Source of the DNA: an uncultured Alphaproteobacteria bacterium | GTDB lineage: Bacteria > Pseudomonadota > Alphaproteobacteria > Rs-D84 | Assembly (NCBI GenBank): GCA_937903135.1 | Contig: CALDAH010000008.1 | Span: 1,515-65,514, forward strand | Direction of reading: 5' to 3' | Length of the DNA stretch: 64,000 nucleotides | Shown: positions 1 to 64,000 of the stretch, piece after piece | Layout: each line of letters opens with the position of its first letter | How positions within the stretch are numbered: position 1 is the first letter of the stretch | Made by a program: the position numbers and the translations under genes | Notes under the pieces: model-generated | What the model saw: the letters and a program-made list of their open reading frames with translations, nothing else | What the model was told of the DNA's origin: nothing | The model's database searches: none

Positions 1-1
1 C

Positions 2-745
2 GTTGCCCCGGCGATAGAGGCCGCACAGCGATTTGGCGTTTATCCCGAAGATATGAAAAACATGAATCTGTCAATGGCATTGGGATCGGGGGAAACGACG
101 CTGGAACGACTGGTCCTGGGATATTCGGCATTTGTTAATGGCGGACATGCAATACGGCCGGTATTGGTGGACTATATAGAGGATCGCTATGGCCGCGTAA
201 TTGGTGGTGATGCGACAAGTATTGTCCCATGGGATGATGATATGCTGCCGCCGGTTCGCATGGCGGAATCCGAACCGTTATCGGATGCGCAGAGTTTGTA
301 TCAGATGGTATCAATTTTGCAGGGGGCGGTTGAACGCGGTACGGGTAAACAGGCGCGCGTTCCCGGGCATACAATCGCAGGCAAGACCGGGACAACCAAC
401 GACGTAAAGGATATATGGTTTATCGGTTTTTCAAAAGATATTATCGCGGGTGTTTATCTTGGATATGATACGCCAAAACCGCTTGGGCGCGGTGCGGGCA
501 GTCATATGGCCGCGCGCGTATTCGCAGATTTTATGAAGACGGCACTGGCGGATGAAAAAAATCAACCGTTCCCTGTCCCTGATGGTATGACGTTTATGCG
601 CGTTAACCGTCGCAGCGGGGCCGCGGCCGCCGATGACCCGACCGGAATGATTATAACCGAGGCATTTAAACCCGGCCAATCACCAAATCCTGCCCCGCAA
701 AAGGTAAAAGCATCCGGTAACCCGGTCGTAGGTGGCGTATTTTAA
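2..745 (+). CDS. mrcA: Penicillin-binding protein 1A family, C-terminal transpeptidase part (5' end outside window)
   Basis: Frame is open from the window edge. It contains LGSGETT and the KTGTTND (KTG box) transpeptidase motifs, followed by a Pro/Gly-rich tail. Confidence 0.8.
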   Translation, partial: VAPAIEAAQRFGVYPEDMKNMNLSMALGSGETTLERLVLGYSAFVNGGHAIRPVLVDYIEDRYGRVIGGDATSIVPWDDDMLPPVRMAESEPLSDAQSLYQMVSILQGAVERGTGKQARVPGHTIAGKTGTTNDVKDIWFIGFSKDIIAGVYLGYDTPKPLGRGAGSHMAARVFADFMKTALADEKNQPFPVPDGMTFMRVNRRSGAAAADDPTGMIITEAFKPGQSPNPAPQKVKASGNPVVGGVF

Positions 746-799
746 TATACAATAATTTAAAATTATGATATAATAAGTCCCCGAAAGGGGGCTTTTGTT

Positions 800-1102
800 A
801 TGAAAAAATTATTGCTTTTGGTTATGCTGACATCTGTGCTCGGGGCGTGTAATAAACAGGACGAAGATTTATTTATCCGTCAATGCGGGGACTATACCGT
901 TGAAATGGATTTCTCGGATGATGGTAGTTATATGAATGCCGATATTAACGGCGACGAGGTTATATTGGAACGCGTAATATCTGCGTCCGGGGCAAAATAT
1001 TCCGGCGTATTAAATGATACTAATATCGTTATGTGGGGCAAAGGCGACGAATGGACCATGCTGCTTGATGATGATATGATTATATCATGTGTCGCAGAAT
1101 AA
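800..1102 (+). CDS. MliC-family (lysozyme-inhibitor-like) lipoprotein
   Basis: Lipoprotein signal MKKLLLLVMLTSVLGAC. SASGAKYSG matches the conserved S-G-x-G-A-K/R-Y motif of MliC. Size is about 100 aa. Confidence 0.6.
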   Translation: MKKLLLLVMLTSVLGACNKQDEDLFIRQCGDYTVEMDFSDDGSYMNADINGDEVILERVISASGAKYSGVLNDTNIVMWGKGDEWTMLLDDDMIISCVAE

Positions 1103-1125
1103 TTTATAAACATAGGGGCGAATAA

Positions 1126-2214
1126 ATGCTAACTGATTTCTTTTTATCCCGCGGTGTAACGTTTTTTGCCAGCGGTTGGATGCAATTTGCTGCGGCATTC
1201 GGGCTGGCCTTTGTTATTATGATGCTATTCGGGCGGCCGTTTATTTCTGTTATGCGTCAATGGCAAAAAAAGGGACAGCCGATAAGTGAAAATGTCCCTA
1301 AATCCCATCGTGAAAAAACCGGGACGCCGACCATGGGCGGAATATTAATTGTTTTGGCGATTTTAATCCCAAGTGTTTTGTTTATGCCGGTAAATAACCC
1401 GACCGGGTGGATTGCGCTGCTATCGCTGGTGTTATTTGCAATGCTTGGCTTTGCCGATGATTATAAAAAGGTTACGTCCCAGTCTAAAAAGGCGTCAAAT
1501 GGCCTCTCGCCGCGGCTGCGACTGATAATAGAGGGTGTGTTTGTTGTTATTTTAGCATACCTGATAAATCAAACCATGCCGCCGTATATCCCAGAGCTGT
1601 CGTTGGCACTGCCGTTCGGGATAATTTTACCGTTGGGAATTTTTTATTACGTATTTGCGTATTTTGTAATCTGTGGTGCGGCAAATGCAACAAATATTAC
1701 CGATGGCCTGGATGGAATGCTGGCAAAGCTATATCTGCCGGTATTAATTGTATTGGTTGTTGCCCTATATGGTGCGACGCGCATCGGTTTTATGGATACG
1801 GTTATGTTCCTGCCCGCGGCCAGTGGGCTCTATGCGGTATTAGGGGCGGCATTCGGCGCGGTTCTGGGATTTTTATGGTATAACAGTAAACCTGCCGCGA
1901 TATTTATGGGCGACGTTGGATCGCTGGCACTGGGCGGTTTTATGGGAACTGTCGCGATGCTGTTAAAATCCGAGATTATAATGGGAATCGCGGCCGCGAT
2001 GATGGTGCTAATTCTGCTATCGTCGTTTATTCAGACAATGTTCTTTAAGGCGTCGCGTAAAATCACAGGGACGGGCCGCCGGGTATTTTTACGTGCCCCG
2101 CTGCACCACCATTTTGAAGAGCTGGGCTGGACCGAGACTAAGATCGTAGAGAGATTTTTTATAATCTCTATACTGTTTTCAGGACTGGCGTTGGTATTGT
2201 TAAAGTTCGCATAA
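1126..2214 (+). CDS. mraY: Phospho-N-acetylmuramoyl-pentapeptide transferase
   Basis: GTPTMGG, NATNITDGLDGM, FMGDVGSLALGG and APLHHHFE motifs; polytopic protein of 362 aa. Confidence 0.95.
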   Translation: MLTDFFLSRGVTFFASGWMQFAAAFGLAFVIMMLFGRPFISVMRQWQKKGQPISENVPKSHREKTGTPTMGGILIVLAILIPSVLFMPVNNPTGWIALLSLVLFAMLGFADDYKKVTSQSKKASNGLSPRLRLIIEGVFVVILAYLINQTMPPYIPELSLALPFGIILPLGIFYYVFAYFVICGAANATNITDGLDGMLAKLYLPVLIVLVVALYGATRIGFMDTVMFLPAASGLYAVLGAAFGAVLGFLWYNSKPAAIFMGDVGSLALGGFMGTVAMLLKSEIIMGIAAAMMVLILLSSFIQTMFFKASRKITGTGRRVFLRAPLHHHFEELGWTETKIVERFFIISILFSGLALVLLKFA

Positions 2215-2219
2215 AATAT

Positions 2220-2250
2220 ATCCCGGGGGATTTCCCCGGGATAATTTTTT
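2220..2250 (+). terminator. Rho-independent terminator after mraY
   Basis: Perfect 9-bp stem ATCCCGGGG / CCCCGGGAT with loop GATTT, followed by AATTTTTTTA. Confidence 0.65.
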
Positions 2251-2293
2251 TATCAATATATTTTTCAAAAAAAGATGGTATAATATCACCGTT

Positions 2294-3439
2294 ATGTTTA
2301 TACGAAGAAGCGAAGAAAGCAAATTAACCAATTGGTATTTTCAAATAGACCGGCGGCTGCTGGGATATTTACTGGTTTTAATCTGTGTCGGTATGGTATG
2401 CGTTGTATCCGCCGGATCTGTTCAGGCACTGCGCAAGGGCTGGGACTGGTACTATTTCCTGGTTCGTATGCTGCCGTTTTATATCGTTGGTATTGCATCG
2501 CTGTTTATCGCAAGTGCGCTGAATAAAAAATTAGTTATTTTAATCGCGATATTAAACCTGGTTATGTGTTTCCCGCTTTTACTGCTAACCGTTATTATCC
2601 CACAGGCACACCACGGGTCTGCGCGCTGGGTAACACTTGCCGGGGTACAGCTAATGCCCGCCGATATTATGAAGCCCGGATTTGTTATTATGACGGCGTG
2701 GTTCTTAACAAAAATGAAAGAAAAATTCGGCGAAGATATTTTTACAAGTAAACAGGCCTGGCGTTTCCAAGCACTTAGCTGGTGGCCATACCTCGGACTG
2801 TTTTTAGTTACCCTGGCGGTATTATTCAGTCAGCCGGATATCGGGACGTCTATTCTGTATTTTTCGGTATTTGGGATTATGCTGTTTATGGCGGGACTGC
2901 CGCGGATAATATGCTTTGCACTGGGCGGGATTTTGGGACTTGGCGCTGTGGCGGCGTTTATTGTAAAGCCACACGTTCACCGGCGTGTTATGGACTTTTT
3001 ATTCGCGCCACTTGACCCGCAGACCCAGGTCGGGTATTCCGTTAGTGCAATTCGTCAGGGCGGACTGTTCGGAATGGGCGACGAAGCATTTGCCAAAGAA
3101 CACCTGCCCGATGCCCATACGGATTTTATTTATGCTGCAATCGCCGAAGATTTCGGGGCAATTGTTGCATGTATGTTGCTGGTATTGCTGGTATTGGTTT
3201 TAAAACGTTTAACAACCGATGCACTGCGCGCCCGCGACCCGTTTGTTTTTTATGCAACCGGTGGCGCGGCGGCATTATTCGGCGTGCAGATTTGTATTAA
3301 TCTGGCCACGACGCTGCATATTATGCCGCCAAAGGGCATGACACTGCCGTTTATATCATCAGGGGGCAGTTCGTTTTTAGGTTTTTGTCTGTTATTCGGT
3401 ATGATATTGGCCATCGTACGCGAGGATAAATGGAAATAA
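2294..3439 (+). CDS. ftsW: SEDS-family peptidoglycan glycosyltransferase (FtsW by context)
   Basis: About 10 TM segments. Motifs QPDIGTS, HTDFIYAAIAEDFG and LPFISSGGSS are typical of FtsW/RodA. The gene lies between mraY and murG. Confidence 0.85.
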   Translation: MFIRRSEESKLTNWYFQIDRRLLGYLLVLICVGMVCVVSAGSVQALRKGWDWYYFLVRMLPFYIVGIASLFIASALNKKLVILIAILNLVMCFPLLLLTVIIPQAHHGSARWVTLAGVQLMPADIMKPGFVIMTAWFLTKMKEKFGEDIFTSKQAWRFQALSWWPYLGLFLVTLAVLFSQPDIGTSILYFSVFGIMLFMAGLPRIICFALGGILGLGAVAAFIVKPHVHRRVMDFLFAPLDPQTQVGYSVSAIRQGGLFGMGDEAFAKEHLPDAHTDFIYAAIAEDFGAIVACMLLVLLVLVLKRLTTDALRARDPFVFYATGGAAALFGVQICINLATTLHIMPPKGMTLPFISSGGSSFLGFCLLFGMILAIVREDKWK

Positions 3440-3456
3440 GCAAAAGGGGCGGATTT

Positions 3457-4503
3457 ATGAAAATTTGGATTGCAACCGGCGGAACAGGGGGGCACGTTTT
3501 CCCGGCATTAAGTGTCGCCGATGAATTGGTAAAACGCGGACATCGGGTTACTATATCATGTGACGGCCGCGTAAAAAAAATGGTATCCGACGGTCGTCCA
3601 CGCGGGGCGGCAATGGCGCATATATGGGCATCCGGCGTCGGGGCCAAGAGTCGTATAAACCAAATCTGGGCGTTATTTAAAATCGCGGTATCGGCGGCGG
3701 CGCTGGTATTGCGTTTTATGGTTTTCCGCCCCGATCGCGTTGTGGCATTTGGCGGATATGCATCTGTGCCGGCGGTTTTTGCCGCGCATCTGTGGCGTGT
3801 GCCGACATTTTTACACGAACAGAACGCAGCAATCGGGCGCGCGAATAAATTCGCAATGCGCTGGGTAAAAACATTAATGACAAGCTTTCCTGCCGTATCT
3901 GGCGTGCCGAAAAATTCTGTGGCGCGGGTAATATATACCGGACTGCCGGTTCGTCATGAATTCTTAGACCTGGCGGGATCGCCCGTGCCGGGGAAAAATA
4001 AATTGCTGGTAACGGGAGGGTCACTCGGGGCGCAGATCCTTGATGATGTTGTTCCGGCCGCATTGGTTCAGATTAAAAATAAAAAGATTTTTGTTACCCA
4101 CCAGACGCGTCCGGAAAACGTCGCCCGGCTGCAGAAGTTTTATGCCGATAATAAGATTCATGCAAACGTTTTGTCGTTTATTCATGATATGGCCGGAACA
4201 ATCGCCGGGGCGGATCTGGTTATCGGGCGCAGCGGTGCCAGCACGGTCATAGAGCTGGAAACAATCGGGCGCGGCGCGATATTAGTTCCACTTGGGATAA
4301 ATCCAGATCAGGCGGCAAATGCGGCCAGCTTTGCCAAGCGTGGCGGGGGATTCGCCGTCCCGCAGGATAAGTTTACGCCAAAATGGCTGGCGGCGACGCT
4401 GGGGGAATTATTTGATAACCCCGCACGGCTGGTACGGATGGCGGAAAAATCAACCGTTGCAAATAACGCCGTTGAATTAATCTGTGACTATGTAACAAAA
4501 TAA
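3457..4503 (+). CDS. murG: UDP-GlcNAc:lipid I GlcNAc transferase
   Basis: N-terminal MKIWIATGGTGGHVFPA (G-loop), plus GGSLGA and a C-terminal Rossmann half. ATG at 3457 follows AAGGGG; the ORF-track start at 3430 overlaps ftsW. Confidence 0.9.
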   Translation: MKIWIATGGTGGHVFPALSVADELVKRGHRVTISCDGRVKKMVSDGRPRGAAMAHIWASGVGAKSRINQIWALFKIAVSAAALVLRFMVFRPDRVVAFGGYASVPAVFAAHLWRVPTFLHEQNAAIGRANKFAMRWVKTLMTSFPAVSGVPKNSVARVIYTGLPVRHEFLDLAGSPVPGKNKLLVTGGSLGAQILDDVVPAALVQIKNKKIFVTHQTRPENVARLQKFYADNKIHANVLSFIHDMAGTIAGADLVIGRSGASTVIELETIGRGAILVPLGINPDQAANAASFAKRGGGFAVPQDKFTPKWLAATLGELFDNPARLVRMAEKSTVANNAVELICDYVTK

Positions 4504-4573
4504 TCCCGGGTGCATTTTTCTGCTTGCTTGCGATTCGTCATTTGTTCTATGATGGAATCGGAAGGAAAGGAAC

Positions 4574-5935
4574 ATGCGTCGTATTTCTGTTTCTGTATTA
4601 ACGATTTTTATCGCATTGCCGGCATTTGCAAACGCGCGTCTGCCGGTTGTTAACGTTGCCGCGGGCAGTGTATCGGCCCGGGCCGCATTCGGTGTTTCGG
4701 ACGTCGCCGCGCCACGGGAAAAACAAAATAACGTCGCCGTGGTCGCTGCTACTAAACCAAAACCGACCGATGTTCCGGCATCAAAAACAGCTAAAAAAAC
4801 AGTTGTCGCACGCAGCGGGAAAAAAGCCGCCAATGTGGGTGTAAAAAAATCATCCGCCGACAGCGGGGAACAGATTATCGCCGCTGCGGATGTTTTATCG
4901 CCGCGTCGGCCAAGTGCTGATCTGTGGGCGAAAAACGATACGCCACTGCGTTTGCCCCAGCCCGATGAGTTTTCGGTAATCCGGGCCGATTATGATTTAC
5001 CAGAAGAGGATTTAAACGCCGGGCCGATTGCGCCGCAGAAAACTGTTGTTGCGCGCGCCGCGGTAAAAAGCGCACCTGCGCCGGCCGCACCCACCGATAC
5101 GCCGATGGCAGAGATAGATACCCAGATCGCACGTTTGGTTGAACTGCAGCGTCGCGCCGATGAAAGTGTTCGCAGTGCGCCGGTTGCGCGGGTCGCCGAA
5201 CGTGATGTCGCGCCGATGCCTGTTGTGGCGAAAAATAATAATATCGCGCCCGCACCGGTCGCGGCGGTGGATAATCCCGAACCGGTAAGGGTTAGTCGCA
5301 TGGTTGTCCCGATGGAATCGGATGTGGTTGTGCGCAGTGTTGAAAAAAATGCATCACCGCGTATTACGGCCGTTCGCGACGATATGACAAAGATGAACCC
5401 GGCCGAGCTGCGCAAGGCGTTTCGTAAAACATTTTTATCCGAAAATAAACATTTATCCACGTTCCAGATTGATGATCGCTTTGACGTGGCCAGTGATATG
5501 ACAACCAATGCCGAAGGGTTTACGGCAAAACGCGATTTGTCCGAGGCCGGTGGAATTCGCCCGCTGGAGATTAAAATACGATTCCGTAATGATGATTCTG
5601 CGCTGTCGCGTGAAAATTATAATCTGTTAAGTGAATATGCCGCAATAGTGGTAAGCAACCCAAAACGTGCGATTCAGATCGCGATCCCGCAAAGTGTTGC
5701 CCGTAATATGGACGAACGAAAATTGGCCGCACGGCGACTGGCACTGGTTGAACAGGTTTTACGCGATACGGGCGTATCGGAACAGCGAATATTGCCGGTA
5801 TTATCCGCGCGTGATGACGATGGATTTGTTCTGCGGGTTATATCCAGTGACCAGTATGAAACATTAACGCGCAAGCAGCGAGATATGTTCGGTGATACCG
5901 TTAGCAAAAAGACGTATAAAAGCATGTCTTGGTAA
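4574..5935 (+). CDS. Secreted Ala/Pro/Val-rich protein with weak OmpA/MotB-like C-terminal region
   Basis: Signal peptide MRRISVSVLTIFIALPAFANA and a long low-complexity middle. The C-terminus (IRFRNDDSALS...LAARRLALVEQVLRDTGVSEQRI) follows the OmpA_C pattern only loosely. Confidence 0.45.
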   Translation: MRRISVSVLTIFIALPAFANARLPVVNVAAGSVSARAAFGVSDVAAPREKQNNVAVVAATKPKPTDVPASKTAKKTVVARSGKKAANVGVKKSSADSGEQIIAAADVLSPRRPSADLWAKNDTPLRLPQPDEFSVIRADYDLPEEDLNAGPIAPQKTVVARAAVKSAPAPAAPTDTPMAEIDTQIARLVELQRRADESVRSAPVARVAERDVAPMPVVAKNNNIAPAPVAAVDNPEPVRVSRMVVPMESDVVVRSVEKNASPRITAVRDDMTKMNPAELRKAFRKTFLSENKHLSTFQIDDRFDVASDMTTNAEGFTAKRDLSEAGGIRPLEIKIRFRNDDSALSRENYNLLSEYAAIVVSNPKRAIQIAIPQSVARNMDERKLAARRLALVEQVLRDTGVSEQRILPVLSARDDDGFVLRVISSDQYETLTRKQRDMFGDTVSKKTYKSMSW

Positions 5936-6669
5936 TTATGTATTTGTTTCGTAATCCACTGCGTTATATTGTTGAATTTTTATTCCCGCCGGCATGCCCG
6001 CTTTGTGGTGCGCCGGTTGATTCCCACGGTGATTTATGTATTGATTGCTGGACAGCGTTTAATTGGATTGACGGAACAAAATGCCGGCACTGTGGTTATC
6101 CGTTTATGAACGAATATGATGACGCCCCGTTATGCCCGATGTGTGCGGCAGGTAAATGCGAAATGGATCTTATTCGCAGTGCATGCGTTTATGACGATGC
6201 ATCGCGCGCGGCAATGCTGCCGTTTAAACATTGTGGAAAAATAAATTATTATCGTTTTATGGCCCGGTCAATGATCTGGGCACTGCGTGATGCGGATATT
6301 TCACCGGATTTGGTAATGCCTGTGCCACTCGCTAATCGCAGATTATGTCATCGTGGTTATAATCAGGCGGCATTACTGGCGCGTCCAATTGCCGCGGCGT
6401 TCGGTATACCGATTGATGTGGACAGTATCGGCCGAGAATTCCGCCCCGATATGGGACATAAAACCCCGCAGCAGAGAGCTGAAAATATTCATAACGTTTT
6501 TAGCGTTCGCTGCCCGGATAAAATTCGTGGCCGAAAGATTTTATTAGTTGACGATGTAATGACGAGTGGCGCAACGCTATACGAACTGCGTCGCGTATTA
6601 ATGCGGGCCGGCGCGGCCGAGGTATATGGCGTAACATTTTGTCGTGTTGCACGCGTGGTGTATAAATAA
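5929..6669 (+). CDS. comF: ComF-family phosphoribosyltransferase-domain protein
   Basis: N-terminal double CxxC zinc finger (CPLCG...CIDCW...CRHCG...CPMC) and the PRTase motif ILLVDDVMTSGATL. Confidence 0.8.
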   Translation: MVIMYLFRNPLRYIVEFLFPPACPLCGAPVDSHGDLCIDCWTAFNWIDGTKCRHCGYPFMNEYDDAPLCPMCAAGKCEMDLIRSACVYDDASRAAMLPFKHCGKINYYRFMARSMIWALRDADISPDLVMPVPLANRRLCHRGYNQAALLARPIAAAFGIPIDVDSIGREFRPDMGHKTPQQRAENIHNVFSVRCPDKIRGRKILLVDDVMTSGATLYELRRVLMRAGAAEVYGVTFCRVARVVYK

Positions 6670-6790
6670 AAAATCATTATCGCAATATTGCCCTGATTTA
6701 TTATTTGCGATGGCTGGGAATATTAAATTACAGATGGATTTTTTATGTTTATATGCACGCTTGAATTTTGATTTTATTCTGCTAGGATTT

Positions 6791-7306
6791 ATGGGTATAA
6801 TAAAAGGGATTACTGTGAAAAGATATTTTTTCGCCGCATTGGCGTTTTTATGTGGGATATCTGCGGCAAATGCATCACTGCCGTATGTTGGAATGTATCA
6901 AACGATTGACGATGTATCCGGGCAGCCGAAGTCTATTGTGGCGTTATATGAATATACGGACGGGGACGATACAGAACTGGCCGGGCGTATTGTTGCAATC
7001 TATGGCGCGGATGGTGCGGTGATAACTTCGTCGGATAAATCTAAATATATCGGTATGGATATAATCTGGGATATGGAATGGGATTTGGATGATAATAAAT
7101 ACGAAGATGGTAAAATAATGGACCCGACATCGGGCAAGGTATATTCGTCGGTTATATGGCAGGATCGGCCGGGGGAATTAAATGTACGCGGGAAAATCGG
7201 CCCGTTCGGTCGTACGCAGAAATGGAATCATTTAACGGGTACTGCACTGCCGGGTGAATTAAATAAAATAAATACAGAAAACTGGAAACCTGCGACGGGG
7301 AAATAA
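6791..7306 (+). CDS. DUF2147-family periplasmic protein
   Basis: Signal peptide (V/M)KRYFFAALAFLCGISAANA. DGKIMDPTSGKVYSS...LNVRGKIGPFGRTQKW matches the DUF2147 signature. The start is uncertain: ATG 6791, or GTG 6815 preceded by AAGGGA. Confidence 0.6.
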   Translation: MGIIKGITVKRYFFAALAFLCGISAANASLPYVGMYQTIDDVSGQPKSIVALYEYTDGDDTELAGRIVAIYGADGAVITSSDKSKYIGMDIIWDMEWDLDDNKYEDGKIMDPTSGKVYSSVIWQDRPGELNVRGKIGPFGRTQKWNHLTGTALPGELNKINTENWKPATGK

Positions 7307-7309
7307 GAA

Positions 7310-9712
7310 ATGAATATTGAACTGGGAAAAAATATTAACGCGCGCGAAATTGAATCCAGAATTCAGGAATTCTGGGATAATAACAATTTCTGGGACAATG
7401 ACGTAAAATCGGATAAGCCGCCGTTTTGTGTTATGATGCCGCCCCCGAATGTTACAGGGAATCTGCATATGGGGCATGCACTGGATAATGTTTTAACGGA
7501 TATTATTTGCCGATATAAACGTATGTGCGGGTATGATGTTTTATGGCAACCGGGAACGGATCATGCGTCAATTGCAACCCAGTTATTGGTCGAACGCGAT
7601 CTGTCCCGCAGGGGGATTAATCCGCGATCTAAAACCCGCGACGAGTTATTAGAAATCGCCTGGGCGTGGAAGGCGGAAAAGGGCGGTCAGATTATGCACC
7701 AGCTGCATACATTGGGCGTAACGCCGGTATGGGGGCGTGAACGCTTTACGATGGATGATGGCCTGTCGCGCGCGGTAACAAAGCTGTTTGTAAAATTATA
7801 TAACGAAGGGCTGATATATCGTGCCCGGCGTCTGGTTAATTGGTGTCCGAAGCAGCAGACGTCTATTTCGGATTTAGAGGTTGAGATTCGCGAAGAAAAG
7901 GGAAAGTTTTATTATTTTAAATACCCTTTATCCGACGGCGGTGATATAGAGATCGCCACAACCCGGCCCGAGACTTTATTTGGCGACCAGGCAATTGCCG
8001 TACACCCGGATAACGAACGGTTAAAGCATTTAATCGGGCGCACGGCGATAATACCGCTAACGCATATTCAGATACCGATTATCGCGGATGTTCATGCCGA
8101 CCCGGAAAAGGGTACGGGCGCGGTTAAGATTACGCCCGCGCACGACAAAGATGACTGGGCCGTCGGCCAACGTCATAATTTAACCGCGCTGTGCGTTTTA
8201 ACCAATGACGCTAAAATGGCCGATATTCCGCAAGTACCTGAAAAGTATCGCGGTATGGATCGCTTTGCGGCACGTGCGGCGATTATTGCCGATATTGATG
8301 CGGCAGGGCTGTTAACCCGGGTTGAGGATAAAACAATTCCAACGCCGTATTCCGAACGTGGCGGCGTGGTTATTGAATATATGGTTCGCGACGAATGGTT
8401 CGTTAATGTAAAACCATTGGCCGAAAAGGCCGTCGCCGCGGTTGAAGCTGGGAAAACAAAGTTTATGCCCGAACACCGCTATAACCTGTTTATGGCGTGG
8501 ATGCGCGATATTCACGAATGGTCAATATCACGTCAGCTGTGGTGGGGGCATCATATACCGGCATGGTATGATGAAAACGGAAATATATATGTCGCTGAAA
8601 ACGAAGCGGCGGCCAAGGCTTTGGCCGGCGGGGCGTCGCTGGTTCAGGAACAGGCGTGTTTGGATACGTGGTTCTCGTCCGCGCTGTGGCCGTTTTCAAC
8701 ACTGGGCTGGCCCGATAAAACGTGCGAACTGGAAAAATATTACCCGACTAATTTATTATATACCGGTGCGGATATTATATTCTTTTGGGTGGCCCGAATG
8801 ATGATGATGGGAATGTACGTTATGAACGACGTCCCGTTTAAAACGGTTAATTTCCACGGACTGGTTCGCGACGCCAAGGGACAGAAAATGTCTAAAACAA
8901 AAGGTAACGGGACTGATCCTTTGACCGTCGTTGAAAAATTCGGCGCAGACGCGCTGCGCTATTGGGTTGCAACCGCCCCGATTGGAACGGATATTCGCTA
9001 TAGCGATGACGAGGTAAAGCGTGGATCACGTCTTTTAACCAAGCTATGGAACGCGGCAAAGTATACGTTAATGAATCTGAATGATTTTGACCCGGCCACG
9101 GCCTCGGACGTTCCCGTCGCCGACCGGTTCATAGAAGATCGCTGGGTTTTATCCGAGCTGAATAAAACCATTGCCGATGTTCGTCGCAATCTGGATAAAT
9201 ACGATAACTATAATTCCCGCGCGGCGATTGATACGTTCTTTTATGATATATTCTGTGATCAGTATCTGGAATTTATCAAGGATCGTTTCTGGTCGCCGGA
9301 AAAATACAGTGCCGAATCCAAGCTATCGGCCCAGTGGACACTATGGGAGGTATTGCGCAGTGTTATCGGACTGTATGCACCGTTTATACCGTTTATAACC
9401 GAAGAGCTGTGGCAGAAAATATATCGCCCGACCGAAGGTGGGGAAACATTGCACTTAACCGCATACCCGGCCGTTCGTGATGAATATAACACCGATGTAT
9501 CCGATATGCAGATCGCATTGGATTTATTAAAAAATATCCGCGGAATGCGAACCGAGCAAAAGGTTGGAAACGGCGCAAAGCTGGCGTCTTTGACCATTCC
9601 GGCCGATACGCCTGCGGCATTGCATGGGGTAATTAAATCGGCTGCCCGCGCGTCCGAGATTAAATTTGGTCCCGGGCTGGATTTTGTTGTCGCCGCGCAA
9701 CCAAACGGATAA
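7310..9712 (+). CDS. valS: Valyl-tRNA synthetase (short form, no C-terminal coiled coil)
   Basis: PPPNVTGNLHMGHAL (HIGH), DTWFSSALWPFSTLGWP and KMSKTKGN (KMSKS) motifs; 800 aa. Confidence 0.95.
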   Translation: MNIELGKNINAREIESRIQEFWDNNNFWDNDVKSDKPPFCVMMPPPNVTGNLHMGHALDNVLTDIICRYKRMCGYDVLWQPGTDHASIATQLLVERDLSRRGINPRSKTRDELLEIAWAWKAEKGGQIMHQLHTLGVTPVWGRERFTMDDGLSRAVTKLFVKLYNEGLIYRARRLVNWCPKQQTSISDLEVEIREEKGKFYYFKYPLSDGGDIEIATTRPETLFGDQAIAVHPDNERLKHLIGRTAIIPLTHIQIPIIADVHADPEKGTGAVKITPAHDKDDWAVGQRHNLTALCVLTNDAKMADIPQVPEKYRGMDRFAARAAIIADIDAAGLLTRVEDKTIPTPYSERGGVVIEYMVRDEWFVNVKPLAEKAVAAVEAGKTKFMPEHRYNLFMAWMRDIHEWSISRQLWWGHHIPAWYDENGNIYVAENEAAAKALAGGASLVQEQACLDTWFSSALWPFSTLGWPDKTCELEKYYPTNLLYTGADIIFFWVARMMMMGMYVMNDVPFKTVNFHGLVRDAKGQKMSKTKGNGTDPLTVVEKFGADALRYWVATAPIGTDIRYSDDEVKRGSRLLTKLWNAAKYTLMNLNDFDPATASDVPVADRFIEDRWVLSELNKTIADVRRNLDKYDNYNSRAAIDTFFYDIFCDQYLEFIKDRFWSPEKYSAESKLSAQWTLWEVLRSVIGLYAPFIPFITEELWQKIYRPTEGGETLHLTAYPAVRDEYNTDVSDMQIALDLLKNIRGMRTEQKVGNGAKLASLTIPADTPAALHGVIKSAARASEIKFGPGLDFVVAAQPNG

Positions 9713-9716
9713 CCCG

Positions 9717-10445
9717 ATGAGTGAAAAGTTAATTGAAAAACGCTGCATGCAGGCGTATCAATGTGATCGCTATGGTAATGTTCGGCCGTTAATTTTAATG
9801 AATGAACTGCAGGGTATGGCCGATAAACACGCCGAGATACTAGGGTGCGGCCGGACGTATTTAACAGCTAATAACCTGGCCTGGGTTGTAACGCACTATT
9901 TGGTTGATATTATTGAAATGCCGACCGAAAACGAAGAGCTGTCGTTTATTACGTGGCCATCGTGTCAGGATGCGCTGCGTGCCACACGTGATTTTGAAAT
10001 CCACGGTGCGGATGGGCGTCTGATGGTTCGGGCAACGTCACAGTGGATATTAATTGACATGCAGCGTCGTCGCCCGATGCGGTTGGATGAACATCTGCCG
10101 AAATGGTTAATAAATCCGGTGCGTGCATGGGAACGCAGTTTTGATAAATTCCCGTCGTTTGTGCCGGAAAAAACGCATGTTATGAAATGCCGTTTTGATG
10201 ATATTGATGTAAACCAGCATATAAATAACGCAGTATATGCCGTATGGGCAACCGAAAGCGTCGGGTATGTTTATCGTAATCAGCATAAACTGTCGCGAAT
10301 AGAGTTGAATTTTAAAAAAGAAATCAGCCCAGATTCACCAGAGGTTGCGATTGACGTTGCAATTTCCGGGAACGAAAGTCGCCATACAATACGCATCGGC
10401 GATACCGAGCATGCAAGTGTTATATGCACATGGCAGCCGTTATAG
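9717..10445 (+). CDS. Acyl-ACP thioesterase family protein
   Basis: Double hot-dog layout with DIDVNQHINNAVY, typical of FatA/B-like thioesterases. ATG 9717 lies just after the valS stop. Confidence 0.65.
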   Translation: MSEKLIEKRCMQAYQCDRYGNVRPLILMNELQGMADKHAEILGCGRTYLTANNLAWVVTHYLVDIIEMPTENEELSFITWPSCQDALRATRDFEIHGADGRLMVRATSQWILIDMQRRRPMRLDEHLPKWLINPVRAWERSFDKFPSFVPEKTHVMKCRFDDIDVNQHINNAVYAVWATESVGYVYRNQHKLSRIELNFKKEISPDSPEVAIDVAISGNESRHTIRIGDTEHASVICTWQPL

Positions 10446-10449
10446 TATT

Positions 10450-10476
10450 ATTCCCCCCGGCGTGGGGGAATTTTTA
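10450..10476 (+). terminator. Rho-independent terminator after the thioesterase gene
   Basis: 8-bp stem ATTCCCCC / GGGGGAAT with loop CGGCGT, then TTTTT. Confidence 0.6.
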
Positions 10477-10539
10477 TACGGGCATTATATAAAAATCATC
10501 TTTCCTGCCGGCAATAGATATGATATAATTGTTAAAAGA

Positions 10540-12807
10540 ATGAAAAAACTTTTAACATGTTTTTTCGCATTAATAATATCTGCCCCGACCGCGTTTGCTG
10601 CGGATGGGGTAACTGCCTCGCGCGTGATTCCATCGGCAAAGGATACATCGTCGGGCGATAGTGCGCGCGTCGCGGCCCCGCGAACAACTGTTGCGCGCAC
10701 CGCCGCGTCGGCCGCATCCGATGGGGGCGGTGCCCCTGCCAATACGGTTCGTGCGGGATCGCGGGTTATAAATCTGGATAATAATACATCCGGCGCATCG
10801 GCGTCGCGTGGTCGTGATACCACGAACGCTGCCCAGCGTACGGCGGTTGCATCACGCGGGGCGGCCGGGGCAACATCTGCACGCAGTAATTTAGATGCCA
10901 CAGTAAATACCGTCGGGCGCAATGCCCGGGTAGAGGCGGCGAGTATAAACAGCAATCCGTCGGTTCGTCGCGCGGGCCTGACGCTGCGGCCATCCACGGC
11001 CGAGGTTGGCGGCCGTGCAACAATTGCCGGAACGGGGATGCAGACCGGATCTAATTTAAATCAGGGGACGCGTACGGTTCAATCACGTGCCGCCGCGACG
11101 GTTAACGCCGAAACTATTGCCGCGGCCAAGGAACGCTTGGAACAGACGGCCGAGCTGAATAAATCATGTCAGGAACAGTATAACGATTGCATGGATCAGT
11201 TCTGTGCTGTTATTGATGCGAACCAGAAACGTTGCAGCTGCAGTGCAAATTTATCTAAATACACCAAGGTAGAAGAGGCCGTAAACGACGCCAATACCCA
11301 GTTAAACGAGGTTGCCCAGCGTATTCGCTATGTCGGCCTTTCGGCGGACGAGATACGCGCGATTATGACCGCGACCGAGGCCGAAGAGGCACTAACCGGT
11401 GCAACCGATAATACCGAAACGCGCAACATGCTAGACGAGATTGAAAACCTAATCCGTGATCCGTCCAGTGCGACGTCGTATGCGGCGGATCCATATAACG
11501 GTCTGGATCTGGATTTGGATTTTTCATCCGATAGCGGTGATATATTTAACCTGGATTTCTTGAATACAAACTCGTCGTCAAGTTTTTCAAATCTGCGCGG
11601 GGCCGAGCTTTATAACGCGGCCAAGAAACGCTGCAATACCGTATTAAATCAGTGTAAAAGTGCCGGTGCAACGCCACAGCAGATCACGGGTAATTATGAT
11701 TTAGCAATTGATAAGGATTGTATCGCGTACGAGCAGGGCCTATCTAAAATGAACGAAACATTGGTATCCAATGTTCGCAGTGCAAATCGCATGCTGCAAA
11801 AGGCGCGCTTGGCCGTATTACAGAATAAAAATCAATATGACGCAAAGGGATGCATCGCGGCATTAAATACATGTATGACCGACGAAATGGTATGCGGGGC
11901 GGATTATACAAAATGCTTAGACCCGACCAAGATATATATTGATGAAAACGGCAAGGTTGTTCTGGGCCAGAATATTACGAAAATTACGTCGTTTATGGAA
12001 GCATATGATAACTCAAAAATAGATTCAGCAAGTCTAGGTACTGCGTATTCTTCGTCTATGACCGCTGATTCCTGTGCGGGCACTGGTAATGACGGTCGTT
12101 GTGTTATAAAATATTTATTGCAAAAAATCGGAACACGGCAAAAGGTAACTGACGAAGGGCTGTGCCGCGCCGTTCTGGATAAGTGCCAGCGTTATACATA
12201 CGACAGCAATGGGAATTACAGCCCGTATAATGACGTTGTTGTAAATTATATTCAGCGGGCAATGGTAAATATCCGTTCCGCCCAGCAAAAGATTATATCC
12301 GACTATGCGTCCAGCTGTATGGTTGACGTTGCCGCGTGTTATAACCAGCAGGTAACCCAGGTTAACGCATGGTCGTCATCTGCTAATGCGGCCAGCATCC
12401 AGGCGGTAATGCGCGGGGCATGTCGCAACGTGGCGTTAACGTGTGGCTATGCGATCTTTGATGGCCCGCCTGTAATTTCGAACAGCGAAAACACGGTTCA
12501 GGGATGCACATACGTAACCCAGGATTGCACGGGGGCGAATAATACCGATGCGTGCCGCAATAATGCATATATCGCGTGTATATCAGATATGTTCTATCAG
12601 TCGCTGTTGTGTCCGGAAAATTCAACGTATAACCCCGATGGCACAAAAGTTGATGCGAACGGTACTGCCGCCGGCTGGGTAAATAGCAGATGTAAGTGCC
12701 GCGCGGGATATACCGTATGGGGCGGGGCGTGCTTGGTTGATTGCGCCGCCGACGAGACACGTAATAGCTATGGCACATGTCAAAAAAAGGCAGCCGGCAG
12801 TAATTAA
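10540..12807 (+). CDS. Secreted protein: Ala/Arg/Ser/Thr-rich N-terminal half and cysteine-rich (34 Cys) C-terminal half
   Basis: ATG 10540 gives the signal peptide MKKLLTCFFALIISAPTAFA. An extended -10 (TGATATAAT, 10521-10529) lies just upstream. Cys spacing recurs (CQEQYNDCMDQFCAV..., CKCRAGYTVWGGACLVDC). Confidence 0.6.
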   Translation: MKKLLTCFFALIISAPTAFAADGVTASRVIPSAKDTSSGDSARVAAPRTTVARTAASAASDGGGAPANTVRAGSRVINLDNNTSGASASRGRDTTNAAQRTAVASRGAAGATSARSNLDATVNTVGRNARVEAASINSNPSVRRAGLTLRPSTAEVGGRATIAGTGMQTGSNLNQGTRTVQSRAAATVNAETIAAAKERLEQTAELNKSCQEQYNDCMDQFCAVIDANQKRCSCSANLSKYTKVEEAVNDANTQLNEVAQRIRYVGLSADEIRAIMTATEAEEALTGATDNTETRNMLDEIENLIRDPSSATSYAADPYNGLDLDLDFSSDSGDIFNLDFLNTNSSSSFSNLRGAELYNAAKKRCNTVLNQCKSAGATPQQITGNYDLAIDKDCIAYEQGLSKMNETLVSNVRSANRMLQKARLAVLQNKNQYDAKGCIAALNTCMTDEMVCGADYTKCLDPTKIYIDENGKVVLGQNITKITSFMEAYDNSKIDSASLGTAYSSSMTADSCAGTGNDGRCVIKYLLQKIGTRQKVTDEGLCRAVLDKCQRYTYDSNGNYSPYNDVVVNYIQRAMVNIRSAQQKIISDYASSCMVDVAACYNQQVTQVNAWSSSANAASIQAVMRGACRNVALTCGYAIFDGPPVISNSENTVQGCTYVTQDCTGANNTDACRNNAYIACISDMFYQSLLCPENSTYNPDGTKVDANGTAAGWVNSRCKCRAGYTVWGGACLVDCAADETRNSYGTCQKKAAGSN

Positions 12808-12833
12808 AAATCCCGCGTAACGCGGGATTTTTT
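12806..12833. terminator. Bidirectional terminator between convergent genes
   Basis: AAAAATCCCGCG-TAA-CGCGGGATTTTTT: A-run, perfect stem, then T-run. Confidence 0.7.
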
Positions 12834-13509
12834 ATGATAAAATTTTTTCCATAAACTCGTTATGCTTTTCTAATTCTTCGGCGCGGGGCGGGAATGTGCG
12901 TCGCGGAAATCCGTCGCCGATTTTCGGGTGTTTTAACATAGCCTCGTGCTGGGCGGCAAGTGTTTCCTTTATATCCGGGGTCGGGGCGGTATTTTCAAGT
13001 TCAATATAAACCTTTGCTAAAATCTCAGAGTCAATTAATGCCCCGTGCGCATCTGCACGCGCGGTAAGTGATATCCCGTACCATTTTGCCAGCGCATCCA
13101 GGGTATAGCTTTTTGGGCCAAATACACGATTGCGTGCGATAATTAACGAATCCAGCTGCTGGGATCGCGGAATCTGCGGCAGCCCAAGCATTGACAGCTC
13201 ATGATTAATAAACGGAAAGTCAAAGTCTACGCCATTATGGGCAACGACCGGACTGTCGCCAATAAATTCAATGAAACGCGGCGCAATTTCAGACATTTTC
13301 GGTTTATCTTCCAGAAACGCATTAGAGATTTTATGAACCATATATGTCTCGGGCGGAATAATTTTCCCTTCCGGGTTAATATATTCGTGGAACGAGTTTT
13401 CTGTTATTTTCCCGTCAATAATCTCAACCGCGCCGATTTCAATGCATCGGTCGCCCCGCAGATATTCAAACCCAGTCGTTTCAATGTCAAAACAGATAAT
13501 TCGTGTCAT
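12832..13509 (-). CDS. dnaQ: DNA polymerase III epsilon subunit (3'-5' exonuclease)
   Basis: Exo I ICFDIETTG, Exo II VVAHNGVDFDFPFI and Exo III HGALIDSEILAKVY motifs. Confidence 0.9.
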   Translation of the reverse strand: MTRIICFDIETTGFEYLRGDRCIEIGAVEIIDGKITENSFHEYINPEGKIIPPETYMVHKISNAFLEDKPKMSEIAPRFIEFIGDSPVVAHNGVDFDFPFINHELSMLGLPQIPRSQQLDSLIIARNRVFGPKSYTLDALAKWYGISLTARADAHGALIDSEILAKVYIELENTAPTPDIKETLAAQHEAMLKHPKIGDGFPRRTFPPRAEELEKHNEFMEKILS

Positions 13510-13567
13510 ATTAATCTCGCATAAAATATAGTTTTTATTATTTAACTTTGTGTATTATAATGAATAC

Positions 13568-15667
13568 ATGAATTTAATGCTAGAAAATCTTAATCCCGAA
13601 CAGAGATTAGCTGTCGAGACCACCGAAGGCCCATTATTGGTTTTATCCGGCGCGGGTACGGGGAAAACACGTGTTTTAACAACGCGCATTGCATATATAC
13701 TAAACTCTGGCCTGGCGCTGCCGTGGCAGGTTTTGGCACTGACATTTACAAACAAGGCGGCAAATGAAATGAAATCGCGTATTGCGTCGTTTGCCGCGGA
13801 TCGCGATGACTGGTATGCGGCCGATTTATGGGCGGGGACGTTTCATTCGGTATGTTTGCGAATCCTGCGGGCAAATGCCGATCGTGCGGGACTGCGTCGT
13901 GATTTTTTAATATATGGCGAAGATGATCAAAAGGCCGTTATAAAATCAATTATCGCAACGCGCGGCGGCAGTACAAAAACGCCCGGCGATTATATGGAAC
14001 AGTTTTCCACGATCAAGGACAAGGGCCTGGTCGCGCTGCAAAATACCGATCCCGTATATTTGGCGTATAACGCAGAACTCGCGCGATTAAACGCCGTAGA
14101 CTTCGGGGATATTATATTAAAGGTATTGGATTTATTTAACAATAACCCTGATGTTTTAGAACGATATCAAAAACAGTTTAAATATATTTTGGTTGACGAG
14201 TTCCAGGATACCAACAACGCCCAGATGCAGTTTTTAGAGATGCTAACGCGCGGGCGTGAATACCCGAATATCTGCTGTGTTGGTGATGACGATCAGTCTA
14301 TTTATTCATGGCGCGGGGCCGAGATTGCGCATATTCTGAACTTTGATAAAACCTTTAACGATGCGCAGATAATTCGTCTGGAAACAAATTACCGCAGTAC
14401 GTCAAATATACTTGGCGCGGCAAATTCATTAATTCGCCATAATCAGGGCCGTTTAGGCAAAGATCTGCGCGCGGCGGCCGATAACGGCACGGGCGAACCG
14501 GTTTATGTTTTAACCGTCCCGGGCGACCACGACGAGGCGCGCGTAATCGCCGATGCAATACTGCGTGACGGGGATGCGTTTAGTAAATTCGCCGTATTAA
14601 TTCGCGCCGGATCACTATCGCGATTATTAGAAGAAGAATTCGGCCGCCGCGGGATACCATTTCGCTTAATCGGCGCGACTAAGTTCTATGACCGGATGGA
14701 AATTCGCGACGCGATCGCATATATTCGTTTATTGGTATATCCGTTTGACGATATATCTTTTTTGCGGGTAATTGCAAAACCGCGTCGTGGTTTCGGCCCG
14801 GCAGCGATTGAAAAGATGCGCAGCGCAGGCGATAATTTAATGGCCGGGATGCGCAGTGCTGAATTCTCGGCGAAGCTGCGCGCCACCGCGGACGAGTTTT
14901 TATCCGCATTTGATTTTGATTGGCAAAATATGACCCCGCGTGATGCCGCCCAAAATTTATTAAACAGGGCCGGTTATATAAAAATGTGGGAACAATCCAA
15001 GGATGCCGATGCCCAGGACAGATTGGCAAATATTCGCGAACTGCTAAACAGCGTTGTTGCGAAATACGAAACCTTGGCCGAATTTTTAGAACAGGCCGCG
15101 CTGATGATGACCGATGACAATGATACGGACGTGGCCGGCGGGAATAATAACACGGTCAGTGTTATGACAATTCATGCGGCAAAGGGACTGGAGTTTGATA
15201 CTGTATTTTTACCCGCCTGGGAAGATGGAATTTTCCCGAATGATAAAGCTATATCCGAAGGTGCGCTGGAGGAAGAACGCCGCTTGGCATATGTTGCGAT
15301 TACGCGTGCGCGCCGGCGTGCAATAATCCTTAATGCTATGTCGCGAATGGTATTCGGGGCACGGCAATATAATTCGCCAAGTCGTTTTATAACCGAAATG
15401 GATAATCAATATCTGGATTTCCAGGGCGGCGTATCACAGCGCAGATCGTATTATGCAGATGTCCCGCGTGCGTATGGAAATAATTATCAGCGCGCGTCTG
15501 CCCGCGGGCGCATGGCGAATGCCGAACAGAAATGGGTCGGAAAGCTGGTTGCGCACGACGAGCTGGGGCACGGGACAGTTATTGCGGAAAACGGAAATGT
15601 TTTAACCGTTGCATTCGGCAGTCGCGGGATGAAAAACGTTATGAAAGAATTTTTAACGCTGATATAG
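13568..15667 (+). CDS. uvrD: UvrD/PcrA/Rep-family SF1 DNA helicase
   Basis: LNPEQRLAV, GAGTGKTRVLT (Walker A), DEFQDTN, YRS, TIHAAKGLEF and VAITRAR motifs. The start could also be GTG 13550. Confidence 0.9.
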   Translation: MNLMLENLNPEQRLAVETTEGPLLVLSGAGTGKTRVLTTRIAYILNSGLALPWQVLALTFTNKAANEMKSRIASFAADRDDWYAADLWAGTFHSVCLRILRANADRAGLRRDFLIYGEDDQKAVIKSIIATRGGSTKTPGDYMEQFSTIKDKGLVALQNTDPVYLAYNAELARLNAVDFGDIILKVLDLFNNNPDVLERYQKQFKYILVDEFQDTNNAQMQFLEMLTRGREYPNICCVGDDDQSIYSWRGAEIAHILNFDKTFNDAQIIRLETNYRSTSNILGAANSLIRHNQGRLGKDLRAAADNGTGEPVYVLTVPGDHDEARVIADAILRDGDAFSKFAVLIRAGSLSRLLEEEFGRRGIPFRLIGATKFYDRMEIRDAIAYIRLLVYPFDDISFLRVIAKPRRGFGPAAIEKMRSAGDNLMAGMRSAEFSAKLRATADEFLSAFDFDWQNMTPRDAAQNLLNRAGYIKMWEQSKDADAQDRLANIRELLNSVVAKYETLAEFLEQAALMMTDDNDTDVAGGNNNTVSVMTIHAAKGLEFDTVFLPAWEDGIFPNDKAISEGALEEERRLAYVAITRARRRAIILNAMSRMVFGARQYNSPSRFITEMDNQYLDFQGGVSQRRSYYADVPRAYGNNYQRASARGRMANAEQKWVGKLVAHDELGHGTVIAENGNVLTVAFGSRGMKNVMKEFLTLI

Positions 15668-15673
15668 TTTTTT

Positions 15674-16975
15674 CTATTTTTTCCCATCGCGTATAATTTT
15701 TATCCAATCGCGGGCTGTGCTGTATGCCTTTTTCGCCCGGGATGTTATGTCGTCGCCGAATTTATCCCCCAATGATTTATCAACACTCCCGCCGAGGTCG
15801 GTGGCAATTTCACCCGCGCGGTTCGCCAGATATGCGACCAGCAGCCCCGTTAGCAGTGTTATCATAAATCCGCTGTTATTAATTGACGGGACATTCCCGG
15901 CCAGATCGCCCGACACTGCGCCCGATAAAATCGCCGCACAGACAGCGATTACAATAGACAAGGATACAAAATATATTGCCGCGTTTATAAAACGTTTAAT
16001 CTGCTCGTCCAGGGAAAATGCACCTAGTTTAAATATTCCCATAAAACCGTTAAATATATCGCCAACGATTCCCTTATATGATGTTTTTCCAATTGTTTCG
16101 GCGATCGCGGTAAACGGCAACAACAGGACCGATAAGAATAAATCGGCGATAACCCCGATGGCCATTAATGCAAATTTCCATATATTAATTATAAACACAA
16201 CAACCATTACCGCCCCGGCCAGAAATGTAAACGCGCTGTGCCCGATGCCGGCAATCATCCATTTAAAACCGGCCATAATCCCGGTATAGAAAAATCCCGA
16301 CAGGCGTGTCGGCACGCATATTATATCAGCCGCGCTGCGGGCGCTGATTATCATATCCGGCGATGTATGTGTTGCGGCATAATCGCGTATCGCGGCACAG
16401 GTATCGGGCAGCTGTGCGCCGGCGCTGGATGTAATGGTATTTAATATTAAATCCGATAGATATGTTCCGATTGAAATAATCGGGCCGGCGATCCACATAA
16501 ACAACTGTGCCGGGCCAAAGTTAAGTATTATTGTCCATGCCGCGATTTTTATTGTTTTCTTTACGATTGATTCCAGTAGCTTTCGCACATTCCCATCGCC
16601 GGTCATCATGTTATATGTTTCCAGCATAATCCAAAAAATATACGACAGAATAATAAATATAATCGCAAAACGCACCAAAGAACTGTCCAGCAGATCGCCA
16701 ATAAACGACAACGCATTCATAAACGCCAGACCGACGCGTGCCTCTATCGGGACATAGTTATCCGTTAACTGTTCGGGGAATCCTGATTCAAACTGCGTTA
16801 AATCATGGCTGATATTTTCCACAACCAATTCCCGGTTATGATCGGTTGCCCATGTGCCGATATCGCTAACGTCGCCCATCGGCATGTTGGTTGCCCCGAA
16901 CGCAGGTGTAATAATAACCGCGGCCATGGCGGCGATTAAAACCTTTGATAAAAATTTTCGCAGTATATGTGTCAA
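15674..16975 (-). CDS. Polytopic membrane protein, paralog family member 4 (VirB6/TrbL-like layout, unconfirmed)
   Basis: The ORF-track start at 17167 overlaps the upstream gene by 188 nt. TTG 16975 is preceded by GAGGA and gives a signal-like N-terminus (M)THILRKFLSKVLIAAMAAVIITPAFGA. A Cys pair sits in the loop (DTC...IIC), followed by GIMAGFKWM. Confidence 0.6.
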   Translation of the reverse strand: MTHILRKFLSKVLIAAMAAVIITPAFGATNMPMGDVSDIGTWATDHNRELVVENISHDLTQFESGFPEQLTDNYVPIEARVGLAFMNALSFIGDLLDSSLVRFAIIFIILSYIFWIMLETYNMMTGDGNVRKLLESIVKKTIKIAAWTIILNFGPAQLFMWIAGPIISIGTYLSDLILNTITSSAGAQLPDTCAAIRDYAATHTSPDMIISARSAADIICVPTRLSGFFYTGIMAGFKWMIAGIGHSAFTFLAGAVMVVVFIINIWKFALMAIGVIADLFLSVLLLPFTAIAETIGKTSYKGIVGDIFNGFMGIFKLGAFSLDEQIKRFINAAIYFVSLSIVIAVCAAILSGAVSGDLAGNVPSINNSGFMITLLTGLLVAYLANRAGEIATDLGGSVDKSLGDKFGDDITSRAKKAYSTARDWIKIIRDGKK

Positions 16976-16979
16976 AATA

Positions 16980-18449
16980 TTATTCCTCGCCGATGGATTT
17001 TGATATCTTTTCAAATATTTGTTTTGGCGCGCCCCATATCTTTTTGCCGACGTCATATGTCCATGCGCCGAAGTCAAATTCTTCCTTTGAATCCAATTTT
17101 TTATCTTCGCCCGGTATCGGCAGTTTAATTGTCCCGGCCGGCAGTATCGCATCAATTTTCGGCCCAATCGCGTAATAGTACAGTAAAAACAGTCCGATCA
17201 TAAGTAACAGAAAATCAAAGCCGTTGGATAAAAAGTCAAATGCACCGGGGTATGCGCGTTCAACCGCCGCGCGCTGGGCAGTAAAACAGTTTTTAAATTT
17301 GTATTTGTCCATTTCCCCGTCGGCCAATGCGACCTGCTCACATGTTGCAAATACATTCGCAACAGATAATGTTTTGGCATCGGGGTTTGTTAATTTCTGG
17401 CCCATTAATGGCGGCATTATCGCGCTGTATCCATCGCGCGGGCCGGGGAAGTATGTATCGGCCGCAAATGAAACGGTTGCGTATAGTATTACGATTTTAA
17501 GTGTTATCGCAACAATTCGTACGGCGGATGATACGACCATATTTATCGCTTTTTTAAACAATCCCCCGGCAGCACCCCATATCGGTTCATACGCCGCGGC
17601 CGCAAGTAACAGCGGCAGGAAAATTATTACAAATATCAGTTTAAATACGACCGAGAGGATTTGAAAAAATAAATCAAATCCGATAATTAAAAACATTAAA
17701 ACCAAAACCAGTCCCGCTACCCATGTAAATGCCCCGCCGCCCATATCCATCCATGCATAGTTCATCATGGCAAACCCGCCCGCGGCCCCGGCCAGTGCCA
17801 CGGTATTTAGATTCCCAATAACGCACATAAACGGTTGTAGAATTGGGTTCAAAACGTCATCTGTGGTTGTATTTAATGCCCCGCATGTTGTCGCATCAGA
17901 TGTTCCGGATGCCAACATTGCCAATTCGGCCCCGACGAACATTACCGGCCGGATTGTAATATCTGCAACCGTTCGCAGTGCCGTATTCCCGCCAAGCCCG
18001 AGTGTCCCCATCATTGCGCCGACGATAAGTATTCGCGCACCCTGACGCCATATCTTGTCAAACCATGCCTTAAATTCCAGTTTCTGTTCCCCGGTCCCGA
18101 GTGACGCGGTTTTTTTTGCGGCATCAAATATATATCGGGCGGTATGAATAAATAAAAATATACCGAATCCGATTGCCATTAAAATCCAGAGATTATTTAC
18201 CAGCGTATCCCAGAACATTTCTGTCGCCCGGCCGATAACCGCGAACAGTTCCGATACATATCGGCATAAAAAACAACCGTTTGTATTTGCGATATCGCCC
18301 GCCCCGCCGATAGCATTTAAAAACGCGCCGGTGCTGGAATATGTTAACGCCGCGCCACCGATTGACGATGACATATACCATATGCCGATGCCCAACGCAA
18401 TTAGCGACATAATAACGCGGACGGCAATCATTATTAGCTTTGCTTTCAT
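16980..18449 (-). CDS. Polytopic membrane protein, paralog family member 3
   Basis: ATGA overlap with the upstream gene. N-terminal CFLCRYVSELF motif, loop Cys pair (TTC...FMC), then AAGGFAMM and multiple TM helices. Confidence 0.65.
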   Translation of the reverse strand: MKAKLIMIAVRVIMSLIALGIGIWYMSSSIGGAALTYSSTGAFLNAIGGAGDIANTNGCFLCRYVSELFAVIGRATEMFWDTLVNNLWILMAIGFGIFLFIHTARYIFDAAKKTASLGTGEQKLEFKAWFDKIWRQGARILIVGAMMGTLGLGGNTALRTVADITIRPVMFVGAELAMLASGTSDATTCGALNTTTDDVLNPILQPFMCVIGNLNTVALAGAAGGFAMMNYAWMDMGGGAFTWVAGLVLVLMFLIIGFDLFFQILSVVFKLIFVIIFLPLLLAAAAYEPIWGAAGGLFKKAINMVVSSAVRIVAITLKIVILYATVSFAADTYFPGPRDGYSAIMPPLMGQKLTNPDAKTLSVANVFATCEQVALADGEMDKYKFKNCFTAQRAAVERAYPGAFDFLSNGFDFLLLMIGLFLLYYYAIGPKIDAILPAGTIKLPIPGEDKKLDSKEEFDFGAWTYDVGKKIWGAPKQIFEKISKSIGEE

Positions 18450-19648
18450 TTATTGCCACCCTTGTTATCTGGTTTTTCGCCGCCTGATATTATTGTTTGA
18501 CCAACGCTTTTCGCGATGTTAATTACAGACCCGGTAAGCTTCATTGCATCATTGGCCAGCTGTTCGCTTAGCTTGTTTTCCTCGGATGCGCCGAATGCGC
18601 TAAGTATCATTTTTTTTACCGTCGGGATTTGATCGTATATATAGTTTAAAACATAGACCAAAATAACCGCGCTGCCAAGTGTTAATGCCGCCAGATTTTC
18701 ATCCGACAGGTCGTCCGAAAATACCTGGCCGCTGACGATTTTTTGCATTAGATCCGCGCTGCTAATATCCGGGTCAGAAAAGAACTTGGCGATGATTGTC
18801 ATTATAACAGTATATGTTATTACCGCCGCGGACAGTGCAATAATTGCCCCGATTAGCTGTTTAATTTTATCCGTGCCAACATTTCTCCCGAGTCCCGATA
18901 TCCATCCAGGGACGCTGCCTGCACCCTTAAACGATATTAAAACCAATGACAGCGGGAAAAAGAACGCAAAGAACGTCATCGCGATAATAATATCTGCGAA
19001 ATAAAAACAGAAGCGAACGAATAATTTAAAAAATCCGTAAAACAGGTATAACCCTATAACAAACAAAATCAAATGCTTAATTAATTCCCCGATCCCGATT
19101 AGGGCTTTCCATGAAAACGCGTGGTCCATAACCGCGATCCCAAGTTTCATATATGCCTGAAACTGCGTGATGGTTGTTTTCATTAGCATAATAATTATAT
19201 TGCGCAGCTCGGGCCGATAAAAACCGTTACTCGCCATCGGCAGCGGTTGATATGTAACCTTTTCATTTACTGTGGCATTGTCGGTTTGAACCATTGCCTG
19301 GGTGTATATCAATGCTATCTCGGCGGCCGGTTCAAATGTTACGCGCCCGATAAATCGCGGCAGGGCGACCCCCATACTTAAAAACGTCATTGCGATAATG
19401 CCGTTTATTAATACGGGCCGAATAGATTTCTGATACCATGGGTCGGTAACCCCGCCCTTGATATTTTGCCATACGGCGTTTATAACAAAGAACGAAAATA
19501 ATATGCAAAATAATATAACACAAAATAATGCAAACCGGCCGTATATCGCACCGGCGGCATCCGATACAATCTGAAACAATCGGTCAAATATTGGGCAACC
19601 CCAACATTGCACGGTGCTGTCTATGAAAGTATGTGCTAATTCATTCAT
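18446..19648 (-). CDS. Polytopic membrane protein, paralog family member 2
   Basis: 4-nt gap to the upstream gene. N-terminal CWGCPIFDRLF motif, multiple TM helices and a Gly/Lys-rich tail. Confidence 0.65.
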   Translation of the reverse strand: MNELAHTFIDSTVQCWGCPIFDRLFQIVSDAAGAIYGRFALFCVILFCILFSFFVINAVWQNIKGGVTDPWYQKSIRPVLINGIIAMTFLSMGVALPRFIGRVTFEPAAEIALIYTQAMVQTDNATVNEKVTYQPLPMASNGFYRPELRNIIIMLMKTTITQFQAYMKLGIAVMDHAFSWKALIGIGELIKHLILFVIGLYLFYGFFKLFVRFCFYFADIIIAMTFFAFFFPLSLVLISFKGAGSVPGWISGLGRNVGTDKIKQLIGAIIALSAAVITYTVIMTIIAKFFSDPDISSADLMQKIVSGQVFSDDLSDENLAALTLGSAVILVYVLNYIYDQIPTVKKMILSAFGASEENKLSEQLANDAMKLTGSVINIAKSVGQTIISGGEKPDNKGGNK

Positions 19649-19652
19649 TTAT

Positions 19653-20927
19653 TTATTTTTTACCCCATCCCAGCGCGTTGCCGATTTTGCCGCCCCAGTT
19701 TTTAGTATTGTTCCATAATTTTTTTGTATCACCGATAGATTTGTTATACAGCCCCGTCATATCCCCGCCGATATATTGGTTAAGCTGATCGCGGGTAAGT
19801 TTAAATATACGAAGCATTAAATAAAACGTCAGTATCGCCGATATCCACATAATAGAATGCCCCCCGAAACCCATCGGGGTATTTGCGACCGTCGGAACAT
19901 TAGAGTTTGCCATCCCATTCGCAGCGACAACAAATACTTGGCTATTCCATTGAAACAGTGCATAAATCACGGCCAGGTTAATGCATAATATAAACGCGCA
20001 TGCGATCATGGTAATAACCAGCTGCTGGAGTGCTTTGGTTATACCGGAAAATGCCGGCCATACGTCAAACCATTTATCACTGGATTTTACAACGTATGTT
20101 AAAACCTGAAACGGGTAGAGTATAAGTGCCATCCCAAGGTTAAATATACCCTGAATAATTAACAGTGCCATAAACAGATTACTTGCGATGAATGTTATAA
20201 TTAGTAATATTCCGGTAACCAGGCTCATAAAATCCTGGCCGCCGTGCGGGATCAGGGTAATCAGCCCGCGCAGGCCATTGGTTAAAAAATCAAATCCGCG
20301 TTTAACCACCTGGTTATTCGCGCGTGATAAATCCGCGACCGGCCGGATTAGGAATTCACACGACGAAGGTGATATCCATCCATGGCGAATAACATCGGCC
20401 GGACACTCTATTTTTTCAATCCCGACGCCCGTCCCGTTAATCGTTTCGGTAATTGCGTGCGTATAAATCGCGCCGAATTGCAAAAACGGATTAACCAGCC
20501 ATTCGGTTACAAACACGGGCCTTATCTGCAGTAATATAACGGCCGCGACCAGGGCACGAATAACAGGCTTCATAACATTATTTTGAATTATTCCAAAACC
20601 GCTGACGTTGCCGTTATAAAAATCCCCGCCGCCCGATATGCCGAACAGCGACGACCACTGCTTTGGAAAATACATCTTTAAAATACCGGTCGCCAGTGAT
20701 ACGGCCAAAAATCCCCAGACCAGAACATAAATAATCCCCGTCCCTTTCCCAACAAAGAAATCATAACAACCGGTCGCGACCAGCATAAACGCATCTAAAA
20801 CAATCGGGACAATTGGTGCGATATTCAGCTTATCAATAATATCCGGCGCGGCCATAGCAGCGGTTGGCATTATGAATATAAATGCAGTAAAGAGTTGTTT
20901 TAAAAATTTTGATTTAAACAATTTCAT
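19653..20927 (-). CDS. Polytopic membrane protein, paralog family member 1 (signal peptide)
   Basis: Signal peptide ...IMPTAAMAAP, loop Cys pair (IEC...SSC), TM cluster and Lys/Gly/Trp-rich tail. Confidence 0.65.
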   Translation of the reverse strand: MKLFKSKFLKQLFTAFIFIMPTAAMAAPDIIDKLNIAPIVPIVLDAFMLVATGCYDFFVGKGTGIIYVLVWGFLAVSLATGILKMYFPKQWSSLFGISGGGDFYNGNVSGFGIIQNNVMKPVIRALVAAVILLQIRPVFVTEWLVNPFLQFGAIYTHAITETINGTGVGIEKIECPADVIRHGWISPSSCEFLIRPVADLSRANNQVVKRGFDFLTNGLRGLITLIPHGGQDFMSLVTGILLIITFIASNLFMALLIIQGIFNLGMALILYPFQVLTYVVKSSDKWFDVWPAFSGITKALQQLVITMIACAFILCINLAVIYALFQWNSQVFVVAANGMANSNVPTVANTPMGFGGHSIMWISAILTFYLMLRIFKLTRDQLNQYIGGDMTGLYNKSIGDTKKLWNNTKNWGGKIGNALGWGKK

Positions 20928-20993
20928 GCGTTTAATATTTTTTATCTTTTCAATTATATCACATTTGATGCAAAATATGATATAGTTAAAACA

Positions 20994-22280
20994 ATGAATT
21001 GGTTAAAAAAGTTTTGGATAGTTTTTTTATCATTCCTCCCGTTCGGGGCCGGGGCGGTCGCGCCGTTTGTTGTTGGCGGTATCGCAGGGATTGGTGTTAT
21101 TGCGGGATTTGCAATCTATCGCACGGCTGCGCCTGTAAATATGGCGGATGCGATGAACTTTTTTTCAACATGCTGGACATGTCAGATGTTTTCGGATGTT
21201 ATGGCGACAATGTCGTCGGTATTACCGAATATTTATAATGCAATCGGTCACGTAATAATTCCGTTTGCTGTGATATTAACCGCGATATGGTTCGCCTGGC
21301 GCTTAGCGTCCGGATTTATAAACGGCAAATCCGAAGATGCATGGACACTATCGGGCAGTTTCGGGACGCATCTGATAAAGCTGGCATTTATATCGGCGTT
21401 GCTGGTTGCCCCGCTGCCGCGAATGCTAACGGATATTGTAATTGAACCGGTATTTCACGTCGGGCTGTCTATTAACCGTGCCGTGGCCGGGGACGATAAA
21501 TTTGCCGAATGCGTTCTGGCGACGGCGGTGGCCGATCCTGTGGCCGCATCGGAATACGCCGCGACGTCCGGGGCATATTCGCCAAAACTGCGACATAATC
21601 TGGCGTGCGAACTCGCGACCGTTCATCAGATGACAGGACTTGGCATGACGGCCGGTTGGACCATGCTAAATATGGCGTTTAATTCAGAATACATGCATAA
21701 GATTTTATGGGATATACCGTTTTTTCCAAATATTCCGATTTTCTTTGCCGGGCTATTAATTCTGGTGATATTTTTCTGGGCACTGTTGCCAATCCCGCTG
21801 TATTTCCTAGAGGTATTCATAGAACTCTCTATGGATTTAATAATGCTGCCGCTAATGATGCTATCGTGGTTATTCAAAGACTGGGCGATATTCCCGAACG
21901 GGAAAAAGAATATAGAACAGATTATAAACAACGTTATATCCGCGACACTTGGGATCGCAATAACGGGGATTTTTGTAACATTTGCGATAATGTTCCTAAA
22001 TTCTGTATTCGGGAACTGGAACGGTGCGGGTGCATTGGCGGCGGCGATGGCGCAAAACGATTCGACAATATTAATGGATGGCCTGATGATGCGCAACGAC
22101 AGCGTTATTGCAATTATAATGATGGGGATATTTATCGCCATGTTTATGACGATGATTCCGGCCCTGTCAAAGACTTTATTCAATGTTCAGATATCCGAAA
22201 GCTATTATAAATCGGTTCAAAGTCATGCAAAAATTATGCTCGGAAACCTGAAAAAGTGGTATGCAGCGTTAAAAAAATAA
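20994..22280 (+). CDS. Polytopic membrane protein, paralog family member 5 (divergent)
   Basis: N-terminal CWTCQMFSDVM motif, loop Cys pair (AEC...LAC), then GMTAGWTML. It is separated from member 1 by a 66-bp AT-rich divergent spacer. Confidence 0.65.
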   Translation: MNWLKKFWIVFLSFLPFGAGAVAPFVVGGIAGIGVIAGFAIYRTAAPVNMADAMNFFSTCWTCQMFSDVMATMSSVLPNIYNAIGHVIIPFAVILTAIWFAWRLASGFINGKSEDAWTLSGSFGTHLIKLAFISALLVAPLPRMLTDIVIEPVFHVGLSINRAVAGDDKFAECVLATAVADPVAASEYAATSGAYSPKLRHNLACELATVHQMTGLGMTAGWTMLNMAFNSEYMHKILWDIPFFPNIPIFFAGLLILVIFFWALLPIPLYFLEVFIELSMDLIMLPLMMLSWLFKDWAIFPNGKKNIEQIINNVISATLGIAITGIFVTFAIMFLNSVFGNWNGAGALAAAMAQNDSTILMDGLMMRNDSVIAIIMMGIFIAMFMTMIPALSKTLFNVQISESYYKSVQSHAKIMLGNLKKWYAALKK

Positions 22281-22348
22281 AAAATCAAGTGCTTTATTTA
22301 ACATGACCCCCTTTTTTGTGACGGCCGAATCTGATATAATTCTTAGCG

Positions 22349-22858
22349 ATGAAACAGTTTCCGATTCTTTACTGGCCACGCAATACCCGGGGTGATAATG
22401 AATATCCCTTGGCGCGAAAGGTTATAAACGGCGCAACCGGTGTTATGCCGGGGGTCGTAACAGGTGATTTGGATTTAGCAGATATATTTAATCAGAACCC
22501 CGATGCGGCGGTATATTACCCGGTTTTTTGCGAATCAACCGGATGGTGGGGCGAACTGCTTGGCGCAGATGCGGTCGTTTCGGATAAGCTAATAATTTCC
22601 CCGGAATGTCAATTAATGGTCATTGTGGCCAAGAAAAATGCAAACACACGTGGAACAAATCAACTGCTGGCGGCGGAAATATACCCGACCAGTGGTTTTT
22701 TTAAGAAAATGAATTCCGGTATCGCCACGGTATCTGATATGCTGGCGACGGACGCGGGAACAATTCTGGCACTGTTTTCCGGCCGAAATCAAAATCAGTT
22801 TATAAATGTTCTCGAAGCGACGGGGAATTCATATCTCGGCTGTATCGGGCGTTATTAA
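22349..22858 (+). CDS. Hypothetical soluble protein
   Basis: 169-codon ORF downstream of paralog 5 with no recognisable motifs. Confidence 0.4.
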   Translation: MKQFPILYWPRNTRGDNEYPLARKVINGATGVMPGVVTGDLDLADIFNQNPDAAVYYPVFCESTGWWGELLGADAVVSDKLIISPECQLMVIVAKKNANTRGTNQLLAAEIYPTSGFFKKMNSGIATVSDMLATDAGTILALFSGRNQNQFINVLEATGNSYLGCIGRY

Positions 22859-22872
22859 ATCGCGAATATTTC

Positions 22873-22900
22873 TTGCAATATTGAAAATAGTTTGTATAAT
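22873..22900 (+). promoter_or_regulatory. Sigma70-like promoter for rpmE
   Basis: TTGCAA (22873-22878), 16-nt spacer, TATAAT (22895-22900). Confidence 0.5.
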
Positions 22901-22931
22901 TGCGTGGCTAAAATTATAAAAGGGTTATGCT

Positions 22932-23144
22932 ATGAAAAAAGGAATTCATCCCGAATACCATGAAATTAACGTTACCAGAACGGATGGTAAAACTGTAAAA
23001 ATGTATTCTTCGGTTAAGAAAGATTTGGTTCTGTCCACGGATAATCTAAATCATTCCGCATGGACCGGTCAGCGTACAAACGCCGGGGACAAGGGTCAAC
23101 GTGCCGCCGGGTTTAAAAGCAAATTTGCCGGATTTAATTTTTAA
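22932..23144 (+). CDS. rpmE: 50S ribosomal protein L31 (Cys-less alpha-type)
   Basis: MKKGIHPEYHEI... and ...NHSAWTGQ match L31; no CxxC zinc motif is present. Confidence 0.9.
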   Translation: MKKGIHPEYHEINVTRTDGKTVKMYSSVKKDLVLSTDNLNHSAWTGQRTNAGDKGQRAAGFKSKFAGFNF

Positions 23145-23174
23145 TCCGATTATTTATCCGCAGGGGGGCACGTT

Positions 23175-23879
23175 ATGGAATTGCTGATAAAAGGTTCAAC
23201 GGAATTAAACAAGATGTTTGCCGCAATGCAGCGGACGGCATCGGGTCTGCGCCGTGATTTCGGCGAGGTTGAAAATCTTCAGCAGTCATTGCGTGGTGCT
23301 CGCGACTTTGTGCAAAAGGCTGCCGCGCGGATAGAAGAAAGTATATTAAACGACCTGCTGCTGGTTCGTCCATCGGCGGGTCTGTTAACGCCGAACGTAT
23401 CGCGCGACGGTGATGGTCGTGATGAATTTGTTCTGGCGCTATCGGGGGCGGCGAACTTTGTTCGTGGAAATCAGCATTTCGCAATTTCACTTGCGCTGCG
23501 TTCAGGTGACGAAACAAAAATTGCGCTGGTATATTCCCCGATTGACGAAAGATTATATTATGCCGAAGATGGGCGCGGCGCATATGTGTTTTCAGCATAT
23601 CATTCCGCCCGGATAAAGGTTTCAAATTTATCCGTCCCATCCGAGCTTATGATCGGTTATAACACGTCGGATACGCGTCCGTTTGTCGGGGCAGCCCGTC
23701 GCACGGGATGTCCGGCACTGGATTTGGCATGGGTCGCCGCGGGTAAGTTTGATGCGTATGTATCCGATCCCCTGGACTGGGCCGAAATTGCAGCAGGCGA
23801 TTTACTGGTACGCGAAGCGGGCGGTAAAATCCAAATGACGTCCGATTTAATTGCCACCAACGGCAAGGTTGATCTGTAA
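23175..23879 (+). CDS. Inositol monophosphatase/SuhB-family protein with degenerate active site
   Basis: Family motifs are retained (ALDLAWVAAGKFDAYV, AAGDLLVREAGG). The E. coli SuhB metal ligands TEESG and WVIDPLDGTTNF are replaced by TPNVS and FVLALSGAANF. Confidence 0.75.
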   Translation: MELLIKGSTELNKMFAAMQRTASGLRRDFGEVENLQQSLRGARDFVQKAAARIEESILNDLLLVRPSAGLLTPNVSRDGDGRDEFVLALSGAANFVRGNQHFAISLALRSGDETKIALVYSPIDERLYYAEDGRGAYVFSAYHSARIKVSNLSVPSELMIGYNTSDTRPFVGAARRTGCPALDLAWVAAGKFDAYVSDPLDWAEIAAGDLLVREAGGKIQMTSDLIATNGKVDL

Positions 23880-24204
23880 AAATATCCCAATAGTATTAAC
23901 GCATATGCGAACCACGCAGCTGTCCTGCGGGTCGCTGTGTGTCCCCGGTTTATGACGGGACTGCTGGTTTAAATTAATTATATTATAGAACTGCCGAGAT
24001 TTTAGCGCAGTTGTTCGCATATCCGATTTATAGCTTTATATTATCTGCTGTGGTGTGTTTTTCCTGTATATATTATATTGTGGCACATAAATATGATTGA
24101 TAGGGTTTCTGCTGCGCGGGATTAATTGGTAAATTTCTAAAATCTTGGCCAATATAATTTTAATATAACAGAGTAATAAAATACAATAAATCAAATTCGT
24201 CATT

Positions 24205-24233
24205 TATGACGAAAGTGCGACGAAAATCACGCA
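24205..24233. repeat. Direct repeat, copy 1 (29 bp perfect; about 43 bp imperfect)
   Basis: TATGACGAAAGTGCGACGAAAATCACGCA is identical to 26566-26594. Similarity continues imperfectly (GGGGTTGATTCTG vs ATGGTTGAATTTTG). Confidence 0.9.
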
Positions 24234-24252
24234 GGGGTTGATTCTGTGGTCG

Positions 24253-25494
24253 TCATTTAATTGATTGTTTAAATAAAGACCAGCCGTGATAATATTTATT
24301 GTTTTCGCACAATCCATCAACTGTCCAATCTTGTTTTTTTTGATGACGATAACAATGTGGATGTTGGAATTTACCACGCCATAAACCTATTTTTTGATTT
24401 ATTGCGTATGATTCTTCTTCTGTATAGGTATATGGTGGATATGTTGAAACCACAGCATAGCCTTCTTTTACCATTTGGCGATTTATTTCAACGCCTTTGC
24501 TATTATAACAAACGGCTAAGCTACGTCCCCATTTTCCATATTTTATCAATTCACAGCTAACTAACCCATTGCCAATAATTTTTTTTACACGTTCTGTTGC
24601 TTCTAATCCACATGCATATTCTTTATTATTTTCATCTAAACACGTTTGTTTTCTTTCAGCAGAATCCATGCCGACTGGGCGAATGACAATAATATCATCA
24701 ATGTGCCACGTATCGCCGTCTGCTATCTTGGATACATTCCCGATAACCCATTTTCGTTTATTATGTTTATTTCGCCACAGCTGAAAATCTTTTACTTTAT
24801 AAAAATCTTTAGGAATATCAAAAGTGGTGTGTTCTTCGCTTGCCAGTTCAATATCTTGATCGTTGATTAAGTTTGATAATTGTGATTTGTCCGTTATCGG
24901 AGCAGGCAATGTGCGCTGATTATTTACATGCATATCATACCTAGATAAATTGGACTTTAATTTACTGTAATGCTTATCAAAAACCCTAATTTCTATGTTG
25001 CTATTATCAAGGCGAATCAGCAGCAGTAAATCACCTGGCTGCGCTAATTTCATAACTTTATTATCGGTACCATAGTATAATCTTTTTTCATTATTTACCG
25101 TTTTTGCGTTGGGATTCCGTCTGGGGCTGTACCAGGTTGACATATGGTTAAATGTTTCTATACCGCTATCGGATATATAATAGTATTTCGCTTTAAATTT
25201 TTTGGATTCTTTTACATCGCCGAGTACAACAACAAATTCCTTTACACCGTATAATTCTCTCATAGTGGACTTGCTTTTGCCACAGTCTGTTTTTGACAGT
25301 TTCTTTAAAGCTAATGAAATATATTCCGTGGGGAATTTGCCGTCCTGAACAACAGCATCTTCCATAACTTGCGTAGATTCATAAGGTGTTTGTATGTCCT
25401 GGCATGCAACTATCCCATATAAGGTTAGTCCGACCCCCACAAAAGCCAAAACAACTAATCTAAGCCGCGTTTTCAGCCAGTTTGAGATTTTCAT
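24253..25494 (-). CDS. Lipoprotein-anchored protein with C-terminal staphylococcal-nuclease (SNase/thermonuclease) domain
   Basis: Lipobox ...LYGIVAC. The C-terminus (KIADGDTWHIDD...RPVGMDSAERKQ...KWGRSLAVC...NRQMVKEGYAVV) follows the SNase pattern DGDT...R..GIDAPE...YGR.L..V...N..LV..G.A. The roughly 230-aa middle region is unassigned. Confidence 0.7.
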   Translation of the reverse strand: MKISNWLKTRLRLVVLAFVGVGLTLYGIVACQDIQTPYESTQVMEDAVVQDGKFPTEYISLALKKLSKTDCGKSKSTMRELYGVKEFVVVLGDVKESKKFKAKYYYISDSGIETFNHMSTWYSPRRNPNAKTVNNEKRLYYGTDNKVMKLAQPGDLLLLIRLDNSNIEIRVFDKHYSKLKSNLSRYDMHVNNQRTLPAPITDKSQLSNLINDQDIELASEEHTTFDIPKDFYKVKDFQLWRNKHNKRKWVIGNVSKIADGDTWHIDDIIVIRPVGMDSAERKQTCLDENNKEYACGLEATERVKKIIGNGLVSCELIKYGKWGRSLAVCYNSKGVEINRQMVKEGYAVVSTYPPYTYTEEESYAINQKIGLWRGKFQHPHCYRHQKKQDWTVDGLCENNKYYHGWSLFKQSIK

Positions 25495-26425
25495 TCACGA
25501 TTCCTGTTTTAAAATCATCATTTACAGGAACAACTTTACAAAGATTATTAAAGGAAAACAATCCTTTTTCGTCCATTTTACGTAAATATTTAATCAGTTG
25601 CTCTGCATTTGCTTGTATGGCTGGAACAATAACCGCATTTCCAAGCTGTCTTATTGCTCGTTCATTTGATACACTTGACATATCAAAAGAATCAGGGAAA
25701 CCCATGATTCGCTTGCCTTCTTTTGCTGTTAAACGACGCCCCATACCGTCAACAATGTAATAATCCCAACAACGGAAGGATTGAGGTGGCATTCCTGTAA
25801 AGCTAGATACCATTGTTCGGGCAATTTTTCTATTTATTGTTTGACATTCAAAAATTTCTTCTAGTGTTTTAGTCAATGGCACCTGAGGAGCAAATTCAAA
25901 CGTACTATCAACTGTATCACCAAGAAAGCCTATGATAAATACTCTTTGACGAACCTGTGGTATATTATGGTCTGTCCCCTTTACTATTTTATAGTTGAAA
26001 GAATAACCAAGTTCCTGTAATGATTCTGATATAATACGAAAACATTCACCATCTTGGGCCGTCAACAGACCTTTGACATTTTCTAAGAAAAAAGCCTTTG
26101 GGCGACGTTGTTTCAATATTTCTAATATATAAAAGAACATTGTTCCTCGTATTTCATCTGCAAACCCCTTTCGCCTTCCCAAGATTGAGAATGATTGACA
26201 TGGAAAACCTGCACACAAAATATCAAAATCGGGAATATCGGCGGGATTTACTGTTGTTATATCTTCGGCCAATCTGTCTGGTGGCATATTAAAGTTGGCT
26301 TGATAAACCTGTCGCGCCCATTTATCTTTATCACAAGCGAATACACATTCGGCCCCAACATTCTCAAATGCAATATGAAAGCCACCTATTCCAGAGAATA
26401 GGTCAATAAATTTGTACTTTTTCAT
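25460..26425 (-). CDS. dcm: DNA (cytosine-5) methyltransferase
   Basis: FIDLFSGIGGF (I), GFPCQSFS (IV), ENVKGL (VI), QVRQRVFIIG (VIII) and QLGNAV (X) motifs. ATG 26425 is preceded by GGAG. The 3' end overlaps the nuclease gene start by 35 nt. Confidence 0.9.
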   Translation of the reverse strand: MKKYKFIDLFSGIGGFHIAFENVGAECVFACDKDKWARQVYQANFNMPPDRLAEDITTVNPADIPDFDILCAGFPCQSFSILGRRKGFADEIRGTMFFYILEILKQRRPKAFFLENVKGLLTAQDGECFRIISESLQELGYSFNYKIVKGTDHNIPQVRQRVFIIGFLGDTVDSTFEFAPQVPLTKTLEEIFECQTINRKIARTMVSSFTGMPPQSFRCWDYYIVDGMGRRLTAKEGKRIMGFPDSFDMSSVSNERAIRQLGNAVIVPAIQANAEQLIKYLRKMDEKGLFSFNNLCKVVPVNDDFKTGIVNENLKLAENAA

Positions 26426-26565
26426 AAAATCTCCATTTTGGATAATAAAAAAACCGACCAAATGGCCGGAAATAAAAAAAAGCGACACACTTGTCGCTTT
26501 GTTGTCTCACATTATATCAGAAAATGGTAAAAAAATCAATATAATATAACGTGCTTATATTATAA

Positions 26566-26594
26566 TATGACGAAAGTGCGACGAAAATCACGCA
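26566..26594. repeat. Direct repeat, copy 2
   Basis: Identical 29-mer to 24205-24233. Confidence 0.9.
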
Positions 26595-26697
26595 ATGGTT
26601 GAATTTTGCCGCCCGGATGCCGCGAACGCCGTGGGCAAAAAAATTGATTTTACGGATAACGTTGATATACCCTTTATAAGGGCGTGGATGGATTAAA

Positions 26698-27039
26698 TTA
26701 TTCCCGGGTATATTTTTGTTCGTATCCACTATTGGTTTCCAGGACCAACGTGTTTTTATCGGGCATTGATATATGATATGTTTCTGTAAAATCAATAGTC
26801 TGGCCGTTGCCAATACTTTTGCCCGTCATTAAAAGTGTATTACAATCCGGCTGCGACCATTTTTCATAAACCAACGTGGCCATGTTAATGGATTCGGCCG
26901 AACCATTTTTATGCAGTTCAAATCCCTGGGTTATATTTTCCATTCCGTTTACCGGTGCATGCCATTGGCCGGTTATATCCGGGCAACGATCGCAGGCCGC
27001 CAACAGAGCAAATGATGTAAATAATAGTGCATTTTTCAT
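26698..27039 (-). CDS. Small lipoprotein, lipocalin-like domain
   Basis: Lipobox FALLAAC. The G.W...F.L..NG....N...L.Y..W...L.L.G pattern is typical of lipocalin-like lipoproteins. Confidence 0.55.
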   Translation of the reverse strand: MKNALLFTSFALLAACDRCPDITGQWHAPVNGMENITQGFELHKNGSAESINMATLVYEKWSQPDCNTLLMTGKSIGNGQTIDFTETYHISMPDKNTLVLETNSGYEQKYTRE

Positions 27040-27225
27040 TGAAAACTCCTGTTATGTGATTATAGATGTGTTTCCCAGATAAGGCAACATCAATCCATTA
27101 TTATGCCATATTTAAACTCTGATAAAATTAAACGGGTAATAAAACTATTTAGTTAAATGTCAGGCTTGCAAAAACATATGAAGTTCAATATATTAAGAAT
27201 AAGCTCATAAATAAAAGGACGAAAT

Positions 27226-27636
27226 ATGCAAAAAATATGGTTATGTGTTTTTATCTCGTGTCTGTTACAGGGGTGTGTAGAACCTGTACGAACAATAGAT
27301 GTCTATAAACTTGAAAAATATAAAGGGTCAGAAGTTCCCGTATGTGTAAATTATCGCCAAAAAGTTAATTTAATAAGAGAAGGCTGGTATGATACAGATG
27401 CGTGTGGAAATGAAACATATATGCCAGCAGAATACGAACCAATAAAAACATCTTGTAATACCAATTTTGTTCGTGTTGTATCTTATGACAAATGTTTGGC
27501 GCAATTGCCGTTACCAATTCATCTGGTTGAGAAAAAAGAAAAAAATATGACAATTTGTTATGATAGAAACAATAAAGTAGAATTGCCTATATTATATTGT
27601 CAGAAAGACAATATACAAATTATGAACCTGTATTAA
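27226..27636 (+). CDS. Small lipoprotein, unknown function
   Basis: Lipobox SCLLQGC; AT-rich 136-codon ORF containing several Cys. Confidence 0.45.
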   Translation: MQKIWLCVFISCLLQGCVEPVRTIDVYKLEKYKGSEVPVCVNYRQKVNLIREGWYDTDACGNETYMPAEYEPIKTSCNTNFVRVVSYDKCLAQLPLPIHLVEKKEKNMTICYDRNNKVELPILYCQKDNIQIMNLY

Positions 27637-27690
27637 ATAAACGGTTTGAACGTTAGTGAAAAAAGACGTTCTAGAAAATCCAACTAAACG

Positions 27691-27706
27691 CCGCCCATGT
27701 GGGCGG
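27691..27706. terminator. Hairpin terminator shared by tRNA-Gln (minus) and the lipoprotein gene (plus)
   Basis: CCGCCC-ATGT-GGGCGG with T-rich sequence on both sides. Confidence 0.5.
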
Positions 27707-27718
27707 TGTTGTTTATCC

Positions 27719-27792
27719 TGGTTGGGGCGCACGGATTCGAACCATGATAAAGAGAACCAAAATCTCTTGTCCTACCATTAGACGACACCCCA
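27719..27792 (-). tRNA. tRNA-Gln (anticodon UUG)
   Basis: Hand-folded 74-nt cloverleaf: acceptor UGGGGUG/CGCCCCA (U1-A72), D stem GUCU/GGAC, anticodon stem AGAGA/UCUCU with loop UUUUGGU, T arm CAUGG-UUCGAAU-CCGUG, and an encoded CCA. Confidence 0.9.
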
Positions 27793-27893
27793 AAAACATG
27801 CAAATTATAATTAACTTTCGTACATTTGCAATAATAAAAAATTATTTAAAATTTTTTTTTAGAAAAAAAATCATAATTTTTTTAAAATAGTTC

Positions 27894-27921
27894 TTGCATT
27901 ATGTTTGTTAATTTTTATAAT
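27894..27921 (+). promoter_or_regulatory. Sigma70-like promoter for the marR-efflux operon
   Basis: TTGCAT (27894-27899), 16-nt spacer, TATAAT (27916-27921). Confidence 0.45.
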
Positions 27922-27972
27922 AATTCGCGTTTTTAATAATTTTATTCATCTTTTATAATAAAGGATAAAAAT

Positions 27973-28419
27973 ATGGCGCGCAAGGAATTTATTCGTTTAA
28001 TGGAGGAAAATATCGTCGCATTGGACCGCATGGCAACAGGGCTGCAGATGGACCCGGATAAGGTTTCAAATGTCCCGCATCAGCAACTGCGTGTGCTGGT
28101 TCGCCTGTATGGGATGCCGGCACGGTTAAAAGATATTGCCCGGCGCGAGCATATGTCAACGCCAAATTTATGTGCGATTTTTCGTAAACTTGAACGCGAT
28201 GGTTTGGTCGCGCGAACAATTGATGAATCTGATCGGCGTAACACATGGTATCGCTGTACGCCAGATGGGGATAAAATCGCCGTGGCCGCACTGAATAACT
28301 TTCGCAGTGCAATTGAAAAATTATTTTCAGGTATTTCCCCGGCAGATGAACAAAAACTTACCGGGGCATTAAAAGCATTACAAGAGGTTTTAAAAGACAT
28401 GGAGAAAAATAATGACTAA
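27973..28419 (+). CDS. MarR-family transcriptional regulator
   Basis: Winged-HTH pattern (LKDIARREHMSTPNLCAIFRKLERDGLVARTIDESDRRN); 148 aa; heads the efflux operon. Confidence 0.8.
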   Translation: MARKEFIRLMEENIVALDRMATGLQMDPDKVSNVPHQQLRVLVRLYGMPARLKDIARREHMSTPNLCAIFRKLERDGLVARTIDESDRRNTWYRCTPDGDKIAVAALNNFRSAIEKLFSGISPADEQKLTGALKALQEVLKDMEKNND

Positions 28420-29743
28420 GACGGGTATAACAGCGGTCATTTGTGCTGCGTTCGCATCTGTATTTTCGGCCGGGGCATCAGCGATGGATTTATCATTGAA
28501 CGCGGCGGTGGAAAAGATTGTTGCAGAATCACAAGATGTAAAAAAGGCCGATGCAAATATTAAAAAAGCACAGGCTCAGCTGGATGCGGCAAATGCCAAT
28601 CGTTGGTTTAAAGTTGATGGGACGGCGACATATATGAATATGGTAAATGTTGAAAACCCATCTAAATCAAATGGTGTGGATTTACCGCCCGCGTTCGGTG
28701 GAATGATTTCAGAGTCATTAAAAAATCAATCTGTTTATATTGAAATCCCCGATAATATGTTCATGGTTGGCATCAGCGCGTCCCAGCCGATCTATACATT
28801 CGGAAAAATCGGTAATGCGGTTAAAAGTGTTAAATCTGCGATTAAGATGTCCCAGGCCAGCCGCGAGCTGACACTGCGCGAGGTACGTTATAGCGCGGCG
28901 GATATTTACTGGACCGCAAAAATGACAGATAGTATTGTTAAAATCGCCGATGCGGATTTAAAATCGGCCCAGAGTGCGCGACGTAATCTGGCCGCGGCCG
29001 GTCGGGCAAATCGCAGTAACCTGGTTAAGATTGAATCTGATATCGCGGCAAAGGAGATAAATCTCTCCGATGCAAAATTCAATCGTGATACGGCGTATCG
29101 TATGTTGAAAATTTTGGCCGGGATTGATATGGACGAAGAAGTTGTTTTAACAGACGAGTTCCCGGCGCAGTTCAACGCAATCGCCACGAAAGAGTTAAAG
29201 CAGACACCGGAATGGGAAATTTTAACCGAGCAGGTAAATATGTACGAATCCAAGGCGCGTGCGTCACGTGCAGAATATCTGCCGACATTGGCCGCGACTG
29301 CATCGTATAACTATTTCGCGATGGGGCCAGAGTTTGATCAGATGTTTGATAAAAAAGGATCGCAGTCTGCAAATTGGGGAATCGCGCTGAAGATGCCGAT
29401 ATTTAGCGGTGGTGCAATTCGTGCCAATGCGACCATGGATGCAATGCAGGCCGAGGCTGCCCGAGAGGATTTAGATAAATCTAAAAAAATCAAATCCGAG
29501 GAATATGACAACGCGATAAAAAAGTATAATCATTTACGCGATAATATGGCAACGCTGCAAAATGCACGTAATCTGGCCGCCAAGGCATATAAGTTTTCCC
29601 AGGATAGATTTGCCGCCGGGCAAACGTCTGCGATTGAACTGGCCGAGGTATCGGCGGGGCTTTATCAGCTGGATATGGCGTTATTAAATGCAAAATATAA
29701 TATTTTAATGTCAGCAGAATCTGTTAAGAAATTAGGTGAATAA
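28412..29743 (+). CDS. TolC-like outer-membrane efflux protein
   Basis: Signal peptide, two-repeat coiled-coil/beta architecture and motifs such as PIYTFGKI and PIFSGGAIRAN. Overlaps marR by 8 nt. Confidence 0.8.
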   Translation: MTKTGITAVICAAFASVFSAGASAMDLSLNAAVEKIVAESQDVKKADANIKKAQAQLDAANANRWFKVDGTATYMNMVNVENPSKSNGVDLPPAFGGMISESLKNQSVYIEIPDNMFMVGISASQPIYTFGKIGNAVKSVKSAIKMSQASRELTLREVRYSAADIYWTAKMTDSIVKIADADLKSAQSARRNLAAAGRANRSNLVKIESDIAAKEINLSDAKFNRDTAYRMLKILAGIDMDEEVVLTDEFPAQFNAIATKELKQTPEWEILTEQVNMYESKARASRAEYLPTLAATASYNYFAMGPEFDQMFDKKGSQSANWGIALKMPIFSGGAIRANATMDAMQAEAAREDLDKSKKIKSEEYDNAIKKYNHLRDNMATLQNARNLAAKAYKFSQDRFAAGQTSAIELAEVSAGLYQLDMALLNAKYNILMSAESVKKLGE

Positions 29744-29744
29744 A

Positions 29745-30365
29745 ATGGAAAAAATTAAGCAGAATTTAAAGAAGTGCAAAGCATGGATGCAGACGCCACG
29801 TGTAAAAAAAATGTTTTATTTAGCAATTGTCGTGGTTATCGCAGCCTGGGTGGTTTTTCGTTTAGCTGTTGTCGCGGCGCAAAACAGATTAGAGATATAT
29901 AACCCGGCACGCGCCGCACTTAGCGATGGGGTGCCGGTGGAAGTTATTGTTGCCCAAAAACGCAGCGGCGTATTACGCGAACCGATTACTGTAAAAAATA
30001 ATCGGGCGTTTATATCCGGGGCGCGCGTCGGCCTATTGCGGCCCGGGCAAAAGATTGGCGATGGTAAAATCGTTAGTGTATCCGGCGGAATTGATTTAGA
30101 TACCGGTATGCATGCCGTGCGTACACAGGGCGTATCGGATGGTTTGCATTATGCAGAATTTAACACCCACGGGTATTTCGTCCCATTATATGCGATTAAT
30201 AACGGGGTATTATTTGTCGCCGAAAACGGCATTGCCGTCCCGCGAAAGGTTAAGATTGAACGCACTGATGCGGATACGGCATATATTACATCAGGGATCG
30301 CCGACGGGGATGTTATTATATTATCCAATGTTCGCGACGGTAATAAGGTTCGGATAAAAAAATAA
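29745..30365 (+). CDS. Short periplasmic adaptor (membrane-fusion-like) protein
   Basis: N-terminal TM anchor and beta-rich body, located between the OMF and RND genes. At about 206 aa there is no room for an alpha-hairpin. AGGTGA RBS precedes ATG 29745. Confidence 0.55.
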   Translation: MEKIKQNLKKCKAWMQTPRVKKMFYLAIVVVIAAWVVFRLAVVAAQNRLEIYNPARAALSDGVPVEVIVAQKRSGVLREPITVKNNRAFISGARVGLLRPGQKIGDGKIVSVSGGIDLDTGMHAVRTQGVSDGLHYAEFNTHGYFVPLYAINNGVLFVAENGIAVPRKVKIERTDADTAYITSGIADGDVIILSNVRDGNKVRIKK

Positions 30366-30396
30366 TAACGCAGAGAGATTATAAGAGGTATAGGAT

Positions 30397-33300
30397 ATGT
30401 TAAACTTTTTCGTAAAAAGGCCGATAACAACATTAATGTTTGTTTTATTCTGGGTGGTACTGGGTCTGGTATCGTTCCCTAAGATGAATATTGAACGTAC
30501 ACCGTCGTTGGATTTCCCGATGGTAACCGCAACATTCGTTTACCCCGGCGCCGCCCCGGCCGAGATTGAATCACAGGTAATTAAAAAGGCCGAGGATGCA
30601 ATGTCCGAGGTCGCGGGACTGAAAAAACTGACCTCGCGTGCGTTTGAAAACGGCGGTTATGTTATGGCGGAATTTAACCTGGGCGTAAATGTTAACGACA
30701 AAGCGTCCGAGGTTAAAACCAAGATTGACGCATTGGCGTCTGAATTCCCGGATGCATTAAAACAGCCGGTTGTTGAAAAATTAAACCCGCTGCAGGAATC
30801 GGTCGTAGATATTGTATTACGTGGTGCATCCGCCCGCGATATGGAAGAATATGTTGATAACATTCTGTCTAATAAAATAACCGCAATAAACGGCGTGGCA
30901 AGTGTATCGGTATTCGGCGGTCGTGAACGCGCGGTTCGCATTCAGATGGATCCGGATTTAATGGCGTCCCACGGCGTTACAATTGTTGATATTGTAAATG
31001 CACTCGGGAATAAGAATCTAAACGTGCCGGGGGGTAAAATTGAATCCGGAATTAACGGGTCAAACGTCCGCTTTATCGGTGAATTCGCATCTGTTGATGA
31101 TATTAAAAATCTGCAGGTCGTAACGATGGAAGGCCAGCGTTTTAAAATATCGGATATCGCAACCGTTAGTGACGCGGCCCGTGATGTTGAAACCGGGGCA
31201 CGTCATAATGGTGAAAACGTCGTTGTCGCATCTGTTGTAAAGGCAAATGATGGTAACGCGATAAAAATATCTGATGCATTACGTAAAAAATTACCCGAAC
31301 TGTCGGCCGATATGCAATCGCGTTTCCCCGGGGCCGAGATGAAGATTGTATCTGATTCATCTATATCAATTGCGGACGAAACATACAGCACTATATGGGG
31401 TATCGTTCTGGGGATTATATTTACTGTAATTGTATTGTTGGTATTTACGCGTAACTGGCGGTCAACAATTATTGCCGGTGTTGTAATTCCCGCGTCATTA
31501 ATTGCCGGATTCTTTTTCATGGACGGATCTGGATTTACGATTAACGCGATGACACTGTTGGCGTATTCATCTGCACTTGGGACGCTGGTATCAAACGCAA
31601 TTATTCTGATTGAATCCGCGCTGCAGGAAATGCGCGCCGGTAAAAACGCCACAGACGCCGCAATTGACGGTACGAAAAAAGTCGCCGTATCAGTATTGGC
31701 CGGCGTTGGGACGAATGTTGTTGTGTTCTTGCCGTTGGCGTTTATGGGCGGGATCGTCGGACAGTTTATGATTCAATTCGGTATGACGGTTGTTTATTTA
31801 ACACTTCTGTCGTTATTGTTCTCGTTTACGTTAACGCCGATGATGATTGCGCAATTCCTGCGTTTGTCGTCGGATGAAAAACGTGATGTTAAAAAAGAAG
31901 TAAAAAAGCAGCAGCCCGATGCAGAAAAACATCCGAACCTGCGCTATTGGTTTAATTATCAATACGCACATCCGGGTCGCGTATTTGCAATGGCATTGGT
32001 TGCGCTGGTCGCGTCATCAATGCTAATGAAGTTCGTCGGAAATGAATTTTCCCCGACGACCGATACGAACGAGATAACCGTAACCGCCCGTGCACCAATG
32101 GGGGCAACCTTTGAAAAATCCGAGGCCATCGCCCAGGAAATTGAAAATAAACTGCGCGATTTCCCGGATGTTACATCCACAACGGTTAAAATCGGTGAAA
32201 ACGGATTGCAAAATATCACGGTAAAGGTTGATCTGCGTGAACTGGGCCAGCGTCGTATATCCGATAAGAAGCTCGCACGTCAGATGCTGCCGAAATTATC
32301 CGAGATACCGGATGCAGAGATTCAGGTAAACGCAGGCCGGGGAATGTCCGCGTCCAGCACATCGGATATGGTTTTAAATATATATGGCGAAGATGATGCA
32401 ATTCGCAACAAATACGCCGAGCAGATTCTGGATATGATTAATAATATCCCAGAGGTTTCAACGGCGGTATTTGCCCAGCAGATTCCGAATAATGAAATTC
32501 AGTTTATCCCTGATGAAAATAAAATGAATTTCTGGGGTGTTCAAAATGCATATGCCGGGGCAACACTTCGTGCGGCACTGTTTGGAAACGATGATTATAA
32601 ATACAAAGAACAAGGCGAGGAATACCCGATTATTTTGGAATTTGCAAAACCATTTAAAACAGGTGCACTGTTTGATAATGTATATCTAAATTCCCAAAAA
32701 GGTATGGTCGCGCTGTCAGAGCTGGGGCGGATTGATACCGTTCCCGCGACGTCCGAGATTCGTCGCCTGGACAAAAGCCGTATTACCGAGATTGATATCA
32801 ATATCGGGAAATCCACCATGGGACCGGTTCAGGCCAAAATTGAATCTGCCATGGCGACCATAGACTGGCAGCCGGGATATTACGCAGAATTTGGCGGTAT
32901 GTCCGAAATCCAAGGGGAAACGACCGGGGAAATCGGAACGGCATTCTTGCTCGCGACGGTTCTGACGTTTATGTTACTGGCCGCGATTATGAATTCACTC
33001 GGGCATCCGTTAACAATCGCGACATCTATTCTAACCAGCTTTGCGGGGGTATTTGTAATGCTATTCCTATCCGGGGCATCAATGAATGTCGGGGCGATGT
33101 TGGCGTTCGTTATGCTTGTGGGCTTGGTTGTAAATAATAATATCTTGGTTCTTGAACCTACAATTAATCGCATTCGCGGCGGTGAAAAACCTGTGGATGC
33201 AATATGGACTGAATTAATGGATAAAAAGTCTATGATATTAATGACGTCTATTGCGGTTATTACGGGGATGCTGCCGCAGTTATGGGCAGCCGACGGGATG

Positions 33301-33426
33301 AAGGTTGCAATGGCCGCAGTTATGATTGGCGGTATGGCGGCAAGTTTAGTATTTACGTTTACATTAACGCCGGCATTGTTCTTCTTGATGGAAGGGATGC
33401 GCGGGAAACTAAAACGCAAAAAATAA
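30397..33426 (+). CDS. RND-family efflux transporter (AcrB/HAE1-like)
   Basis: 1009 aa with the 12-TM layout and two large periplasmic loops. The N-terminus MLNFFVKRPITTLMFVL is typical of AcrB-like pumps. Confidence 0.9.
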   Translation: MLNFFVKRPITTLMFVLFWVVLGLVSFPKMNIERTPSLDFPMVTATFVYPGAAPAEIESQVIKKAEDAMSEVAGLKKLTSRAFENGGYVMAEFNLGVNVNDKASEVKTKIDALASEFPDALKQPVVEKLNPLQESVVDIVLRGASARDMEEYVDNILSNKITAINGVASVSVFGGRERAVRIQMDPDLMASHGVTIVDIVNALGNKNLNVPGGKIESGINGSNVRFIGEFASVDDIKNLQVVTMEGQRFKISDIATVSDAARDVETGARHNGENVVVASVVKANDGNAIKISDALRKKLPELSADMQSRFPGAEMKIVSDSSISIADETYSTIWGIVLGIIFTVIVLLVFTRNWRSTIIAGVVIPASLIAGFFFMDGSGFTINAMTLLAYSSALGTLVSNAIILIESALQEMRAGKNATDAAIDGTKKVAVSVLAGVGTNVVVFLPLAFMGGIVGQFMIQFGMTVVYLTLLSLLFSFTLTPMMIAQFLRLSSDEKRDVKKEVKKQQPDAEKHPNLRYWFNYQYAHPGRVFAMALVALVASSMLMKFVGNEFSPTTDTNEITVTARAPMGATFEKSEAIAQEIENKLRDFPDVTSTTVKIGENGLQNITVKVDLRELGQRRISDKKLARQMLPKLSEIPDAEIQVNAGRGMSASSTSDMVLNIYGEDDAIRNKYAEQILDMINNIPEVSTAVFAQQIPNNEIQFIPDENKMNFWGVQNAYAGATLRAALFGNDDYKYKEQGEEYPIILEFAKPFKTGALFDNVYLNSQKGMVALSELGRIDTVPATSEIRRLDKSRITEIDINIGKSTMGPVQAKIESAMATIDWQPGYYAEFGGMSEIQGETTGEIGTAFLLATVLTFMLLAAIMNSLGHPLTIATSILTSFAGVFVMLFLSGASMNVGAMLAFVMLVGLVVNNNILVLEPTINRIRGGEKPVDAIWTELMDKKSMILMTSIAVITGMLPQLWAADGMKVAMAAVMIGGMAASLVFTFTLTPALFFLMEGMRGKLKRKK

Positions 33427-33430
33427 AAAA

Positions 33431-33456
33431 ACGGGGCATGTCCCCGTTTTATTTTG
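33431..33456 (+). terminator. Rho-independent terminator after the RND gene
   Basis: ACGGGG-CATGT-CCCCGT followed by TTTTATTTT. Confidence 0.6.
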
Positions 33457-33472
33457 CCCGATAATATTAAAT

Positions 33473-33501
33473 TTGCGATATCTATAAAACATTGCTATAA
33501 T
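33473..33501 (+). promoter_or_regulatory. Sigma70-like promoter for the HAD gene
   Basis: TTGCGA, 17-nt spacer, TATAAT. Confidence 0.5.
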
Positions 33502-33542
33502 GCCGAACGGTAAACATAAAAGTAAATGTAAGGATATAAATA

Positions 33543-34148
33543 ATGTTAAAAAAAGTAGATGTGGTTGTTTTTGACTTTGACGGAACACTATCATGTGGGG
33601 ATGCAAATATTGAATTTGCAAAATATTGCTTTCGCCGCAGTATTCGTCCATGGCTATATCTGCCGTTAATGGCCGTCGCATCGGTCGGAAAATTCTTAAA
33701 CCCGGGCGGGCTATGGTGGCGTGAAAATATGCGTCGTTTTTTAACAGAATCTATGGTAAAAAAATTCGCCCCGGGATTTATTAAGCAACACCGTCGCGAA
33801 CGATTTGGCTGGGCCAAAGATCAGGTTATCGCCGAACGTAATGCCGGTCGTCGCGTCGTTCTGATATCCGCGTCGCCGGATTACCTGTTGCCGGCATTGG
33901 TTCGTGATATAAAATTTGATGCCGTAATATGCTCGCAAATGGATAAACGGCGTCCGTGGAAATATAAATTTTTATGCTGGGGCGCAAACAAAGTCTATGC
34001 GATGGATGAATGGGCGGCAAATAATAAATATATCCCGCGCGTTATTCGTTCATATTCAGATTCTGCATCCGATATGCCGTTAATGGAAATTGCCGCCGAA
34101 GAGGTATGGGTGGATCGTAAAACGGGACTAAGAAAACGTTCCAAATGA
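33543..34148 (+). CDS. HAD-superfamily (subfamily IB-like) hydrolase
   Basis: Motif I VVVFDFDGTL, then VLISASP, and C-terminal YSDSASDMPL. Confidence 0.7.
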   Translation: MLKKVDVVVFDFDGTLSCGDANIEFAKYCFRRSIRPWLYLPLMAVASVGKFLNPGGLWWRENMRRFLTESMVKKFAPGFIKQHRRERFGWAKDQVIAERNAGRRVVLISASPDYLLPALVRDIKFDAVICSQMDKRRPWKYKFLCWGANKVYAMDEWAANNKYIPRVIRSYSDSASDMPLMEIAAEEVWVDRKTGLRKRSK

Positions 34149-34179
34149 CATTAAATATCATCTGCGCTATAATCATTGC

Positions 34180-34440
34180 ATGGTATTAACAGATGTATTA
34201 TATGATGTTGTAAGTGGTGTCCTCGGGACATTATTCGGTGTGGTCGTAACGATGCTGGCAACGCGGCGTCGCAGTCGCCAGATGAACGAGTTACTGACCT
34301 CTAACCGGGCCAAGTTGGATTCTATGGCACAGGAAAACGACCGGTTACTGGCCGCGCTTCGTGACAAAGAAAACCGGATATTAGAACTGGAACGTCAGAT
34401 ATTGACCCAAAAGTCTCCATCAAAAAAGCGGGGTAAATAA
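34180..34440 (+). CDS. Small membrane-anchored coiled-coil protein
   Basis: One N-terminal TM helix (VLGTLFGVVVTMLA) followed by a heptad-like segment; the start codon is uncertain. Confidence 0.35.
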   Translation: MVLTDVLYDVVSGVLGTLFGVVVTMLATRRRSRQMNELLTSNRAKLDSMAQENDRLLAALRDKENRILELERQILTQKSPSKKRGK

Positions 34441-34482
34441 AATTCCCCGCATTTATTATTAAATAATCTTTAAATAAAATAC

Positions 34483-34511
34483 TTGCGAATTTATTTTTGG
34501 TAAACTATACT
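34483..34511 (+). promoter_or_regulatory. Sigma70-like promoter for tRNA-Ser
   Basis: TTGCGA, 17-nt spacer, TATACT, about 30 nt upstream of the tRNA 5' end. Confidence 0.45.
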
Positions 34512-34540
34512 ACGCGCGTTACTTAATTATAAAGAGTTTC

Positions 34541-34630
34541 GGATGGGTGGCAGAGCGGTCGAATGCGGCGGTCTTGAAAACCGTTGAGGGCGCAAGTCCT
34601 CCGGGGGTTCGAATCCCTCCCCATCCGCCA
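34541..34630 (+). tRNA. tRNA-Ser (anticodon UGA)
   Basis: 90 nt: acceptor GGAUGGG/CCCAUCC, anticodon loop CUUGAAA, long variable arm, T loop GGUUCGAAUCC, and an encoded CCA. Confidence 0.9.
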
Positions 34631-34637
34631 GTGATAA

Positions 34638-34657
34638 GTATAAGTTCAAACTTATAC
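34638..34657. repeat. Perfect 9-bp-arm palindrome directly 3' of tRNA-Ser
   Basis: GTATAAGTT-CA-AACTTATAC. Confidence 0.8.
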
Positions 34658-34673
34658 GAAATTTATACCAAAA

Positions 34674-34700
34674 ATCCCCGCGTTCCGCGGGGATTTTGTT
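34674..34700 (+). terminator. Rho-independent terminator after tRNA-Ser
   Basis: ATCCCCGCG-TTC-CGCGGGGAT followed by TTTGTT. Confidence 0.65.
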
Positions 34701-34784
34701 ATTGTAGTGACTCCGATAAGCCCGCCATTGCAGCCCAATCCGCCGCATTTATCGGATAACTATATCTTGGCCAATTTCGCAAAG

Positions 34785-35069
34785 TCAGTGTTTTTTGCCA
34801 TTGAAACTATAATCTGTGCCATATCTTGCAGCGTCTTGTTTATGTGCTTCCCAATGGGCTTGCTGGTTTGCAAATACGTGCAGATTAGATGGATTATTAT
34901 TCTGCTTATTGCGGTCTATATGGTGTACAACTTCCCCGGGTCGTAATGGTCTACCAAGCTTAACTTCTGCAATATGCCGATGTACAAGTATTCCGCTGTC
35001 TTTATAGGTTCTATATCCGTTACGATTTACATATGTTTTTGCATTACGTGATGAAAATTTATTTCTCAT
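34785..35069 (-). CDS. HNH endonuclease
   Basis: HRHIAEVKLGRPL..EVVHHIDRNKQNNNPSNLHVF..QQAH (H-N-H pattern); 94 aa. Confidence 0.8.
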   Translation of the reverse strand: MRNKFSSRNAKTYVNRNGYRTYKDSGILVHRHIAEVKLGRPLRPGEVVHHIDRNKQNNNPSNLHVFANQQAHWEAHKQDAARYGTDYSFNGKKH

Positions 35070-35736
35070 TTTCTACCTCCTGATTATCCATCATTTCAGC
35101 AGGTATAAGGTCTAATAAATTACCATTGCAATCGGGATAGTGTTTACACATAATTTCTTTAAAATCATCTTCTACGCCACCATTGAATTCAGCTTTTACT
35201 CTGCGTACTTTTACATCTCCAAACTTAAAACGTTGGCCGCAATGTAAACATTCTACAATCGTATCAGCAGGAAATCCCATTCCATTTGCATAGCATTCAT
35301 CAATGCCATCCTGCCACTCTTTACCAGATAGTTCTTCATGATATTTAGCGTCACTATTCTGTTCAGAATGATTGAAAAATGTTACTTCGCGACCATCCTC
35401 GGTAAAGTTGTGAGACACAAAACTTGTAGAACCATATTCATTACTTTCATGATTTTCTAATATTTGTCGTGCTTGTGTTTGTTCTGCGTCTGGGGCTTTT
35501 ATTAAATCATCCCATTTATTAAAACCGACCAGTTGTGCAATAAGATGTTGAGCATTCCCCAGAGAAAATTCAAACTTTGGATCATCGTCCATAATGCCAT
35601 ATTCAAGGAATATGCCAACAATATCAAAAAATTTAGGTTCGTATTCGTAAATATCGCCTTGTTCTGATAAATGGCGTGTTTTGTAGTCTTTTAACAGGTT
35701 TTTGGCTTGCAGTTTAAAATATTCAATGTTTGTCAT
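35059..35736 (-). CDS. Hypothetical protein with C-terminal zinc-ribbon-like Cys cluster
   Basis: CLHCGQ...CKHYPDCNG. Overlaps the HNH gene start by 11 nt. Confidence 0.5.
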   Translation of the reverse strand: MTNIEYFKLQAKNLLKDYKTRHLSEQGDIYEYEPKFFDIVGIFLEYGIMDDDPKFEFSLGNAQHLIAQLVGFNKWDDLIKAPDAEQTQARQILENHESNEYGSTSFVSHNFTEDGREVTFFNHSEQNSDAKYHEELSGKEWQDGIDECYANGMGFPADTIVECLHCGQRFKFGDVKVRRVKAEFNGGVEDDFKEIMCKHYPDCNGNLLDLIPAEMMDNQEVENEK

Positions 35737-35935
35737 TTTAATATACTCCTTTGTTGCGCAAAATGCGCTTTGCCCAAGTTTATTATCTAAATGAAGAAAT
35801 GCGTTCGTAGTCTATTGGCTTAGATAACAAGCTCGGAGGATTATATTATCTAATTGTTGGATGATGAGATCTTTACACGAACGGGCTAGCTTTCCAACAA
35901 GCATACTTATAGTATAATATAATTTGTGACAAAAA

Positions 35936-37573
35936 TCAAGACTGATAAATCTCTTTCTCCTGTCCCTTAAAATCCGTATGCTTTGCGGCGATGACGAATA
36001 ATGTTTGCAGGTCAACCGCAGGTGCGGCGCCATCCATAATATCGGATACTATTTTGGGTGACAGATATGCCAAGGCCAAGTATTTATAAATAGTTCGCTC
36101 TGCATTATGTTCTGTCTTGGCGATTTGTTGTGCGTTTTGGCCACGTTCAAACATGGATTTATATCGCCAACCGTATGCCAACGCGCGCATCAGTTGCAGA
36201 TTATTTTCTTGTATTGTCATAACTGTACGACCACAGGCCTCATACCGGTTTGTTGAAACGCGATTGTTTATTATGACTTGACGTTCAATGATAATGTGTT
36301 GCCCGTCATTGCTTAGGCATGTATTGGCTGATAAGGTCGCATTACACGTGTTTGTATAGCCCGGTGTTTGGAATTCGCCTGCAATGGGCGCAATGTTGAT
36401 ATAGAAAGTCATGTGGCTGTTATTATACACAGCCCGGCCCAGCAAAGTTTCTAATAACTTGGTACGCGTGTCATAGGTCATATTTTCAAAGTCTGTGGCC
36501 TTCCAGGTCTGGGCAATGTCTGCCGGTATAAGTTGTGACAGATCGCCGTTTAACAGTGCCTGGATTGTGTCGCATGTTATACGTTCTATATCGCCGGCGG
36601 CCAAATATATGCCCGGGCGACAATAGTGACGTACATCAGATTTTTTGGTGGATTTGTTTGTAAACATGTTGCCGGCCATATCAAAGATTTCGTGGTGCAG
36701 CATATACCGCCGATGAAGGCATTGCGATGTTCGGCGATTGTTGTTTTGACTTAACAGTTCTTGCGCCGTGTTAAATATGACCTCTGGGACAATACCTTCA
36801 TGCAGGCCGGGGTATGTTTCATTTGTTTTCTTATTCCTAACCTTGCCGATATATACCGGATTACGCAGCAAGTTGTTCAATGCATGTTTGCAAAATACAG
36901 TGCCACCCATAGTGGCCCCTTTCTGCGTTGTCCATCGTTTGTTTTTTATATTGTTCGTAATACACCAGTGGTGCAAATCGGTCAAAGATTGCAACTCATT
37001 ATATTTTTCAAAAATGCGGCATACTGTGACAGTTTCGGCGGGATTTGGTACTAGTTTCTTGTTTATAACATCGTATCCCAGGGGTGGCACACCGCCTGTC
37101 CAAAATCCCTTGGCCTTACTCGCGCGGATTTTATCACGCACGCGTTCGGCGGATACTTCGCGTTCAAATTGGGCAAATGACAGCAACATATTCAACGTCA
37201 ATTTCCCCATTGATGTTGATGTATCAAAAGCTTGGGTAATTGATACAAAATTGCAATTATGTTGTTCAAATTCCCGCATCATATTATGAAAGTCCATGAT
37301 AGAGCGCGACAGTCGGTCAACCTTGTACACCACAACAACCTGAATCAGCCCATCTGCAATATCTGAAAGCATTTGTTTCAACGCGGGTCGTTCCATCATG
37401 CCGCCGGAAATCCCGCCGTCTGTATATGTTTTATAATATTCCCAACCTTGAAAGGACTGGGACAGAATATAATTCCGGCATGCTTCTTCCTGGTTGTGCA
37501 GCGAGTTAAATTCCAGTTCCAGTCCCTTTTCGGTTGATTTTCGTACATAAATCGCGCATTTAATTTTGGCCAT
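35936..37573 (-). CDS. Large serine recombinase
   Basis: Resolvase catalytic domain (AIYVRKSTEKG, DGGISGG..RPAL, VVVYKVDRLSRS) plus a recombinase and zinc-ribbon-type C-terminal extension; 545 aa. Confidence 0.9.
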   Translation of the reverse strand: MAKIKCAIYVRKSTEKGLELEFNSLHNQEEACRNYILSQSFQGWEYYKTYTDGGISGGMMERPALKQMLSDIADGLIQVVVVYKVDRLSRSIMDFHNMMREFEQHNCNFVSITQAFDTSTSMGKLTLNMLLSFAQFEREVSAERVRDKIRASKAKGFWTGGVPPLGYDVINKKLVPNPAETVTVCRIFEKYNELQSLTDLHHWCITNNIKNKRWTTQKGATMGGTVFCKHALNNLLRNPVYIGKVRNKKTNETYPGLHEGIVPEVIFNTAQELLSQNNNRRTSQCLHRRYMLHHEIFDMAGNMFTNKSTKKSDVRHYCRPGIYLAAGDIERITCDTIQALLNGDLSQLIPADIAQTWKATDFENMTYDTRTKLLETLLGRAVYNNSHMTFYINIAPIAGEFQTPGYTNTCNATLSANTCLSNDGQHIIIERQVIINNRVSTNRYEACGRTVMTIQENNLQLMRALAYGWRYKSMFERGQNAQQIAKTEHNAERTIYKYLALAYLSPKIVSDIMDGAAPAVDLQTLFVIAAKHTDFKGQEKEIYQS

Positions 37574-38001
37574 TTTTGAGCCCCTTATTATTCAATCCAA
37601 AGAAATCTGTGCCGGACACTTTCATGCCGATCATGGCGTATGCGGCGGCAGATAAACTGGGGTATGTTTTGCCGTTGTATTCAAAACGGTTATCGGCAAT
37701 CACACGCAGGGTAAATAATTGCCCCTTATAAGTTTTGCGAATAAGCGTTCCGGGCTTTAATTCGTATTTTACGGGCACTTTTTAAGTATTCATCCGGTGC
37801 CCTGGCATATTTGTTTAGACGGGTAACGTACTTTTATGCCAGGTGACGTTTATACCGCGTGCATTGAATCCGATACCATAACGGCCGAATAAGATTCTTT
37901 GGCGACAATGTCGTCGGATTATGGGTAATTTGCAGCCATAACAGCGGCATTTGCTCTTTTGGCATAGCGCGCAATTCCGCGTAAGTTTCTGGTATTTTCA
38001 T
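37560..38001 (-). pseudogene. DUF2924-like gene disrupted by an in-frame TAA and a frameshift
   Basis: The N-terminal part (ATG 38001; ...LIRPLWYRIQC...) stops at TAA 37836-37834. The C-terminal part (GTLIRKTYKG..FTLRV..FEYNGKTYPSLSAAAYAMIG..SGTDFFGL) lies in another frame from 37778. Confidence 0.55.
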
Positions 38002-38385
38002 AGCGCTTCCTGTGTACTGTTACGCAATGAATGATTATGTACGGCGATAAGTCAAATGAAATAAAATCTGTTTTATAATTTGCAAATCTGCCACATGTAA
38101 TGTAAAATACGACTGAATCCAGTGGGAATTGGGTTCGGGGCCTTCATAAGCCTAGTTTAAATCCGGTGCAGTTTTGCATCGTTATCTGATGTGGTGCAAA
38201 CTGCACTTTTATCAGCCCTGACTATTAATGTCGGGGAGCTGTTGTTATATAACAGGCACGTAGCTAAAAGCAACAGGAATCCAGTGATTTAAACTGATTT
38301 TATGAACTCCCCGACCGTCAATTCTTGTTGGCGGTTTTCTTATTGCCGTTTTCAGATGGATTCCAATAAAGGGAAAGTGGCTATT

Positions 38386-41300
38386 ATGTCCAAACAAATG
38401 ATTATTTATTGGTATACCACAAAGAAGCAGTTCAATGAGATTGAGCCGGGTCAAACTTGGTGTATTGGTGAGGTCGACCCAAATGCTAATAAATATTTTG
38501 GCATGTCCACCGCAAAAGCAGCCGAAACCCGTGTGCGTGAGGAGTTGGGAAAAGTCAAAGACGGTGCACGCATAACCTTTGATGACATTGATGATTTAGA
38601 ATACGATTCCTTTGAATTTCCAAATCCAACCAACAAAGAAAAAGGTATGGATAAAGATATCCATGCAATGTTAAAAACCATTAACTGTAAGCAAATTGCC
38701 ACCGAATGGTTTAACACTACTCCCGATGAAATAAAACGCGTTATAAGCCATTTGATTGACGGAACACCACTTGGAACAAAATACGAATTACGCAAAAGAC
38801 AAGGTGACGCAATCAAAGTATTCAAAAAAGCATTGGATAACAAACAAAAAAAGTTTGGTTTATTTGCAATGCCACGGTTTGGAAAAACGATTTGTTCTTT
38901 TGAAATGATGAATTTGTTATTTGAAAGATTCCCGGACAAAAAATACATATTCTTTATTTCCGCAAAATTGGACGCCGAACAGGCATTGCGAGAGGATTAT
39001 TACAAATTTGACCAAAGTTGTAATTTCAAATTGTGTCTATATGATTCAGATATCAAAGTCACATTAGAGGATTTGCAAAAAAATAAATATCTGTTCTTTG
39101 CAAGCAAACAATGGTTTGACGGTAAAAGTTTGGCCGAAATAAGAAAACGATTCCCGTGTGTAAATCACGATGATTGTGCGGCCGTATTTTTTGATGAGGC
39201 ACACTTTGCTCGTATGACCGATAATGCCCAGGGAACAATACGCTTATTGAATCCATACATGCAAATTGACATTACGGGTACACCGTTCAGATTAAAAACA
39301 AATGAAGATTACGATGACAATAATTCGTATGTTTATAGCGTTTTGGACGAATATGACGATTATGAAAATTCAGATAACAAAGAGGCATTCCGATTAAAGA
39401 ATCCTGAAATGGTTTATATCACACCGAAAAACGAATTCTTTAAAACAGACAGTTCTTTTGGTGAGTTCTTTGACAGTGACGGGTGCCAAGACGCTATCAA
39501 AGAATGGGTTGAAAAAACATTCTATGGTGGGCAATTTAACATAGATGGCAAACCGTTACCAATTACTAACGCCATTGTTGTTTTACCACCACGCCGTAAA
39601 TATTGTGATTTATTTGCCAGTGCAGTTAATGAATTGGTGCGTGCGAATAAATACGCGATTAAATGCACCAAAACCACAACCAAAGATAATGATGACAGAG
39701 ATTACATTCCAGATAACGAACAAAGATTCAAAGAATGGAATCGTATGTGTAAAAATGAACCAAATTGTTTTCATTTGTTGGTGACTATTGGCAAAGGATT
39801 ACAGGCCGTTTCATTTCCTGATTGTCACGCGGTTATTATGTTGAATGATATGACCTCACCAGAACAATATATCCAGGCAGCGTTCCGTAGTAAAACACCA
39901 AATGGTGTCAAAAAAGAGGCATATGTTGTTGATTATAACAAAGGTCGTACATTACAGGTAATTGATACATTCATCAAAAACCATTTGTTGGTTAAGGCAT
40001 GTGATGTAAATTATAAAACAGAATATCAGCGTGCTTTATCGCGTATTCAAATTCGTGACCACACACTTGTTCGCCAAGAATACACATTTGAGGAAATATT
40101 CCAAACATTCATATCAAACTGGAATATAGAAAGAATTACAGACTCTATAGACTTTGATATAGATAAATTGGTTACCAAGATAGATTTAAGTCGGGTTAAA
40201 TTGGCAGATTTACAAAAACCACACCAATTAACGTTACAATTAACAGAACGAGGTGATAATTATGAACAAGTGGCCCTTGATGAACCTGTCCCGAACGCAG
40301 ATGACGGTGGCGAAGTGGCCAAATATTTGGCGCCTGATTGGCTTGAAAAACACATTGAAAAATTGAAAGCAGATCTGATCAGATACGGTTATATCCCATT
40401 TAAAGGTGAGGAATCAGACAGGGTAAAAGACATAAATCCGGATGAAATACAACGCCGTGAATTGCCGGTTGGTAAAGATGATGATACAAAAGAAGTATGG
40501 TCGTATCTTGGGGGTGATGGTGATTGGGATGATATATACATTGATGAATCTGGGTTGTCGGCATCAACCGTTCGTTGGAAATATGTTATAAATAACAGAT
40601 TTGTAAATGTTACAGGCGAGGCTGCACATGGTGACGGTGCCGTTGATATCAAGAAAGCAAAAGCATTTATAAACGCAATTATCCGTTATTTACCTGCGTA
40701 TTTCTTGGTATCTGGTGTTCCAAATGGATTTGATGATTTCAAAGACCGTTTCGGTCGTCAAACCGTTTCTGAAAAGCATAAAGAGCGTCAGTTATTCCGT
40801 GAATTTATGGGAATGGGTATAGATTACCGTTATATCATTGAAATATTAAAAGTATGTGATGCTGGCAGTCGTGAACAAATAATTGCGTATTGTGCGGATA
40901 AAGTTGCCAAATGCTATCAAGACGATAAGTTGATTCCAGAAAATGTTTTGGAATTACTTTGGGTTTACAAAAAAGATGGCAGTCGTCCAGTTCCAAAATT
41001 ACTGGCGGATAAAATGCGTGGCGACAAAAACTACGACATTGTTGTATGCGGTGGTTATTGGTTAACCGATGATACAACAAAAATGTATATCACTGACAGT
41101 TTTGGTGAGGCTAAGGTTATGGAAAAACTGCGTCCAAACTGCCGTGTAATTTATACTAACGATATTTTACAAACCCTTCAAAATGAAAAAGAAACAATCA
41201 TGAAATTCAAAGCGTTCGTCATGAATCCCCCTTACGGCAATCTGCATTTACCGATATTAAAAAAAATGATAGAGGAAATCGTAGAAAATGGTGGCAACGG

Positions 41301-41892
41301 TGTTAGCTTGCAACCGTCTGATTGGACAAAACTTAATGAGTTTAATTTTGGAGCTTGGGAAAAAATAGGAAAAAATATTTGTTCAATTACAACGTTGGAT
41401 GAAAAAACAAAAAATAAGGCGTTTGATGGAACGACTATTCGATCTAATTTATCAATTTTTGTCTTAGATCCCAACGGTGGATGTGAATTGAGTTTTTCTG
41501 ATGTTGAACTGGCTCTTATAAAAAAATTAAGAGCGAAGACAAGTTTACGTTCTATCTATCCAAAAACAAATGGTGCTTATGATTTACCTTTGTGTGGCGA
41601 CTGTGGACATGCCAAAGGTTGGCATATGACAATTTGTGATATGCTGTCCGGAAATCCGTCAGCCAGATTAAGATTTAGAACACAAGAAGAACGTGATAAT
41701 TTTAGAAACTCTTTAGAGTTAGATGCCTATCAATATCTCGTCACTATAGATGGCGGTGCGATACCAGCACATTTACCGTGGTTAGAAGATTATACCCAAC
41801 CATGGACCAATGAACGCTTTTATGAATATTTTGGTATAACGCCTAATGAACAACAAATAATAGAAAAAGTAATTTCTGGTATAAAAGGATAA
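38386..41892 (+). CDS. T5orf172/GIY-YIG-like + SF2 (ResIII/SNF2-like) helicase + NPPY N6-adenine-type methyltransferase fusion protein
   Basis: The N-terminus follows the T5orf172 pattern (IIYWYTT, WCIGEV, DIHAMLK...ATEWF). Helicase motifs are AMPRFGKT (I), FFDEAHFA (II), ITGTPF (III) and QAAFRSKTP (VI). The C-terminus has FKAFVMNPPYG (IV). The start is probably ATG 38386; ORF-track start is 38302. Confidence 0.7.
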   Translation: MSKQMIIYWYTTKKQFNEIEPGQTWCIGEVDPNANKYFGMSTAKAAETRVREELGKVKDGARITFDDIDDLEYDSFEFPNPTNKEKGMDKDIHAMLKTINCKQIATEWFNTTPDEIKRVISHLIDGTPLGTKYELRKRQGDAIKVFKKALDNKQKKFGLFAMPRFGKTICSFEMMNLLFERFPDKKYIFFISAKLDAEQALREDYYKFDQSCNFKLCLYDSDIKVTLEDLQKNKYLFFASKQWFDGKSLAEIRKRFPCVNHDDCAAVFFDEAHFARMTDNAQGTIRLLNPYMQIDITGTPFRLKTNEDYDDNNSYVYSVLDEYDDYENSDNKEAFRLKNPEMVYITPKNEFFKTDSSFGEFFDSDGCQDAIKEWVEKTFYGGQFNIDGKPLPITNAIVVLPPRRKYCDLFASAVNELVRANKYAIKCTKTTTKDNDDRDYIPDNEQRFKEWNRMCKNEPNCFHLLVTIGKGLQAVSFPDCHAVIMLNDMTSPEQYIQAAFRSKTPNGVKKEAYVVDYNKGRTLQVIDTFIKNHLLVKACDVNYKTEYQRALSRIQIRDHTLVRQEYTFEEIFQTFISNWNIERITDSIDFDIDKLVTKIDLSRVKLADLQKPHQLTLQLTERGDNYEQVALDEPVPNADDGGEVAKYLAPDWLEKHIEKLKADLIRYGYIPFKGEESDRVKDINPDEIQRRELPVGKDDDTKEVWSYLGGDGDWDDIYIDESGLSASTVRWKYVINNRFVNVTGEAAHGDGAVDIKKAKAFINAIIRYLPAYFLVSGVPNGFDDFKDRFGRQTVSEKHKERQLFREFMGMGIDYRYIIEILKVCDAGSREQIIAYCADKVAKCYQDDKLIPENVLELLWVYKKDGSRPVPKLLADKMRGDKNYDIVVCGGYWLTDDTTKMYITDSFGEAKVMEKLRPNCRVIYTNDILQTLQNEKETIMKFKAFVMNPPYGNLHLPILKKMIEEIVENGGNGVSLQPSDWTKLNEFNFGAWEKIGKNICSITTLDEKTKNKAFDGTTIRSNLSIFVLDPNGGCELSFSDVELALIKKLRAKTSLRSIYPKTNGAYDLPLCGDCGHAKGWHMTICDMLSGNPSARLRFRTQEERDNFRNSLELDAYQYLVTIDGGAIPAHLPWLEDYTQPWTNERFYEYFGITPNEQQIIEKVISGIKG

Positions 41893-42419
41893 TGACCCGT
41901 AAAAAGCAGCTTTATAATTGTAATAATTCTGCAGATGATCTTGGGTTGACCAAGCAAGAAAGGCAATCTGCAGGTGCCTTTCATACGCCAAGACATCTCG
42001 CAATTGAAATGGCAAAGAAATTATTTCCAAAATATGCCAAATGTAAAACCAAGCAGGAAATAATTGAAAAGTTTGGTCAGGAAGGTATAGATTTTCTAAA
42101 AGATTTCAGATTAATTGATCCTTGTTGTGGTACTGGCAATTTGTTAGCGGCAGCCATGAATATCTATAAATGGATTGATGAAGAAGATATTTACGGGGTT
42201 GATATAGAATATAGAGCAATAGAATTTTGTCTGAAAAAATTTCCACATGGACATTTCCAAGTAGGCGATTGTTTAACAGAAGATATAACTAGTGAAAAGT
42301 TCTGGGAAAATGAACCATGTGGAATGTTTGGACAATTAAAGGCCAGACAATTATCTGCTGTTAAACAGGCATTAAAAAACAAATCTAATAAAGGCAAAAA
42401 AGTAAAAAACACTATTTAA
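41892..42419 (+). CDS. Truncated/partial gamma-class N6-adenine methyltransferase (motifs X, I, II, III only)
   Basis: FHTPRHLAIEM (X), LIDPCCGTGNLL (I), IYGVDIE (II) and VGDCL (III); no NPPY. Its start overlaps the upstream stop (TAATG). Confidence 0.6.
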   Translation: MTRKKQLYNCNNSADDLGLTKQERQSAGAFHTPRHLAIEMAKKLFPKYAKCKTKQEIIEKFGQEGIDFLKDFRLIDPCCGTGNLLAAAMNIYKWIDEEDIYGVDIEYRAIEFCLKKFPHGHFQVGDCLTEDITSEKFWENEPCGMFGQLKARQLSAVKQALKNKSNKGKKVKNTI

Positions 42420-42495
42420 TAAAATATTATCGCCAATAATATTATTTGTTGTTTTCGTGGTTAAACAACTTTGCTGGACGAATTGCTCTGTAGTG

Positions 42496-42711
42496 TTAAT
42501 CCAAATTAAACCATTGTTTGGCGGTTTGGCGCAGATGCGCCGAACCGCCGTTTTCTATGTCATGGGCAAATGCTTCTAATTCGTGTCCCAGGTTATTTGA
42601 CGCCAGTGCACGAAGGCAGGCCAGGACGATATCGCTATTACTGGCATCTGCTGGCAGGGTTATTGTGATATTCGGGTGTTTTGGCATGTTTAGCACCTTT
42701 GTTTGTGACAT
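42496..42711 (-). CDS. Hypothetical small protein
   Basis: 71-codon ORF in the GC-richer segment; no motifs recognised. Confidence 0.3.
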   Translation of the reverse strand: MSQTKVLNMPKHPNITITLPADASNSDIVLACLRALASNNLGHELEAFAHDIENGGSAHLRQTAKQWFNLD

Positions 42712-42750
42712 TACTGCTTACATTTGTGCATAAGTCAAATCAATTATCGC

Positions 42751-43377
42751 TTAAAAGATTTCGCAACGGACTGGGCCGTATTTCGCGCGTGACCATGCGT
42801 ATTTGACGCCATGGGCAAATGCGTCGCATTGGTCTTTGAATGTGCTGGATGGGAATGTCAGTAATTCCGCGCGAAAATCCGTCCACCACGGCCCGGCAAC
42901 AGATGGAAATAACACGATCCCTTCTGCAAGATAAAAGGTTATTCCGTTAAATCTTGTTATCTTATCAGTATCTGCGGGAACGACCTTTACATGCCCATTA
43001 TATTTTGTCACGGTTTTTAGGTGTTGTATTAACTGCGTGCCGGATGAGGCGTCTTCTATAACAACGGACGGATAACCGCATCGTGGGTACTGGGCGGTTG
43101 TCGTGTCAAATAATTCATCAACCTTTTTCACAAGTTCGGGGAAAGAAAGTTTGGCACGAACAACGTTCAAAAGGTAAATTTTTCGGTTGGTTCTGTTCAC
43201 CCCCAATATTACAAACGCGGAATACGCATTATTCGGCCCTGTTTTTGACGCGGTATCACATGCGATGACAAGTTCAGAAAATTGTGGCAAATCACCGTTA
43301 TAATAGTGCAGCCACTCTTCCTTTACCATATTCCCGTCGGCCGGTGTCGGCAATGCGATATGCACGTTTCTGGGCAT
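42751..43377 (-). pseudogene. Phage terminase large subunit, C-terminal nuclease domain only
   Basis: VIACDTASKTG..YSAFVILG...IYLLNV..., VVIEDASSG, KITRF and FPSSTFKDQCDAFAH match the RNase-H-like terminase C-terminal domain. The ATPase domain is absent. Confidence 0.6.
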
Positions 43378-43618
43378 CCGTCAGATGCGACAGGATTATC
43401 GCCGGCACCTCGGTCATGCCGGCCTCCTGGGCCGCCGCCACGCGCCCATGCCCGGCGATGATTTCCAGATTTTCGTCCAGCAGGATCGGATTGATGAACC
43501 CGAATTCTCTGATGGATTCTCGTATCTTCGCCACCTGAGCGCGATTATGCAACTTCGGGTTGTTTTTATACGCCCGAATGTCGGTTAGTTTTATGTTTTG
43601 TATAGTCAAATCTGTCAT
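43298..43618 (-). pseudogene. ParB-like nuclease N-terminal domain fragment
   Basis: IRAYKNNPKLH...IRESIREFGFINPILLD..EIIAGHGRVAAA...QKRAYRIAD. It then runs out of frame into the terminase fragment with an 80-nt overlap. Confidence 0.55.
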
Positions 43619-43648
43619 AGATTCACCTTTTCGTTGTTTGTTTATCTT

Positions 43649-43669
43649 CCCTATAAAATTTTTATAGGG
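43649..43669. promoter_or_regulatory. 21-bp palindrome upstream of the ParB-like fragment
   Basis: CCCTATAAAA-T-TTTTATAGGG, about 30 bp from ATG 43618. Confidence 0.4.
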
Positions 43670-43877
43670 GCCTAACTGTTTAGGGAAAGTTAAAGTTTAC
43701 TCAGGGCGCGCGCCCAGAAACCTATAGACTTTCCATCTTATAAGGCGATCTGAAAGTTTACTCGGGGTGTTCTGTTGGTAATTTAAAGCTAGCTATGGTA
43801 TTTTGGGTAAATAGTGATGGAAAAAAATACATTTTTATGATATAATATTTGGTAAGCTAAACAGGAGGGGGAGAGTT

Positions 43878-44252
43878 ATGTGTCGGGTGCTTTTATCGAT
43901 TAACCCAGAATACGTGGAAAAGATTTTCTCCGGTGAGAAAGAATTTGAATTCCGTAAAAATCGTTGCAAATCCGATGTCGATAAAATGGTTATTTATTGC
44001 ACCGCGCCAGTTATGAAAGTAATTGGGGAGGCGGATATTGTTGAGATACTAGAGGATAGCCCATCCGTTGTATGGAAAAAAACGCAGAATAAATCTGGTG
44101 TTACTAAGGATTTCTATGATTCTTATTATGCGGGGCGCACAAAATCAGTGGCTTATAAATTAGCGAATATTAAAAAATACAAGAGTCCAAAAACTTTAAA
44201 ATCATTTGGTATTGCCTCTGCGCCACAATCATTTGTTTACTTGTCTCGATAA
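43878..44252 (+). CDS. ASCH-domain protein (COG4933-like)
   Basis: LLSINPEYVEKIFSGEKEFEFRK..., MKVIGEADIVEILE..P..VW and SAPQSFVYL follow the stand-alone ASCH pattern. RBS GGAGGGGGAG. Confidence 0.75.
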   Translation: MCRVLLSINPEYVEKIFSGEKEFEFRKNRCKSDVDKMVIYCTAPVMKVIGEADIVEILEDSPSVVWKKTQNKSGVTKDFYDSYYAGRTKSVAYKLANIKKYKSPKTLKSFGIASAPQSFVYLSR

Positions 44253-44320
44253 TTTTTATTTTACCCCTTGATTTTGGCAGCTTTTTTATTAAATACTATC
44301 TGTAATAGGATTTTATCTAT

Positions 44321-45829
44321 ATGCCAAAGGTATTACTTGATACAAATATTATCATATACAGAGAAACGGATCGTATTTTGAATCCGAATACTCCTGATTT
44401 GTTTAATTGGTTAGATAGACTTCATTACGATAAGTATATTCATCCTATATCAGAGCAAGAAATTTCGCAATATGCTGATGTTCAGAAAAGAGAAGTAATT
44501 TTATCAAAACTAGGTTCATACAATAAATTGACGGTGCTTGCTCCACTGGCGGAACCAATCCAGAACTTACTAAGACATGACGGAGATGTAAATTCTCAAA
44601 ATGATACAAAAATCTTAAATGAATTATATTGTAGTAGAGTTGATATCTTCATAACAGAAGATCGGCAGTTATATAATAAAGCACGATGCTTAGGTGTTGC
44701 GGATAAAGTTTTTTCAATAGAAAGCTTTTCCGAAAAGATGTTATCTGAACATCCAGATTTGATAGACTACAATGTCTTGGCTGTTAGGAAAAAGAAAATT
44801 GGAGAACTTAATGTACATGATGAATTTTTTGATAGCTTGCGCGAAAGCTACGGTGGAATAGAGTTTGATAATTGGTTAAATAGAAAGTCTCAAGAAGACG
44901 CCTATGTTTGTTATTTAGGCGAAGATTTAAAAGCTTTTCTGTATCTAAAACAAGAAAATGAAGAAGAAAATTATTCTGATATAGATCCAATATTGCCACG
45001 CAAAAAGCGTTTAAAAATAGGAACTTTTAAGGTTGCTATGAATGGATTAAAGCTTGGAGAAAGATTCCTAAAAATAGCATTTGATAATGCTATTAACATG
45101 AACGTTGATGAAATTTACGTAACTATATTTGATTCTGATGCAAATGATTTACCAAAACAAGCATTGGTAAAGCAATTATGTGATTTTGGATTTTTCCGTT
45201 GGGGTACTAAGGGCAATGGTGAAGGGGTTTATGTTCGGAATATGTTACATGATTTCTGTCGTGATAAGCCAACTAAAACGTTTCCTTTTTTTAGCAAAAA
45301 TTCCGACACATATTTCTGTTCGATATATTCCGAGTATCATACATCTTTGTTCCCGGATTCAATATTGAATAATGAGTCTCCTTACGATTTTCAAGAAAAT
45401 AAACCATTTAGAAACGCTATTACAAAAGTGTATATCTCTCGAGCATTATTTCGAGGGTTACGAACTGGAGATAATATAGTGTTTTATCGTAATGGTGGTA
45501 TGTATGCCGGTGTAATAACAACAATAGGAATCGTGAACAATGTGTACCATCCACGAACATTAGAAGAATTTAAAAATTGTTGTAAACGTAGAACTATTTT
45601 TTCGGATGCAGAATTGGAAACTCAGTGGAATTACAATCAAAACAAACCTTTTGTTGTTGAATTTTTATACGCGTATTCTTTCCCTAGTCCTAAGGTTAAT
45701 CTAAAAACATTATATGATAAGGGTGTTTTTTGTGGCGATTTTCCGCGTGGTTTTGCACCGCTGTCTAAAGAACAATTTGAAACAATGTTGCGACTAACTA
45801 GAACAAGTACAAAATATATTGTTGAATAG
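44321..45829 (+). CDS. Multidomain protein: N-terminal PIN nuclease, central GNAT-like region, C-terminal PUA/EVE-like region
   Basis: PIN acidic residues (VLLDTNIIIY, SEQE, NDTKIL, FITEDRQL). The central LKIGTFKVAMNGLKLGERFLKIAFDNAI...IYVTIF resembles the GNAT beta4-alpha3 element. The C-terminal GDNIVFYRNGGMYAGVITTIGIV...PKVNLKTL...LSKEQFETM resembles EVE/PUA-like domains. The last two assignments are tentative. Confidence 0.55.
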   Translation: MPKVLLDTNIIIYRETDRILNPNTPDLFNWLDRLHYDKYIHPISEQEISQYADVQKREVILSKLGSYNKLTVLAPLAEPIQNLLRHDGDVNSQNDTKILNELYCSRVDIFITEDRQLYNKARCLGVADKVFSIESFSEKMLSEHPDLIDYNVLAVRKKKIGELNVHDEFFDSLRESYGGIEFDNWLNRKSQEDAYVCYLGEDLKAFLYLKQENEEENYSDIDPILPRKKRLKIGTFKVAMNGLKLGERFLKIAFDNAINMNVDEIYVTIFDSDANDLPKQALVKQLCDFGFFRWGTKGNGEGVYVRNMLHDFCRDKPTKTFPFFSKNSDTYFCSIYSEYHTSLFPDSILNNESPYDFQENKPFRNAITKVYISRALFRGLRTGDNIVFYRNGGMYAGVITTIGIVNNVYHPRTLEEFKNCCKRRTIFSDAELETQWNYNQNKPFVVEFLYAYSFPSPKVNLKTLYDKGVFCGDFPRGFAPLSKEQFETMLRLTRTSTKYIVE

Positions 45830-45833
45830 ATAT

Positions 45834-46889
45834 TTATAACTTTTCATACCATGCGGATTTGGTGCTGCCAAGTTTTTTCAAAATGCCGCGTTTAACCAGT
45901 GATTGAACGGATTTTTTTACTGTTTCCAGATTCTTGTCCAATGTGCGCGAGATGTCGGTCGCTGTCCAACGACTTTGCGTTTCAAACAGGTCTAAAATCG
46001 CCGTGGCGGTTGCCGACAGCTTTCCGTCGTTTGCCGCCATTGTCATTGCGATTTTTGATTCCAAATGTTGTTTTTGTTTGAATAACGAATTTACAAAGAA
46101 TGTCAGCCACGGCTCATAATCAACATTGGCCGTCCAAATGCCTTTCTGAGTGCCGCGCAGTGCCAGGTAATATGACGATTTGCTGGCCTCTATAATAGAT
46201 TCCATTGATGCATACGGCATATAACTGTACCCATGTTGCAACATCAACAATACGGTCAGGGCACGCGACATACGGCCGTTTCCATCCGTAAAGGGATGAA
46301 TGGCCAGAAAATGCACAATAAAGACCCCGATAACTATTATTGGGTGTAAATAGTCGTCCGCCAGATTGCGCCGGGCCCAATCAACCAGTTCGGTCATCAA
46401 CCGTGGCGTATCGAATGGTGTTGCGGTTTCAAATATAGAGCCGATTTCATTGCCATTGGCATCAAATGCCGCCACGCGGTTGGAATCTTTTTTATATTCG
46501 CCGCGATGACGCAAATCTTTGCCGGAATACCGCAACAATATTTTATGCAGTTGCTTTATGTAATTCTCGTTCAACGGAATTGTCGCGAAATCATCAAAAA
46601 TAGTATTGATTAGGTCGGCATAGCCAGCAACTTCCTCTTCATCCCGTGATTTGAAAGACGTCTTGTTGATGTTACGGAACAGCGTTTCAATCTGGGCGTC
46701 GGACATCTGATTGCCCTCTATACGATTGGATGATCCCACAGATTCAATCGTTGCGATACGGCGCATTGATTTTAACTGTGCGGGACGCAGGCGTACCAAA
46801 CCACCGTTCCAAGTGGCCTTGAAACTGTCTATCTCGCTGATTTTTTTCAGCATATCCGGTGTGATATGAATGTTGTTTATGTTTGGCAT
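45834..46889 (-). CDS. Fic-family protein (class II, intramolecular inhibitory helix) with C-terminal wHTH
   Basis: Active site HPFTDGNGRMSRAL and N-terminal SSNRIEGN ((S/T)xxxE(G/N) inhibitory motif). ATG 46889 is preceded by GGGGG. Confidence 0.85.
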   Translation of the reverse strand: MPNINNIHITPDMLKKISEIDSFKATWNGGLVRLRPAQLKSMRRIATIESVGSSNRIEGNQMSDAQIETLFRNINKTSFKSRDEEEVAGYADLINTIFDDFATIPLNENYIKQLHKILLRYSGKDLRHRGEYKKDSNRVAAFDANGNEIGSIFETATPFDTPRLMTELVDWARRNLADDYLHPIIVIGVFIVHFLAIHPFTDGNGRMSRALTVLLMLQHGYSYMPYASMESIIEASKSSYYLALRGTQKGIWTANVDYEPWLTFFVNSLFKQKQHLESKIAMTMAANDGKLSATATAILDLFETQSRWTATDISRTLDKNLETVKKSVQSLVKRGILKKLGSTKSAWYEKL

Positions 46890-46904
46890 GGCTGCCCCCA
46901 AAAT

Positions 46905-46953
46905 TTACCTAATTATTATTTCTATTACCTAATCTTACCTAAATGTTACCTAA
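46905..46953. repeat. Four phased TTACCTAA(T) direct repeats in the fic upstream region
   Basis: Copies begin at 46905, 46925, 46935 and 46946 (spacings 20, 10, 11 bp). Confidence 0.85.
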
Positions 46954-46984
46954 TTGTCCAGTGTTTTTACCAGATAATACAAGA

Positions 46985-47029
46985 TATCGCTAATTTGCGG
47001 GGTTGAAATTAGCGATATAATTAGCGATA
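46985..47029. repeat. ATTAGCGATA motif, three copies (one inverted, two direct)
   Basis: TATCGCTAAT at 46985-46994; ATTAGCGATA at 47008-47017 and 47020-47029. Confidence 0.8.
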
Positions 47030-47069
47030 AATGGGTGGGTATACCTTGGCAAGGCGGGGTGTGGGTTGT

Positions 47070-47236
47070 TCCCTGATGTGGGCGAGTAAAATCCCTGTTC
47101 CTGATATACAAGTTCCCTGTTATTTTTGTGGGGGATTTTGTGAAAGTGGCGGAAATACCAAAATTCGCTCGGCTTTGCCTGCGCGTATCCTCGTAATGGC
47201 AATAAATTGCCAACTCGGATTCCCTGTTAATCCCTG
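47070..47236. repeat. Five (A/T)TCCCTG(T/A) iteron-like repeats
   Basis: TCCCTG begins at 47070, 47092 and 47114 (22-bp spacing) and at 47221 and 47231 (10-bp spacing). Confidence 0.75.
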
Positions 47237-47415
47237 TATTTTGTTGTATGGCGTTTGCCGTAGAATCTTACCACACCGCCAGGAATATAGAGCATCCCAC
47301 GGCAACCCCGCGGGATGTTTATTTTGCCCCCGACAGCATACATTGCCCAACCCCCGATGGCGGTTTATATTGCTTTTTATCATAATTTAGAATATAATAA
47401 TCAGCATGAATAACG

Positions 47416-47466
47416 GCGACATTTTGTCGCTGTTTTTTTATTGTCCCGCCGACCGCGGGCTTTTTT
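47416..47466 (+). terminator. Two tandem hairpin + T-run terminator-like elements upstream of the MuF-toxin gene
   Basis: GCGAC-ATTTT-GTCGC then TGTTTTTTT; CCCGC-CGACC-GCGGG then CTTTTTT. Confidence 0.5.
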
Positions 47467-47487
47467 ATTTACCAAAAGGAATCACAA

Positions 47488-48616
47488 ATGAAAACACCAC
47501 AATTTTTAAGGGAAATGATGTCGTCGCCTGCGTATATGGATAAAAACAGTGACATTTATGCCATGGCTGAACGGTATCTAAAAATGTTCTATCCGGGTAT
47601 GGTCGGGATGGATGCAACAGGGCGAATGAAAGAACCCGAGTATGATATGACGCTGGAACAGTTTAACAAAGCTCAGGCAGATATGAATGCGGCTTTAGAA
47701 GAGGCAATATCGGATGCAGAATCTGAATATGAAAAAGAAACGGGCGAACCGGCAGAATTTGATAAATATATAGAATTAGAAGAAACCATAGATGTACGTG
47801 TACTGATGCCGGATGGTACAATAGAAAATAAACAGCTAGAGGTTTATACCCTTGATTTGCCAGAGGACGATGATGATACGCCAAACGGCAAACCGCGGCA
47901 TGTGTGGCGCTGGCACAGTGAAGATGGTGAAAACACCTGTTCCGCGTGTGCATCGCGTGATGGCGAAATATATGATAGCGCAGATGATATTCCGGAAATA
48001 CCGTTTCATCCCAACTGCCGCTGCAGAATAACAGAGGATGTAATAGACCCAGATGGTCGTACATTAAGCAGTAAACCGTATTCGCCAAAGAAACCGACGG
48101 CCACGCCCGAAACTGCGGCTAACACCCCAGCTGAAAAAGCAACATTTGAAAAGCCGGTTGATACCAAACCTGGTCAATACGCAGTTTTTGATGGAAAATC
48201 GTTGACCATTTATGACGATGGCGAAAAAGTTGCTGCATTTGCTGGGGTGTCCGGTAAGCCCGGATATCAATCTCCAGAATATCAAAATAAAAAATATACC
48301 GGGCCGATTCCAGAAGGAGTTTATGTAATAAGAAAAGACAGGTTGCAATTATACAAGGATATAGACAGGTGGGATAGACAACTTTCTGCATTGGGGCGCG
48401 GAACTTGGCGTGGGGGGGGCTTATTCTTGGGGTGAATCCAGAGTTTGGTTGGAGGCCGCTAAAGAAACAAATACCTATGGGCGCAGCGGTTTTAGTGTCC
48501 ATGGCGGAACAGAGCCGGGTTCTGCTGGATGCATTGATTTAACAGATCAGATGAGTGGCTTTACAAATTGGTTTGAAAATAATAAAAAAGATGTAATACT
48601 AAAAGTGGAATATTAA
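47488..48616 (+). pseudogene. MuF-domain polymorphic toxin with Tlde1/DUF2778 (YkuD-like) C-terminal domain, split by a frameshift at a G8 tract
   Basis: MuF signature WRWHSEDGENTCSACASRDGEIY...FHPNCRC; Tlde1-like GPIPEGVYVI and FSVHGG..PGSAGCIDL. Frame 1 stops at 48435 and frame 2 opens at 48410. A G7 tract instead of G8 (48412-48419) would fuse them into about 375 aa. Confidence 0.65.
48412..48419. repeat. G8 homopolymer at the frameshift point
   Basis: TGGCGTGGGGGGGGCTTA. Confidence 0.95.
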
Positions 48617-48630
48617 AAACGGAAATATAA

Positions 48631-48960
48631 ATGAAAAAATATTTAACCCCAATCATGGCATGTTCTGCCGCCGTTGCGTTTTGTGCGTTTTTAATATTTT
48701 TAATTGATTTGGCTATTTTTGGTCGCGGCGGAAAAGTTTGCGGAATATGGGAGAAGACATTTCAAGAATATGAAGGAACTAATCGCGGATTAGTATTAAT
48801 GGCGAACATGGACTTGTTATGTATTTTATTATCACTTGCTATATTTGGATTGCTGGTATTAGCATTATTTAAGCATTATGGGTATCGGGTTTTGTTATTA
48901 CCAATAGGGGGGCTGGTATTATTCTTTGCAATAGGTCACCGTTTCTTGTGTTTCATATGA
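48631..48960 (+). CDS. Small 3-TM membrane protein (candidate immunity protein, paralog A)
   Basis: Three hydrophobic helices. Shares helix-loop order and K.Y....LL.PI with the next ORF. Confidence 0.5.
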   Translation: MKKYLTPIMACSAAVAFCAFLIFLIDLAIFGRGGKVCGIWEKTFQEYEGTNRGLVLMANMDLLCILLSLAIFGLLVLALFKHYGYRVLLLPIGGLVLFFAIGHRFLCFI

Positions 48961-49271
48961 TGAATAAATATTTTGTTTTTATTGGCAGTATTGTGTCTCT
49001 GGCTCTGTTCTTATTCTTTTGGAATGATTTAGCTGGACTGCAAAGTAATGGGAAATGGGAGGGATTATTTTATTTCCTATGCGGGTATGATTGCCTGGTA
49101 TTGATAGATCGTATCGCAATGATATTTTCATTGGTAATTTTTATTCCATTTGCGATGGGGACTATAAAAAATTATAAATGGAAATTTCTGCTTGTGCCTA
49201 TATTAGCGTGTTTTTTATGGTTTATCATAATGATGCTGCATTTATGGATTGTATCCATATTTTTTATATGA
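48948..49271 (+). CDS. Small 3-TM membrane protein (candidate immunity protein, paralog B)
   Basis: Overlaps paralog A by 13 nt; same architecture (NGKWEG loop, KNYKWKFLLVPI). Confidence 0.5.
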   Translation: MFHMMNKYFVFIGSIVSLALFLFFWNDLAGLQSNGKWEGLFYFLCGYDCLVLIDRIAMIFSLVIFIPFAMGTIKNYKWKFLLVPILACFLWFIIMMLHLWIVSIFFI

Positions 49272-49290
49272 TGACATTAAAGTAATCTGG

Positions 49291-49716
49291 TTATAAATGT
49301 ACAATCTCAGTGTCGGTAAATTGTTCGGCGATATATTCGGCGGCGAGGCGGCGGTGGCATTGGACGGCTGATTTTTCTGTGCATAGCAGGCAGATGCGAT
49401 CAAGCGAGTCCGCGCTGCGCCCAGTGGTCGGGTGGCGTGTGGCTAATAATTCGCGGTACATCCGTTCGTATTCAGGCCATGTGATGCGACCATCTTTGTA
49501 TCCGCTCAAGATTTCAGTCGTTGGGGCGAATTCCGGGTGGTATTCGTATCGTTTGCCCAGCACCGCGGCCAAACTGTCGCCACTGTAAAACGGCACGTAT
49601 GTGCTGGTGCGCCATTGGCGTATGTCCCAGACCGTGCGCACACGCACCGCGTCTAATACATCTATAAACACATCCGGGCTTTTACCGCTGAAACCAATTG
49701 TGAATATCTTTGGCAT
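49291..49716 (-). CDS. DUF488-family protein
   Basis: IFTIGFSGKS...VWDIRQWRTS and ICLLCTEKSAVQCHRRLAAEYI match the DUF488 signature. Confidence 0.7.
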   Translation of the reverse strand: MPKIFTIGFSGKSPDVFIDVLDAVRVRTVWDIRQWRTSTYVPFYSGDSLAAVLGKRYEYHPEFAPTTEILSGYKDGRITWPEYERMYRELLATRHPTTGRSADSLDRICLLCTEKSAVQCHRRLAAEYIAEQFTDTEIVHL

Positions 49717-49912
49717 ATCAGTACAAAAATAGTCCGTTTAACATCAAATAGCAATTATTTTCCTGAATAAGAAATTTTCACGCACGCAACAGATTGTGCA
49801 AAATTATTTATATTACATATGTTATAGTTAGGCATATTTACGGATGCTATAAAGAATTATAAATCCCTCGACGTTGGTTCGCTGAATCATGCGCGGGGCC
49901 GGGGGATTATTT

Positions 49913-50305
49913 TTAGCGCGTCAGGCCCAATTCGCGCATTATCGGCAATAGATGTGGTGTCATTTCCGGATAGAATTTTTTCATCGTTGTATATGCGTCT
50001 AATGGCTTGTCGGATTTTGTAAGGCGGGCGCATTCCCAATCAATTATCATTTCAATATAGTCGCGCCGGGTTTTATTTTGTTTGTTTTCCACATGATGGC
50101 GATTGTGTGCACGGTGTTTTTTCTGAACCCATTTTTTATCACGTCTTGAAATCAGCGCCGCCGGATAGAGTAAAAGTAATTTATCCAAATCGTGCGTATA
50201 TCCGCGAAATGTATTGTGGCCAAGCAATTTGCGTTCAACTTTTAGAAATGCTAGTTTATGCTGCCATGTGTATTTTACAAATCTGGTAAAGTTTTTATAG
50301 TTCAT
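49913..50305 (-). CDS. Hypothetical His-rich protein (HDxxK / HRAHNRHH motifs, DUF5662-like)
   Basis: THDLDKL and KKHRAHNRHHVE. ATG 50305 forms an ATGA overlap with the upstream gene; the alternative ATG is at 50311. Confidence 0.45.
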   Translation of the reverse strand: MNYKNFTRFVKYTWQHKLAFLKVERKLLGHNTFRGYTHDLDKLLLLYPAALISRRDKKWVQKKHRAHNRHHVENKQNKTRRDYIEMIIDWECARLTKSDKPLDAYTTMKKFYPEMTPHLLPIMRELGLTR

Positions 50306-51030
50306 AGCCATGAATCCCCTGTTTTTGCGTTGTATGTATATATCTTGCCGGGGCGGTGTCCGCGGCATGTTGTTTTGTTCGGTATTTCGGTGCAGTATTT
50401 TATAATTTTCTTATGAAAATTAGACTTATCCACGTGCCGGCCCGATATAATTTCATATACCTGGCGGGTGGTTTCCAATGTAAATTCATTTGGCATAAAT
50501 TTTAATATTGTATCTGTATATTCCACGCGGTTGCGCAGATGTTTCCACGCGCATAAAATTTCAACCAACGTTTTATCAGTGTCAATATCAGATGCATTGG
50601 TTTCAAATGAATATTCCACCGCATAGGCGATTTTTTCATTTGTTCTGTATTTGTATACATCGCCACCGATTTTAATTTCGTTGTTTTGAATAGATATGTT
50701 TACCAGTTCATAGTCGGAATCAATTTGGGAAATCCGATCCCGGTTTATCAGCCCTAGGTGAATAATATCCACTTTGCCGTTGACACCTAAGTACTTTTTA
50801 TCGCCCAGGGCATATACCTGTTCCAGGGCGAATGAATCCGCGCCGATTATGCCGGATATTCTATGGCGTATCTGTTCCTTGATGTTGTCGGATGCATCGG
50901 CAACGACAGATGGTATTTCATGGCGATCGCGCCGCAACAAAATTTTTATATTTTGTATATCGTTTTTGCGGATATCCGGATTCTGGGTCGTTTCCAGTAC
51001 CAGCATAACGCACGTTAAATTTACAATCAT
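50302..51030 (-). CDS. NrtR-like protein (degenerate Nudix-like N-terminus + C-terminal winged helix)
   Basis: The C-terminus FMPNEFTLETTRQVYEIISGRHVDKSNFHKKI...RGHRPGKIYTY follows the NrtR wHTH pattern. No intact Nudix box was seen. Confidence 0.5.
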   Translation of the reverse strand: MIVNLTCVMLVLETTQNPDIRKNDIQNIKILLRRDRHEIPSVVADASDNIKEQIRHRISGIIGADSFALEQVYALGDKKYLGVNGKVDIIHLGLINRDRISQIDSDYELVNISIQNNEIKIGGDVYKYRTNEKIAYAVEYSFETNASDIDTDKTLVEILCAWKHLRNRVEYTDTILKFMPNEFTLETTRQVYEIISGRHVDKSNFHKKIIKYCTEIPNKTTCRGHRPGKIYTYNAKTGDSWL

Positions 51031-51064
51031 CGCGTTTTACTTTTTTGGGTCAATTGGCTTGTGG

Positions 51065-51078
51065 TATAGTATACTATA
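51065..51078. promoter_or_regulatory. 14-bp perfect palindrome in the divergent promoter region
   Basis: TATAGTATACTATA, 35 bp upstream of the NrtR-like gene start. Confidence 0.45.
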
Positions 51079-51180
51079 AGTGTGGTTTGGTCAAGGGATT
51101 TTTTCACGACATTTAGCATTTGAGTTATGGCAATAAAATTTTGATTATGAGCCGTTCCCGGGGCGGGGAAAATAAATTGC

Positions 51181-51741
51181 ATGGTAATGAAAAAATATAT
51201 AAAATTAAAAAAAATCAGGACAGATATGGCGACATACAATAATGATAAATTTCCTGTAAAACGTATTGGAAATGAACGTAACCCGGAAATAATAATTCTT
51301 TTAAGTAACCCGGCGGGGAATCCTGAAAAAAGTAAACAATTTCCTGAATATACTATGTCGCGTGATGGCGGGTATAGTGAGATTGGGATGGATTTAAAAA
51401 TTTTTCGCGAATACTGCCAATGGTGGGATCGGTTGCTGACCGTAACGGATGATTTTGATATATCCCCCAGCAGCGTTTTAGCGATTGAATATTATCCATA
51501 CCACACGACGTCATCAAATGAAATACCACCGCGTTGTAATTGGACAAAATTTGCGGCAGCGGCGTTGGATGAAAACATAAAAATAATAAAAAAATTTCAA
51601 GCGCGCGGCATACCGGTTTTCGGATATTATTGGGGCGAATGGCAGTGGCTTATTGACGGTTTCTATAAAAGTTTACCATGTCGCGGCCCGTATGGAAAGA
51701 TGGCAGAGCTGGAAAAATTTTTAAAAAAATATATTAAATAA
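51181..51741 (+). CDS. Hypothetical protein (possible UDG-superfamily-like fold, very tentative)
   Basis: IIILLSNPAGNP and YYPYHT are vaguely reminiscent of UDG/MUG motifs A and B. The start may be an internal ATG. Confidence 0.3.
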   Translation: MVMKKYIKLKKIRTDMATYNNDKFPVKRIGNERNPEIIILLSNPAGNPEKSKQFPEYTMSRDGGYSEIGMDLKIFREYCQWWDRLLTVTDDFDISPSSVLAIEYYPYHTTSSNEIPPRCNWTKFAAAALDENIKIIKKFQARGIPVFGYYWGEWQWLIDGFYKSLPCRGPYGKMAELEKFLKKYIK

Positions 51742-51878
51742 CTATCGGCATTTTATCGTAAACCCATCAGTACGCGTTTTGGGTGTTTTATATGCTAAGG
51801 GGCGTAATTATTTCACAATTATGTACTTGTTTTTTTATGACAAATTGTTAAAAATAAGCGTATTAAAATTATTAAATT

Positions 51879-53222
51879 ATGACGGCTGATAAAACATCAT
51901 TACAGTTAGATTTACAAATCCCCGATAACAATAAACGGGAGATTTGTTTCATAGATCTTTTTGCAGGAATTGGCGGGACAAGAATTGGTCTGGAACAGGC
52001 ATTAATAGAATCCGGATTTATCCCTAAATGTGTGTTTACGTCTGAAATTAAGCCGTATGCGGTTGAGGCGTATCAACACAATTTTAATGATTCGGATATC
52101 AATGGGGACATTACAAAGGTATCCACGAATGACATACCCGATTTTGATATATTACTGGCGGGATTCCCGTGTCAGCCGTTTAGCAGTGCCGGCGTTCGCA
52201 AAGGGTTTGGTGATACCAGAGGGACGTTGTTTTTTGACATTGAAAGAATATTAAAAGAAAAACAGCCCAGTGCATTTTTATTGGAAAACGTAGAAGGTCT
52301 GGTTAACCACAATAATGGCGATACGCTATCTACGATAATTTTGCATCTGGAAAACCTGGGCTATAACGTTAGCTGGCGGGTTATAAACGCGGCAGATGTT
52401 GGCGTCCCACAAAACCGAAAGCGTATATATATTGTCGGAAATAAAAAAAATAAAATAGATTTGGACGGAATAGGGGCTGCACGTAAAACACTTAGTGCGA
52501 TACTTGAAACCGGATTGCCAACACTTGATACGGTGTTTACTAAGAAGTTATTATCTAAATATAAATTATCCGAATTATATGGCAAGGCAATAAAAGATAA
52601 ACGCGGCGGAAATGGTAATATTCACAGCTGGGACATAGAGCTTAAAGGTGCGGTAACAAAAAAACAAAAAGAACTGCTAGAAAAGATTGTATGCGAGAGA
52701 CGAAATAAAAAATGGGCCGAAAGCAAGGGGATAACCTGGATGGACGGTATGCCGTTAACATTATGTGAGATTTCCAGTTTTTATTCATGCGATATTAATG
52801 TTTTAAAAGATATGTTAGATGATTTGGTTCAAAAAGGCTATCTGACATACGAGCATCCAAAAGAAAAAGTTTTTTATACAGAAAATGGAAAAACGGTATC
52901 AAAACGCGAAAGAGATATAACAAAAGAAAAAGGTTATAATATTGTCGCCGGAAAACTATCTTTTGAAATATCTAAGATTCTAAATCCTGATGATGTTGCA
53001 CCAACACTGGTTGCGACGGATGTATCCAGAATTGCCGTGGTAGATACAGCGGGAATACGAAAACTATCAATTCGCGAAGGCTTGCGATTATTTGGATATC
53101 CCGAAAGTTATTCTTTGAATATGCTATCATACCAGGATGCGTATGATTTACTGGGGAATACTGTTGTTATTCCTGTAATACGTCAGGTCGCATTAAGGAT
53201 TATTAATTCAACACTTTATTAA
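51879..53222 (+). CDS. DNA (cytosine-5) methyltransferase
   Basis: FIDLFAGIGGTRIG (I), GFPCQPFSSAG (IV), ENVEGL (VI), QNRKRIYIVG (VIII), LLGNTV (X); long variable region. Confidence 0.9.
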   Translation: MTADKTSLQLDLQIPDNNKREICFIDLFAGIGGTRIGLEQALIESGFIPKCVFTSEIKPYAVEAYQHNFNDSDINGDITKVSTNDIPDFDILLAGFPCQPFSSAGVRKGFGDTRGTLFFDIERILKEKQPSAFLLENVEGLVNHNNGDTLSTIILHLENLGYNVSWRVINAADVGVPQNRKRIYIVGNKKNKIDLDGIGAARKTLSAILETGLPTLDTVFTKKLLSKYKLSELYGKAIKDKRGGNGNIHSWDIELKGAVTKKQKELLEKIVCERRNKKWAESKGITWMDGMPLTLCEISSFYSCDINVLKDMLDDLVQKGYLTYEHPKEKVFYTENGKTVSKRERDITKEKGYNIVAGKLSFEISKILNPDDVAPTLVATDVSRIAVVDTAGIRKLSIREGLRLFGYPESYSLNMLSYQDAYDLLGNTVVIPVIRQVALRIINSTLY

Positions 53223-53235
53223 CCCGTTCATACCA

Positions 53236-53859
53236 TTAGTCGGCTGAATCTTTGGTTTTTGGATATATTTTCATGGTCCGATGCAATGCGCTTACAAAAT
53301 CTGTCATGCTTGCAAACGGTTTATATTTACAGCCATCAGAATCCCATTTTCCGGGTCGGATGTTATAGATTGTGTTCTGTTTTTGTTGAACCTTTATCGG
53401 GTATGCGCTGCTCGGGCATGTTAATTCCCATATCTTTTTCAGCCATATTTTATGAATTTTTAAAACACCATCCCTTAGCGTATATGACATTACCAAATAA
53501 TCGGCATTCAGCCGGTATGGCTTGGTTTCTATGCTTCTGCAATATGCTTCGAAATTAGCGATGTCAAACCCTGCGCCGCGGTCCGCATCAAATGTTTTTA
53601 ATTCCAACAAATTATCGTTATCGGATTCTGATAGGAAATAATCTGGGAATTCCTGCGAGTTCGCGGGGACGCGAAAATATATATCATGAGCCTTTAAATA
53701 TTCCGCCAGCCAATTTTGCAGGGCATATCCGATAATGCTTTTGTCGTTAATAGTAACACTTTGCCCCATCATATTTATTACAATTTTCCCAGGCGATGTT
53801 TCCCACGGTTCGTGGATTAACATATCATAAATTTCTGTGGCTGTTTTATAAATTGGCAA
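53236..53859 (-). CDS. Probable type II restriction endonuclease (PD-(D/E)xK-like)
   Basis: FPDYFLSE...LLELKTFD fits PD...(D/E)xK. The gene is convergent with the methyltransferase, with a 13-nt gap. Confidence 0.5.
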   Translation of the reverse strand: MPIYKTATEIYDMLIHEPWETSPGKIVINMMGQSVTINDKSIIGYALQNWLAEYLKAHDIYFRVPANSQEFPDYFLSESDNDNLLELKTFDADRGAGFDIANFEAYCRSIETKPYRLNADYLVMSYTLRDGVLKIHKIWLKKIWELTCPSSAYPIKVQQKQNTIYNIRPGKWDSDGCKYKPFASMTDFVSALHRTMKIYPKTKDSAD

Positions 53860-53988
53860 TATTTCACCCCTGTTTTATTTTTATACTATCAATAAAAATT
53901 ACCGAATTCAAGGAATTAGTCGGCATGGGCAAAATTCAAACATCCATAACGGCGGGGGCGGTGGTTTTAGCCCCGGCCGCTATGAACC

Positions 53989-54654
53989 CTATCGTGTTTT
54001 GAATTGTGTTCCGATACTGGATTGAATTGCATCCATGCAGCGGTTATATTCAATCTGGGCGCGGGTATATATCCCGGAGGTAATTAAAAATTTATCCTGA
54101 TGGGCGATATATTTATTTTGATCGTGCAGGGACAGTGATGCAATCATATTCCCGTATTCCGTGGAAAAGAATTTCGGGTTATAGCCCAATTCCCACGAAA
54201 GCCGAATGCGATCCGCATCCCAGAGGCATGCCGATATCTCGTCCGGGGCATTTCGCCCGGTGGTATGGTTAGCGACCGCTGATAAGATCTTGTTTATTGT
54301 TTTTCTGCCCAGTGATGAATATTTTTCATTTAACATTTTTTCTGCGATCGGAACGCATGCCGGGCCGTGTTCTTCGCAGTATGCATCGTTTGTTCGTGCG
54401 CAGTCATGCAGCCCGCACGCCAGCATTACAGGTATCGGCGAAACTTTCGTCGCGATCGCGATTTCTATGCCAAACAATCCGACCTGGATAGTGTGCGATA
54501 TGCCGTGATAGCCGTATCGGGACTGATTAGATATTTTCTGAATAACTGGTAAAATCTCGTACATAAATATATTTGTATATGCGGCCTTGGCCGAAAATGC
54601 GCGGCGCATCGGGATAATTCCGGTTGGGTATTTAATTGGTAATGGTGTATTCAT
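53989..54654 (-). CDS. HD-domain protein
   Basis: HGISHTIQV...LACGLHDCAR (H...HD metal-binding motif). Confidence 0.65.
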   Translation of the reverse strand: MNTPLPIKYPTGIIPMRRAFSAKAAYTNIFMYEILPVIQKISNQSRYGYHGISHTIQVGLFGIEIAIATKVSPIPVMLACGLHDCARTNDAYCEEHGPACVPIAEKMLNEKYSSLGRKTINKILSAVANHTTGRNAPDEISACLWDADRIRLSWELGYNPKFFSTEYGNMIASLSLHDQNKYIAHQDKFLITSGIYTRAQIEYNRCMDAIQSSIGTQFKTR

Positions 54655-54813
54655 AATTTATTCAATCCGTTATATAATTCGGATGCTTAATATGACATAG
54701 AGCCTGAGCCGGGTCAACTATTTTTAAATAATTTTTAATAAAATGTTTTTTTATCTATCCGCCTTGAAATGGGATGTTTTTAATATATAATGCGATAAAA
54801 GGCAGCATTTATT

Positions 54814-56040
54814 ATGGACTATGTGTTATTAATTATTGGCATTATTGCCGGTGGGATTATTGGGTGGTTGGCCGCGACTGCACGCAGTGGTGGCAACGAC
54901 CGGATTCGCATATCCCAGCTGCAGGCGTTATTAAATCAGCAGCGTCAGGAGATTGATTCCCTGCGCGCAAAGAATGAAACACTCGTCGCGGCGGCGGCCG
55001 CGAAACGCCAAGAGGTGGAAACACTTGCCGGTGTTCGTGATAAAATGCTAAATGATTTCAAGGCTATATCTGCCGAGCTGATTGAAAAACAAAAAGAATC
55101 TGTTGTCGGAACGCAAAAGACTGTATTAATACCGGTCCAAGAGGAGATGAAAAACCTTAAAGACGGGATTGATAAACGCATAGCAGAGCTGCTGAAAACA
55201 TCTGTTGAAAACAAGACTGCGACCGCCGCGCAGATTCAAAACATGCTGGAAAAAAGCGACCAGCTGCAGCGCGAGGCAACAAACCTGGCAAATGCGCTGA
55301 AGAATAAAAAGACCCAGGGGTGCTGGGGGGAAACGTATCTGGAAAATGTTTTACAGATGCTCGGATTCATTGAAAACATAGATTATACAAAAGAAGAATT
55401 CTTTCACAGCGATGACGGAAATATTCGTCCGGATTTTATCGTAAATCTGCCGAATAACCGTCGGATTATTATAGATTCTAAGGTATCGCTGGAGAGTTAT
55501 ATTAATTATGAAAACGCTGAAAACGATGCCGATCGCGACCGGTTCGCAGACGAGTTTATTCGTGCAACTGAAAATCATATAAATAAACTGGGGGCAAAAG
55601 AGTATCAGAAAAAGGTTAAAGATTCAGGGCTGGATTACGTATTTATGTTTATGCCGCTGGAATCTGCATATATTTTAGCAATGCGTCGCCGGCCCGAGCT
55701 GTATGCGGGCGCCCAGAAAAAGAACGTTGCACTGATTACGTCATCACTGCTGTTCCCGATTTTAAAAACGGTTGAGATGCTGCTTAAACTCGACCGTCAG
55801 AATAAAAATATATCCGAGGTTGTGGATATGGTAAATAAGCTCTATGAAAAATATGCGGGATTTACCGAAAGTTTTTCTGATATCGGGCGCAGTATTACAA
55901 ATGCCCAGAAATCGTACGATAAGGCCCTAGGGCAGCTTACCCTTGGAAAGGGGAATATATCTGGATGGTTTGAAAAAATAAAACAAAAAAGTGGAATTAC
56001 AACAAACAAAACAGCAGCGTTGGAATACAAAGATGAATAA
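54814..56040 (+). CDS. rmuC: DNA recombination protein RmuC
   Basis: N-terminal TM helix, long coiled coil, and the nuclease-like core RPDFIVNLPNNRRIIIDSKVSL..Y. Confidence 0.85.
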   Translation: MDYVLLIIGIIAGGIIGWLAATARSGGNDRIRISQLQALLNQQRQEIDSLRAKNETLVAAAAAKRQEVETLAGVRDKMLNDFKAISAELIEKQKESVVGTQKTVLIPVQEEMKNLKDGIDKRIAELLKTSVENKTATAAQIQNMLEKSDQLQREATNLANALKNKKTQGCWGETYLENVLQMLGFIENIDYTKEEFFHSDDGNIRPDFIVNLPNNRRIIIDSKVSLESYINYENAENDADRDRFADEFIRATENHINKLGAKEYQKKVKDSGLDYVFMFMPLESAYILAMRRRPELYAGAQKKNVALITSSLLFPILKTVEMLLKLDRQNKNISEVVDMVNKLYEKYAGFTESFSDIGRSITNAQKSYDKALGQLTLGKGNISGWFEKIKQKSGITTNKTAALEYKDE

Positions 56041-56539
56041 TTTAGAGATGAAACTTTGCGGTGATTTAGTATTGCGTGAAAAATGCGCGCCGGTTAATGA
56101 TATTACACCGGATGTAATATCCGCGATGGAAAGCATGACCCGGATGATGCGCGAACAGAACGGTGTTGGACTGGCCGCGCCCCAGGTTGGAATTTTAAAA
56201 CGCTTTTTGGTTATGATAGATCCCGATACCGAACAGGTATTTAAAATGATAAACCCTGTAATTGTTCAGCGCAGCAGCGATACTTGTTCAATGGAAGAAG
56301 GCTGCCTGTCTGTATTAGGGGCGGATAACCTGCCGGTATTTTCAAATGTCGTGCGCCCGAAATCGGTTGTTGTTAAATGGACCGATGACGCCGGCGTGGA
56401 ACGCTGCGCGGAAATGTCCGGATTACCCGCGCGGATTGTTCAGCATGAAACCGATCACCTGGACGGGGTATTGTTTATTGACCTGCTATCGCCGATAAAG
56501 CGTGAAATGGTTATGCGTAAGGTAAGGCGGCGTAAATGA
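56033..56539 (+). CDS. def: Peptide deformylase
   Basis: GVGLAAPQVG, EGCLS and HETDHLDG motifs; the start is ATG 56033 or 56048. Confidence 0.9.
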   Translation: MNNLEMKLCGDLVLREKCAPVNDITPDVISAMESMTRMMREQNGVGLAAPQVGILKRFLVMIDPDTEQVFKMINPVIVQRSSDTCSMEEGCLSVLGADNLPVFSNVVRPKSVVVKWTDDAGVERCAEMSGLPARIVQHETDHLDGVLFIDLLSPIKREMVMRKVRRRK

Positions 56540-57339
56540 AACTGGTTTTAATGGGGACTAATTCTTTTGTCGTCCCAATGTTTGATGCCATATTAAATGC
56601 CGGGCATGAGATTATTGCTGTTTTTACGCGGCCGCCAAAACCGGTCGGACGAAAACAGATCCTGACCCCGTCGCCGGTTCATCTCTGGGCGCAATCGCAT
56701 GGCTTAGCGGTGCATACGGATATATCCGAGTATTGCTATGCGCCGGATATGGTTGTGGTTGTATCATATGGCGTAATATTGCGTGATAATGTTTTACAAT
56801 CCGCACCGTGCGTTAATATTCACCCCAGTGATTTGCCCCAATATCGCGGCCCGTCACCGATACGAACGGCGATATATAACGGGGACGATAAATCAGCGGT
56901 ATGCTTAATCAAAATAACACCGGAATTAGATGCCGGGGATATTTATATGCGTCGTGAATTTTCAATTGGCGAAAATGATACGAACGATACAATTGAATCC
57001 CGCGTGTCCGAGATCGGGGCAGACATGCTGGTGGAATATTTAAAAAATCCGGATAAATATACGCCCGCCCCACAGAATGGCCCGGTTACGTTTACGCGTA
57101 AATTTACCAGCGCGGACGAGGTTATTGATTGGTCGCGTGGCGCGCAAAATATACATAATCAAATCAGGGCCATCGGGGCGGGGCGAACCAAAATCAACGG
57201 CATGGATGTTAAAATCTTGGAAACCAAAATTACCGACGGTGCGCTGGAGATTATTCGTATTTTACCGGCCGGGAAAAAGCCGATGGATTGGAAAAGTTTT
57301 GTAAATGGTCTGCGCGGTGCAGAAATAAAAATAGGGTAG
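56536..57339 (+). CDS. fmt: Methionyl-tRNA formyltransferase (short, 267 aa)
   Basis: NIHPSDLPQYRGPSPI; ATGA overlap with def. Confidence 0.85.
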   Translation: MKLVLMGTNSFVVPMFDAILNAGHEIIAVFTRPPKPVGRKQILTPSPVHLWAQSHGLAVHTDISEYCYAPDMVVVVSYGVILRDNVLQSAPCVNIHPSDLPQYRGPSPIRTAIYNGDDKSAVCLIKITPELDAGDIYMRREFSIGENDTNDTIESRVSEIGADMLVEYLKNPDKYTPAPQNGPVTFTRKFTSADEVIDWSRGAQNIHNQIRAIGAGRTKINGMDVKILETKITDGALEIIRILPAGKKPMDWKSFVNGLRGAEIKIG

Positions 57340-57345
57340 TATAAA

Positions 57346-57534
57346 ATGACAGACGGTCGTTGTATTAATTGTAAATATATCAAGAAAATATCAGATTATA
57401 AATATATATGTACGTATACAAACTGCGTTGAAAAAGTATTGCATATGATGGAACTGAAAAAATCTTTTGAAGAAGTTCCTTTGTTCGCCACGTGCAATCG
57501 TTTTATGATAAAAGAAAAAAATAATTCCAGATAA
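57346..57534 (+). CDS. Small Cys-containing hypothetical protein
   Basis: 62-codon ORF. Its stop overlaps the truA start (TAATG). Contains CINC...C...C...C. Confidence 0.35.
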   Translation: MTDGRCINCKYIKKISDYKYICTYTNCVEKVLHMMELKKSFEEVPLFATCNRFMIKEKNNSR

Positions 57535-58274
57535 TGACGCGATACAAAGTAATTCTTGAATACGATGGCGCGGGGCTGATCGGGTGGCAGGAAAACCGCC
57601 AAGGGCCATCGGTTCAGTCTATTCTAAAAGATGCGATTTTTGCGTTCTGCGGTCAGCGACCCGATGTTGTTGGCGCGGGCCGAACCGATGCCGGGGTGCA
57701 TGCCGTTGCGATGGTTGCGCATTTTGATCTGGATAATAACGCGTCCGCTGAAACCGTAATGCGGGCACTGAATTTCTATCTGGTCGGGCAGCCGGTTTCT
57801 GTATTGCAATGCAGTATCGCGTCGGATGATTTTAACGCGCGTTTTTCATGTATTGGCCGGGCATATAAATATGTGGTAAAAAACCGTCCGGCGCGTCCGG
57901 TGCTGGATGATAAATCATGGTGGATTCCGCGCCCGCTGAATATATCTGCGATGCGCAGCGCGGCGGAAAAACTGGTCGGGCAGCATGATTTTACCAGTTT
58001 TCGTGCCGCCCAGTGCCAGGCAAAAAGTCCCATAAAAACATTGGATGTTTGCACGATTACGCAAAACGGGGATGATATTATTTTTGAATTCTATGCCCGT
58101 TCATTCCTGCACCACCAGGTTCGTAATATGGTCGGAACGCTGGTCGCAATCGGTCAGGGAAAACCGTATGATATAGATGCGGTCTTTGCCGCCGCGGCAC
58201 GCAGTGCGGCCGGACCAACCGCGCCTGCGGGTGGTTTGTTTTTCATGCGCGCGGATTATGCCAACGACGATTAA
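57534..58274 (+). CDS. truA: tRNA pseudouridine(38-40) synthase
   Basis: GAGRTDAGVHA catalytic motif, and FLHHQVRNMVG. Confidence 0.9.
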   Translation: MTRYKVILEYDGAGLIGWQENRQGPSVQSILKDAIFAFCGQRPDVVGAGRTDAGVHAVAMVAHFDLDNNASAETVMRALNFYLVGQPVSVLQCSIASDDFNARFSCIGRAYKYVVKNRPARPVLDDKSWWIPRPLNISAMRSAAEKLVGQHDFTSFRAAQCQAKSPIKTLDVCTITQNGDDIIFEFYARSFLHHQVRNMVGTLVAIGQGKPYDIDAVFAAAARSAAGPTAPAGGLFFMRADYANDD

Positions 58275-60174
58275 TCGGGTTATATTTTACGCGTCCCGAT
58301 TTATATATTATAAAATTACCACGCAGAATCTTTTTGTCGCATTTCGCCGAACGGATATTAAAGTATGAAATTATATAGTCTATATCCGGGTCGGCGCATA
58401 GTGATGCGATATTTTTAGACAGCGGGACAAATTTCTGAATATATGCCAGATTAAAGTTTTCAGATCGGTATATGCATACGCCATGCGGGCATTTACGACG
58501 ATGATTTGGCGTGCCGGCCCGATCCCCGTTCATTTGTTTCCACGTATCAAACGCAAAGAAATGATTCGCCGCCCGTGATTTATTAAATTCAAGTTTCCCG
58601 TCATATACAAAACCGATTAATTCGTGATCCGGGGTTATATAAACCTGACCGCGTGGCGTGGTAAAAAATGTTATAATACCGATCGCAATAAATGTCCCGC
58701 CAAGTGCATAGCGCAGACGCGCACTGCTGGCAAATAATAAACATATAAACCCGATAATTATTAACATTAACGTCAGGTTGGATATATGGGGCATTGTAAT
58801 CATCGCCCCGGGCAGTGCGGATATCTTTTCGGCGACCGATAATGCGAATTCATATATTCTATTCGCGATATCCAGCGGCAGATTAAATCCGATTGCCGCG
58901 AATGCCGTTCCGATTATAACCAGTGGCATAATTATAACTGAAAATATCGGCAGTAAAATTAAATTCCCCGCCAGACCATATATCGGGACTGAATAAAAAT
59001 GCGCAGCAACAAACGGTGTGGTAAATACTGTCGCAATAACAGACGTAAGGGTTGCGGCATAAACAGCCTTTAAAATTTTATTTTTCGGCATTTTAGGTTT
59101 TATATCACCCCAGAACCATATTAATCCAAATACGGCCGAGAATGATAATTGAAACCCGGCCTGCATTACGTAATGTGGATTAATTAAAAATACCATGCAA
59201 AAAGCGATGCATATATTTCGCATAGATATTGCCCCGCGCCCAAGTATAAACGCGGCGAATATTAGCGTTGTCATTGCAAATGCGCGAATTGTTGCAACGC
59301 CGCAGCCCGATAGTAATAGATAAAGACCGATTCCAATCCATGCGATTATAAATGCCGGAAACTTGGCCGGTATTCGGCGTGTAATATATGGTATGCGACG
59401 AAAAATCATATAAAATAATGCAAACAGCCACCCGGATATTAGCGTGATGTGAAAACCACTGATTGACCATACGTGGGATATGCCGGCGGCGGTCCATATC
59501 TGACGGTCTGCCTCGGGCAGTGCGTTTTTATATCCCAGAACTAAACTGTCGGTTAAAAATGAATTCGCGCGGCGATGTAAAAAGCTGCGTAATGAATTTA
59601 TACCGAATTCATCGGTTGGATCAATAATTCTGTATTCGCCGATAAAACCGGTCGCACTGATATTATTAAAGTATGTCCAGCGTGCATAGTCAAATGCACC
59701 CGGTGCATATGATGGGTTCGGGCGAAATAATGTCGCGGTTAACGACAGTGTATCCCCGATTCGCGGGATTGTGTTTTCTGCCGCCATTGACAGGCGCACC
59801 ATTGCCGTATCATCGCGATCCACGCCAATATCACGGGCGTTAACCCGCAGATACATCCGCGTTTTATCCGGGGTAAAGTCAATATTTGCAACCTCGGCTG
59901 TGATATTGGCATCCCGCATTGTTCGCGGCATTTGTGGTGTGTTTATTATCCCGGTATATGTAACGGCATAGAAAAATCCGAATATAATTATCGCAGGGCC
60001 ACGCAGTGTTAATGGAATTTGTTTTATAAAGGCAATAATCAGAAACGCGATTGTAAAAAATATTGCGCCGGGAATTTTCGGTTCAAACGGCATTGTGAAA
60101 TATGCAGCCGCACCGAACGCCATTAGAAACGGTGATATATTAACTAAACTTGGGAATAATTTTTGCATACGCAA
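58243..60174 (-). CDS. comEC: ComEC/Rec2-family DNA internalization channel protein (no beta-lactamase-like domain evident)
   Basis: N-terminal DUF4131-like region followed by a polytopic competence domain (SGFHITLISG...); 643 aa. Confidence 0.75.
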   Translation of the reverse strand: MRMQKLFPSLVNISPFLMAFGAAAYFTMPFEPKIPGAIFFTIAFLIIAFIKQIPLTLRGPAIIIFGFFYAVTYTGIINTPQMPRTMRDANITAEVANIDFTPDKTRMYLRVNARDIGVDRDDTAMVRLSMAAENTIPRIGDTLSLTATLFRPNPSYAPGAFDYARWTYFNNISATGFIGEYRIIDPTDEFGINSLRSFLHRRANSFLTDSLVLGYKNALPEADRQIWTAAGISHVWSISGFHITLISGWLFALFYMIFRRIPYITRRIPAKFPAFIIAWIGIGLYLLLSGCGVATIRAFAMTTLIFAAFILGRGAISMRNICIAFCMVFLINPHYVMQAGFQLSFSAVFGLIWFWGDIKPKMPKNKILKAVYAATLTSVIATVFTTPFVAAHFYSVPIYGLAGNLILLPIFSVIIMPLVIIGTAFAAIGFNLPLDIANRIYEFALSVAEKISALPGAMITMPHISNLTLMLIIIGFICLLFASSARLRYALGGTFIAIGIITFFTTPRGQVYITPDHELIGFVYDGKLEFNKSRAANHFFAFDTWKQMNGDRAGTPNHRRKCPHGVCIYRSENFNLAYIQKFVPLSKNIASLCADPDIDYIISYFNIRSAKCDKKILRGNFIIYKSGRVKYNPINRRWHNPRA

Positions 60175-60210
60175 TTATAGGATTATATACCGTTATATAT
60201 CAACAATTAA

Positions 60211-60522
60211 TTATCCGAAAATAAATTTGTTATTAGCGGTAATTTTTATTATTTCATCCATATTATCATTATCGGCGCAACGTTGTCGTTTTTCTTTGCC
60301 GCATTTTTCACAGATATGCGTAATAACAAATCTGTCCCCGTCCATGGTAATATTTGCAGGGCGCATCATACCGCCACATACTGCCGCACGATCGCCGGGG
60401 TTATTATCAACGTGTCGCGACCATAAACATTCAGGGCAGTGATTAGTATAACCGTTGCCATGAACAACTGCGCCGCAATGGGCGCAGTTAAAATCTTCTA
60501 TTGTTTTTGTAAAAGACTTCAT
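60211..60522 (-). CDS. RNHCP-domain protein
   Basis: CAHCG...GYTNHCPECLWSRHVDNNPGDRAAVCGGMM...CEKCG. Confidence 0.75.
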   Translation of the reverse strand: MKSFTKTIEDFNCAHCGAVVHGNGYTNHCPECLWSRHVDNNPGDRAAVCGGMMRPANITMDGDRFVITHICEKCGKEKRQRCADNDNMDEIIKITANNKFIFG

Positions 60523-60770
60523 TATATCCCCAATGCGTTACGGTACATCTGGGTTAATTCATCAGCTTCGTCTAATTCATCCGGGTCCAGTTTACGCAGG
60601 CGAATCATCTGGCGGATATATTTCGGGTCAAAACCGGCGGATTTAGCTTCGCTATAGATTTCTTTGATATCTGCGGCGATGGCAGCGGTATCTTCGTTAA
60701 GTTTTTCAATCCGTTCAATAATGCTAACCAGCTGTTGGTTATCAATTGCGCCATGATTTGCATTTTTCAT
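60522..60770 (-). CDS. gapR: GapR/DUF2312-family nucleoid-associated protein
   Basis: QLVSIIERIEKLNEDTAAIAADIKEIYSEAKSAGFDPKYIRQMIRLRK matches the DUF2312 signature. Confidence 0.8.
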   Translation of the reverse strand: MKNANHGAIDNQQLVSIIERIEKLNEDTAAIAADIKEIYSEAKSAGFDPKYIRQMIRLRKLDPDELDEADELTQMYRNALGI

Positions 60771-60863
60771 AAAGATTTCCCCTTGTTTCTTGTCAAAGTT
60801 TATGATATACCATAAATCTCAAAAATCAAGAAAAACAAAATTGATTAATTAAAGAGTGTGAAA

Positions 60864-62234
60864 ATGAAAAAATTTACAAAAATTACATCATCTATTGGTC
60901 CGGCAAGTTCTACGAAAGAAGTGCTGAAGAAAATGGTTGAAGCTGGCGTAAATGTTTGCCGGTTGAATTTTAGTCACGACGGTGGCGAAGTTCAGGGACA
61001 AAAAATTGATTTTATCCGTGAAATCGCCGCAGAAACCGGGAAGCCAGTTGCCGTATTGGCGGATTTACAGGGCCCGAAACACCGTATCGGCGTTTTTGAA
61101 ACAGAAGATAAGTTCCCAATTGTCGCGGGACAGAAATTTGTATTTGACAGTGACCCGACCCCGGGGAATTCTAATCGCGTTCAGCTGCCGGATATGGACG
61201 TTATTAAATCATTAAAGGCAGGCGACCGTGTTTTATTAAACGACGGTAAAATTGAAATGCGCGTTGAAAAAGTTAACCCAGATAGCATTGAAGCAACCGT
61301 TATCCGCGGTACAGAAATCTGGTCACGTCGTGGATTTAATCTGCCCGATACAGAGGTTGCGACATCTGTTTTAACACCAAAGGATCGTGCGGATTTAGAA
61401 TATGTTTTAACAAAAAATCCGGACTTTGTTGCAATTTCATTCGTTCAGAAACCAGAAGATGTTATTGAAACCCGTGAATTTATCCAGGCACGTACATCCC
61501 ACCCGGTTAAGATTATTGCAAAAATTGAACGCCCACAGGCCGTTGAAAAAATTGAATCAATTATTGACGTCGCCGATGGAATCATGATTGCACGTGGTGA
61601 CCTGGCGGTGGAAGTGCCGTTCGAACAGGTGCCGGCAATATCACGCCGTATTATCCGTCTGTGCCGTGAAAAAAATAAACCGGTTATTATGGCAACACAA
61701 ATGCTAGGGTCAATGGTTAGCAGCGAATTCCCGACACGTGCGGAAATTTCTGATATCGCAACGGCGGCATACCTGCACGTTGATTCAACCATGACATCCG
61801 AAGAAACAACCATTAGCAATAACCCTGCGTTCGTTGTTGAAACAATGGCCAAGGTTTTGAAAAACGCCGACCAGGATTCAATTGAAAACAGCCAGGACTG
61901 GTCCGATGTTCAAGATTTAGCTGAAAACGACTGGGCATTATCTGTAACAGTTATGGCCGAGTTAAATGACGCCGCGGCAATTGTTGTATTTGCCAACAGC
62001 ACAAACGCTGCGACATGGATTTCATGCCGTCGTCCGGATGTGCCAATCTTTGCGGTCGCAAAGGACGCGGTTGTCGCAAACCAGCTGTGCCTGTCACGTG
62101 GCGTATTTTCAGTACACGATGAAAAAATGTTCGAATCCAAGGACGCTATTGCGGCGGCTAAATGGTTCGGCCTGGACAGCGGTATATTGGTTATCGTTGA
62201 CGGTGAAAAGATTTCTCTGCGCAAGCTGGGCTAA
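60864..62234 (+). CDS. pyk: Pyruvate kinase
   Basis: TKITSSIGPAS, RLNFSHG-like (RLNFSHDG), IIAKIER, MIARGDLAVE and MATQMLGSM motifs. Confidence 0.9.
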   Translation: MKKFTKITSSIGPASSTKEVLKKMVEAGVNVCRLNFSHDGGEVQGQKIDFIREIAAETGKPVAVLADLQGPKHRIGVFETEDKFPIVAGQKFVFDSDPTPGNSNRVQLPDMDVIKSLKAGDRVLLNDGKIEMRVEKVNPDSIEATVIRGTEIWSRRGFNLPDTEVATSVLTPKDRADLEYVLTKNPDFVAISFVQKPEDVIETREFIQARTSHPVKIIAKIERPQAVEKIESIIDVADGIMIARGDLAVEVPFEQVPAISRRIIRLCREKNKPVIMATQMLGSMVSSEFPTRAEISDIATAAYLHVDSTMTSEETTISNNPAFVVETMAKVLKNADQDSIENSQDWSDVQDLAENDWALSVTVMAELNDAAAIVVFANSTNAATWISCRRPDVPIFAVAKDAVVANQLCLSRGVFSVHDEKMFESKDAIAAAKWFGLDSGILVIVDGEKISLRKLG

Positions 62235-62255
62235 ATCTTTTGATTTTTTACGTAT

Positions 62256-62286
62256 ATCCGCCCTTGACCACAGGGGCGGATTTTTT
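62256..62286 (+). terminator. Rho-independent terminator after pyk
   Basis: ATCCGCCC-(10-nt loop)-GGGCGGAT followed by TTTTTT. Confidence 0.6.
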
Positions 62287-62301
62287 GTAATATTTGATAT
62301 T

Positions 62302-63444
62302 ATGAACAGGTTCATCGGTATATTTTTTTTATCGTTTATATTAACGGCTGCGCCGCATGCATTTGCGGCGGATTATCGTGCCGCATTGGTCGCCGATATG
62401 AATACCGGAAAAATATTATACCAAGAAAACGCGAATGATTTAAATTACCCTGCGTCACTGACCAAGATTATGACGCTATATCTAACCTTTGATGCGTTAG
62501 AGCATGGACGTCTGCATTTAGATGATTATTTAATTGTATCCCAGACCGCTGCAAACGCATCGCCGGTAAAACTGGGGCTGGCCGCGGGAACAAAAATATC
62601 CGTAGAGGATGCGATTAAGGCCGTCGCCGTCCTTAGTGCGAATGACGTTGCGCGCGTATTGGCCGAAAACCTAAAGGGCGGCAAGGAAGGGAATTTCGCA
62701 TCGCTTATGACGCGCGTCGCGACCGAGATTGGATTATCGCGGACAAATTTTGAAAACTCGTCCGGGCTGCCGAACGATGATCAGATGTCAACCGCACGTG
62801 ATATCGCATTGCTGTCAATGGCGGTATATAAACATTTCCCCCAGTATTGGAAATATTTCGGAATTAAAACATGGACGTATAACGGAAAAACCTATACGAA
62901 CGGGAATCGGTTATTGGGGACATACCCGGGATGTGACGGGATGAAAACAGGATATACCAATAAATCAAAATATTCACTGGTCGCGACCGCCGTTCGTGGT
63001 GATGCGCGACTAATGTCGGTTGTATTGGGGGCCGCGAATAAGGATATTCGTGCAAATGTTTCAACGCGATTGCTAAATCGTGGTTTTGATATGCTAAACG
63101 CGGGCGCACCGTCGGTTATTCGCACGACGCCGGTTGGTAAAAAATCAGATGCGCCGCAAACATTTTCCGCCGCATATAATGCCGCCGCCGGTGCGCGCAG
63201 TGCAAATATGCCGGCCGCGATAAAATCGGGGCGTGCGGGCGTTCAATTCGGCGCGTTTTCATCGCGATCCGCCGCCGATGTGCAGGTTAAAAACGTAAAA
63301 AATAAATTGGGAATTGCATCTGTAATTGAACCTGCGGCGAATGGCATGTATCGCGTGCGGGCAAATAATTTATCAGACGCATCCGCGGCCGATATTAAAT
63401 CACGCGCCGCGGCCGCAGGCATAGATTGCTTTGTTTTTCATTAA
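62302..63444 (+). CDS. D-alanyl-D-alanine carboxypeptidase (S11, PBP5/6-like) fused to a C-terminal SPOR domain
   Basis: Signal peptide, PASLTKIMT (SxxK), SAND (SxN) and KTGYT (KTG). The SPOR-like tail is GVQFGAFSSRSAA...YRVRANNLS...AAAGIDCFVF. The ORF-track start at 61966 overlaps pyk. Confidence 0.85.
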   Translation: MNRFIGIFFLSFILTAAPHAFAADYRAALVADMNTGKILYQENANDLNYPASLTKIMTLYLTFDALEHGRLHLDDYLIVSQTAANASPVKLGLAAGTKISVEDAIKAVAVLSANDVARVLAENLKGGKEGNFASLMTRVATEIGLSRTNFENSSGLPNDDQMSTARDIALLSMAVYKHFPQYWKYFGIKTWTYNGKTYTNGNRLLGTYPGCDGMKTGYTNKSKYSLVATAVRGDARLMSVVLGAANKDIRANVSTRLLNRGFDMLNAGAPSVIRTTPVGKKSDAPQTFSAAYNAAAGARSANMPAAIKSGRAGVQFGAFSSRSAADVQVKNVKNKLGIASVIEPAANGMYRVRANNLSDASAADIKSRAAAAGIDCFVFH

Positions 63445-63461
63445 TGCGAACGGTATAAAAT

Positions 63462-64000
63462 ATGAATTCAAAAATAGAAAAATTAATTAAACAGTTTGCG
63501 AAACTCCCCCGTGTTGGTAATCGTGCCGCGCAGCGTATTGTTTTGGGACTGCTGCAGGATAAAACGGGCCGGGCGGCGGCGTTGGCCGGGGCGCTGATGG
63601 ATGCGGCGGAAAATGTTGGGCCGTGTCCTGTATGCGGGGTATTAACCGATCGGGCGATGCAGACCTGCGAGTTTTGCTGTGACGCGTCACGTGCAACCGG
63701 GCAGCTATGCGTGGTTCGTGATTTAGCGGACGTATGGACGCTGGAAAAATCGTCTGTTTTTCACGGGCGCTATCATATTATTGGCGGCCTGTTATCCGGG
63801 GCAAACGGCGTATTGCCCGATGATTTAAATATCACAACACTCGGCAGCAGAATTGCGGCCGAAAATATTTCCGAGATTATTTTTGCACTGCCGAACACGG
63901 TCGAGGGAAAAACAACCCAGCATTATATCATGTCGGTATTACCGGCGGACGCGTCTGTCGCGTTTTCAGAACTGGCATCGGGCGTGCCACTCGGCGGGGA
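63462..64000 (+). CDS. recR: Recombination protein RecR (3' end outside window)
   Basis: [13 protein letters not shown] (HhH), CPVCG...CEFC zinc finger, and [26 protein letters not shown] (Toprim). The frame is open to the window edge. Confidence 0.85.
   Translation, partial: [179 protein letters not shown]

Follow-up and report, generated by a model that had tools for sequence, protein, structure and literature searches.

The question raised by this locus is what role is played by five consecutive genes (positions 15674 to 22280), all of them coding for polytopic membrane proteins of 400 to 489 aa. They lie in the 64-kb window, i.e., the whole stretch of DNA analyzed here, whose source is “Candidatus Enterousia” of the order Rs-D84, an alphaproteobacterium from the gut with a genome of <1 Mb, in which most biosynthesis and the standard transporters are missing. 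Its genome is described as reduced, and dependence on a partner has been proposed for it (PMC12306168). The original prediction held that the five proteins are true paralogs with a VirB6/TrbL-like layout and took them for either components of a scattered type IV secretion machine or an undescribed complex. In type IV secretion, the base of the stalk (or channel) is formed by VirB6, a polytopic inner-membrane subunit, and its family signature is a conserved TM-Pro...Trp core with an essential Trp.

Table 1. Features of the five-gene array and the adjacent ORF
Feature	Coordinates	Strand	Description
G1	15674-16975	-	433 aa; last gene of the operon; TTG start, GAGGA RBS
G2	16980-18449	-	489 aa; start overlaps the G3 stop (ATGA)
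G3	18446-19648	-	400 aa; closest paralog of G5
G4	19653-20927	-	424 aa; first gene of the four-gene operon
G4/G5 divergent spacer	20928-20993		66 bp, AT-rich
G5	20994-22280	+	428 aa; divergently transcribed fifth paralog
p169	22349-22858	+	169 aa; soluble and conserved, no known family

All five predicted ORFs were found (Table 1), and the junctions between them are as originally described. Translational coupling links the minus-strand genes G4-G3-G2-G1: a 4-nt gap separates G4 from G3, the G3/G2 junction is an ATGA overlap, and the start of G1, preceded by GAGGA, lies 4 nt past the G2 stop. The same G1 start was chosen by independent gene callers, and the ortholog consensus begins there too. 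The divergent orientation of G5 across the 66-bp AT-rich spacer was also borne out. This spacer presumably holds promoters for both directions; promoter-like hexamers are present on both strands (20958-20986 on the plus strand and 21006-20977 on the minus strand), in numbers that are not above chance for the region.

The conservation of the array was assessed in 104 loci, 24 from genomes and 80 from metagenomes, with G5 as the probe gene. A close relative of G5 was present in 24 of 24 genome loci and in 80 of 80 metagenome loci (the count for the latter covers the G5 homolog alone). All five genes in an identical arrangement were seen in each of the 21 genome loci that were long enough, and the 3 short or truncated ones keep whichever array genes fit. 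Mean column identity in the ortholog alignments of G1 to G5 is 62 to 73%, with G5 and G2 being the two most conserved.

Judged from their sequences, the five proteins are one old paralogous family, with ∼20% identity among its members. In hhalign comparisons of ortholog profiles, G3 was matched to G5 with a 97.3% probability (E value of 2.6e-11), and G1 was matched to G2 and G4 with 94.7% and 94.3% probabilities, respectively, whereas all reversed-sequence controls stayed at ≤3%; the claim of true paralogy is thereby upheld. The probabilities were lower for G1-G5 (75.6%) and G2-G3 (67%) and weak for G2-G5 (42%) and G4-G5 (44%). The G1-G3, G2-G4, and G3-G4 pairs were not detected directly by hhalign (21%, 0.9%, and 1.3%, respectively) and are joined solely via other members or iteration. 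Local iteration from the G5 profile retrieved G3 (2e-12), G2 (5e-24), G4 (6e-11), and G1 (7e-23), these E values being those of the first detection, taken before each member entered the profile. The same profile matched G3-family proteins at E values of 1e-8 to 1e-10 when run against 1.84 billion library proteins.

According to hydropathy, each of the five proteins contains several strongly hydrophobic segments of TM length. The C-terminal tails, predicted to be Lys/Gly-rich, are Lys/Arg-rich in all five and are Gly-rich as well only in G3 and G4. The loop Cys pairs take the form C-x19-C in G2, C-x26-C in G1, and C-x31-C in G5, in place of the predicted spacing of x21-33; the associated G[FW]-type motif did stand, as the second loop Cys in these three proteins is exactly 12 residues ahead of an [AM][AT]G[GA]... 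G[FW]xx[ML] motif. The remaining pair, described as 17 residues apart and lacking the downstream motif, is that of G4 and proved to be C-x14-C. These Cys pairs are invariant over 21 to 24 orthologs. A C[WF]xC motif, overlooked in the original prediction, is common to G2, G3, and G5. G4 has a signal-peptide-like N terminus (..AMA/AP), the invariant loop pair C175/C190, and the core motif LYPF..(x)..KWFDVW, and G3, which has no N-terminal extension, opens on CWGC followed by an amphipathic helix and TM1, as in canonical VirB6. G2 has the motifs AAGGFAMM and FLPLLL...W291, and its CFLC is invariant, as are the loop pair C189/C209 and a second pair, C370/C388. G1 combines a signal-peptide-like N terminus with the loop pair C193/C220 and the motif IMAGFKWM. 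In G5, CWTC is accompanied by MTAGWTML and by a loop pair, C173/C205; its core, LPLMMLSW(292)LFKDW(297), can be aligned with that of TrwI, GPLFILALIWQPTHRFF. Given the signal-peptide-like N termini, the invariant periplasmic Cys pairs, and the CxxC motifs, these features suggest that the periplasmic domains of G1 to G5 are disulfide stabilized.

A distant alphaproteobacterial metagenome-assembled genome (MAG; loci L035/L040) encodes G5-, G4-, G3-, G2-, and G1-like proteins in that order, with 21 to 24% identity; it holds counterparts for four of the five paralog types and probably for the fifth one too. The array is considered ancient and its members not interchangeable because this MAG keeps the paralog types in order at ∼22% identity. 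The proposed parallel to the VirB6 amplification in Rickettsiales holds for the presence of five tandem divergent paralogs and fails for recent tandem amplification, since the array is ancient and its gene order conserved. Among the library matches, G5-family orthologs extend down to 33% identity and presumably come from other genera of the order. All named matches of the G5 profile belong to MAGs of uncultured Alphaproteobacteria, and none to Rickettsiales. In another related MAG (locus L037), four tandem members of the superfamily are located ∼7 kb from homologs of VirB11 (E value of 4.7e-18) and VirB10/TrbI (E value of 2.5e-11).

The predicted VirB6/TrbL likeness is supported, only remotely, as homology: it emerges from intermediates that match PF04610, from an hhalign match to TrwI, and from Foldseek, with no direct match. 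The search against PF04610 that had been proposed together with the original prediction gave no match for any of the five proteins even at an E value of ≤1 (hmmscan). Nor did G1 to G5 match any other Pfam or NCBIfam family, including those of ordinary transporters, a confident match to which the prediction had named as contrary to it. A profile search of PDB sequences, TrwI included, likewise gave no match. Among 1.84 billion proteins, the G5 profile detected 213 at an E value of ≤1e-3, and 28 of 65 such relatives matched PF04610 in an overlapping segment (best E value, 1.2e-8), one of them above the gathering cutoff. In that protein, P0333, the TrbL match (32.7 bits versus a GA of 25.9; residues 808 to 914) overlaps the G5-profile match (residues 634 to 870). 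A few relatives also match the NCBIfam TrbL/VirB6 models. When the enlarged superfamily profile was aligned with the TrwI family (a 121-sequence alignment), hhalign reported a 92.5% probability and an E value of 4.8e-7 on the Pro...Trp core, in a match that spans only ∼57 columns. A direct hhalign comparison of the family with TrwI was not significant, so the VirB6 homology rests on the intermediates and this ∼57-column core. The core Pro is aligned in all five proteins, and the invariant Trp is represented by W292/W297 in G5, W286/W290 in G4, and W291 in G2, with no counterpart in G1 or G3.

Structural comparisons point in the same direction. AlphaFold2 models were built for two paralogs, G4 (pLDDT of 64.7) and G5, both of low confidence (pLDDT of ∼64), and in these models the predicted fold was shown to match that of solved VirB6. 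For both models, TrwI/VirB6 chains, whose identities were verified, were the sole Foldseek matches with a probability of ≥0.8, albeit with E values of 0.02 to 0.3. Such chains rank at the top for G4, with a probability of up to 1.00, and the G5 model matched 8rt9_F (TrwI) with a probability of 1.00 and TM scores of 0.41 (query) and 0.58 (target). Transporter structures had probabilities of ≤0.2 and TM scores of <0.22.

The closest structurally characterized counterpart is TrwI, the VirB6 of R388 (PDB 7O3V, 8RT9, and 8RTD; PF04610), which, similarly to G1 to G5, is an all-helical polytopic inner-membrane protein with an N-terminal amphipathic helix and TM1, a periplasmic loop, a TM block, and a basic C-terminal tail. 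Of its TM-Pro...Trp core, the Pro is shared by all five proteins and the Trp by G2, G4, and G5. No other structure gave a high-probability match, and TrwI was also the best one. In contrast to TrwI, the Enterousia proteins are 60 to 150 aa longer and show no direct sequence match, four of the five begin with an additional signal or TM segment, and invariant Cys motifs (CxxC motifs and loop Cys pairs) are present; here there are also five distinct genes instead of one, outside any virB operon. The stalk base of R388, the only machine solved, contains a VirB6 pentamer (PMC9259494), a stoichiometry equal to the number of paralogs in the Enterousia array.

In terms of gene organization, a close parallel is the RvhB6a-e set. 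The array shares with rvh arrays the presence of 3 to 5 tandem, highly divergent chromosomal VirB6 paralogs that are vertically inherited. The rvh genes are organized in scattered islets with duplicated virB4, B8, and B9 and no virB5, and the RvhB6 array comes after rvhB3-rvhB4; the Enterousia array, unlike it, has no virB3/virB4 neighbor. In both cases, five tandem and extremely divergent VirB6-domain genes reside on the chromosome of an alphaproteobacterium with a reduced genome, reflect vertical descent, and have no remaining type IV secretion system (T4SS) genes adjacent to them. In Rickettsia, the five RvhB6 paralogs diverge by ∼80%; their VirB6 domain measures ∼413 aa (a size comparable to the 400 to 489 aa in Enterousia), of which only a short segment is conserved, and T4SS genes are scattered in Rickettsiales as well (PMC2653234). 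RvhB6 proteins match PF04610/COG3704 directly and, at 674 to 1154 aa, carry large flanking extensions, whereas the Enterousia proteins are bare domains. Within the superfamily, large N- and C-terminal extensions are confined to the more distant relatives. These extended MAG proteins, exemplified by P0333 and P0343 (Peptidase_M23, VgrG3-like_C, and TrbL), belong to the G1-G5 superfamily by profile search, form tandem arrays of 3 to 5, and have the same CWxC motif and loop Cys pair; unlike the Enterousia proteins, they are 600 to 1500 aa long with fused peptidoglycan hydrolase domains. Their arrays show no one-to-one orthology with G1 to G5, and one of them adjoins virB10-virB11.

The array is probably a divergent rvh-like VirB6 set, possibly heteropentameric, of a T4SS whose other genes are scattered. 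G1 to G5 would then belong to the VirB6/TrbL superfamily as highly divergent members and be, because they are distinct, conserved, locked in order, and translationally coupled, probably non-interchangeable subunits of one inner-membrane hetero-oligomer, with the coupling favoring their equal expression. As five identical VirB6 subunits assemble in the R388 machine, the simplest model, purely conjectural, would be a 1:1:1:1:1 heteropentamer; an rvh-like T4SS would use it as a translocation platform or as the base of its stalk, and the remaining genes of this T4SS would be scattered elsewhere in the Enterousia genome, as in Rickettsiales. Since Enterousia lacks most biosynthesis and standard transporters, such a machine could mediate contact-dependent exchange between Enterousia and a partner cell, either export of effectors or DNA or uptake.

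A less likely but serious alternative is that the array forms a stand-alone envelope complex derived from VirB6, an autonomous inner-membrane assembly without VirB4, B10, B11, and D4 that could mediate contact-dependent uptake from the partner cell, for example as a conduit or an anchoring platform. In line with the original prediction for the window, none of VirB2-5, B8-11, or D4 is encoded in its 64 kb, and this now extends to 10 kb around the arrays in all 104 loci (24 + 80), in a search that used R388 queries and the L037 VirB10/11 sequences and had limited sensitivity. No T4SS gene was found among the ∼190 distinct gene families (≥200 aa) around these arrays either, and the L034 and L035 arrays have no recognizable T4SS neighbors. 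The small genome without standard transporters would also fit such an assembly, and the Enterousia literature found does not report a T4SS or any secretion system (PMC12306168). However, the sampled loci are a minority of any genome, T4SS genes are scattered in Rickettsiales too (PMC2653234), and a related MAG has virB10-virB11 beside its array. Besides, VirB6 without VirB4 has no precedent, to our knowledge.

It is improbable that the five are unrelated polytopic proteins or unrecognized transporters, whose VirB6 likeness would stem from hydrophobic composition and helical-bundle geometry. The negative direct searches of Pfam, NCBIfam, PDB sequences, and plasmids, the short hhalign match to TrwI, and the low-confidence models with Foldseek E values of >0.01 would all be compatible with that view. 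Yet composition-matched reversed controls stayed at ≤3% against 92.5% for the real match, PF04610 was found in the homologous segment of 28 of 65 intermediates, once above the gathering score, two different paralogs had VirB6 chains as their sole high-probability fold matches, no transporter family scored, and the Pro...Trp signature known from VirB6 reappears in the aligned core, with its Trp in G2, G4, and G5. There is hardly any case for an integrated conjugative element that has decayed to this remnant, with its other transfer genes lost: although VirB6/TrbL genes usually travel on such elements, and a mobile region with a serine recombinase, Fic, and ParB is found elsewhere in the window (∼34 to 47 kb), the array occupies a fixed core position beside rpmE in the 23 genome loci covering that side, has the GC content of the genome and strong sequence conservation, has neither a relaxase nor an integrase nor repeats in its vicinity, and keeps its gene order in a distant lineage, and tblastn gave zero matches in 72,556 plasmids. 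If the array is indeed an rvh-like VirB6 set, then five divergent genes of this kind in Enterousia are missed by standard annotation.

The original prediction also missed a sixth conserved ORF, p169, which sits between G5 and rpmE. It has no match in Pfam, NCBIfam, or PDB, and no homolog of it is encoded beside the arrays of the distant relatives. In 23 of 23 loci covering that side, p169 is directly downstream of G5 with 73 to 82% identity, and it is a possible candidate for an accessory or co-transcribed partner of the array.

The five genes of the array, designated G1 to G5, encode polytopic membrane proteins. They are listed below together with p169, a conserved 169-aa ORF that had been overlooked in the original prediction.

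Genes of the membrane-protein array and the adjoining conserved ORF
Gene	Position	Strand	Product length	Remark
G1	15674-16975	minus	433 aa	
G2	16980-18449	minus	489 aa	
G3	18446-19648	minus	400 aa	
G4	19653-20927	minus	424 aa	
G5	20994-22280	plus	428 aa	
p169	22349-22858	plus	169 aa	between G5 and rpmE; sixth conserved ORF

Inspection of the sequence bore out the predicted gene junctions: G4 and G3 are separated by a gap of 4 nt, G3 and G2 overlap by ATGA, and G1 starts with a TTG codon located 4 nt past the G2 stop and preceded by GAGGA. The same TTG was chosen by independent gene callers, and the consensus of the G1 orthologs starts at this position. These four genes (G4-G3-G2-G1) are translationally coupled, and G5 is divergent from G4 across a 66-bp AT-rich spacer, also as predicted; a promoter and terminator scan returned no more signals than expected by chance. 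Hydropathy analysis revealed several strongly hydrophobic segments of TM length in each of the five products, all of which have Lys/Arg-rich C-terminal tails that in G3 and G4 are additionally Gly-rich. The loop motifs that had been reported are real, but the spacing of the Cys pairs has to be corrected. The supposed C-x(21-33)-C is C-x19-C in G2, C-x26-C in G1, and C-x31-C in G5, and the pair in G4 is C-x14-C. In G1, G2, and G5, the second loop Cys is found exactly 12 residues ahead of the G[FW]xx[ML] motif, while G2, G3, and G5 have in common a C[WF]xC motif immediately ahead of the first core TM helix. The cysteines of the loop pairs and of C[WF]xC are invariant in 21 to 24 orthologs.

All 24 loci from species-representative genomes contain the probe gene G4. 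The 21 of them that are of sufficient length encode all five genes in the identical arrangement, and the three short or truncated ones encode those array genes that fit. A G5 homolog with 52 to 73% identity was identified in 80 further metagenome loci, in which only G5 was scored. The related loci are labelled Candidatus Enterousia or uncultured Alphaproteobacteria. Of the uvrD-[cluster]-rpmE arrangement, the part downstream of G5 is conserved, with p169, rpmE, and the inositol monophosphatase gene constant, but not the uvrD side, which is rearranged in several species. The conserved arrangement, the constant G5 flank, and the rearranged uvrD side indicate that the array is a core feature of the lineage, with G1 as its edge on one side. 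The GC content of the array is that of the genome. Members of Enterousia (order Rs-D84) inhabit the gut and have genomes of 0.75 to 1.0 Mb. Most biosynthetic pathways are missing from these bacteria, as are standard transporters, and their dependence on partner cells has been proposed (PMC12306168).

Pairwise BLAST similarities among the five proteins are weak (G1 and G4, 24% identity over 325 aa; G3 and G5, 22% over about 290 aa). Comparison with hhalign of profiles, each made from orthologs of one array gene, gave a probability of 97.3% (E value of 2.6e-11) for G3 and G5, 94.7% for G1 and G2, 94.3% for G1 and G4, 75.6% for G1 and G5, and 66.9% for G2 and G3. The pairs G2-G5 (42.3%) and G4-G5 (44.2%) were weak, and no relation was detected by direct hhalign for G1-G3 (21.1%), G2-G4 (0.9%), and G3-G4 (1.3%); composition-matched reversed-sequence controls reached a maximum of 3.1%. 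The stronger alignments are collinear, and those of G1-G4, G1-G5, G2-G3, and G3-G5 cover most of the protein length, with about 150 columns aligned in G1-G2. When 1.84 billion representative proteins were searched exhaustively with the G5 profile, proteins of the G3 family (E values of 1e-8 to 1e-10) and G2-like ones (1e-5 to 1e-6) were retrieved. Local iteration from G5 recovered first G3 (2e-12), then G2 (5e-24) and G4 (6e-11), and then G1 (7e-23), with each E value taken before that gene was included in the profile. The landmarks common to all five proteins in an HMM-guided alignment are xPxxxxG after TM2, G[WFI]xx[ML], and a TM-embedded Pro. The profile comparisons, their controls, the iteration, and these landmarks uphold the claim of true paralogy which, as judged from the sequences, can be considered established, albeit ancient.

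Direct searches gave no connection to known families: Pfam and NCBIfam scans of G1 to G5 returned no match at an E value of ≤1, nor did ortholog-profile searches of PDB sequences (G1, G2, and G5) or tblastn searches of 72,556 plasmids with G5 and a TrbL-positive relative. Alignments by hhalign of each single Enterousia family with TrwI, the VirB6 protein of plasmid R388, or with the TrwI family were not significant. The relationship emerges through intermediates. The G5 profile retrieves 213 proteins at an E value of ≤1e-3, and 28 of the 65 distant full-length proteins found with it match the Pfam TrbL/VirB6 family (PF04610; best E value, 1.2e-8). The TrbL-matched and G5-matched segments coincide, as in the distant protein P0290 (401-517 and 233-523, respectively); in another such protein, P0333, the TrbL match (808-914) scores 32.7 bits against a gathering cut-off of 25.9, and the G5-profile match covers 634-870. 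A few distant relatives also match the NCBIfam TrbL/VirB6 models.

An enlarged superfamily alignment was compared by hhalign with the TrwI family, represented by R388 TrwI and 120 TrwI-family proteins, all of them PF04610-positive. Over successive iterations the probability rose from 56% to 89% and then 92.5% (E value of 4.8e-7), whereas the reversed TrwI family never exceeded 1.6%. The alignment comprises 57 columns that represent the known conserved VirB6 core (G5, LPLMMLSWLFKDW; TrwI, GPLFILALIWQPTHRFF), which includes the Trp residue that is essential in Agrobacterium VirB6 (PMC2653234). AF2 predicted all-helical structures for G4 and G5, with only moderate confidence (pLDDT of 64.7 and 63.8). 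Among 350,542 PDB chains, Foldseek assigned probabilities of 0.8 to 1.0 only to R388 TrwI/VirB6 chains (7o3v, 8rt9, and 8rtd), which were confirmed as TrwI, at E values of 0.02 to 0.3 that alone are not significant. The G5 model aligned with 8rt9_F over 340 columns (TM scores of 0.41/0.58), and all remaining matches of the two models had probabilities below 0.45 and TM scores below 0.22. Intermediates, profile-profile comparison, and fold are three indirect lines of evidence that converge on VirB6/TrbL. Remote homology and fold are the levels at which the evidence supports the VirB6-like interpretation, and G1 to G5 are likely members of the VirB6 superfamily.

The topology predicted for G1 to G5 fits canonical VirB6. 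The N terminus of G3 consists of an amphipathic helix directly followed by TM1, as in VirB6. The N termini of G1, G4, and probably G5 resemble signal peptides, and G2 has an N-terminal hydrophobic helix. With such N termini, the amphipathic/TM1 segment would be periplasmic, together with the CxxC motif and the loop Cys pairs.

Members of the superfamily were found in MAGs of uncultured Alphaproteobacteria, and no named Rickettsiales protein was among the 20 G5-profile matches that were looked up. Loci L035 and L040 (MAGs GCA_016735385.1 and GCA_016735395.1) contain five co-directional overlapping genes for proteins of 457, 435, 435, 499, and 469 aa, whose best matches are, in this order, G5, G4, G3, G2, and G1, at 21 to 24% identity; the G4-type (70%) and G1-type (49%) assignments depend on hhalign. 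The matching order implies that the five types already existed, in this order, before a deep split, with G5 merely inverted in Enterousia. Another locus, L034, has five large tandem members (770, 781, 857, 474, and 650 aa). In L037 (MAG GCA_028706255.1), four tandem members, the last of them fused to an M23 peptidase, are found about 7 kb from homologs of VirB11 (E value of 4.7e-18 to TrwD) and VirB10 (a TrbI/VirB10-domain protein, 2.5e-11), so the superfamily is T4SS-associated in at least one lineage. Many distant members (P0333, P0322, P0343, and others in L037 and L038) are proteins of 950 to 1330 aa, in which an M23 peptidase, sometimes with a VgrG3-like C-terminal wall-hydrolase domain, is fused N-terminally to the VirB6-like membrane domain; each such gene is followed by a conserved gene for a double-HTH regulator. 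Wall-hydrolase fusions are as expected of an envelope-spanning machine. In L035 (10001-16884; 1-2267), type IVb pilus genes (TcpQ, secretin, and PilO) are located about 8 kb upstream of the array, and an operon without recognised genes diverges from the five-gene array.

The deep age of the five types and of their order argues against a recent tandem amplification and for five non-redundant subunits. The reading of G1 to G5 as ordinary transporters was rejected, given that VirB6 chains are the sole high-probability fold matches and that the intermediates are PF04610-positive. The reading of the array as the remnant of an ICE was likewise rejected, given its fixed core position, genome-like GC content, and order kept in a distant lineage. 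The array is best described as an ancient, order-conserved, divergent set of the VirB6/TrbL superfamily.

The caveat that further T4SS genes are absent from the 64-kb window was confirmed by Pfam context and phmmer: apart from housekeeping genes (cell-wall genes, LeuRS, etc.), its Pfam content comprises only an RND efflux operon, a mobile region, and ComEC. Ten R388 Vir proteins served as queries against every ORF of the window and of the 24 genome loci; for the 80 metagenome loci, L037 VirB10/11 were added to them. Within 10 kb of the array, the 104 related loci yielded only three weak VirB11 matches, one from the metagenome loci and two from the genome loci; the two from the genome loci were identified by Pfam as MgsA AAA+ ATPases. 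Ten novel flank ORFs turned out to encode Lpt, PPDK, RlmN, and proteins of that sort. The array flanks sample about 190 families of genes with products of 200 aa or more, a minority of the ~900-gene genome. In Rickettsiales, the other vir genes are scattered in islets (PMC2653234). With the T4SS association seen in L037, service in a scattered rvh-like T4SS (rvh being the Rickettsiales vir homolog) appears slightly favored for G1 to G5.

The rvh system is the nearest biological analogue of the Enterousia array. Its five tandem VirB6 genes show about 80% divergence, and conservation of their VirB6 domain (about 413 aa) is confined to a short TM-cytoplasmic segment (PMC2653234). In contrast, the Enterousia proteins are bare domains without large extensions, have no direct PF04610 match, and are encoded by an array that does not adjoin virB3/virB4. 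To our knowledge, the reason for five highly divergent VirB6 genes in Rickettsiales has been an open question since 2009. A second, unrelated-looking lineage has likewise kept VirB6-type genes, exactly five of them; they are non-interchangeable, encode bare domains, and have a fixed order, and the idea of one gene per pentamer position thereby becomes directly testable.

The stalk of the R388 machine has as its base a VirB6 pentamer, which is inserted in the membrane and has been proposed as the site of pilin assembly (PMC9259494). That pentamer is a homopentamer, whereas the Enterousia array consists of five genes, matching it in number. The five proteins are probably distinct subunits of one inner-membrane assembly, and five non-interchangeable paralogs would fit a 1:1:1:1:1 heteropentamer; still, we consider it rather unlikely that G1 to G5 form one. 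Also rather unlikely is the broader reading of an asymmetric heteropentameric VirB6 ring, symmetry-breaking relative to the R388 homopentamer. Such rings would date far back in Alphaproteobacteria with reduced genomes and might be common to these and to Rickettsiales or have given rise to RvhB6a-e (the VirB6 set of rvh); in Enterousia, the ring might even work without a canonical VirB4/VirB10/VirB11 machine, as a contact-dependent conduit to a partner cell. The array gives an initial clue to the function of a group of "hypothetical membrane proteins" of Rs-D84/Enterousia, which are common gut bacteria, and points to a secretion or contact apparatus that has been overlooked entirely by Pfam/NCBIfam annotation. 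It also enlarges the known sequence range of the VirB6/TrbL superfamily, which now takes in fusions to M23 and VgrG3-like wall hydrolases.

Several other genes of the window deserve mention. The p169 protein is soluble and 73 to 82% identical across species, always encoded directly after G5 and before rpmE; it matches no family and no PDB sequence, and the extended G5 orthologs carry no fusion to it. A 796-aa secreted protein (10417-12807, plus strand) has a signal peptide, an Ala/Ser/Thr/Arg-rich low-complexity region, and a very Cys-rich C-terminal half, and belongs to no Pfam/NCBIfam family. Its gene stays near the array despite flank rearrangement, adjoining G1 in locus L023 and lying on the opposite side of the array in L016, and its product could be a surface or adhesin partner. 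No homologs of p169 or the Cys-rich protein were found beside the arrays of distant relatives. A 453-aa protein (4574-5935, plus strand) with a weak OmpA-like peptidoglycan-binding C terminus adjoins the IMPase-rpmE-p169-G5 block in several Enterousia species (L005, L007, and L008) and has a homolog (E value of 2e-23) directly downstream of the five-gene array of L034 (L034:17448-18929).

A low-GC stretch (0.34 to 0.44) at about 34000-47000 resembles an integrated mobile element and encodes a serine recombinase (35936-37573), a 1196-aa ResIII/SNF2 helicase (38302-41892), a ParB_N protein, a terminase-like fragment, an HNH protein, and a Fic protein. In other samples, this block occurs on short contigs of its own. 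An NgoBV-type restriction enzyme is encoded at about 53236-53859. The low-GC (0.35) pair at 24253-26488 (minus strand), encoding a Dcm-type DNA methylase and a 413-aa staphylococcal-nuclease-domain protein, is missing from all 24 related genome loci and is therefore likely a strain-specific insertion. Finally, the uvrD product (13550-15667, plus strand) has 632 aa in the NCBI assembly, but for this sequence two Logan assemblies give 699 aa, a difference of start-site or assembly calling, not biology.

Follow-up and report, generated by a model that had tools for sequence, protein, structure and literature searches.

How did a methylase gene and a nuclease gene come to lie between two identical copies of a 29-nt sequence in a genome that carries this sequence nowhere else? 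The locus is part of a 64,000-nt stretch of DNA, analysed at its full length and here called the window, from a 0.94-Mb metagenome-assembled genome of Candidatus Enterousia from the mouse gut.

The repeat pair and the segment it encloses

The repeats and the features between them are as follows:

24205..24233, no strand: direct repeat copy 1, 29 nt perfect, then an imperfect extension at 24234-24247 (GGGGTTGATTCTG...)
24253..25494, minus strand: SNase-domain nuclease gene, 413 aa, with predicted signal peptide and lipobox (…GIVAC), EcoRII-N-like domain, linker and SNase domain
25460..26425, minus strand: dcm, C5 cytosine DNA methyltransferase (Dcm-type, 321 aa; PF00145, 8.7e-77)
26454..26539, minus strand: expression signals of the module, a sigma70-like promoter, then two terminator-like hairpins, then the dcm ribosome-binding site
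26566..26594, no strand: direct repeat copy 2, 29 nt perfect, then an imperfect extension at 26595-26608 (ATGGTTGAATTTTG)

An exact search found the 29-mer TATGACGAAAGTGCGACGAAAATCACGCA twice in the window, at 24205-24233 and 26566-26594 and both times on the plus strand, and gave no match in 100 shuffled windows, confirming the perfect direct repeats of a preliminary description of this DNA. Repeat finding lengthened the pair to 37 nt at 95% identity with 2 mismatches, and the imperfect similarity that had been noted over about 14 bp more was recovered as well: 10 of the 14 nt following the 29-mer are identical, with one gap, giving about 43 nt in total with 3 mismatches and 1 gap. Further out than about 43 nt, the flanks of the two copies are no more similar than shuffled sequence. 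All four differences between the copies sit in the last 14 of the 43 positions (P ~0.008 if placed at random), and the same four are already present in a strain diverged by 0.4%.

The whole genome holds only these two copies, even with 9 substitutions allowed in 37 nt; the genome-wide chance expectation for an exact 29-mer pair is ~1.5e-6. No further match to the core was found in 257 Candidatus Enterousia genomes (257 covered by DNA search, 101 by exact-pattern search), no copy of the repeat at 80 loci downstream of the same left-flank operon in genus relatives, and no match to an exact 25-mer from the repeat in the public collections genome_contigs and metagenome_contigs. Neither a third copy nor a diverged relative of the core was seen in the same genome, the genus or public contigs, and the proposed search for other cassettes flanked by this repeat returned none from the genus genomes or the public contig collections. 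A generic REP/MITE-like element, raised earlier as a counter-reading, was looked for and is rejected, as the genome has no more than these two copies and the genus genomes have none. An Xer/dif-like site is rejected by inspection, the 29-mer having neither dyad symmetry nor an ATAA-N6-TTAT centre, and no tRNA or sRNA was found at either copy with Rfam and ARAGORN. An assembly artefact is likewise rejected, as several independent assemblies cross both junctions; independent Logan assemblies hold both of them in single contigs of 35,969 nt (X1, X2), 4,316 nt (X3) and 3,062 nt (X7).

The 2,332 nt between the repeats enclose, as first described, only the Dcm and SNase-lipoprotein genes (25460-26425 and 24253-25494, both on the minus strand), which overlap by 35 nt. 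The nuclease stop codon (24253-24255) is separated from copy 1 by 19 nt and the dcm ATG (at 26425) from copy 2 by 140 nt, in agreement with the earlier spacings of 20 bp past the operon's 3' end and about 140 bp upstream of the ATG. The predicted promoter, TTGATT-17-TG-TATAAT (26539->26511), is followed by the two hairpins (26500->26479 and 26469->26454), terminator-like and with T-runs, which immediately precede the ribosome-binding site of dcm. We also considered, and dropped, the idea that a longer stretch of the dcm promoter region had been duplicated in degenerate form on the left side of copy 1 (TGGTAAA..AAAAT..CAATATA..TAATATAAC), the gapped similarity being no better than that of shuffled AT-rich sequence.

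The insert is smaller than 20 kb and holds two genes only, without other mobile-element genes. No terminal inverted repeats and no transposase ORF were found in it, and an IS or composite transposon is rejected on these grounds. No recombinase or integrase was found between or beside the repeats, which bears out the statement that the cassette contains no integrase. An integron gene cassette (attC) is rejected too: GTTGAAT and ATATAAC motifs are present, but the folding is no better than that of shuffled sequence (z ~0), similar sites form no array in the genome, and the unit has its own promoter.

Related modules and the class of insertion

The inter-repeat segment is foreign in composition and horizontally acquired, since its GC content of 35.9% is below that of the genome (44.9%) and of the flanks (45-46%), and its homologues lie in unrelated contexts. 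GC content is 28.6% in the upstream region of the cassette; that of the 29-mer is host-like, at 44.8%. Homologous modules with the same promoter, leader, methyltransferase and nuclease were found as G013, G075, L056-L062, L144, L145 and a decayed copy on contig C30 of the same genome, in contexts that comprise P2-like tail and lysis genes, TPS loci and other chromosomal sites. Homology among these copies extends from ~8 nt before the -35 box to ~7 nt after the stop codon; because it ends inside the repeats, the latter lie just outside the module. None of the related modules has flanking repeats or any sequence like the 29-mer, indicating that the repeat is a property of this insertion site rather than of the module.

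A repeat-bracketed layout is already known for restriction-modification (RM) genes. RM units inserted with long target duplications of 30 to over 400 bp and without a mobility gene form a published class, among them low-GC type II units whose 46-47-bp flanking repeats are unique in the genome (PMC2853133); these were overlooked in the initial argument that a repeat this long exceeds a target duplication. In another reduced genome, RM units have been found at rearrangement sites (PMC4760077). The present cassette resembles the units with long target duplication (Nobusato et al. 2000; Furuta, Abe & Kobayashi 2010, PMC2853133) in being a small methylase and nuclease unit without a mobility gene, in its GC content below that of the genome, in its intergenic site near gene 3' ends within a rearranged region, and in its direct repeats of tens of bp that are unique in the genome. 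It differs from them in the length of its perfect block, 29 nt (37-43 nt imperfect), which is at or below the 30-bp cut-off for a long target duplication set in PMC2853133, and in its nuclease, which with a predicted signal peptide, lipobox and SNase fold is probably not a classical cytoplasmic restriction enzyme. Both differences count against assignment to this class: the perfect block falls short of the threshold, and an apparently exported nuclease may not break DNA in the way that has been proposed for RM-driven insertion.

On the whole, the best reading of the locus, which we put forward tentatively, is that the repeats are a junction duplication from the insertion of an RM-like unit, belonging to the known class of 'insertion of RM units with long target duplication'. 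A minimal RM-like module, with hardly anything beyond a promoter of its own, the leader with its two hairpins, dcm and the apparently exported SNase-fold nuclease, would have been acquired horizontally and would have landed between two convergent host genes, in their intergenic terminator region, where the gene order of the lineage was already broken. The repeat would be host sequence, once single at the target and doubled to both junctions by the insertion, a process for which this class would need no mobility gene of its own. Today, the repeats would act only passively, as a substrate on which RecA-type recombination could on rare occasions lose the cassette precisely or amplify it in tandem. 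Read in this way, the cassette would be a further example, from the very small genome of a gut symbiont, of RM-type units between direct repeats at rearrangement points, and would support the view of such units as mobile elements even in reduced genomes without IS elements.

The insertion site and the origin of the repeats

The host features around the cassette are these:

20994..23879, plus strand: left host flank, a conserved four-gene operon, last gene SuhB-like (Inositol_P)
24196..24213, minus strand: terminator-like palindrome TTCGTCATAAATGACGAA with T-rich tail, one half in repeat copy 1, the other in the left host flank
26698..27039, minus strand: right host flank, a lipocalin-like gene, convergent with the left operon
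27719-27792, minus strand: tRNA-Gln, beyond the lipocalin-like gene

Of the 80 Enterousia loci fetched, 39 have PBP1A and the genes that occupy 53-10445 of the window downstream of the left operon; PBP1A, the ancestral downstream neighbour, has been lost at this locus. Judged from gene order, the site is a lineage-specific synteny breakpoint. The palindrome at 24196..24213 probably once terminated the lipocalin-like gene and now does so for the cassette, and the division of its arms between copy 1 and the host flank speaks for a host origin of the repeat. Since no empty site was found, we infer this origin, and the duplication at insertion, rather than observe them.

The search for such a site covered both genomes and metagenomes. 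The cassette is present in 16 of 16 metagenome runs and in about 20 independent contigs examined, and no empty site or circle junction was seen in either set, assembled contigs being prone to drop rare variants. Among the 257 genus genomes and the 80 operon-downstream loci, no empty site was found either, with relatives that are at most ~78% identical and whose intergenic DNA is not alignable. Exact-protein look-ups of both flanking genes yielded no empty-site contig, and the cassette is present in every conspecific contig; one run searched as raw reads proved to be free of this organism. Throughout the samples seen, the arrangement is fixed, and the 16 runs and about 20 contigs gave no sign that the unit still moves. 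A mixed population in run X13, where cassette depth is lower, is rejected, as the dip reaches beyond the cassette and follows low GC, a coverage bias. As to the idea that the repeats are a recombination substrate, 29 identical nt could in principle support precise excision, but neither of its products appeared in these contigs. The pair offers a defined test substrate, as it predicts the exact empty-site and circle junctions.

The same evidence bears on the att-type duplication proposed in the preliminary description, which we consider possible but rather unlikely. A circular cassette with a ~43-nt attP-like segment would have been inserted by one reciprocal crossover in the 29-nt core, catalysed by an integrase encoded elsewhere, and would now be a non-autonomous CIME- or pseudo-SCC-like element excisable in trans. 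A sharp-edged block of identity with an imperfect 10/14 extension on one side only is expected of a core with a similar arm (P' vs B'). In this respect, the clustering of all four differences argues against the target-duplication reading: it is not predicted by simple duplication followed by decay, and is better accounted for by an identical crossover core and a merely similar arm. TCGTCAT/ATGACGA motifs cluster near copy 1, which is bracketed on both sides by the 10-nt TCGTCATTTA, and the genome encodes five tyrosine and four serine recombinases, including three tyrosine integrases of 400-429 aa, with one integrase island flanked by a 46-nt tRNA repeat. However, the cassette has no integrase inside or adjoining, the nearest recombinase being a large serine recombinase ~10.5 kb off in a separate island; the target is neither a tRNA nor a gene 3' end; the 16 runs contain no excision or empty-site contig; and the core is found nowhere else in the genome, the 257 genus genomes or public contigs, nor does any such sequence occupy the equivalent position in related cassettes. 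Site-specific duplication is thus not established. The CIMEs of Streptococcus ICESt1/3 and the pseudo-SCC elements are organised like this cassette, with cargo genes only, direct repeats of 15-30 bp and no internal recombinase. Their att core is shared with a cognate integrase-bearing element, and other strains carry an empty attB; the core of the cassette, in contrast, had no second occurrence anywhere searched.

The repeats might also be attL and attR of a once larger element, such as a P2-like prophage with the module as cargo, whose other genes were later deleted while the methylase-nuclease pair was selectively retained. The closest homologues (Dcm 84% identical in amino acids and 79% in nucleotides, nuclease 48-52% in amino acids) indeed adjoin P2-like gpD/gpX/gpU/tape-measure and lysis genes, and the genome is under strong reduction. 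P2-type att cores, at ~27 bp, are similar in length to the 29-nt repeat. We nonetheless regard this origin as improbable. The deletion would have to stop, on one side, within 19 nt of the stop codon and to spare an intact core, two coincidences at once; the inter-repeat segment contains no phage remnant; low GC and a perfect core point to a recent event instead of long decay; and in phage-adjacent contigs the module was not seen at an att junction. A resident P2-like prophage is rejected as the source, as no P2-like genes, tail genes included, were found in this genome. The cassette shares with phage 'morons' of P2-like and lambdoid prophages a compact unit with its own promoter, a GC content unlike its surroundings and close homologues next to P2-like tail and lysis genes. 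Unlike these, it is chromosomal without nearby phage genes and bracketed by repeats, which morons normally are not, and its hairpins lie between promoter and gene, not after the gene.

Finally, two nearby host copies may have existed beforehand, as a short tandem duplication or a protein-binding site with two GACGAAA half-sites, the cassette landing between them by chance or the copies being kept alike by a regulatory function; this we hold to be highly improbable. It would fit the sub-repeat GACGAAA-N4-GACGAAA inside the 29-mer (half-sites 11 nt apart) and the activator-like position of copy 2, 25 nt upstream of the dcm -35 box, and 'chance insertion between repeats' is one of the three insertion classes in PMC2853133. 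Yet the genome contains the motif at no other place, copy 1 follows the operon and has no obvious target of regulation there, and in the rest of the module family the shared promoter is not accompanied by this sequence.

The nuclease partner

Whatever the route of insertion, the cargo is the more unusual part of the locus, a rare family of apparently exported nucleases, coupled to a methylase behind a conserved promoter and a leader with two terminator-like hairpins. The nuclease itself appears to be exported: a signal peptide with lipobox is predicted at its N-terminus, and hydrophobic N-terminal export signals are predicted in all six of six family members. The catalytic residues of its SNase domain are intact. 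In a pairwise comparison, residues 58-161 are 33% identical to the N-terminal domain of an EcoRII-C-type enzyme (E 3e-12), while Foldseek on the AF2 model of the nuclease gave SNase matches only. The module had no match in PADLOC or to known REase families, and phage and plasmid collections contained no full-length nuclease homologue.

Compared with EcoRII-type Dcm-Vsr-REase systems, the cassette likewise has its C5 methyltransferase gene directly in front of that for the nuclease and, in residues 58-161, the domain relationship just described, but its catalytic domain is SNase instead of EcoRII-C, it carries an export signal and it lacks vsr. One could imagine, with little likelihood in our estimation, that the cassette is a mobile unit, minimal and self-contained, belonging to a so-far undescribed system of 'extracytoplasmic restriction', in which a cytoplasmic methylase would mark the cell's own DNA and a lipoprotein-anchored nuclease, combining an EcoRII-N-like reader with SNase, would destroy unmarked DNA in the periplasm; the unit would spread as a promoter-to-stop-codon circle via the short flanking repeat, by host recombination and without a recombinase of its own. 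In every context with a readable upstream gene, the nuclease gene lies directly downstream of a methylase gene (L144, whose contig ends within the upstream gene and leaves it unannotated, stands outside this count), and the pairing is kept across two methylase classes.

The repeat pair and the segment between its copies

The window corresponds to C8:1515-65514 of a 935,674-bp genome (34 contigs, 93% complete), whose relatives are Candidatus Enterousia, gut Alphaproteobacteria; the runs containing the window sequence are mouse-gut metagenomes. We could confirm that perfect 29-nt direct repeats enclose a two-gene cassette of dcm and an SNase-domain nuclease gene, and both coordinates hold, as do the distances given in the preliminary description: 19 nt separate the nuclease stop codon from copy 1, where the enclosed segment ends, and copy 2 is 140 nt away from the dcm ATG.

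Features of the cassette in the window
24205-24233, + strand: direct repeat copy 1, 29-mer TATGACGAAAGTGCGACGAAAATCACGCA
24253-25494, - strand: nuclease gene
26454-26539, - strand: promoter and twin-hairpin leader
26566-26594, + strand: direct repeat copy 2, 29-mer TATGACGAAAGTGCGACGAAAATCACGCA

A repeat search lengthened the pair to 37 nt with two neighbouring mismatches (GG versus AT), and with the next bases, TTGA-TTCTG versus TTGAATTTTG, it reaches about 43 nt in total; past this point, the 120 nt on each side align at shuffled level, with no extra similarity. The 29-mer had no match in 100 shuffles, and the chance expectation for an exact pair of this length in a genome of such size is about 1.5e-6. 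Throughout the genome, the repeat occurs only as these two copies, even when 9 substitutions per 37 nt are allowed. Searches tolerating up to 3 mismatches gave no match in 100 further genomes of the genus; in other Enterousia species, the 80 loci that follow the operon forming the left flank contain nothing related; and the exact 25-mer core has no match in genome_contigs or metagenome_contigs. Because it has only two genomic copies and no matches in the genus or in public contigs, the repeat is not a generic REP- or MITE-like element, the finding that had been named as fatal to the original proposal.

The segment between the repeats spans 2,332 nt at 35.9% GC, compared to 44.9% for the genome, 45-46% for the flanking genes and a host-like 45% for the 29-mer itself. 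Along the - strand, 25 AT-rich nt come first, then a near-consensus promoter (TTGATT-17-TG-TATAAT), a pair of hairpins with a T-run behind each, and a ribosome-binding site. After these come dcm (PF00145 at 8.7e-77; TIGR00675) and the nuclease gene, which overlaps dcm by 35 nt and encodes a 413-aa protein with an SNase domain. The 10-mer TCGTCATTTA has five occurrences in the genome, two of which (24198-24207 and 24250-24259, 53 nt apart) bracket copy 1, the second including the nuclease stop codon; this pair could be microhomology remaining from a joining event.

Cargo and leader in related modules

The repeat-bracketed layout belongs to an already known kind; more unusual are the cargo and its leader. 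The nuclease family is scarce, with 7 clusters in 5.8 billion proteins, and also includes P0003-P0007 and proteins encoded in L027 (7486-8691) and L028 (7707-8972). All members begin with a predicted export signal, either a lipobox or AxA-type, and combine a reader-like domain, in common with an EcoRII-C enzyme, with an intact SNase domain and a tail of conserved Cys/His-rich character; the metal-binding and catalytic SNase residues (DGDT, R272, D277, E280, R324) are invariant across the family. In the cassette protein, the N-terminus is basic, then hydrophobic, and closes with a lipobox-like IVAC, and residues 58-161 show similarity (33% identity, pairwise E 3e-12) to the N-terminal domain of a restriction enzyme of EcoRII-C type, itself from a dcm-vsr-REase operon. 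Its AlphaFold model (mean pLDDT 66) comprises an N-terminal helix and two folded domains with disordered linkers; Foldseek recognised the SNase domain alone.

Wherever the upstream gene is readable, the nuclease gene lies directly downstream of a methylase, which is Dcm-type in G013 and the Logan contigs L056-L062, and EcoRI_methylase-type in G075 and L145; in L144, the contig ends within the upstream gene. Methylase and nuclease may form a restriction-like system in which the nuclease works outside the cytoplasm.

The L056-L062 modules share 84% aa and 79% nt identity with the cassette in Dcm and 48-52% aa in the nuclease, and have a TPS haemagglutinin gene on one side and P2-like lysis/tail genes (gpD, gpX, gpU, tape measure) on the other. 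The G013 pair is located between an autotransporter-like gene and ssb/rho. Within the window's own genome, contig C30 holds a second, decayed copy of this dcm type, and the module type thus entered the lineage more than once. The C30 gene, which adjoins rpsD, is truncated and frameshifted, has risen to 45% GC and lacks a nuclease gene, and it retains the same promoter and twin-hairpin leader.

Decayed dcm copy and further occurrences of the leader
C30:924-1455, - strand: decayed dcm with the same leader
C30:1447-1605: leader
C1:27115-27275: leader
C34/C31: leader
L027 6385-6541: leader
L057 410-565: leader
L060 3930-4084: leader
L145 95-254: leader
L028 9703-9870: leader

This upstream design is common to at least nine Enterousia methyltransferase cassettes: a -35 box TTGAYT, 17 nt, a TG-extended -10 box, two hairpins each with T5-7, a Shine-Dalgarno sequence and ATG. 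The stems vary in sequence while pairing is retained, with compensatory changes in 10 of 13 consensus pairs. It is unusual for a promoter to stand upstream of tandem terminator-like hairpins; the leader, which has no Rfam family, might act as an attenuator or insulator, or represent a tiny RNA.

Module copies are homologous from some 8 nt ahead of the -35 box to a few nt past the stop codon. As no other copy has flanking direct repeats or anything resembling the 29-mer, the repeat is a property of the insertion site rather than of the module.

Insertion site and origin of the repeats

To the left of the cassette lies a four-gene operon ending in a SuhB-like gene and conserved genus-wide; PBP1A and the genes lying here at 53-10445 come next at 39 of the 80 Enterousia loci fetched, while the remaining species have different neighbours, including several low-GC ORFs. 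On the right, the flank (lipocalin-like gene, 136-aa ORF, tRNA-Gln, marR-efflux operon) never stands beside this operon among the relatives sampled; the cassette thus occupies precisely the point, between two convergent transcription units, at which synteny breaks in this lineage. The breakpoint of a translocation in this genome (23880-24204 versus 53-10445) coincides with the cassette; RM units at rearrangement sites are known in a reduced genome (PMC4760077).

A terminator-like palindrome, TTCGTCATAAATGACGAA, with a T-rich tail on the - strand, has one arm in the first 9 nt of copy 1 and the other in left-flank DNA. In a reconstructed empty site, the hairpin would follow the lipocalin-like gene at a distance of about 130 nt, a plausible position for a terminator of this gene; given this and the host-like GC content of the 29-mer, we regard the repeat as probably host-derived.

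Direct repeats around RM genes have been assigned to three classes, site-specific recombination, insertion with long target duplication, and chance insertion between repeats, the second of which includes low-GC type II units with 46-47-bp genome-unique flanking repeats and no mobility gene (PMC2853133). The cassette is very similar to these units, and we tentatively prefer, by a small margin over att-type integration, that it would have inserted into an intergenic host site with long target duplication. A prophage remnant seems improbable, and chance or regulatory repeats are the least probable of the readings weighed here. In favour of target duplication, no recombinase lies in or beside the unit; the core has no second occurrence in anything searched and is missing from the sister modules; the repeat is host-like in composition; and the terminator palindrome is split between repeat and host flank.

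Assembled Logan contigs carry the cassette at this site in 16 of 16 runs, with no joint skipping 24234-26594 and no back-joint. As contigs conceal rare variants and the one available run of raw reads lacks the organism, rare excision may still occur. Exact-protein look-ups of the two flanking genes returned 20 and 15 contigs, and all sufficiently long ones carry the cassette in between. A lower cassette depth in run X13 was rejected as a real signal, as the dip passes the repeats and follows low GC, indicating coverage bias. Under every reading, 29 identical nt should suffice for rare homologous precise loss or tandem amplification, given RecA substrate lengths.

In a strain diverged by 0.4% (13 mismatches and a 5-nt deletion over 4.75 kb), both repeats and their imperfect extensions are unaltered. 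The differences between the copies predate strain divergence and therefore do not reflect decay of an initially perfect duplication. All four fall within the final 14 of 43 positions (P ~0.008), the pattern of an identical crossover core and a merely similar arm, as att-type integration by a single crossover would leave. TCGTCAT/ATGACGA motifs clustered at copy 1 also point to this possible origin, as do three integrases of 400-429 aa and four serine recombinases in the genome, and an integrase island flanked by a tRNA repeat. Of the preliminary proposal, the bracketed foreign insertion stands, whereas the att nature of the repeats and mobilisation in trans were not shown.

Other islands and variation near the site

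The integrase island is a classical att-flanked island, with which the cassette can usefully be compared. Another island, of low GC, encodes a large serine recombinase of 501 aa, a protein of 1,216 aa and a further Dcm-type methylase preceded by the twin-hairpin leader, together with a 32-nt direct repeat at C1:15196 and C1:19874, 4,678 nt apart.

Islands elsewhere in the genome
C22:23485-30506: 7-kb island between copies of a 46-nt direct repeat that corresponds to the 3' portion of a tRNA gene
C22:24422: 429-aa tyrosine integrase inside this island
C1:15196-27123: low-GC (24-39%) island

The short contigs or contig ends C4, C18, C31 (31.2-31.8 kb) and C34 (1-1.8 kb) have 38-192-nt identical blocks in common, surrounding Dcm-type and EcoRI-type methylase genes and paralogues of the nuclease N-terminal domain, which suggests a multi-allelic or duplicated RM-like locus unresolved by the assembler.

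Between tRNA-Gln and marR, an AT-rich inverted repeat (27839-27883) has two forms across samples; the variant, in runs X4, X5, X6, X12 and X13, comprises five substitutions and two 1-nt insertions, always together, and might represent a flipped hairpin loop or else a strain marker. For 27457-27642, several runs contain a second contig that differs by 8% along the 3' portion of the 136-aa ORF and then enters unlike sequence. Several runs also hold contigs that have tRNA-Gln (27719) in common and differ directly 3' of it; co-resident relatives differ on this side of the tRNA gene.

Follow-up and report, generated by a model that had tools for sequence, protein, structure and literature searches.

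Restriction enzymes are assumed to be cytoplasmic; there they meet phage DNA but cut single-stranded transforming DNA poorly. BfiI, a cytoplasmic Type IIS enzyme that is paired with methyltransferases, combines a Nuc-like PLD nuclease with a B3-like domain. EcoRII has a C5 methyltransferase partner upstream and consists of an N-terminal B3-like domain, which is an autoinhibitory effector, followed by a PD-(D/E)XK catalytic domain. Exported nucleases include staphylococcal nuclease (SNase), the four-cysteine SNase clade of proteobacteria, and the PLD enzymes Nuc (pKM101) and NucT (Helicobacter pylori), both of which are located in the envelope and the latter of which is linked to natural transformation. 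Neither Nuc nor NucT has a recognition domain or a methyltransferase partner. The motif of Campylobacter jejuni CtsM, RAATTY, includes the EcoRI site GAATTC. CtsM (RAATTY) underlies methylation-dependent DNA uptake (PMC8468864), and HXS is a periplasmic anti-phage system that acts at the DNA-entry step (PMC13128918). Two large reviews of restriction-modification make no mention of the periplasm or of signal peptides. We know of no report of foreign DNA being restricted elsewhere than in the cytoplasm.

The locus analysed here belongs to a mouse-gut bacterium, an uncultured member of the Alphaproteobacteria, and lies in a stretch of 64,000 nucleotides (the window). It is a two-gene cassette with both genes on the minus strand, the methyltransferase first and the nuclease second:

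25460..26425, minus strand: C5 cytosine DNA methyltransferase, 321 aa (PF00145, E 8.6e-77; TIGR00675 dcm, E 3e-77)
24253..25494, minus strand: modular nuclease, 413 aa (signal/lipobox, B3-like domain, linker, SNase domain, Cys-rich tail)
25402..25494, minus strand: lipoprotein-type signal peptide, residues 1-31 (n-region net +5, 20-residue uncharged core, lipobox IVAC)
24970..25323, minus strand: B3-like DNA-binding pseudobarrel, residues about 58-175, the presumed sequence-recognition module (AF2 and Foldseek)
24790..24936, minus strand: disordered linker, residues 187-235 (pLDDT < 50 in the full-length model)
24370..24747, minus strand: SNase (thermonuclease) domain, residues about 250-375 (PF00565; full catalytic/Ca2+ set, four conserved cysteines)
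24256..24369, minus strand: HPHC..C tail, residues 376-413 (third cysteine pair, invariant among the 6 closest members)

Like BfiI, the window protein tethers a B3 pseudobarrel to a nuclease module of a non-specific, exported family, and two members of its family (P0033 and P0037) share with BfiI a PLD module of the Nuc-like type. The two differ in domain order, which is reversed (B3 first in the window protein), in the use of SNase rather than PLD, and in location, as all SNase or PLD members of the family carry a signal peptide; there is no similarity at the sequence level. The arrangement of an N-terminal B3-like domain, a nuclease domain and an upstream C5 methyltransferase recalls EcoRII, from which the window protein is set apart by its SNase catalytic domain, its signal peptide and the lack of a match to the Pfam EcoRII-N model. 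Its N-domain, unlike the effector domain of EcoRII, is the sole candidate recognition module. With staphylococcal nuclease and the exported four-cysteine clade the protein has its fold, Ca2+/catalytic residues and predicted export in common; those exported SNases are single-domain, non-specific and unlinked to methyltransferases, whereas the family described here adds both a recognition domain and a methyltransferase. An SNase domain combined with a signal places the nuclease outside the cytoplasmic restriction enzymes of known fold (PD-(D/E)XK, HNH, GIY-YIG, PLD and half-pipe), and no PADLOC restriction-enzyme model matched it.

An earlier note on this DNA had reported the two open reading frames and a 35-nt overlap between them, and the coordinates bear this out: the 3′ end of the methyltransferase gene and the start of the nuclease gene share positions 25460-25494. 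The methyltransferase ATG is preceded at 7 nt by GGAG, and that of the nuclease, also at 7 nt, by an AGGA ribosome-binding site that lies within dcm. Four further elements flank the genes:

26566..26602, no strand assigned: 37-nt direct repeat, left copy (35/37 identical to 24205-24241; flanks the cassette)
26511..26539, minus strand: promoter-like site TTGATT-17-TATAAT with TG, 5′ of the methyltransferase gene (consensus scan, 10/12 matches)
24205..24241, no strand assigned: 37-nt direct repeat, right copy, partner of 26566..26602
24196..24213, minus strand: terminator-like hairpin and T-run, 40 nt past the nuclease stop codon

The open reading frame pair is not due to chance, because homologues of the same architecture exist, the ends are promoter-like and terminator-like, and the cassette lies in a low-GC island (0.30-0.39 versus about 0.46). 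A search for transcription returned low-depth fragments in two 'FL-cDNA' faecal libraries, which may contain DNA. The window contains exactly two occurrences of the 29-nt core of the direct repeat, where zero are expected. Related loci lack the repeat; it is therefore no conserved end of the cassette but probably a target duplication produced by cassette insertion. Comparable flanking repeats were looked for at four other loci and none were found, and a search of four mouse-gut runs for the empty site left by excision between the 37-nt repeats gave zero joints. Relatives are located at the ends of P2-like prophages or adjoin recombinases. On the basis of the bracketing repeat, the low-GC island and these settings, we conclude that the two-gene cassette is mobile.

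The canonical set of C5 methyltransferase motifs claimed by the first reading can be read in the translation, with motifs I (FSGIGG), IV (PCQ), VI (ENV), VIII (QVRQR), IX and X (GNAV), and both profile scores lie above cut-off (Pfam DNA_methylase, 259 bits against 22; TIGR00675, 260 bits against 100.65). That reading had also named the enzyme Dcm. A C5 methyltransferase it is; a Dcm orthologue it is not, as the NCBIfam model PRK10458, used for orthology with E. coli Dcm (CCWGG), scored 150 bits against a cut-off of 710, and M.HhaI is closer. M.HhaI is the nearest solved structure (E 9e-60), in a match that spans the catalytic part alone, and 'Dcm' should be read here as a C5 methyltransferase without an assigned specificity. 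The protein has no signal peptide and is cytoplasmic.

The C-terminal SNase domain that had been proposed for the second protein is borne out by a Pfam match over residues 272-373 (E 8e-9; 36.3 bits, cut-off 21), a PDB profile match to staphylococcal nuclease (E 5e-9), Foldseek alignment to the same enzyme (probability 1.0, TMt 0.70-0.77) and aligned catalytic residues. The pentad D261, R272, D277, E280 and R324 corresponds to D21, R35, D40, E43 and R87 of staphylococcal nuclease and is invariant in the family, and by this alignment the active site is judged intact. Among the 151 nearest SNase relatives the DRDER pentad is present in 145 and the four cysteines in 150; within this four-cysteine clade, the N-terminus is hydrophobic in 101 of the 117 members that stand alone. 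The tail is rarer: 7/151 of the nearest relatives have both of its cysteines, and a further 5 have a single one.

The region between signal and nuclease domain had been described as about 230 unassigned residues, among which a DNA-recognition domain was to be sought. Such a domain is predicted there, and the region is not a single unassigned block: it resolves into a tether of about 25 residues following Cys31 (low confidence in the full-length model), a B3-like domain and the disordered linker. Searches with sequence found nothing credible. Pfam gave zero matches to the N-domain, whether in the whole protein or in 25 isolated N-domains (EcoRII-N and B3 models included); phmmer and hmmsearch against the PDB, with profiles of 6 and of 25 sequences, yielded no credible match, and the same was true of NCBIfam and PADLOC. 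The assignment was consequently made by predicting the structure of the domain on its own and comparing it by Foldseek. When the full-length model was used, staphylococcal nuclease entries dominated the Foldseek output and masked the N-domain. The AF2 model of residues 52-185 alone (pLDDT 89.7, pTM 0.84) gave 16 top matches in the PDB that were all B3-like (probability 0.72-1.0, TMq 0.43-0.55). These matches included three restriction enzymes, namely BfiI at the top (E 4e-4), LlaJI.R1-N and EcoRII (E 0.011, TM 0.53), as well as the ARF/LEC2 B3 domains. The model thus places the N-domain in the B3-like fold, together with EcoRII-N and BfiI-C, by fold matches that are moderate (TM about 0.5), and the domain is a new sequence family inside a known fold. 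Its alignment contains no conserved stretch of 7-10 columns, and a protein search with that alignment returned one fragment only. We presume that it is the recognition module, for which sequence-specific binding of dsDNA is predicted. The linker that joins it to the cleavage domain varies in length and sequence across the family.

We then consider the location of the nuclease. A lipoprotein signal had been claimed for its N-terminus, and the rule-based features agree: a positive n-region and an uncharged core precede IVAC, which with Cys31 fits the lipobox pattern [LVI][ASTVI][GAS]C. Members with no more than 25-35 % identity elsewhere keep the signal. A signal peptide is present in each of the 27 family representatives, all 27 carry more positive charge on the N-flank than on the C-flank (N-in/C-out by the positive-inside rule), and a -3/-1 site of the cleavage type is found in 26 of them. 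Members of the window clade carry a lipobox, in place of which more distant members have signal-peptidase-I-type sites. Met44 was considered as the true start, which would delete the signal, and was rejected on the conservation of the signal in all homologues; a Tat signal was rejected on the absence of a twin-arginine motif. We infer that the nuclease is exported and lipidated at Cys31, and the suspicion that its N-terminus might not direct export runs counter to the conservation of these features.

The earlier note had also suggested that the signal-like segment might be a membrane anchor. In a restriction system of that kind an uncleaved hydrophobic segment would hold the B3-SNase protein on the cytoplasmic face of the membrane while the methyltransferase protects the chromosome, which would account simply for the constant presence of a methyltransferase. 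We regard this as very unlikely, as the charge pattern in every representative (positive ahead of the hydrophobic core, neutral or acidic behind it) predicts the opposite topology, signal-peptidase-type sites are nearly universal and the window clade has a lipobox, and the four conserved cysteines place the nuclease domain in an exported SNase clade whose members mostly bear signals. SNase also requires millimolar Ca2+, which is present in the envelope and exceeds what the cytoplasm provides. A sister protein, P0007, points the same way: it shares the N-domain, carries a cytoplasmic-type EcoRII-C nuclease and has neither signal peptide nor hydrophobic segment.

The family is rare: 1.8 billion representatives contain roughly 30 of its clusters at 50 % identity. 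Its members have no functional annotation and are so far confined to uncultured, mostly gut Alphaproteobacteria. Some host genomes are of about 1 Mb, and two-partner-secretion genes adjoin some of the loci. A survey of co-occurrence, proposed at the outset, showed that a methyltransferase gene directly adjoins the nuclease gene at 13 of 14 distinct family loci and lies 2.6 kb away at the remaining one, as compared with 2 of 109 loci of SNase-only controls (0/30 genome, 2/79 viral). P0014 is a family member without an adjacent methyltransferase. The homologues are therefore not, as the earlier note had allowed, mostly unaccompanied. The methyltransferases come from three unrelated families (C5, PF00145; EcoRI-like, PF13651; N6_N4, PF01555), with the EcoRI-like type at half of the loci, and one locus has an HTH_3 controller-like gene. 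A related MAG (L016) encodes a 207-aa SNase-only lipoprotein.

Divergence of the recognition domain follows that of the methyltransferase. Between the window and P0002/P0003, identity is 88/84 % for the methyltransferase, 72/69 % for B3 and 52-56 % for SNase (56/52 % in the same order); between methyltransferase groups, identity drops to 21-28 % in B3 and keeps to 47-51 % in SNase. In these alignments B3 diverges in step with methyltransferase identity and class and the nuclease domain does not, which is indirect evidence for a recognition module matched to the specificity of the methyltransferase. Linkage and co-variation both support the original reading of the pair as an operon of the restriction-modification type. 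They also bear on the idea that an orphan Dcm-type methyltransferase lies beside an unrelated envelope nuclease and that adjacency is meaningless. Orphan methyltransferases are common, yet this idea is hardly credible against the contrast between family and control loci, the involvement of three methyltransferase families, the co-variation with B3, the overlapping or tightly spaced genes on the same strand, and the single repeat pair that brackets both.

The nuclease module itself has been exchanged. P0004 and P0033 are 90 % identical in the methyltransferase and 87 % in B3 but differ in the nuclease domain, which is SNase in P0004 and PLDc_2 in P0033. P0033 and P0037, the latter with an EcoRI-like methyltransferase, have a Nuc-type PLD domain instead of SNase. 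The closest solved relatives of the P0033 PLD module are periplasmic Nuc of pKM101 (1byr, E 1.5e-18) and NucT (6ehi, E 2.8e-9), a comparison relevant to the PLD variants only. Judged by its own nearest relatives, each of the two nuclease modules, SNase and PLD, belongs to an exported type. In P0007, the EcoRII-C protein, a C5 methyltransferase and Vsr lie upstream and the N-domain is 27-33 % identical to that of the B3-nuclease family.

The reading that best fits these data, and that we hold to be somewhat more probable than its negation, is that the nuclease is exported, directed to a sequence and sensitive to methylation, and that it cuts foreign dsDNA in the periplasm. We infer the block of binding by methylation, the pattern of cleavage near a site and the biological target. 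The methyltransferase, which needs SAM and has no signal peptide, and for these reasons is placed in the cytoplasm, would methylate the DNA of its own cell at a specific site that contains cytosine. The nuclease precursor would leave the cytoplasm through Sec, receive its lipid at Cys31 and stay tethered in the periplasm. There, the B3-like domain would bind the methyltransferase's site on dsDNA when it is unmethylated, and the non-specific, Ca2+-dependent SNase, attached through about 50 residues of flexible linker, would cut nearby in a manner resembling Type IIS enzymes. The substrate would be foreign periplasmic dsDNA, either transforming DNA before strand conversion by ComEC or phage DNA during entry, and methyl-marked DNA of kin cells or of the element would be spared. 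A comEC gene in the window had been mentioned in connection with such a role; it lies 32 kb away, and a reading of it as linked was rejected. In C. jejuni, too, a methyl mark sorts self from non-self DNA before the cytoplasm, but there methylated DNA is positively selected and no such nuclease is known to take part, whereas the mode proposed here is destruction of unmethylated DNA. HXS differs in its unrelated components (an rSAM-matured peptide effector) and does without self-marking by methylation.

Some considerations weigh on the periplasmic model. A nuclease that never meets the chromosome has no obvious need of a self-protecting methyltransferase, which counts against the model; it requires either regular encounters in the periplasm with methylated DNA of kin or of the element, or a precursor that poses a danger until it is exported. 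In addition, the usual view is that phage DNA passes through the periplasm within a conduit, and conjugative DNA enters single-stranded, and therefore the accessible substrate may be transforming DNA only.

Other roles for an exported nuclease were weighed against the same observations. One is a periplasmic store of a safeguarded effector, kept apart from the chromosome, which upon breach of the inner membrane (by phage holins or membrane damage, for instance) would degrade unmethylated phage DNA and leave the methylated DNA of the host intact, or which would act as an addiction module upon loss of the cassette. It would explain the signal peptide together with the strict methyltransferase linkage, and it suits a mobile cassette with a 37-nt target duplication and relatives at prophage ends. 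We nevertheless consider it unlikely: a sensor or trigger component is absent, phage DNA is mostly packaged by the holin stage, and post-segregational killing needs access to the chromosome, which export blocks. Quite unlikely, in our estimate, is a secreted antagonistic or scavenging nuclease directed at competitor DNA, biofilm eDNA or nucleotides, with the methyltransferase sparing DNA released by the producer. The small genomes of some hosts, the two-partner-secretion genes near some loci and the frequency of stand-alone exported SNases in the same clade would fit such a role. Those stand-alone SNases, however, do without a methyltransferase in nearly all control loci, a specific recognition domain matched to the methyltransferase would hinder bulk digestion of DNA, no receptor-binding or translocation domain for cell entry is present, and the prediction for the window protein is a lipid anchor rather than release.

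Returning to the periplasmic reading, the cassette may represent the first restriction-modification system with its nuclease outside the cytoplasm, in which a lipid-anchored, site-directed SNase destroys unmethylated periplasmic dsDNA; we regard this as a serious possibility that falls a little short of an even chance. If true, SNase would be a sixth catalytic fold in restriction, and SNase and PLD would be swapped on a constant chassis of methyltransferase plus B3. For the evolution of modular enzymes, the pair of SNase and PLD cassettes that differ only in the nuclease module amounts to a natural experiment, and the nuclease also offers a small, Ca2+-switchable scaffold for a programmable nuclease. 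The finding bears on how bacteria discriminate DNA before uptake, for which it gives a concrete candidate protein. Attack would occur at a stage when transforming DNA is still duplex and carries the donor's marks, which would amount to methylation-based kin discrimination during DNA uptake and possibly extend to phage DNA at entry. Sorting of self from non-self by methyl marks would then be able to shift to the envelope.

The cassette comprises two genes on the minus strand whose 35-nt overlap, claimed in the earlier note, was borne out. Predicted expression signals fit a two-gene operon: GGAG precedes the methyltransferase ATG, AGGA lies 7 nt ahead of the nuclease ATG within the methyltransferase gene, and the pair is flanked by promoter- and terminator-like sequence signals.

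26539-26511, minus strand: promoter-like site (sequence signal) before the methyltransferase gene
25460-26425, minus strand: C5 cytosine DNA methyltransferase, 321 aa (PF00145, E 8.6e-77; TIGR00675, E 3e-77)
24253-25494, minus strand: modular nuclease, 413 aa (ORF; PF00565 match)
24213-24196, minus strand: terminator-like hairpin (sequence signal) after the nuclease stop

Two faecal libraries labelled "FL-cDNA", which may contain DNA, yielded only low-depth fragments of the cassette. The methyltransferase lacks a signal peptide. Its description as a Dcm enzyme stood in part: the canonical C5 motifs are all readable in the translation, but orthology to E. coli Dcm failed (150 bits, where 710 is required). 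The closest solved relative is M.HhaI, in a match that covers the catalytic part only. Another, larger C5 DNA methyltransferase (447 aa; PF00145, E 5e-84) is encoded elsewhere in the window, at 51879-53222 on the plus strand.

The nuclease, encoded on the minus strand, is built from the following segments, with a low-confidence tether between signal and folded domain in the predicted model.

up to Cys31: lipoprotein-type signal (net +5 n-region, 20-residue uncharged core, lipobox IVAC)
residues ~58-175: folded, B3-like domain (AlphaFold2 model)
residues 187-235: disordered linker (structure model)
residues ~250-375: SNase domain (PF00565, E 8e-9)

The SNase domain matches staphylococcal nuclease by profile (E 5e-9) and by Foldseek (TMt ~0.7), and its Ca2+/catalytic set is complete (D261, R272, D277, E280, R324). 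Four cysteines, conserved in 150/151 members of the SNase clade, most likely form two disulfides. Residues 376-413 (24256-24369) form a tail, HPHC(Y/F)RH..K.DW.V.GLC..NK.Y.GW, with an extra cysteine pair, present in the closest clade only.

Sequence methods found no family for the N-domain. An AlphaFold2 run on residues 52-185 with a 25-sequence alignment gave a confident model (pLDDT 89.7, pTM 0.84), and its best 16 PDB matches in Foldseek were DNA-binding pseudobarrels without exception. These included BfiI (E 4e-4) and the DNA complex of its C-terminal domain, the LlaJI.R1 N-domain, plant ARF and LEC2 B3 domains, and EcoRII (E 0.011, TMq 0.53). The formerly unassigned region at residues ~58-175 is modeled as a B3-like DNA-recognition domain; fold similarity is moderate (TM ~0.5). 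A word-based homologue search independently recovered P0007, an EcoRII-C protein whose N-domain is 27-33% identical to the family and whose gene follows those for a C5 methyltransferase and Vsr. A further homologue, P0065 (216 aa), has a signal peptide and a B3-like domain without a nuclease domain, and ends in a hydrophobic, TM-like segment; from its sequence it would be an envelope-anchored DNA-binding module without a cleavage module.

A profile search, exhaustive over 1.84 billion representatives, returned a full-length family of ~30 clusters, with thousands of SNase-only proteins ranking below. Genomic context was available for 14 distinct full-length loci, the window included, all from uncultured organisms. 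The pairing noticed in the window recurs: a methyltransferase is directly adjacent at 13 of the 14 loci, and in all but one of the 13 it lies upstream on the same strand. The neighbour is a C5 enzyme in the window and beside P0002, P0003, P0004, L012, P0018 and P0033, and an EcoRI-like N6-adenine enzyme beside P0005, P0006/L014/L015, L013, L017 and P0037; P0027 has a convergent N6_N4 methyltransferase. The P0018 locus also carries an HTH_3 gene where a controller protein would be encoded. Only P0014 (locus L048) lacks an adjacent methyltransferase; a stand-alone second SNase gene is divergently upstream of it and a C5 methyltransferase lies 2.6 kb downstream, adjoining an Ntox44/Mu_F-like gene (924-1475 and 5344-6393, both minus strand). 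In the fetched flanks of control SNase-only loci, any of the same three methyltransferase families occurred at 0/30 genome loci and 2/79 viral loci. Chance adjacency of the two genes is extremely improbable against these counts. A single nuclease scaffold combined with unrelated methyltransferase classes is a signature of restriction-modification systems.

Domain comparisons suggest that the B3 domain behaves as a specificity module. Compared with P0002/P0003, the window pair shows 88/84% identity in the methyltransferase, 72/69% in B3 and 56/52% in SNase; between groups with different methyltransferases, B3 falls to 21-28% while SNase is still 47-51% identical. Set against L002 and L005, the loci of P0002/P0003, rates are asymmetric: methyltransferases are 84-88% identical, whole nucleases only 48-52%, and the SNase domain and linker are the most diverged nuclease parts. 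The clearest example is P0004 and P0033, from one metagenome, which share 90% identity in their methyltransferases and 87% in B3, but P0004 ends in SNase and P0033 in a PLD-family nuclease (PF13091). In P0037, also a PLD member, the B3 domain groups with those that accompany EcoRI-like methyltransferases, and such a methyltransferase lies upstream. These patterns indicate that recognition and modification travel together and that the cleavage module is exchangeable.

The case for export is rule-based and comparative, built on N-terminal sequence features. The lipoprotein signal claimed for the nuclease is present as a pattern. Across 27 family representatives, charge ahead of the hydrophobic core was always more positive than in the next 15 residues (27/27), which predicts an N-in/C-out topology. 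Small -3/-1 residues end the core in 26/27 (e.g. CFA|FD, VYA|LE, VQA|ES), and the window clade has a lipobox in place of this type of site. The signals persist at only 25-35% identity over the rest of the proteins. Anchoring by the same hydrophobic segment of a nuclease that faces the cytoplasm is very unlikely: the charge pattern predicts the opposite topology, and SNase requires millimolar Ca2+, which the envelope supplies and the cytoplasm does not. P0007, which lacks a signal, joins a similar N-domain to a cytoplasmic-type PD-(D/E)XK EcoRII-C domain. Hydrophobic N-termini occur in 101/117 stand-alone members of the four-Cys SNase clade (one, at L016 in a related MAG, is a 207-aa lipoprotein), and the PLD domain is nearest to periplasmic Nuc of pKM101 (1byr, E 1.5e-18) and NucT. 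Both cleavage modules derive from exported nuclease families. We consider a secreted antagonistic or scavenging nuclease quite unlikely, since a recognition domain matched to a methyltransferase would hinder bulk digestion of DNA.

In the model we propose, the methyltransferase would act in the cytoplasm to mark the cell's own DNA, and the nuclease would be exported and then lipid-anchored in the periplasm. There the B3 domain would bind duplex DNA at the unmethylated site, with the tethered SNase cutting close by and destroying foreign DNA ahead of cytoplasmic entry. DNA taken up for transformation would be the most natural substrate, since it stays duplex and keeps its donor methylation only during its time in the periplasm; phage DNA that becomes accessible on entry is another candidate. 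The weak point is the methyltransferase itself, the need for which is puzzling with a nuclease that is kept away from the chromosome. The model implies either regular encounters with methylated DNA of kin or elements in the periplasm, or a precursor that poses a danger prior to export. An effector parked in the envelope and freed on membrane breach would explain signal and linkage alike, but seems unlikely, as the cassette has no sensor or trigger. For the model with periplasmic restriction there are precedents: methylation-based discrimination before DNA gets to the cytoplasm in C. jejuni uptake (PMC8468864), and anti-phage action in the periplasm by the HXS system (PMC13128918). The window also encodes a comEC homologue, 32 kb from the cassette and unlinked to it, with no metallo-beta-lactamase domain among its listed matches (E up to 1e-5).

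58243-60174, minus strand: comEC homologue, 643 aa (Competence PF03772 and DUF4131)

The operon lies inside a low-GC island (GC 0.30-0.39 against ~0.46) and is bracketed exactly by a direct repeat unique within the window.

24205-24241 and 26566-26602: 37-nt direct repeat, two copies (35/37 identical; 0 expected by chance)
26698-27039, minus strand: lipocalin-like lipoprotein, same island (PF12702, E 1e-30)
27226-27636, plus strand: 136-aa lipoprotein-like ORF without family, same island
27719-27792, minus strand: tRNA-Gln gene at the island edge

The repeat was absent from the related loci searched, so its two copies probably arose as a long target-site duplication when the 2.36-kb cassette integrated; no joints of an empty site, with the cassette excised between the repeats, were found in four mouse-gut runs. 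The contig occurs in mouse-gut metagenomes, and relatives come from MAGs of uncultured Alphaproteobacteria, in some cases with a genome of ~1 Mb. At several of L001-L008 and L013 the cassette closely follows the tail and late genes of a P2-like prophage (gpU, gpX, gpD and tape measure, with small conserved ORFs of 74, 134, 69 and 80 aa), a frequent site for accessory genes. Two-partner-secretion genes (TPS/filamentous-haemagglutinin-type, ShlB-type transporter) adjoin it at L005/L006 (1-3707) and L010 (1874-7701); their presence in two unrelated loci may reflect chance or a common island. Elsewhere in the window, 15674-22280 holds five consecutive large ORFs (400-497 aa) without a Pfam match, at least two of which (19653-20927 and 20994-22280) have an N-terminus resembling a signal and several hydrophobic segments. 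A second low-GC island, which also holds a 502-aa ORF without assigned family, is probably an integrated element with defence genes.

34541-46901: second low-GC island, after tRNA-Ser (34541-34630)
35936-37573: large serine recombinase
38302-41892: ResIII-helicase protein, 1196 aa
45834-46901: Fic-domain protein

Our conclusions rest on sequence, predicted structure and the 14 genomic contexts. Judged genetically, by its linkage and by the co-variation of recognition module and methyltransferase, the predicted cassette is a Type II, IIS-like restriction-modification system. BfiI, a PLD domain joined to a B3-like domain, follows the same modular logic, as do Type IIS enzymes generally, but in the family nuclease the module order is reversed and the catalytic fold is SNase in most members. 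To our knowledge, every described restriction enzyme is cytoplasmic and takes its catalytic fold from a known set; in predicted location and fold this nuclease would fail to conform. PADLOC did not recognise it, source databases name family members no further than "phospholipase D family protein", comprehensive restriction-modification reviews mention neither the periplasm nor signal peptides, and a targeted literature search turned up no restriction enzyme that is exported or built on SNase. Should export and methylation-sensitive cleavage both hold true, this would be the first restriction system active outside the cytoplasm.
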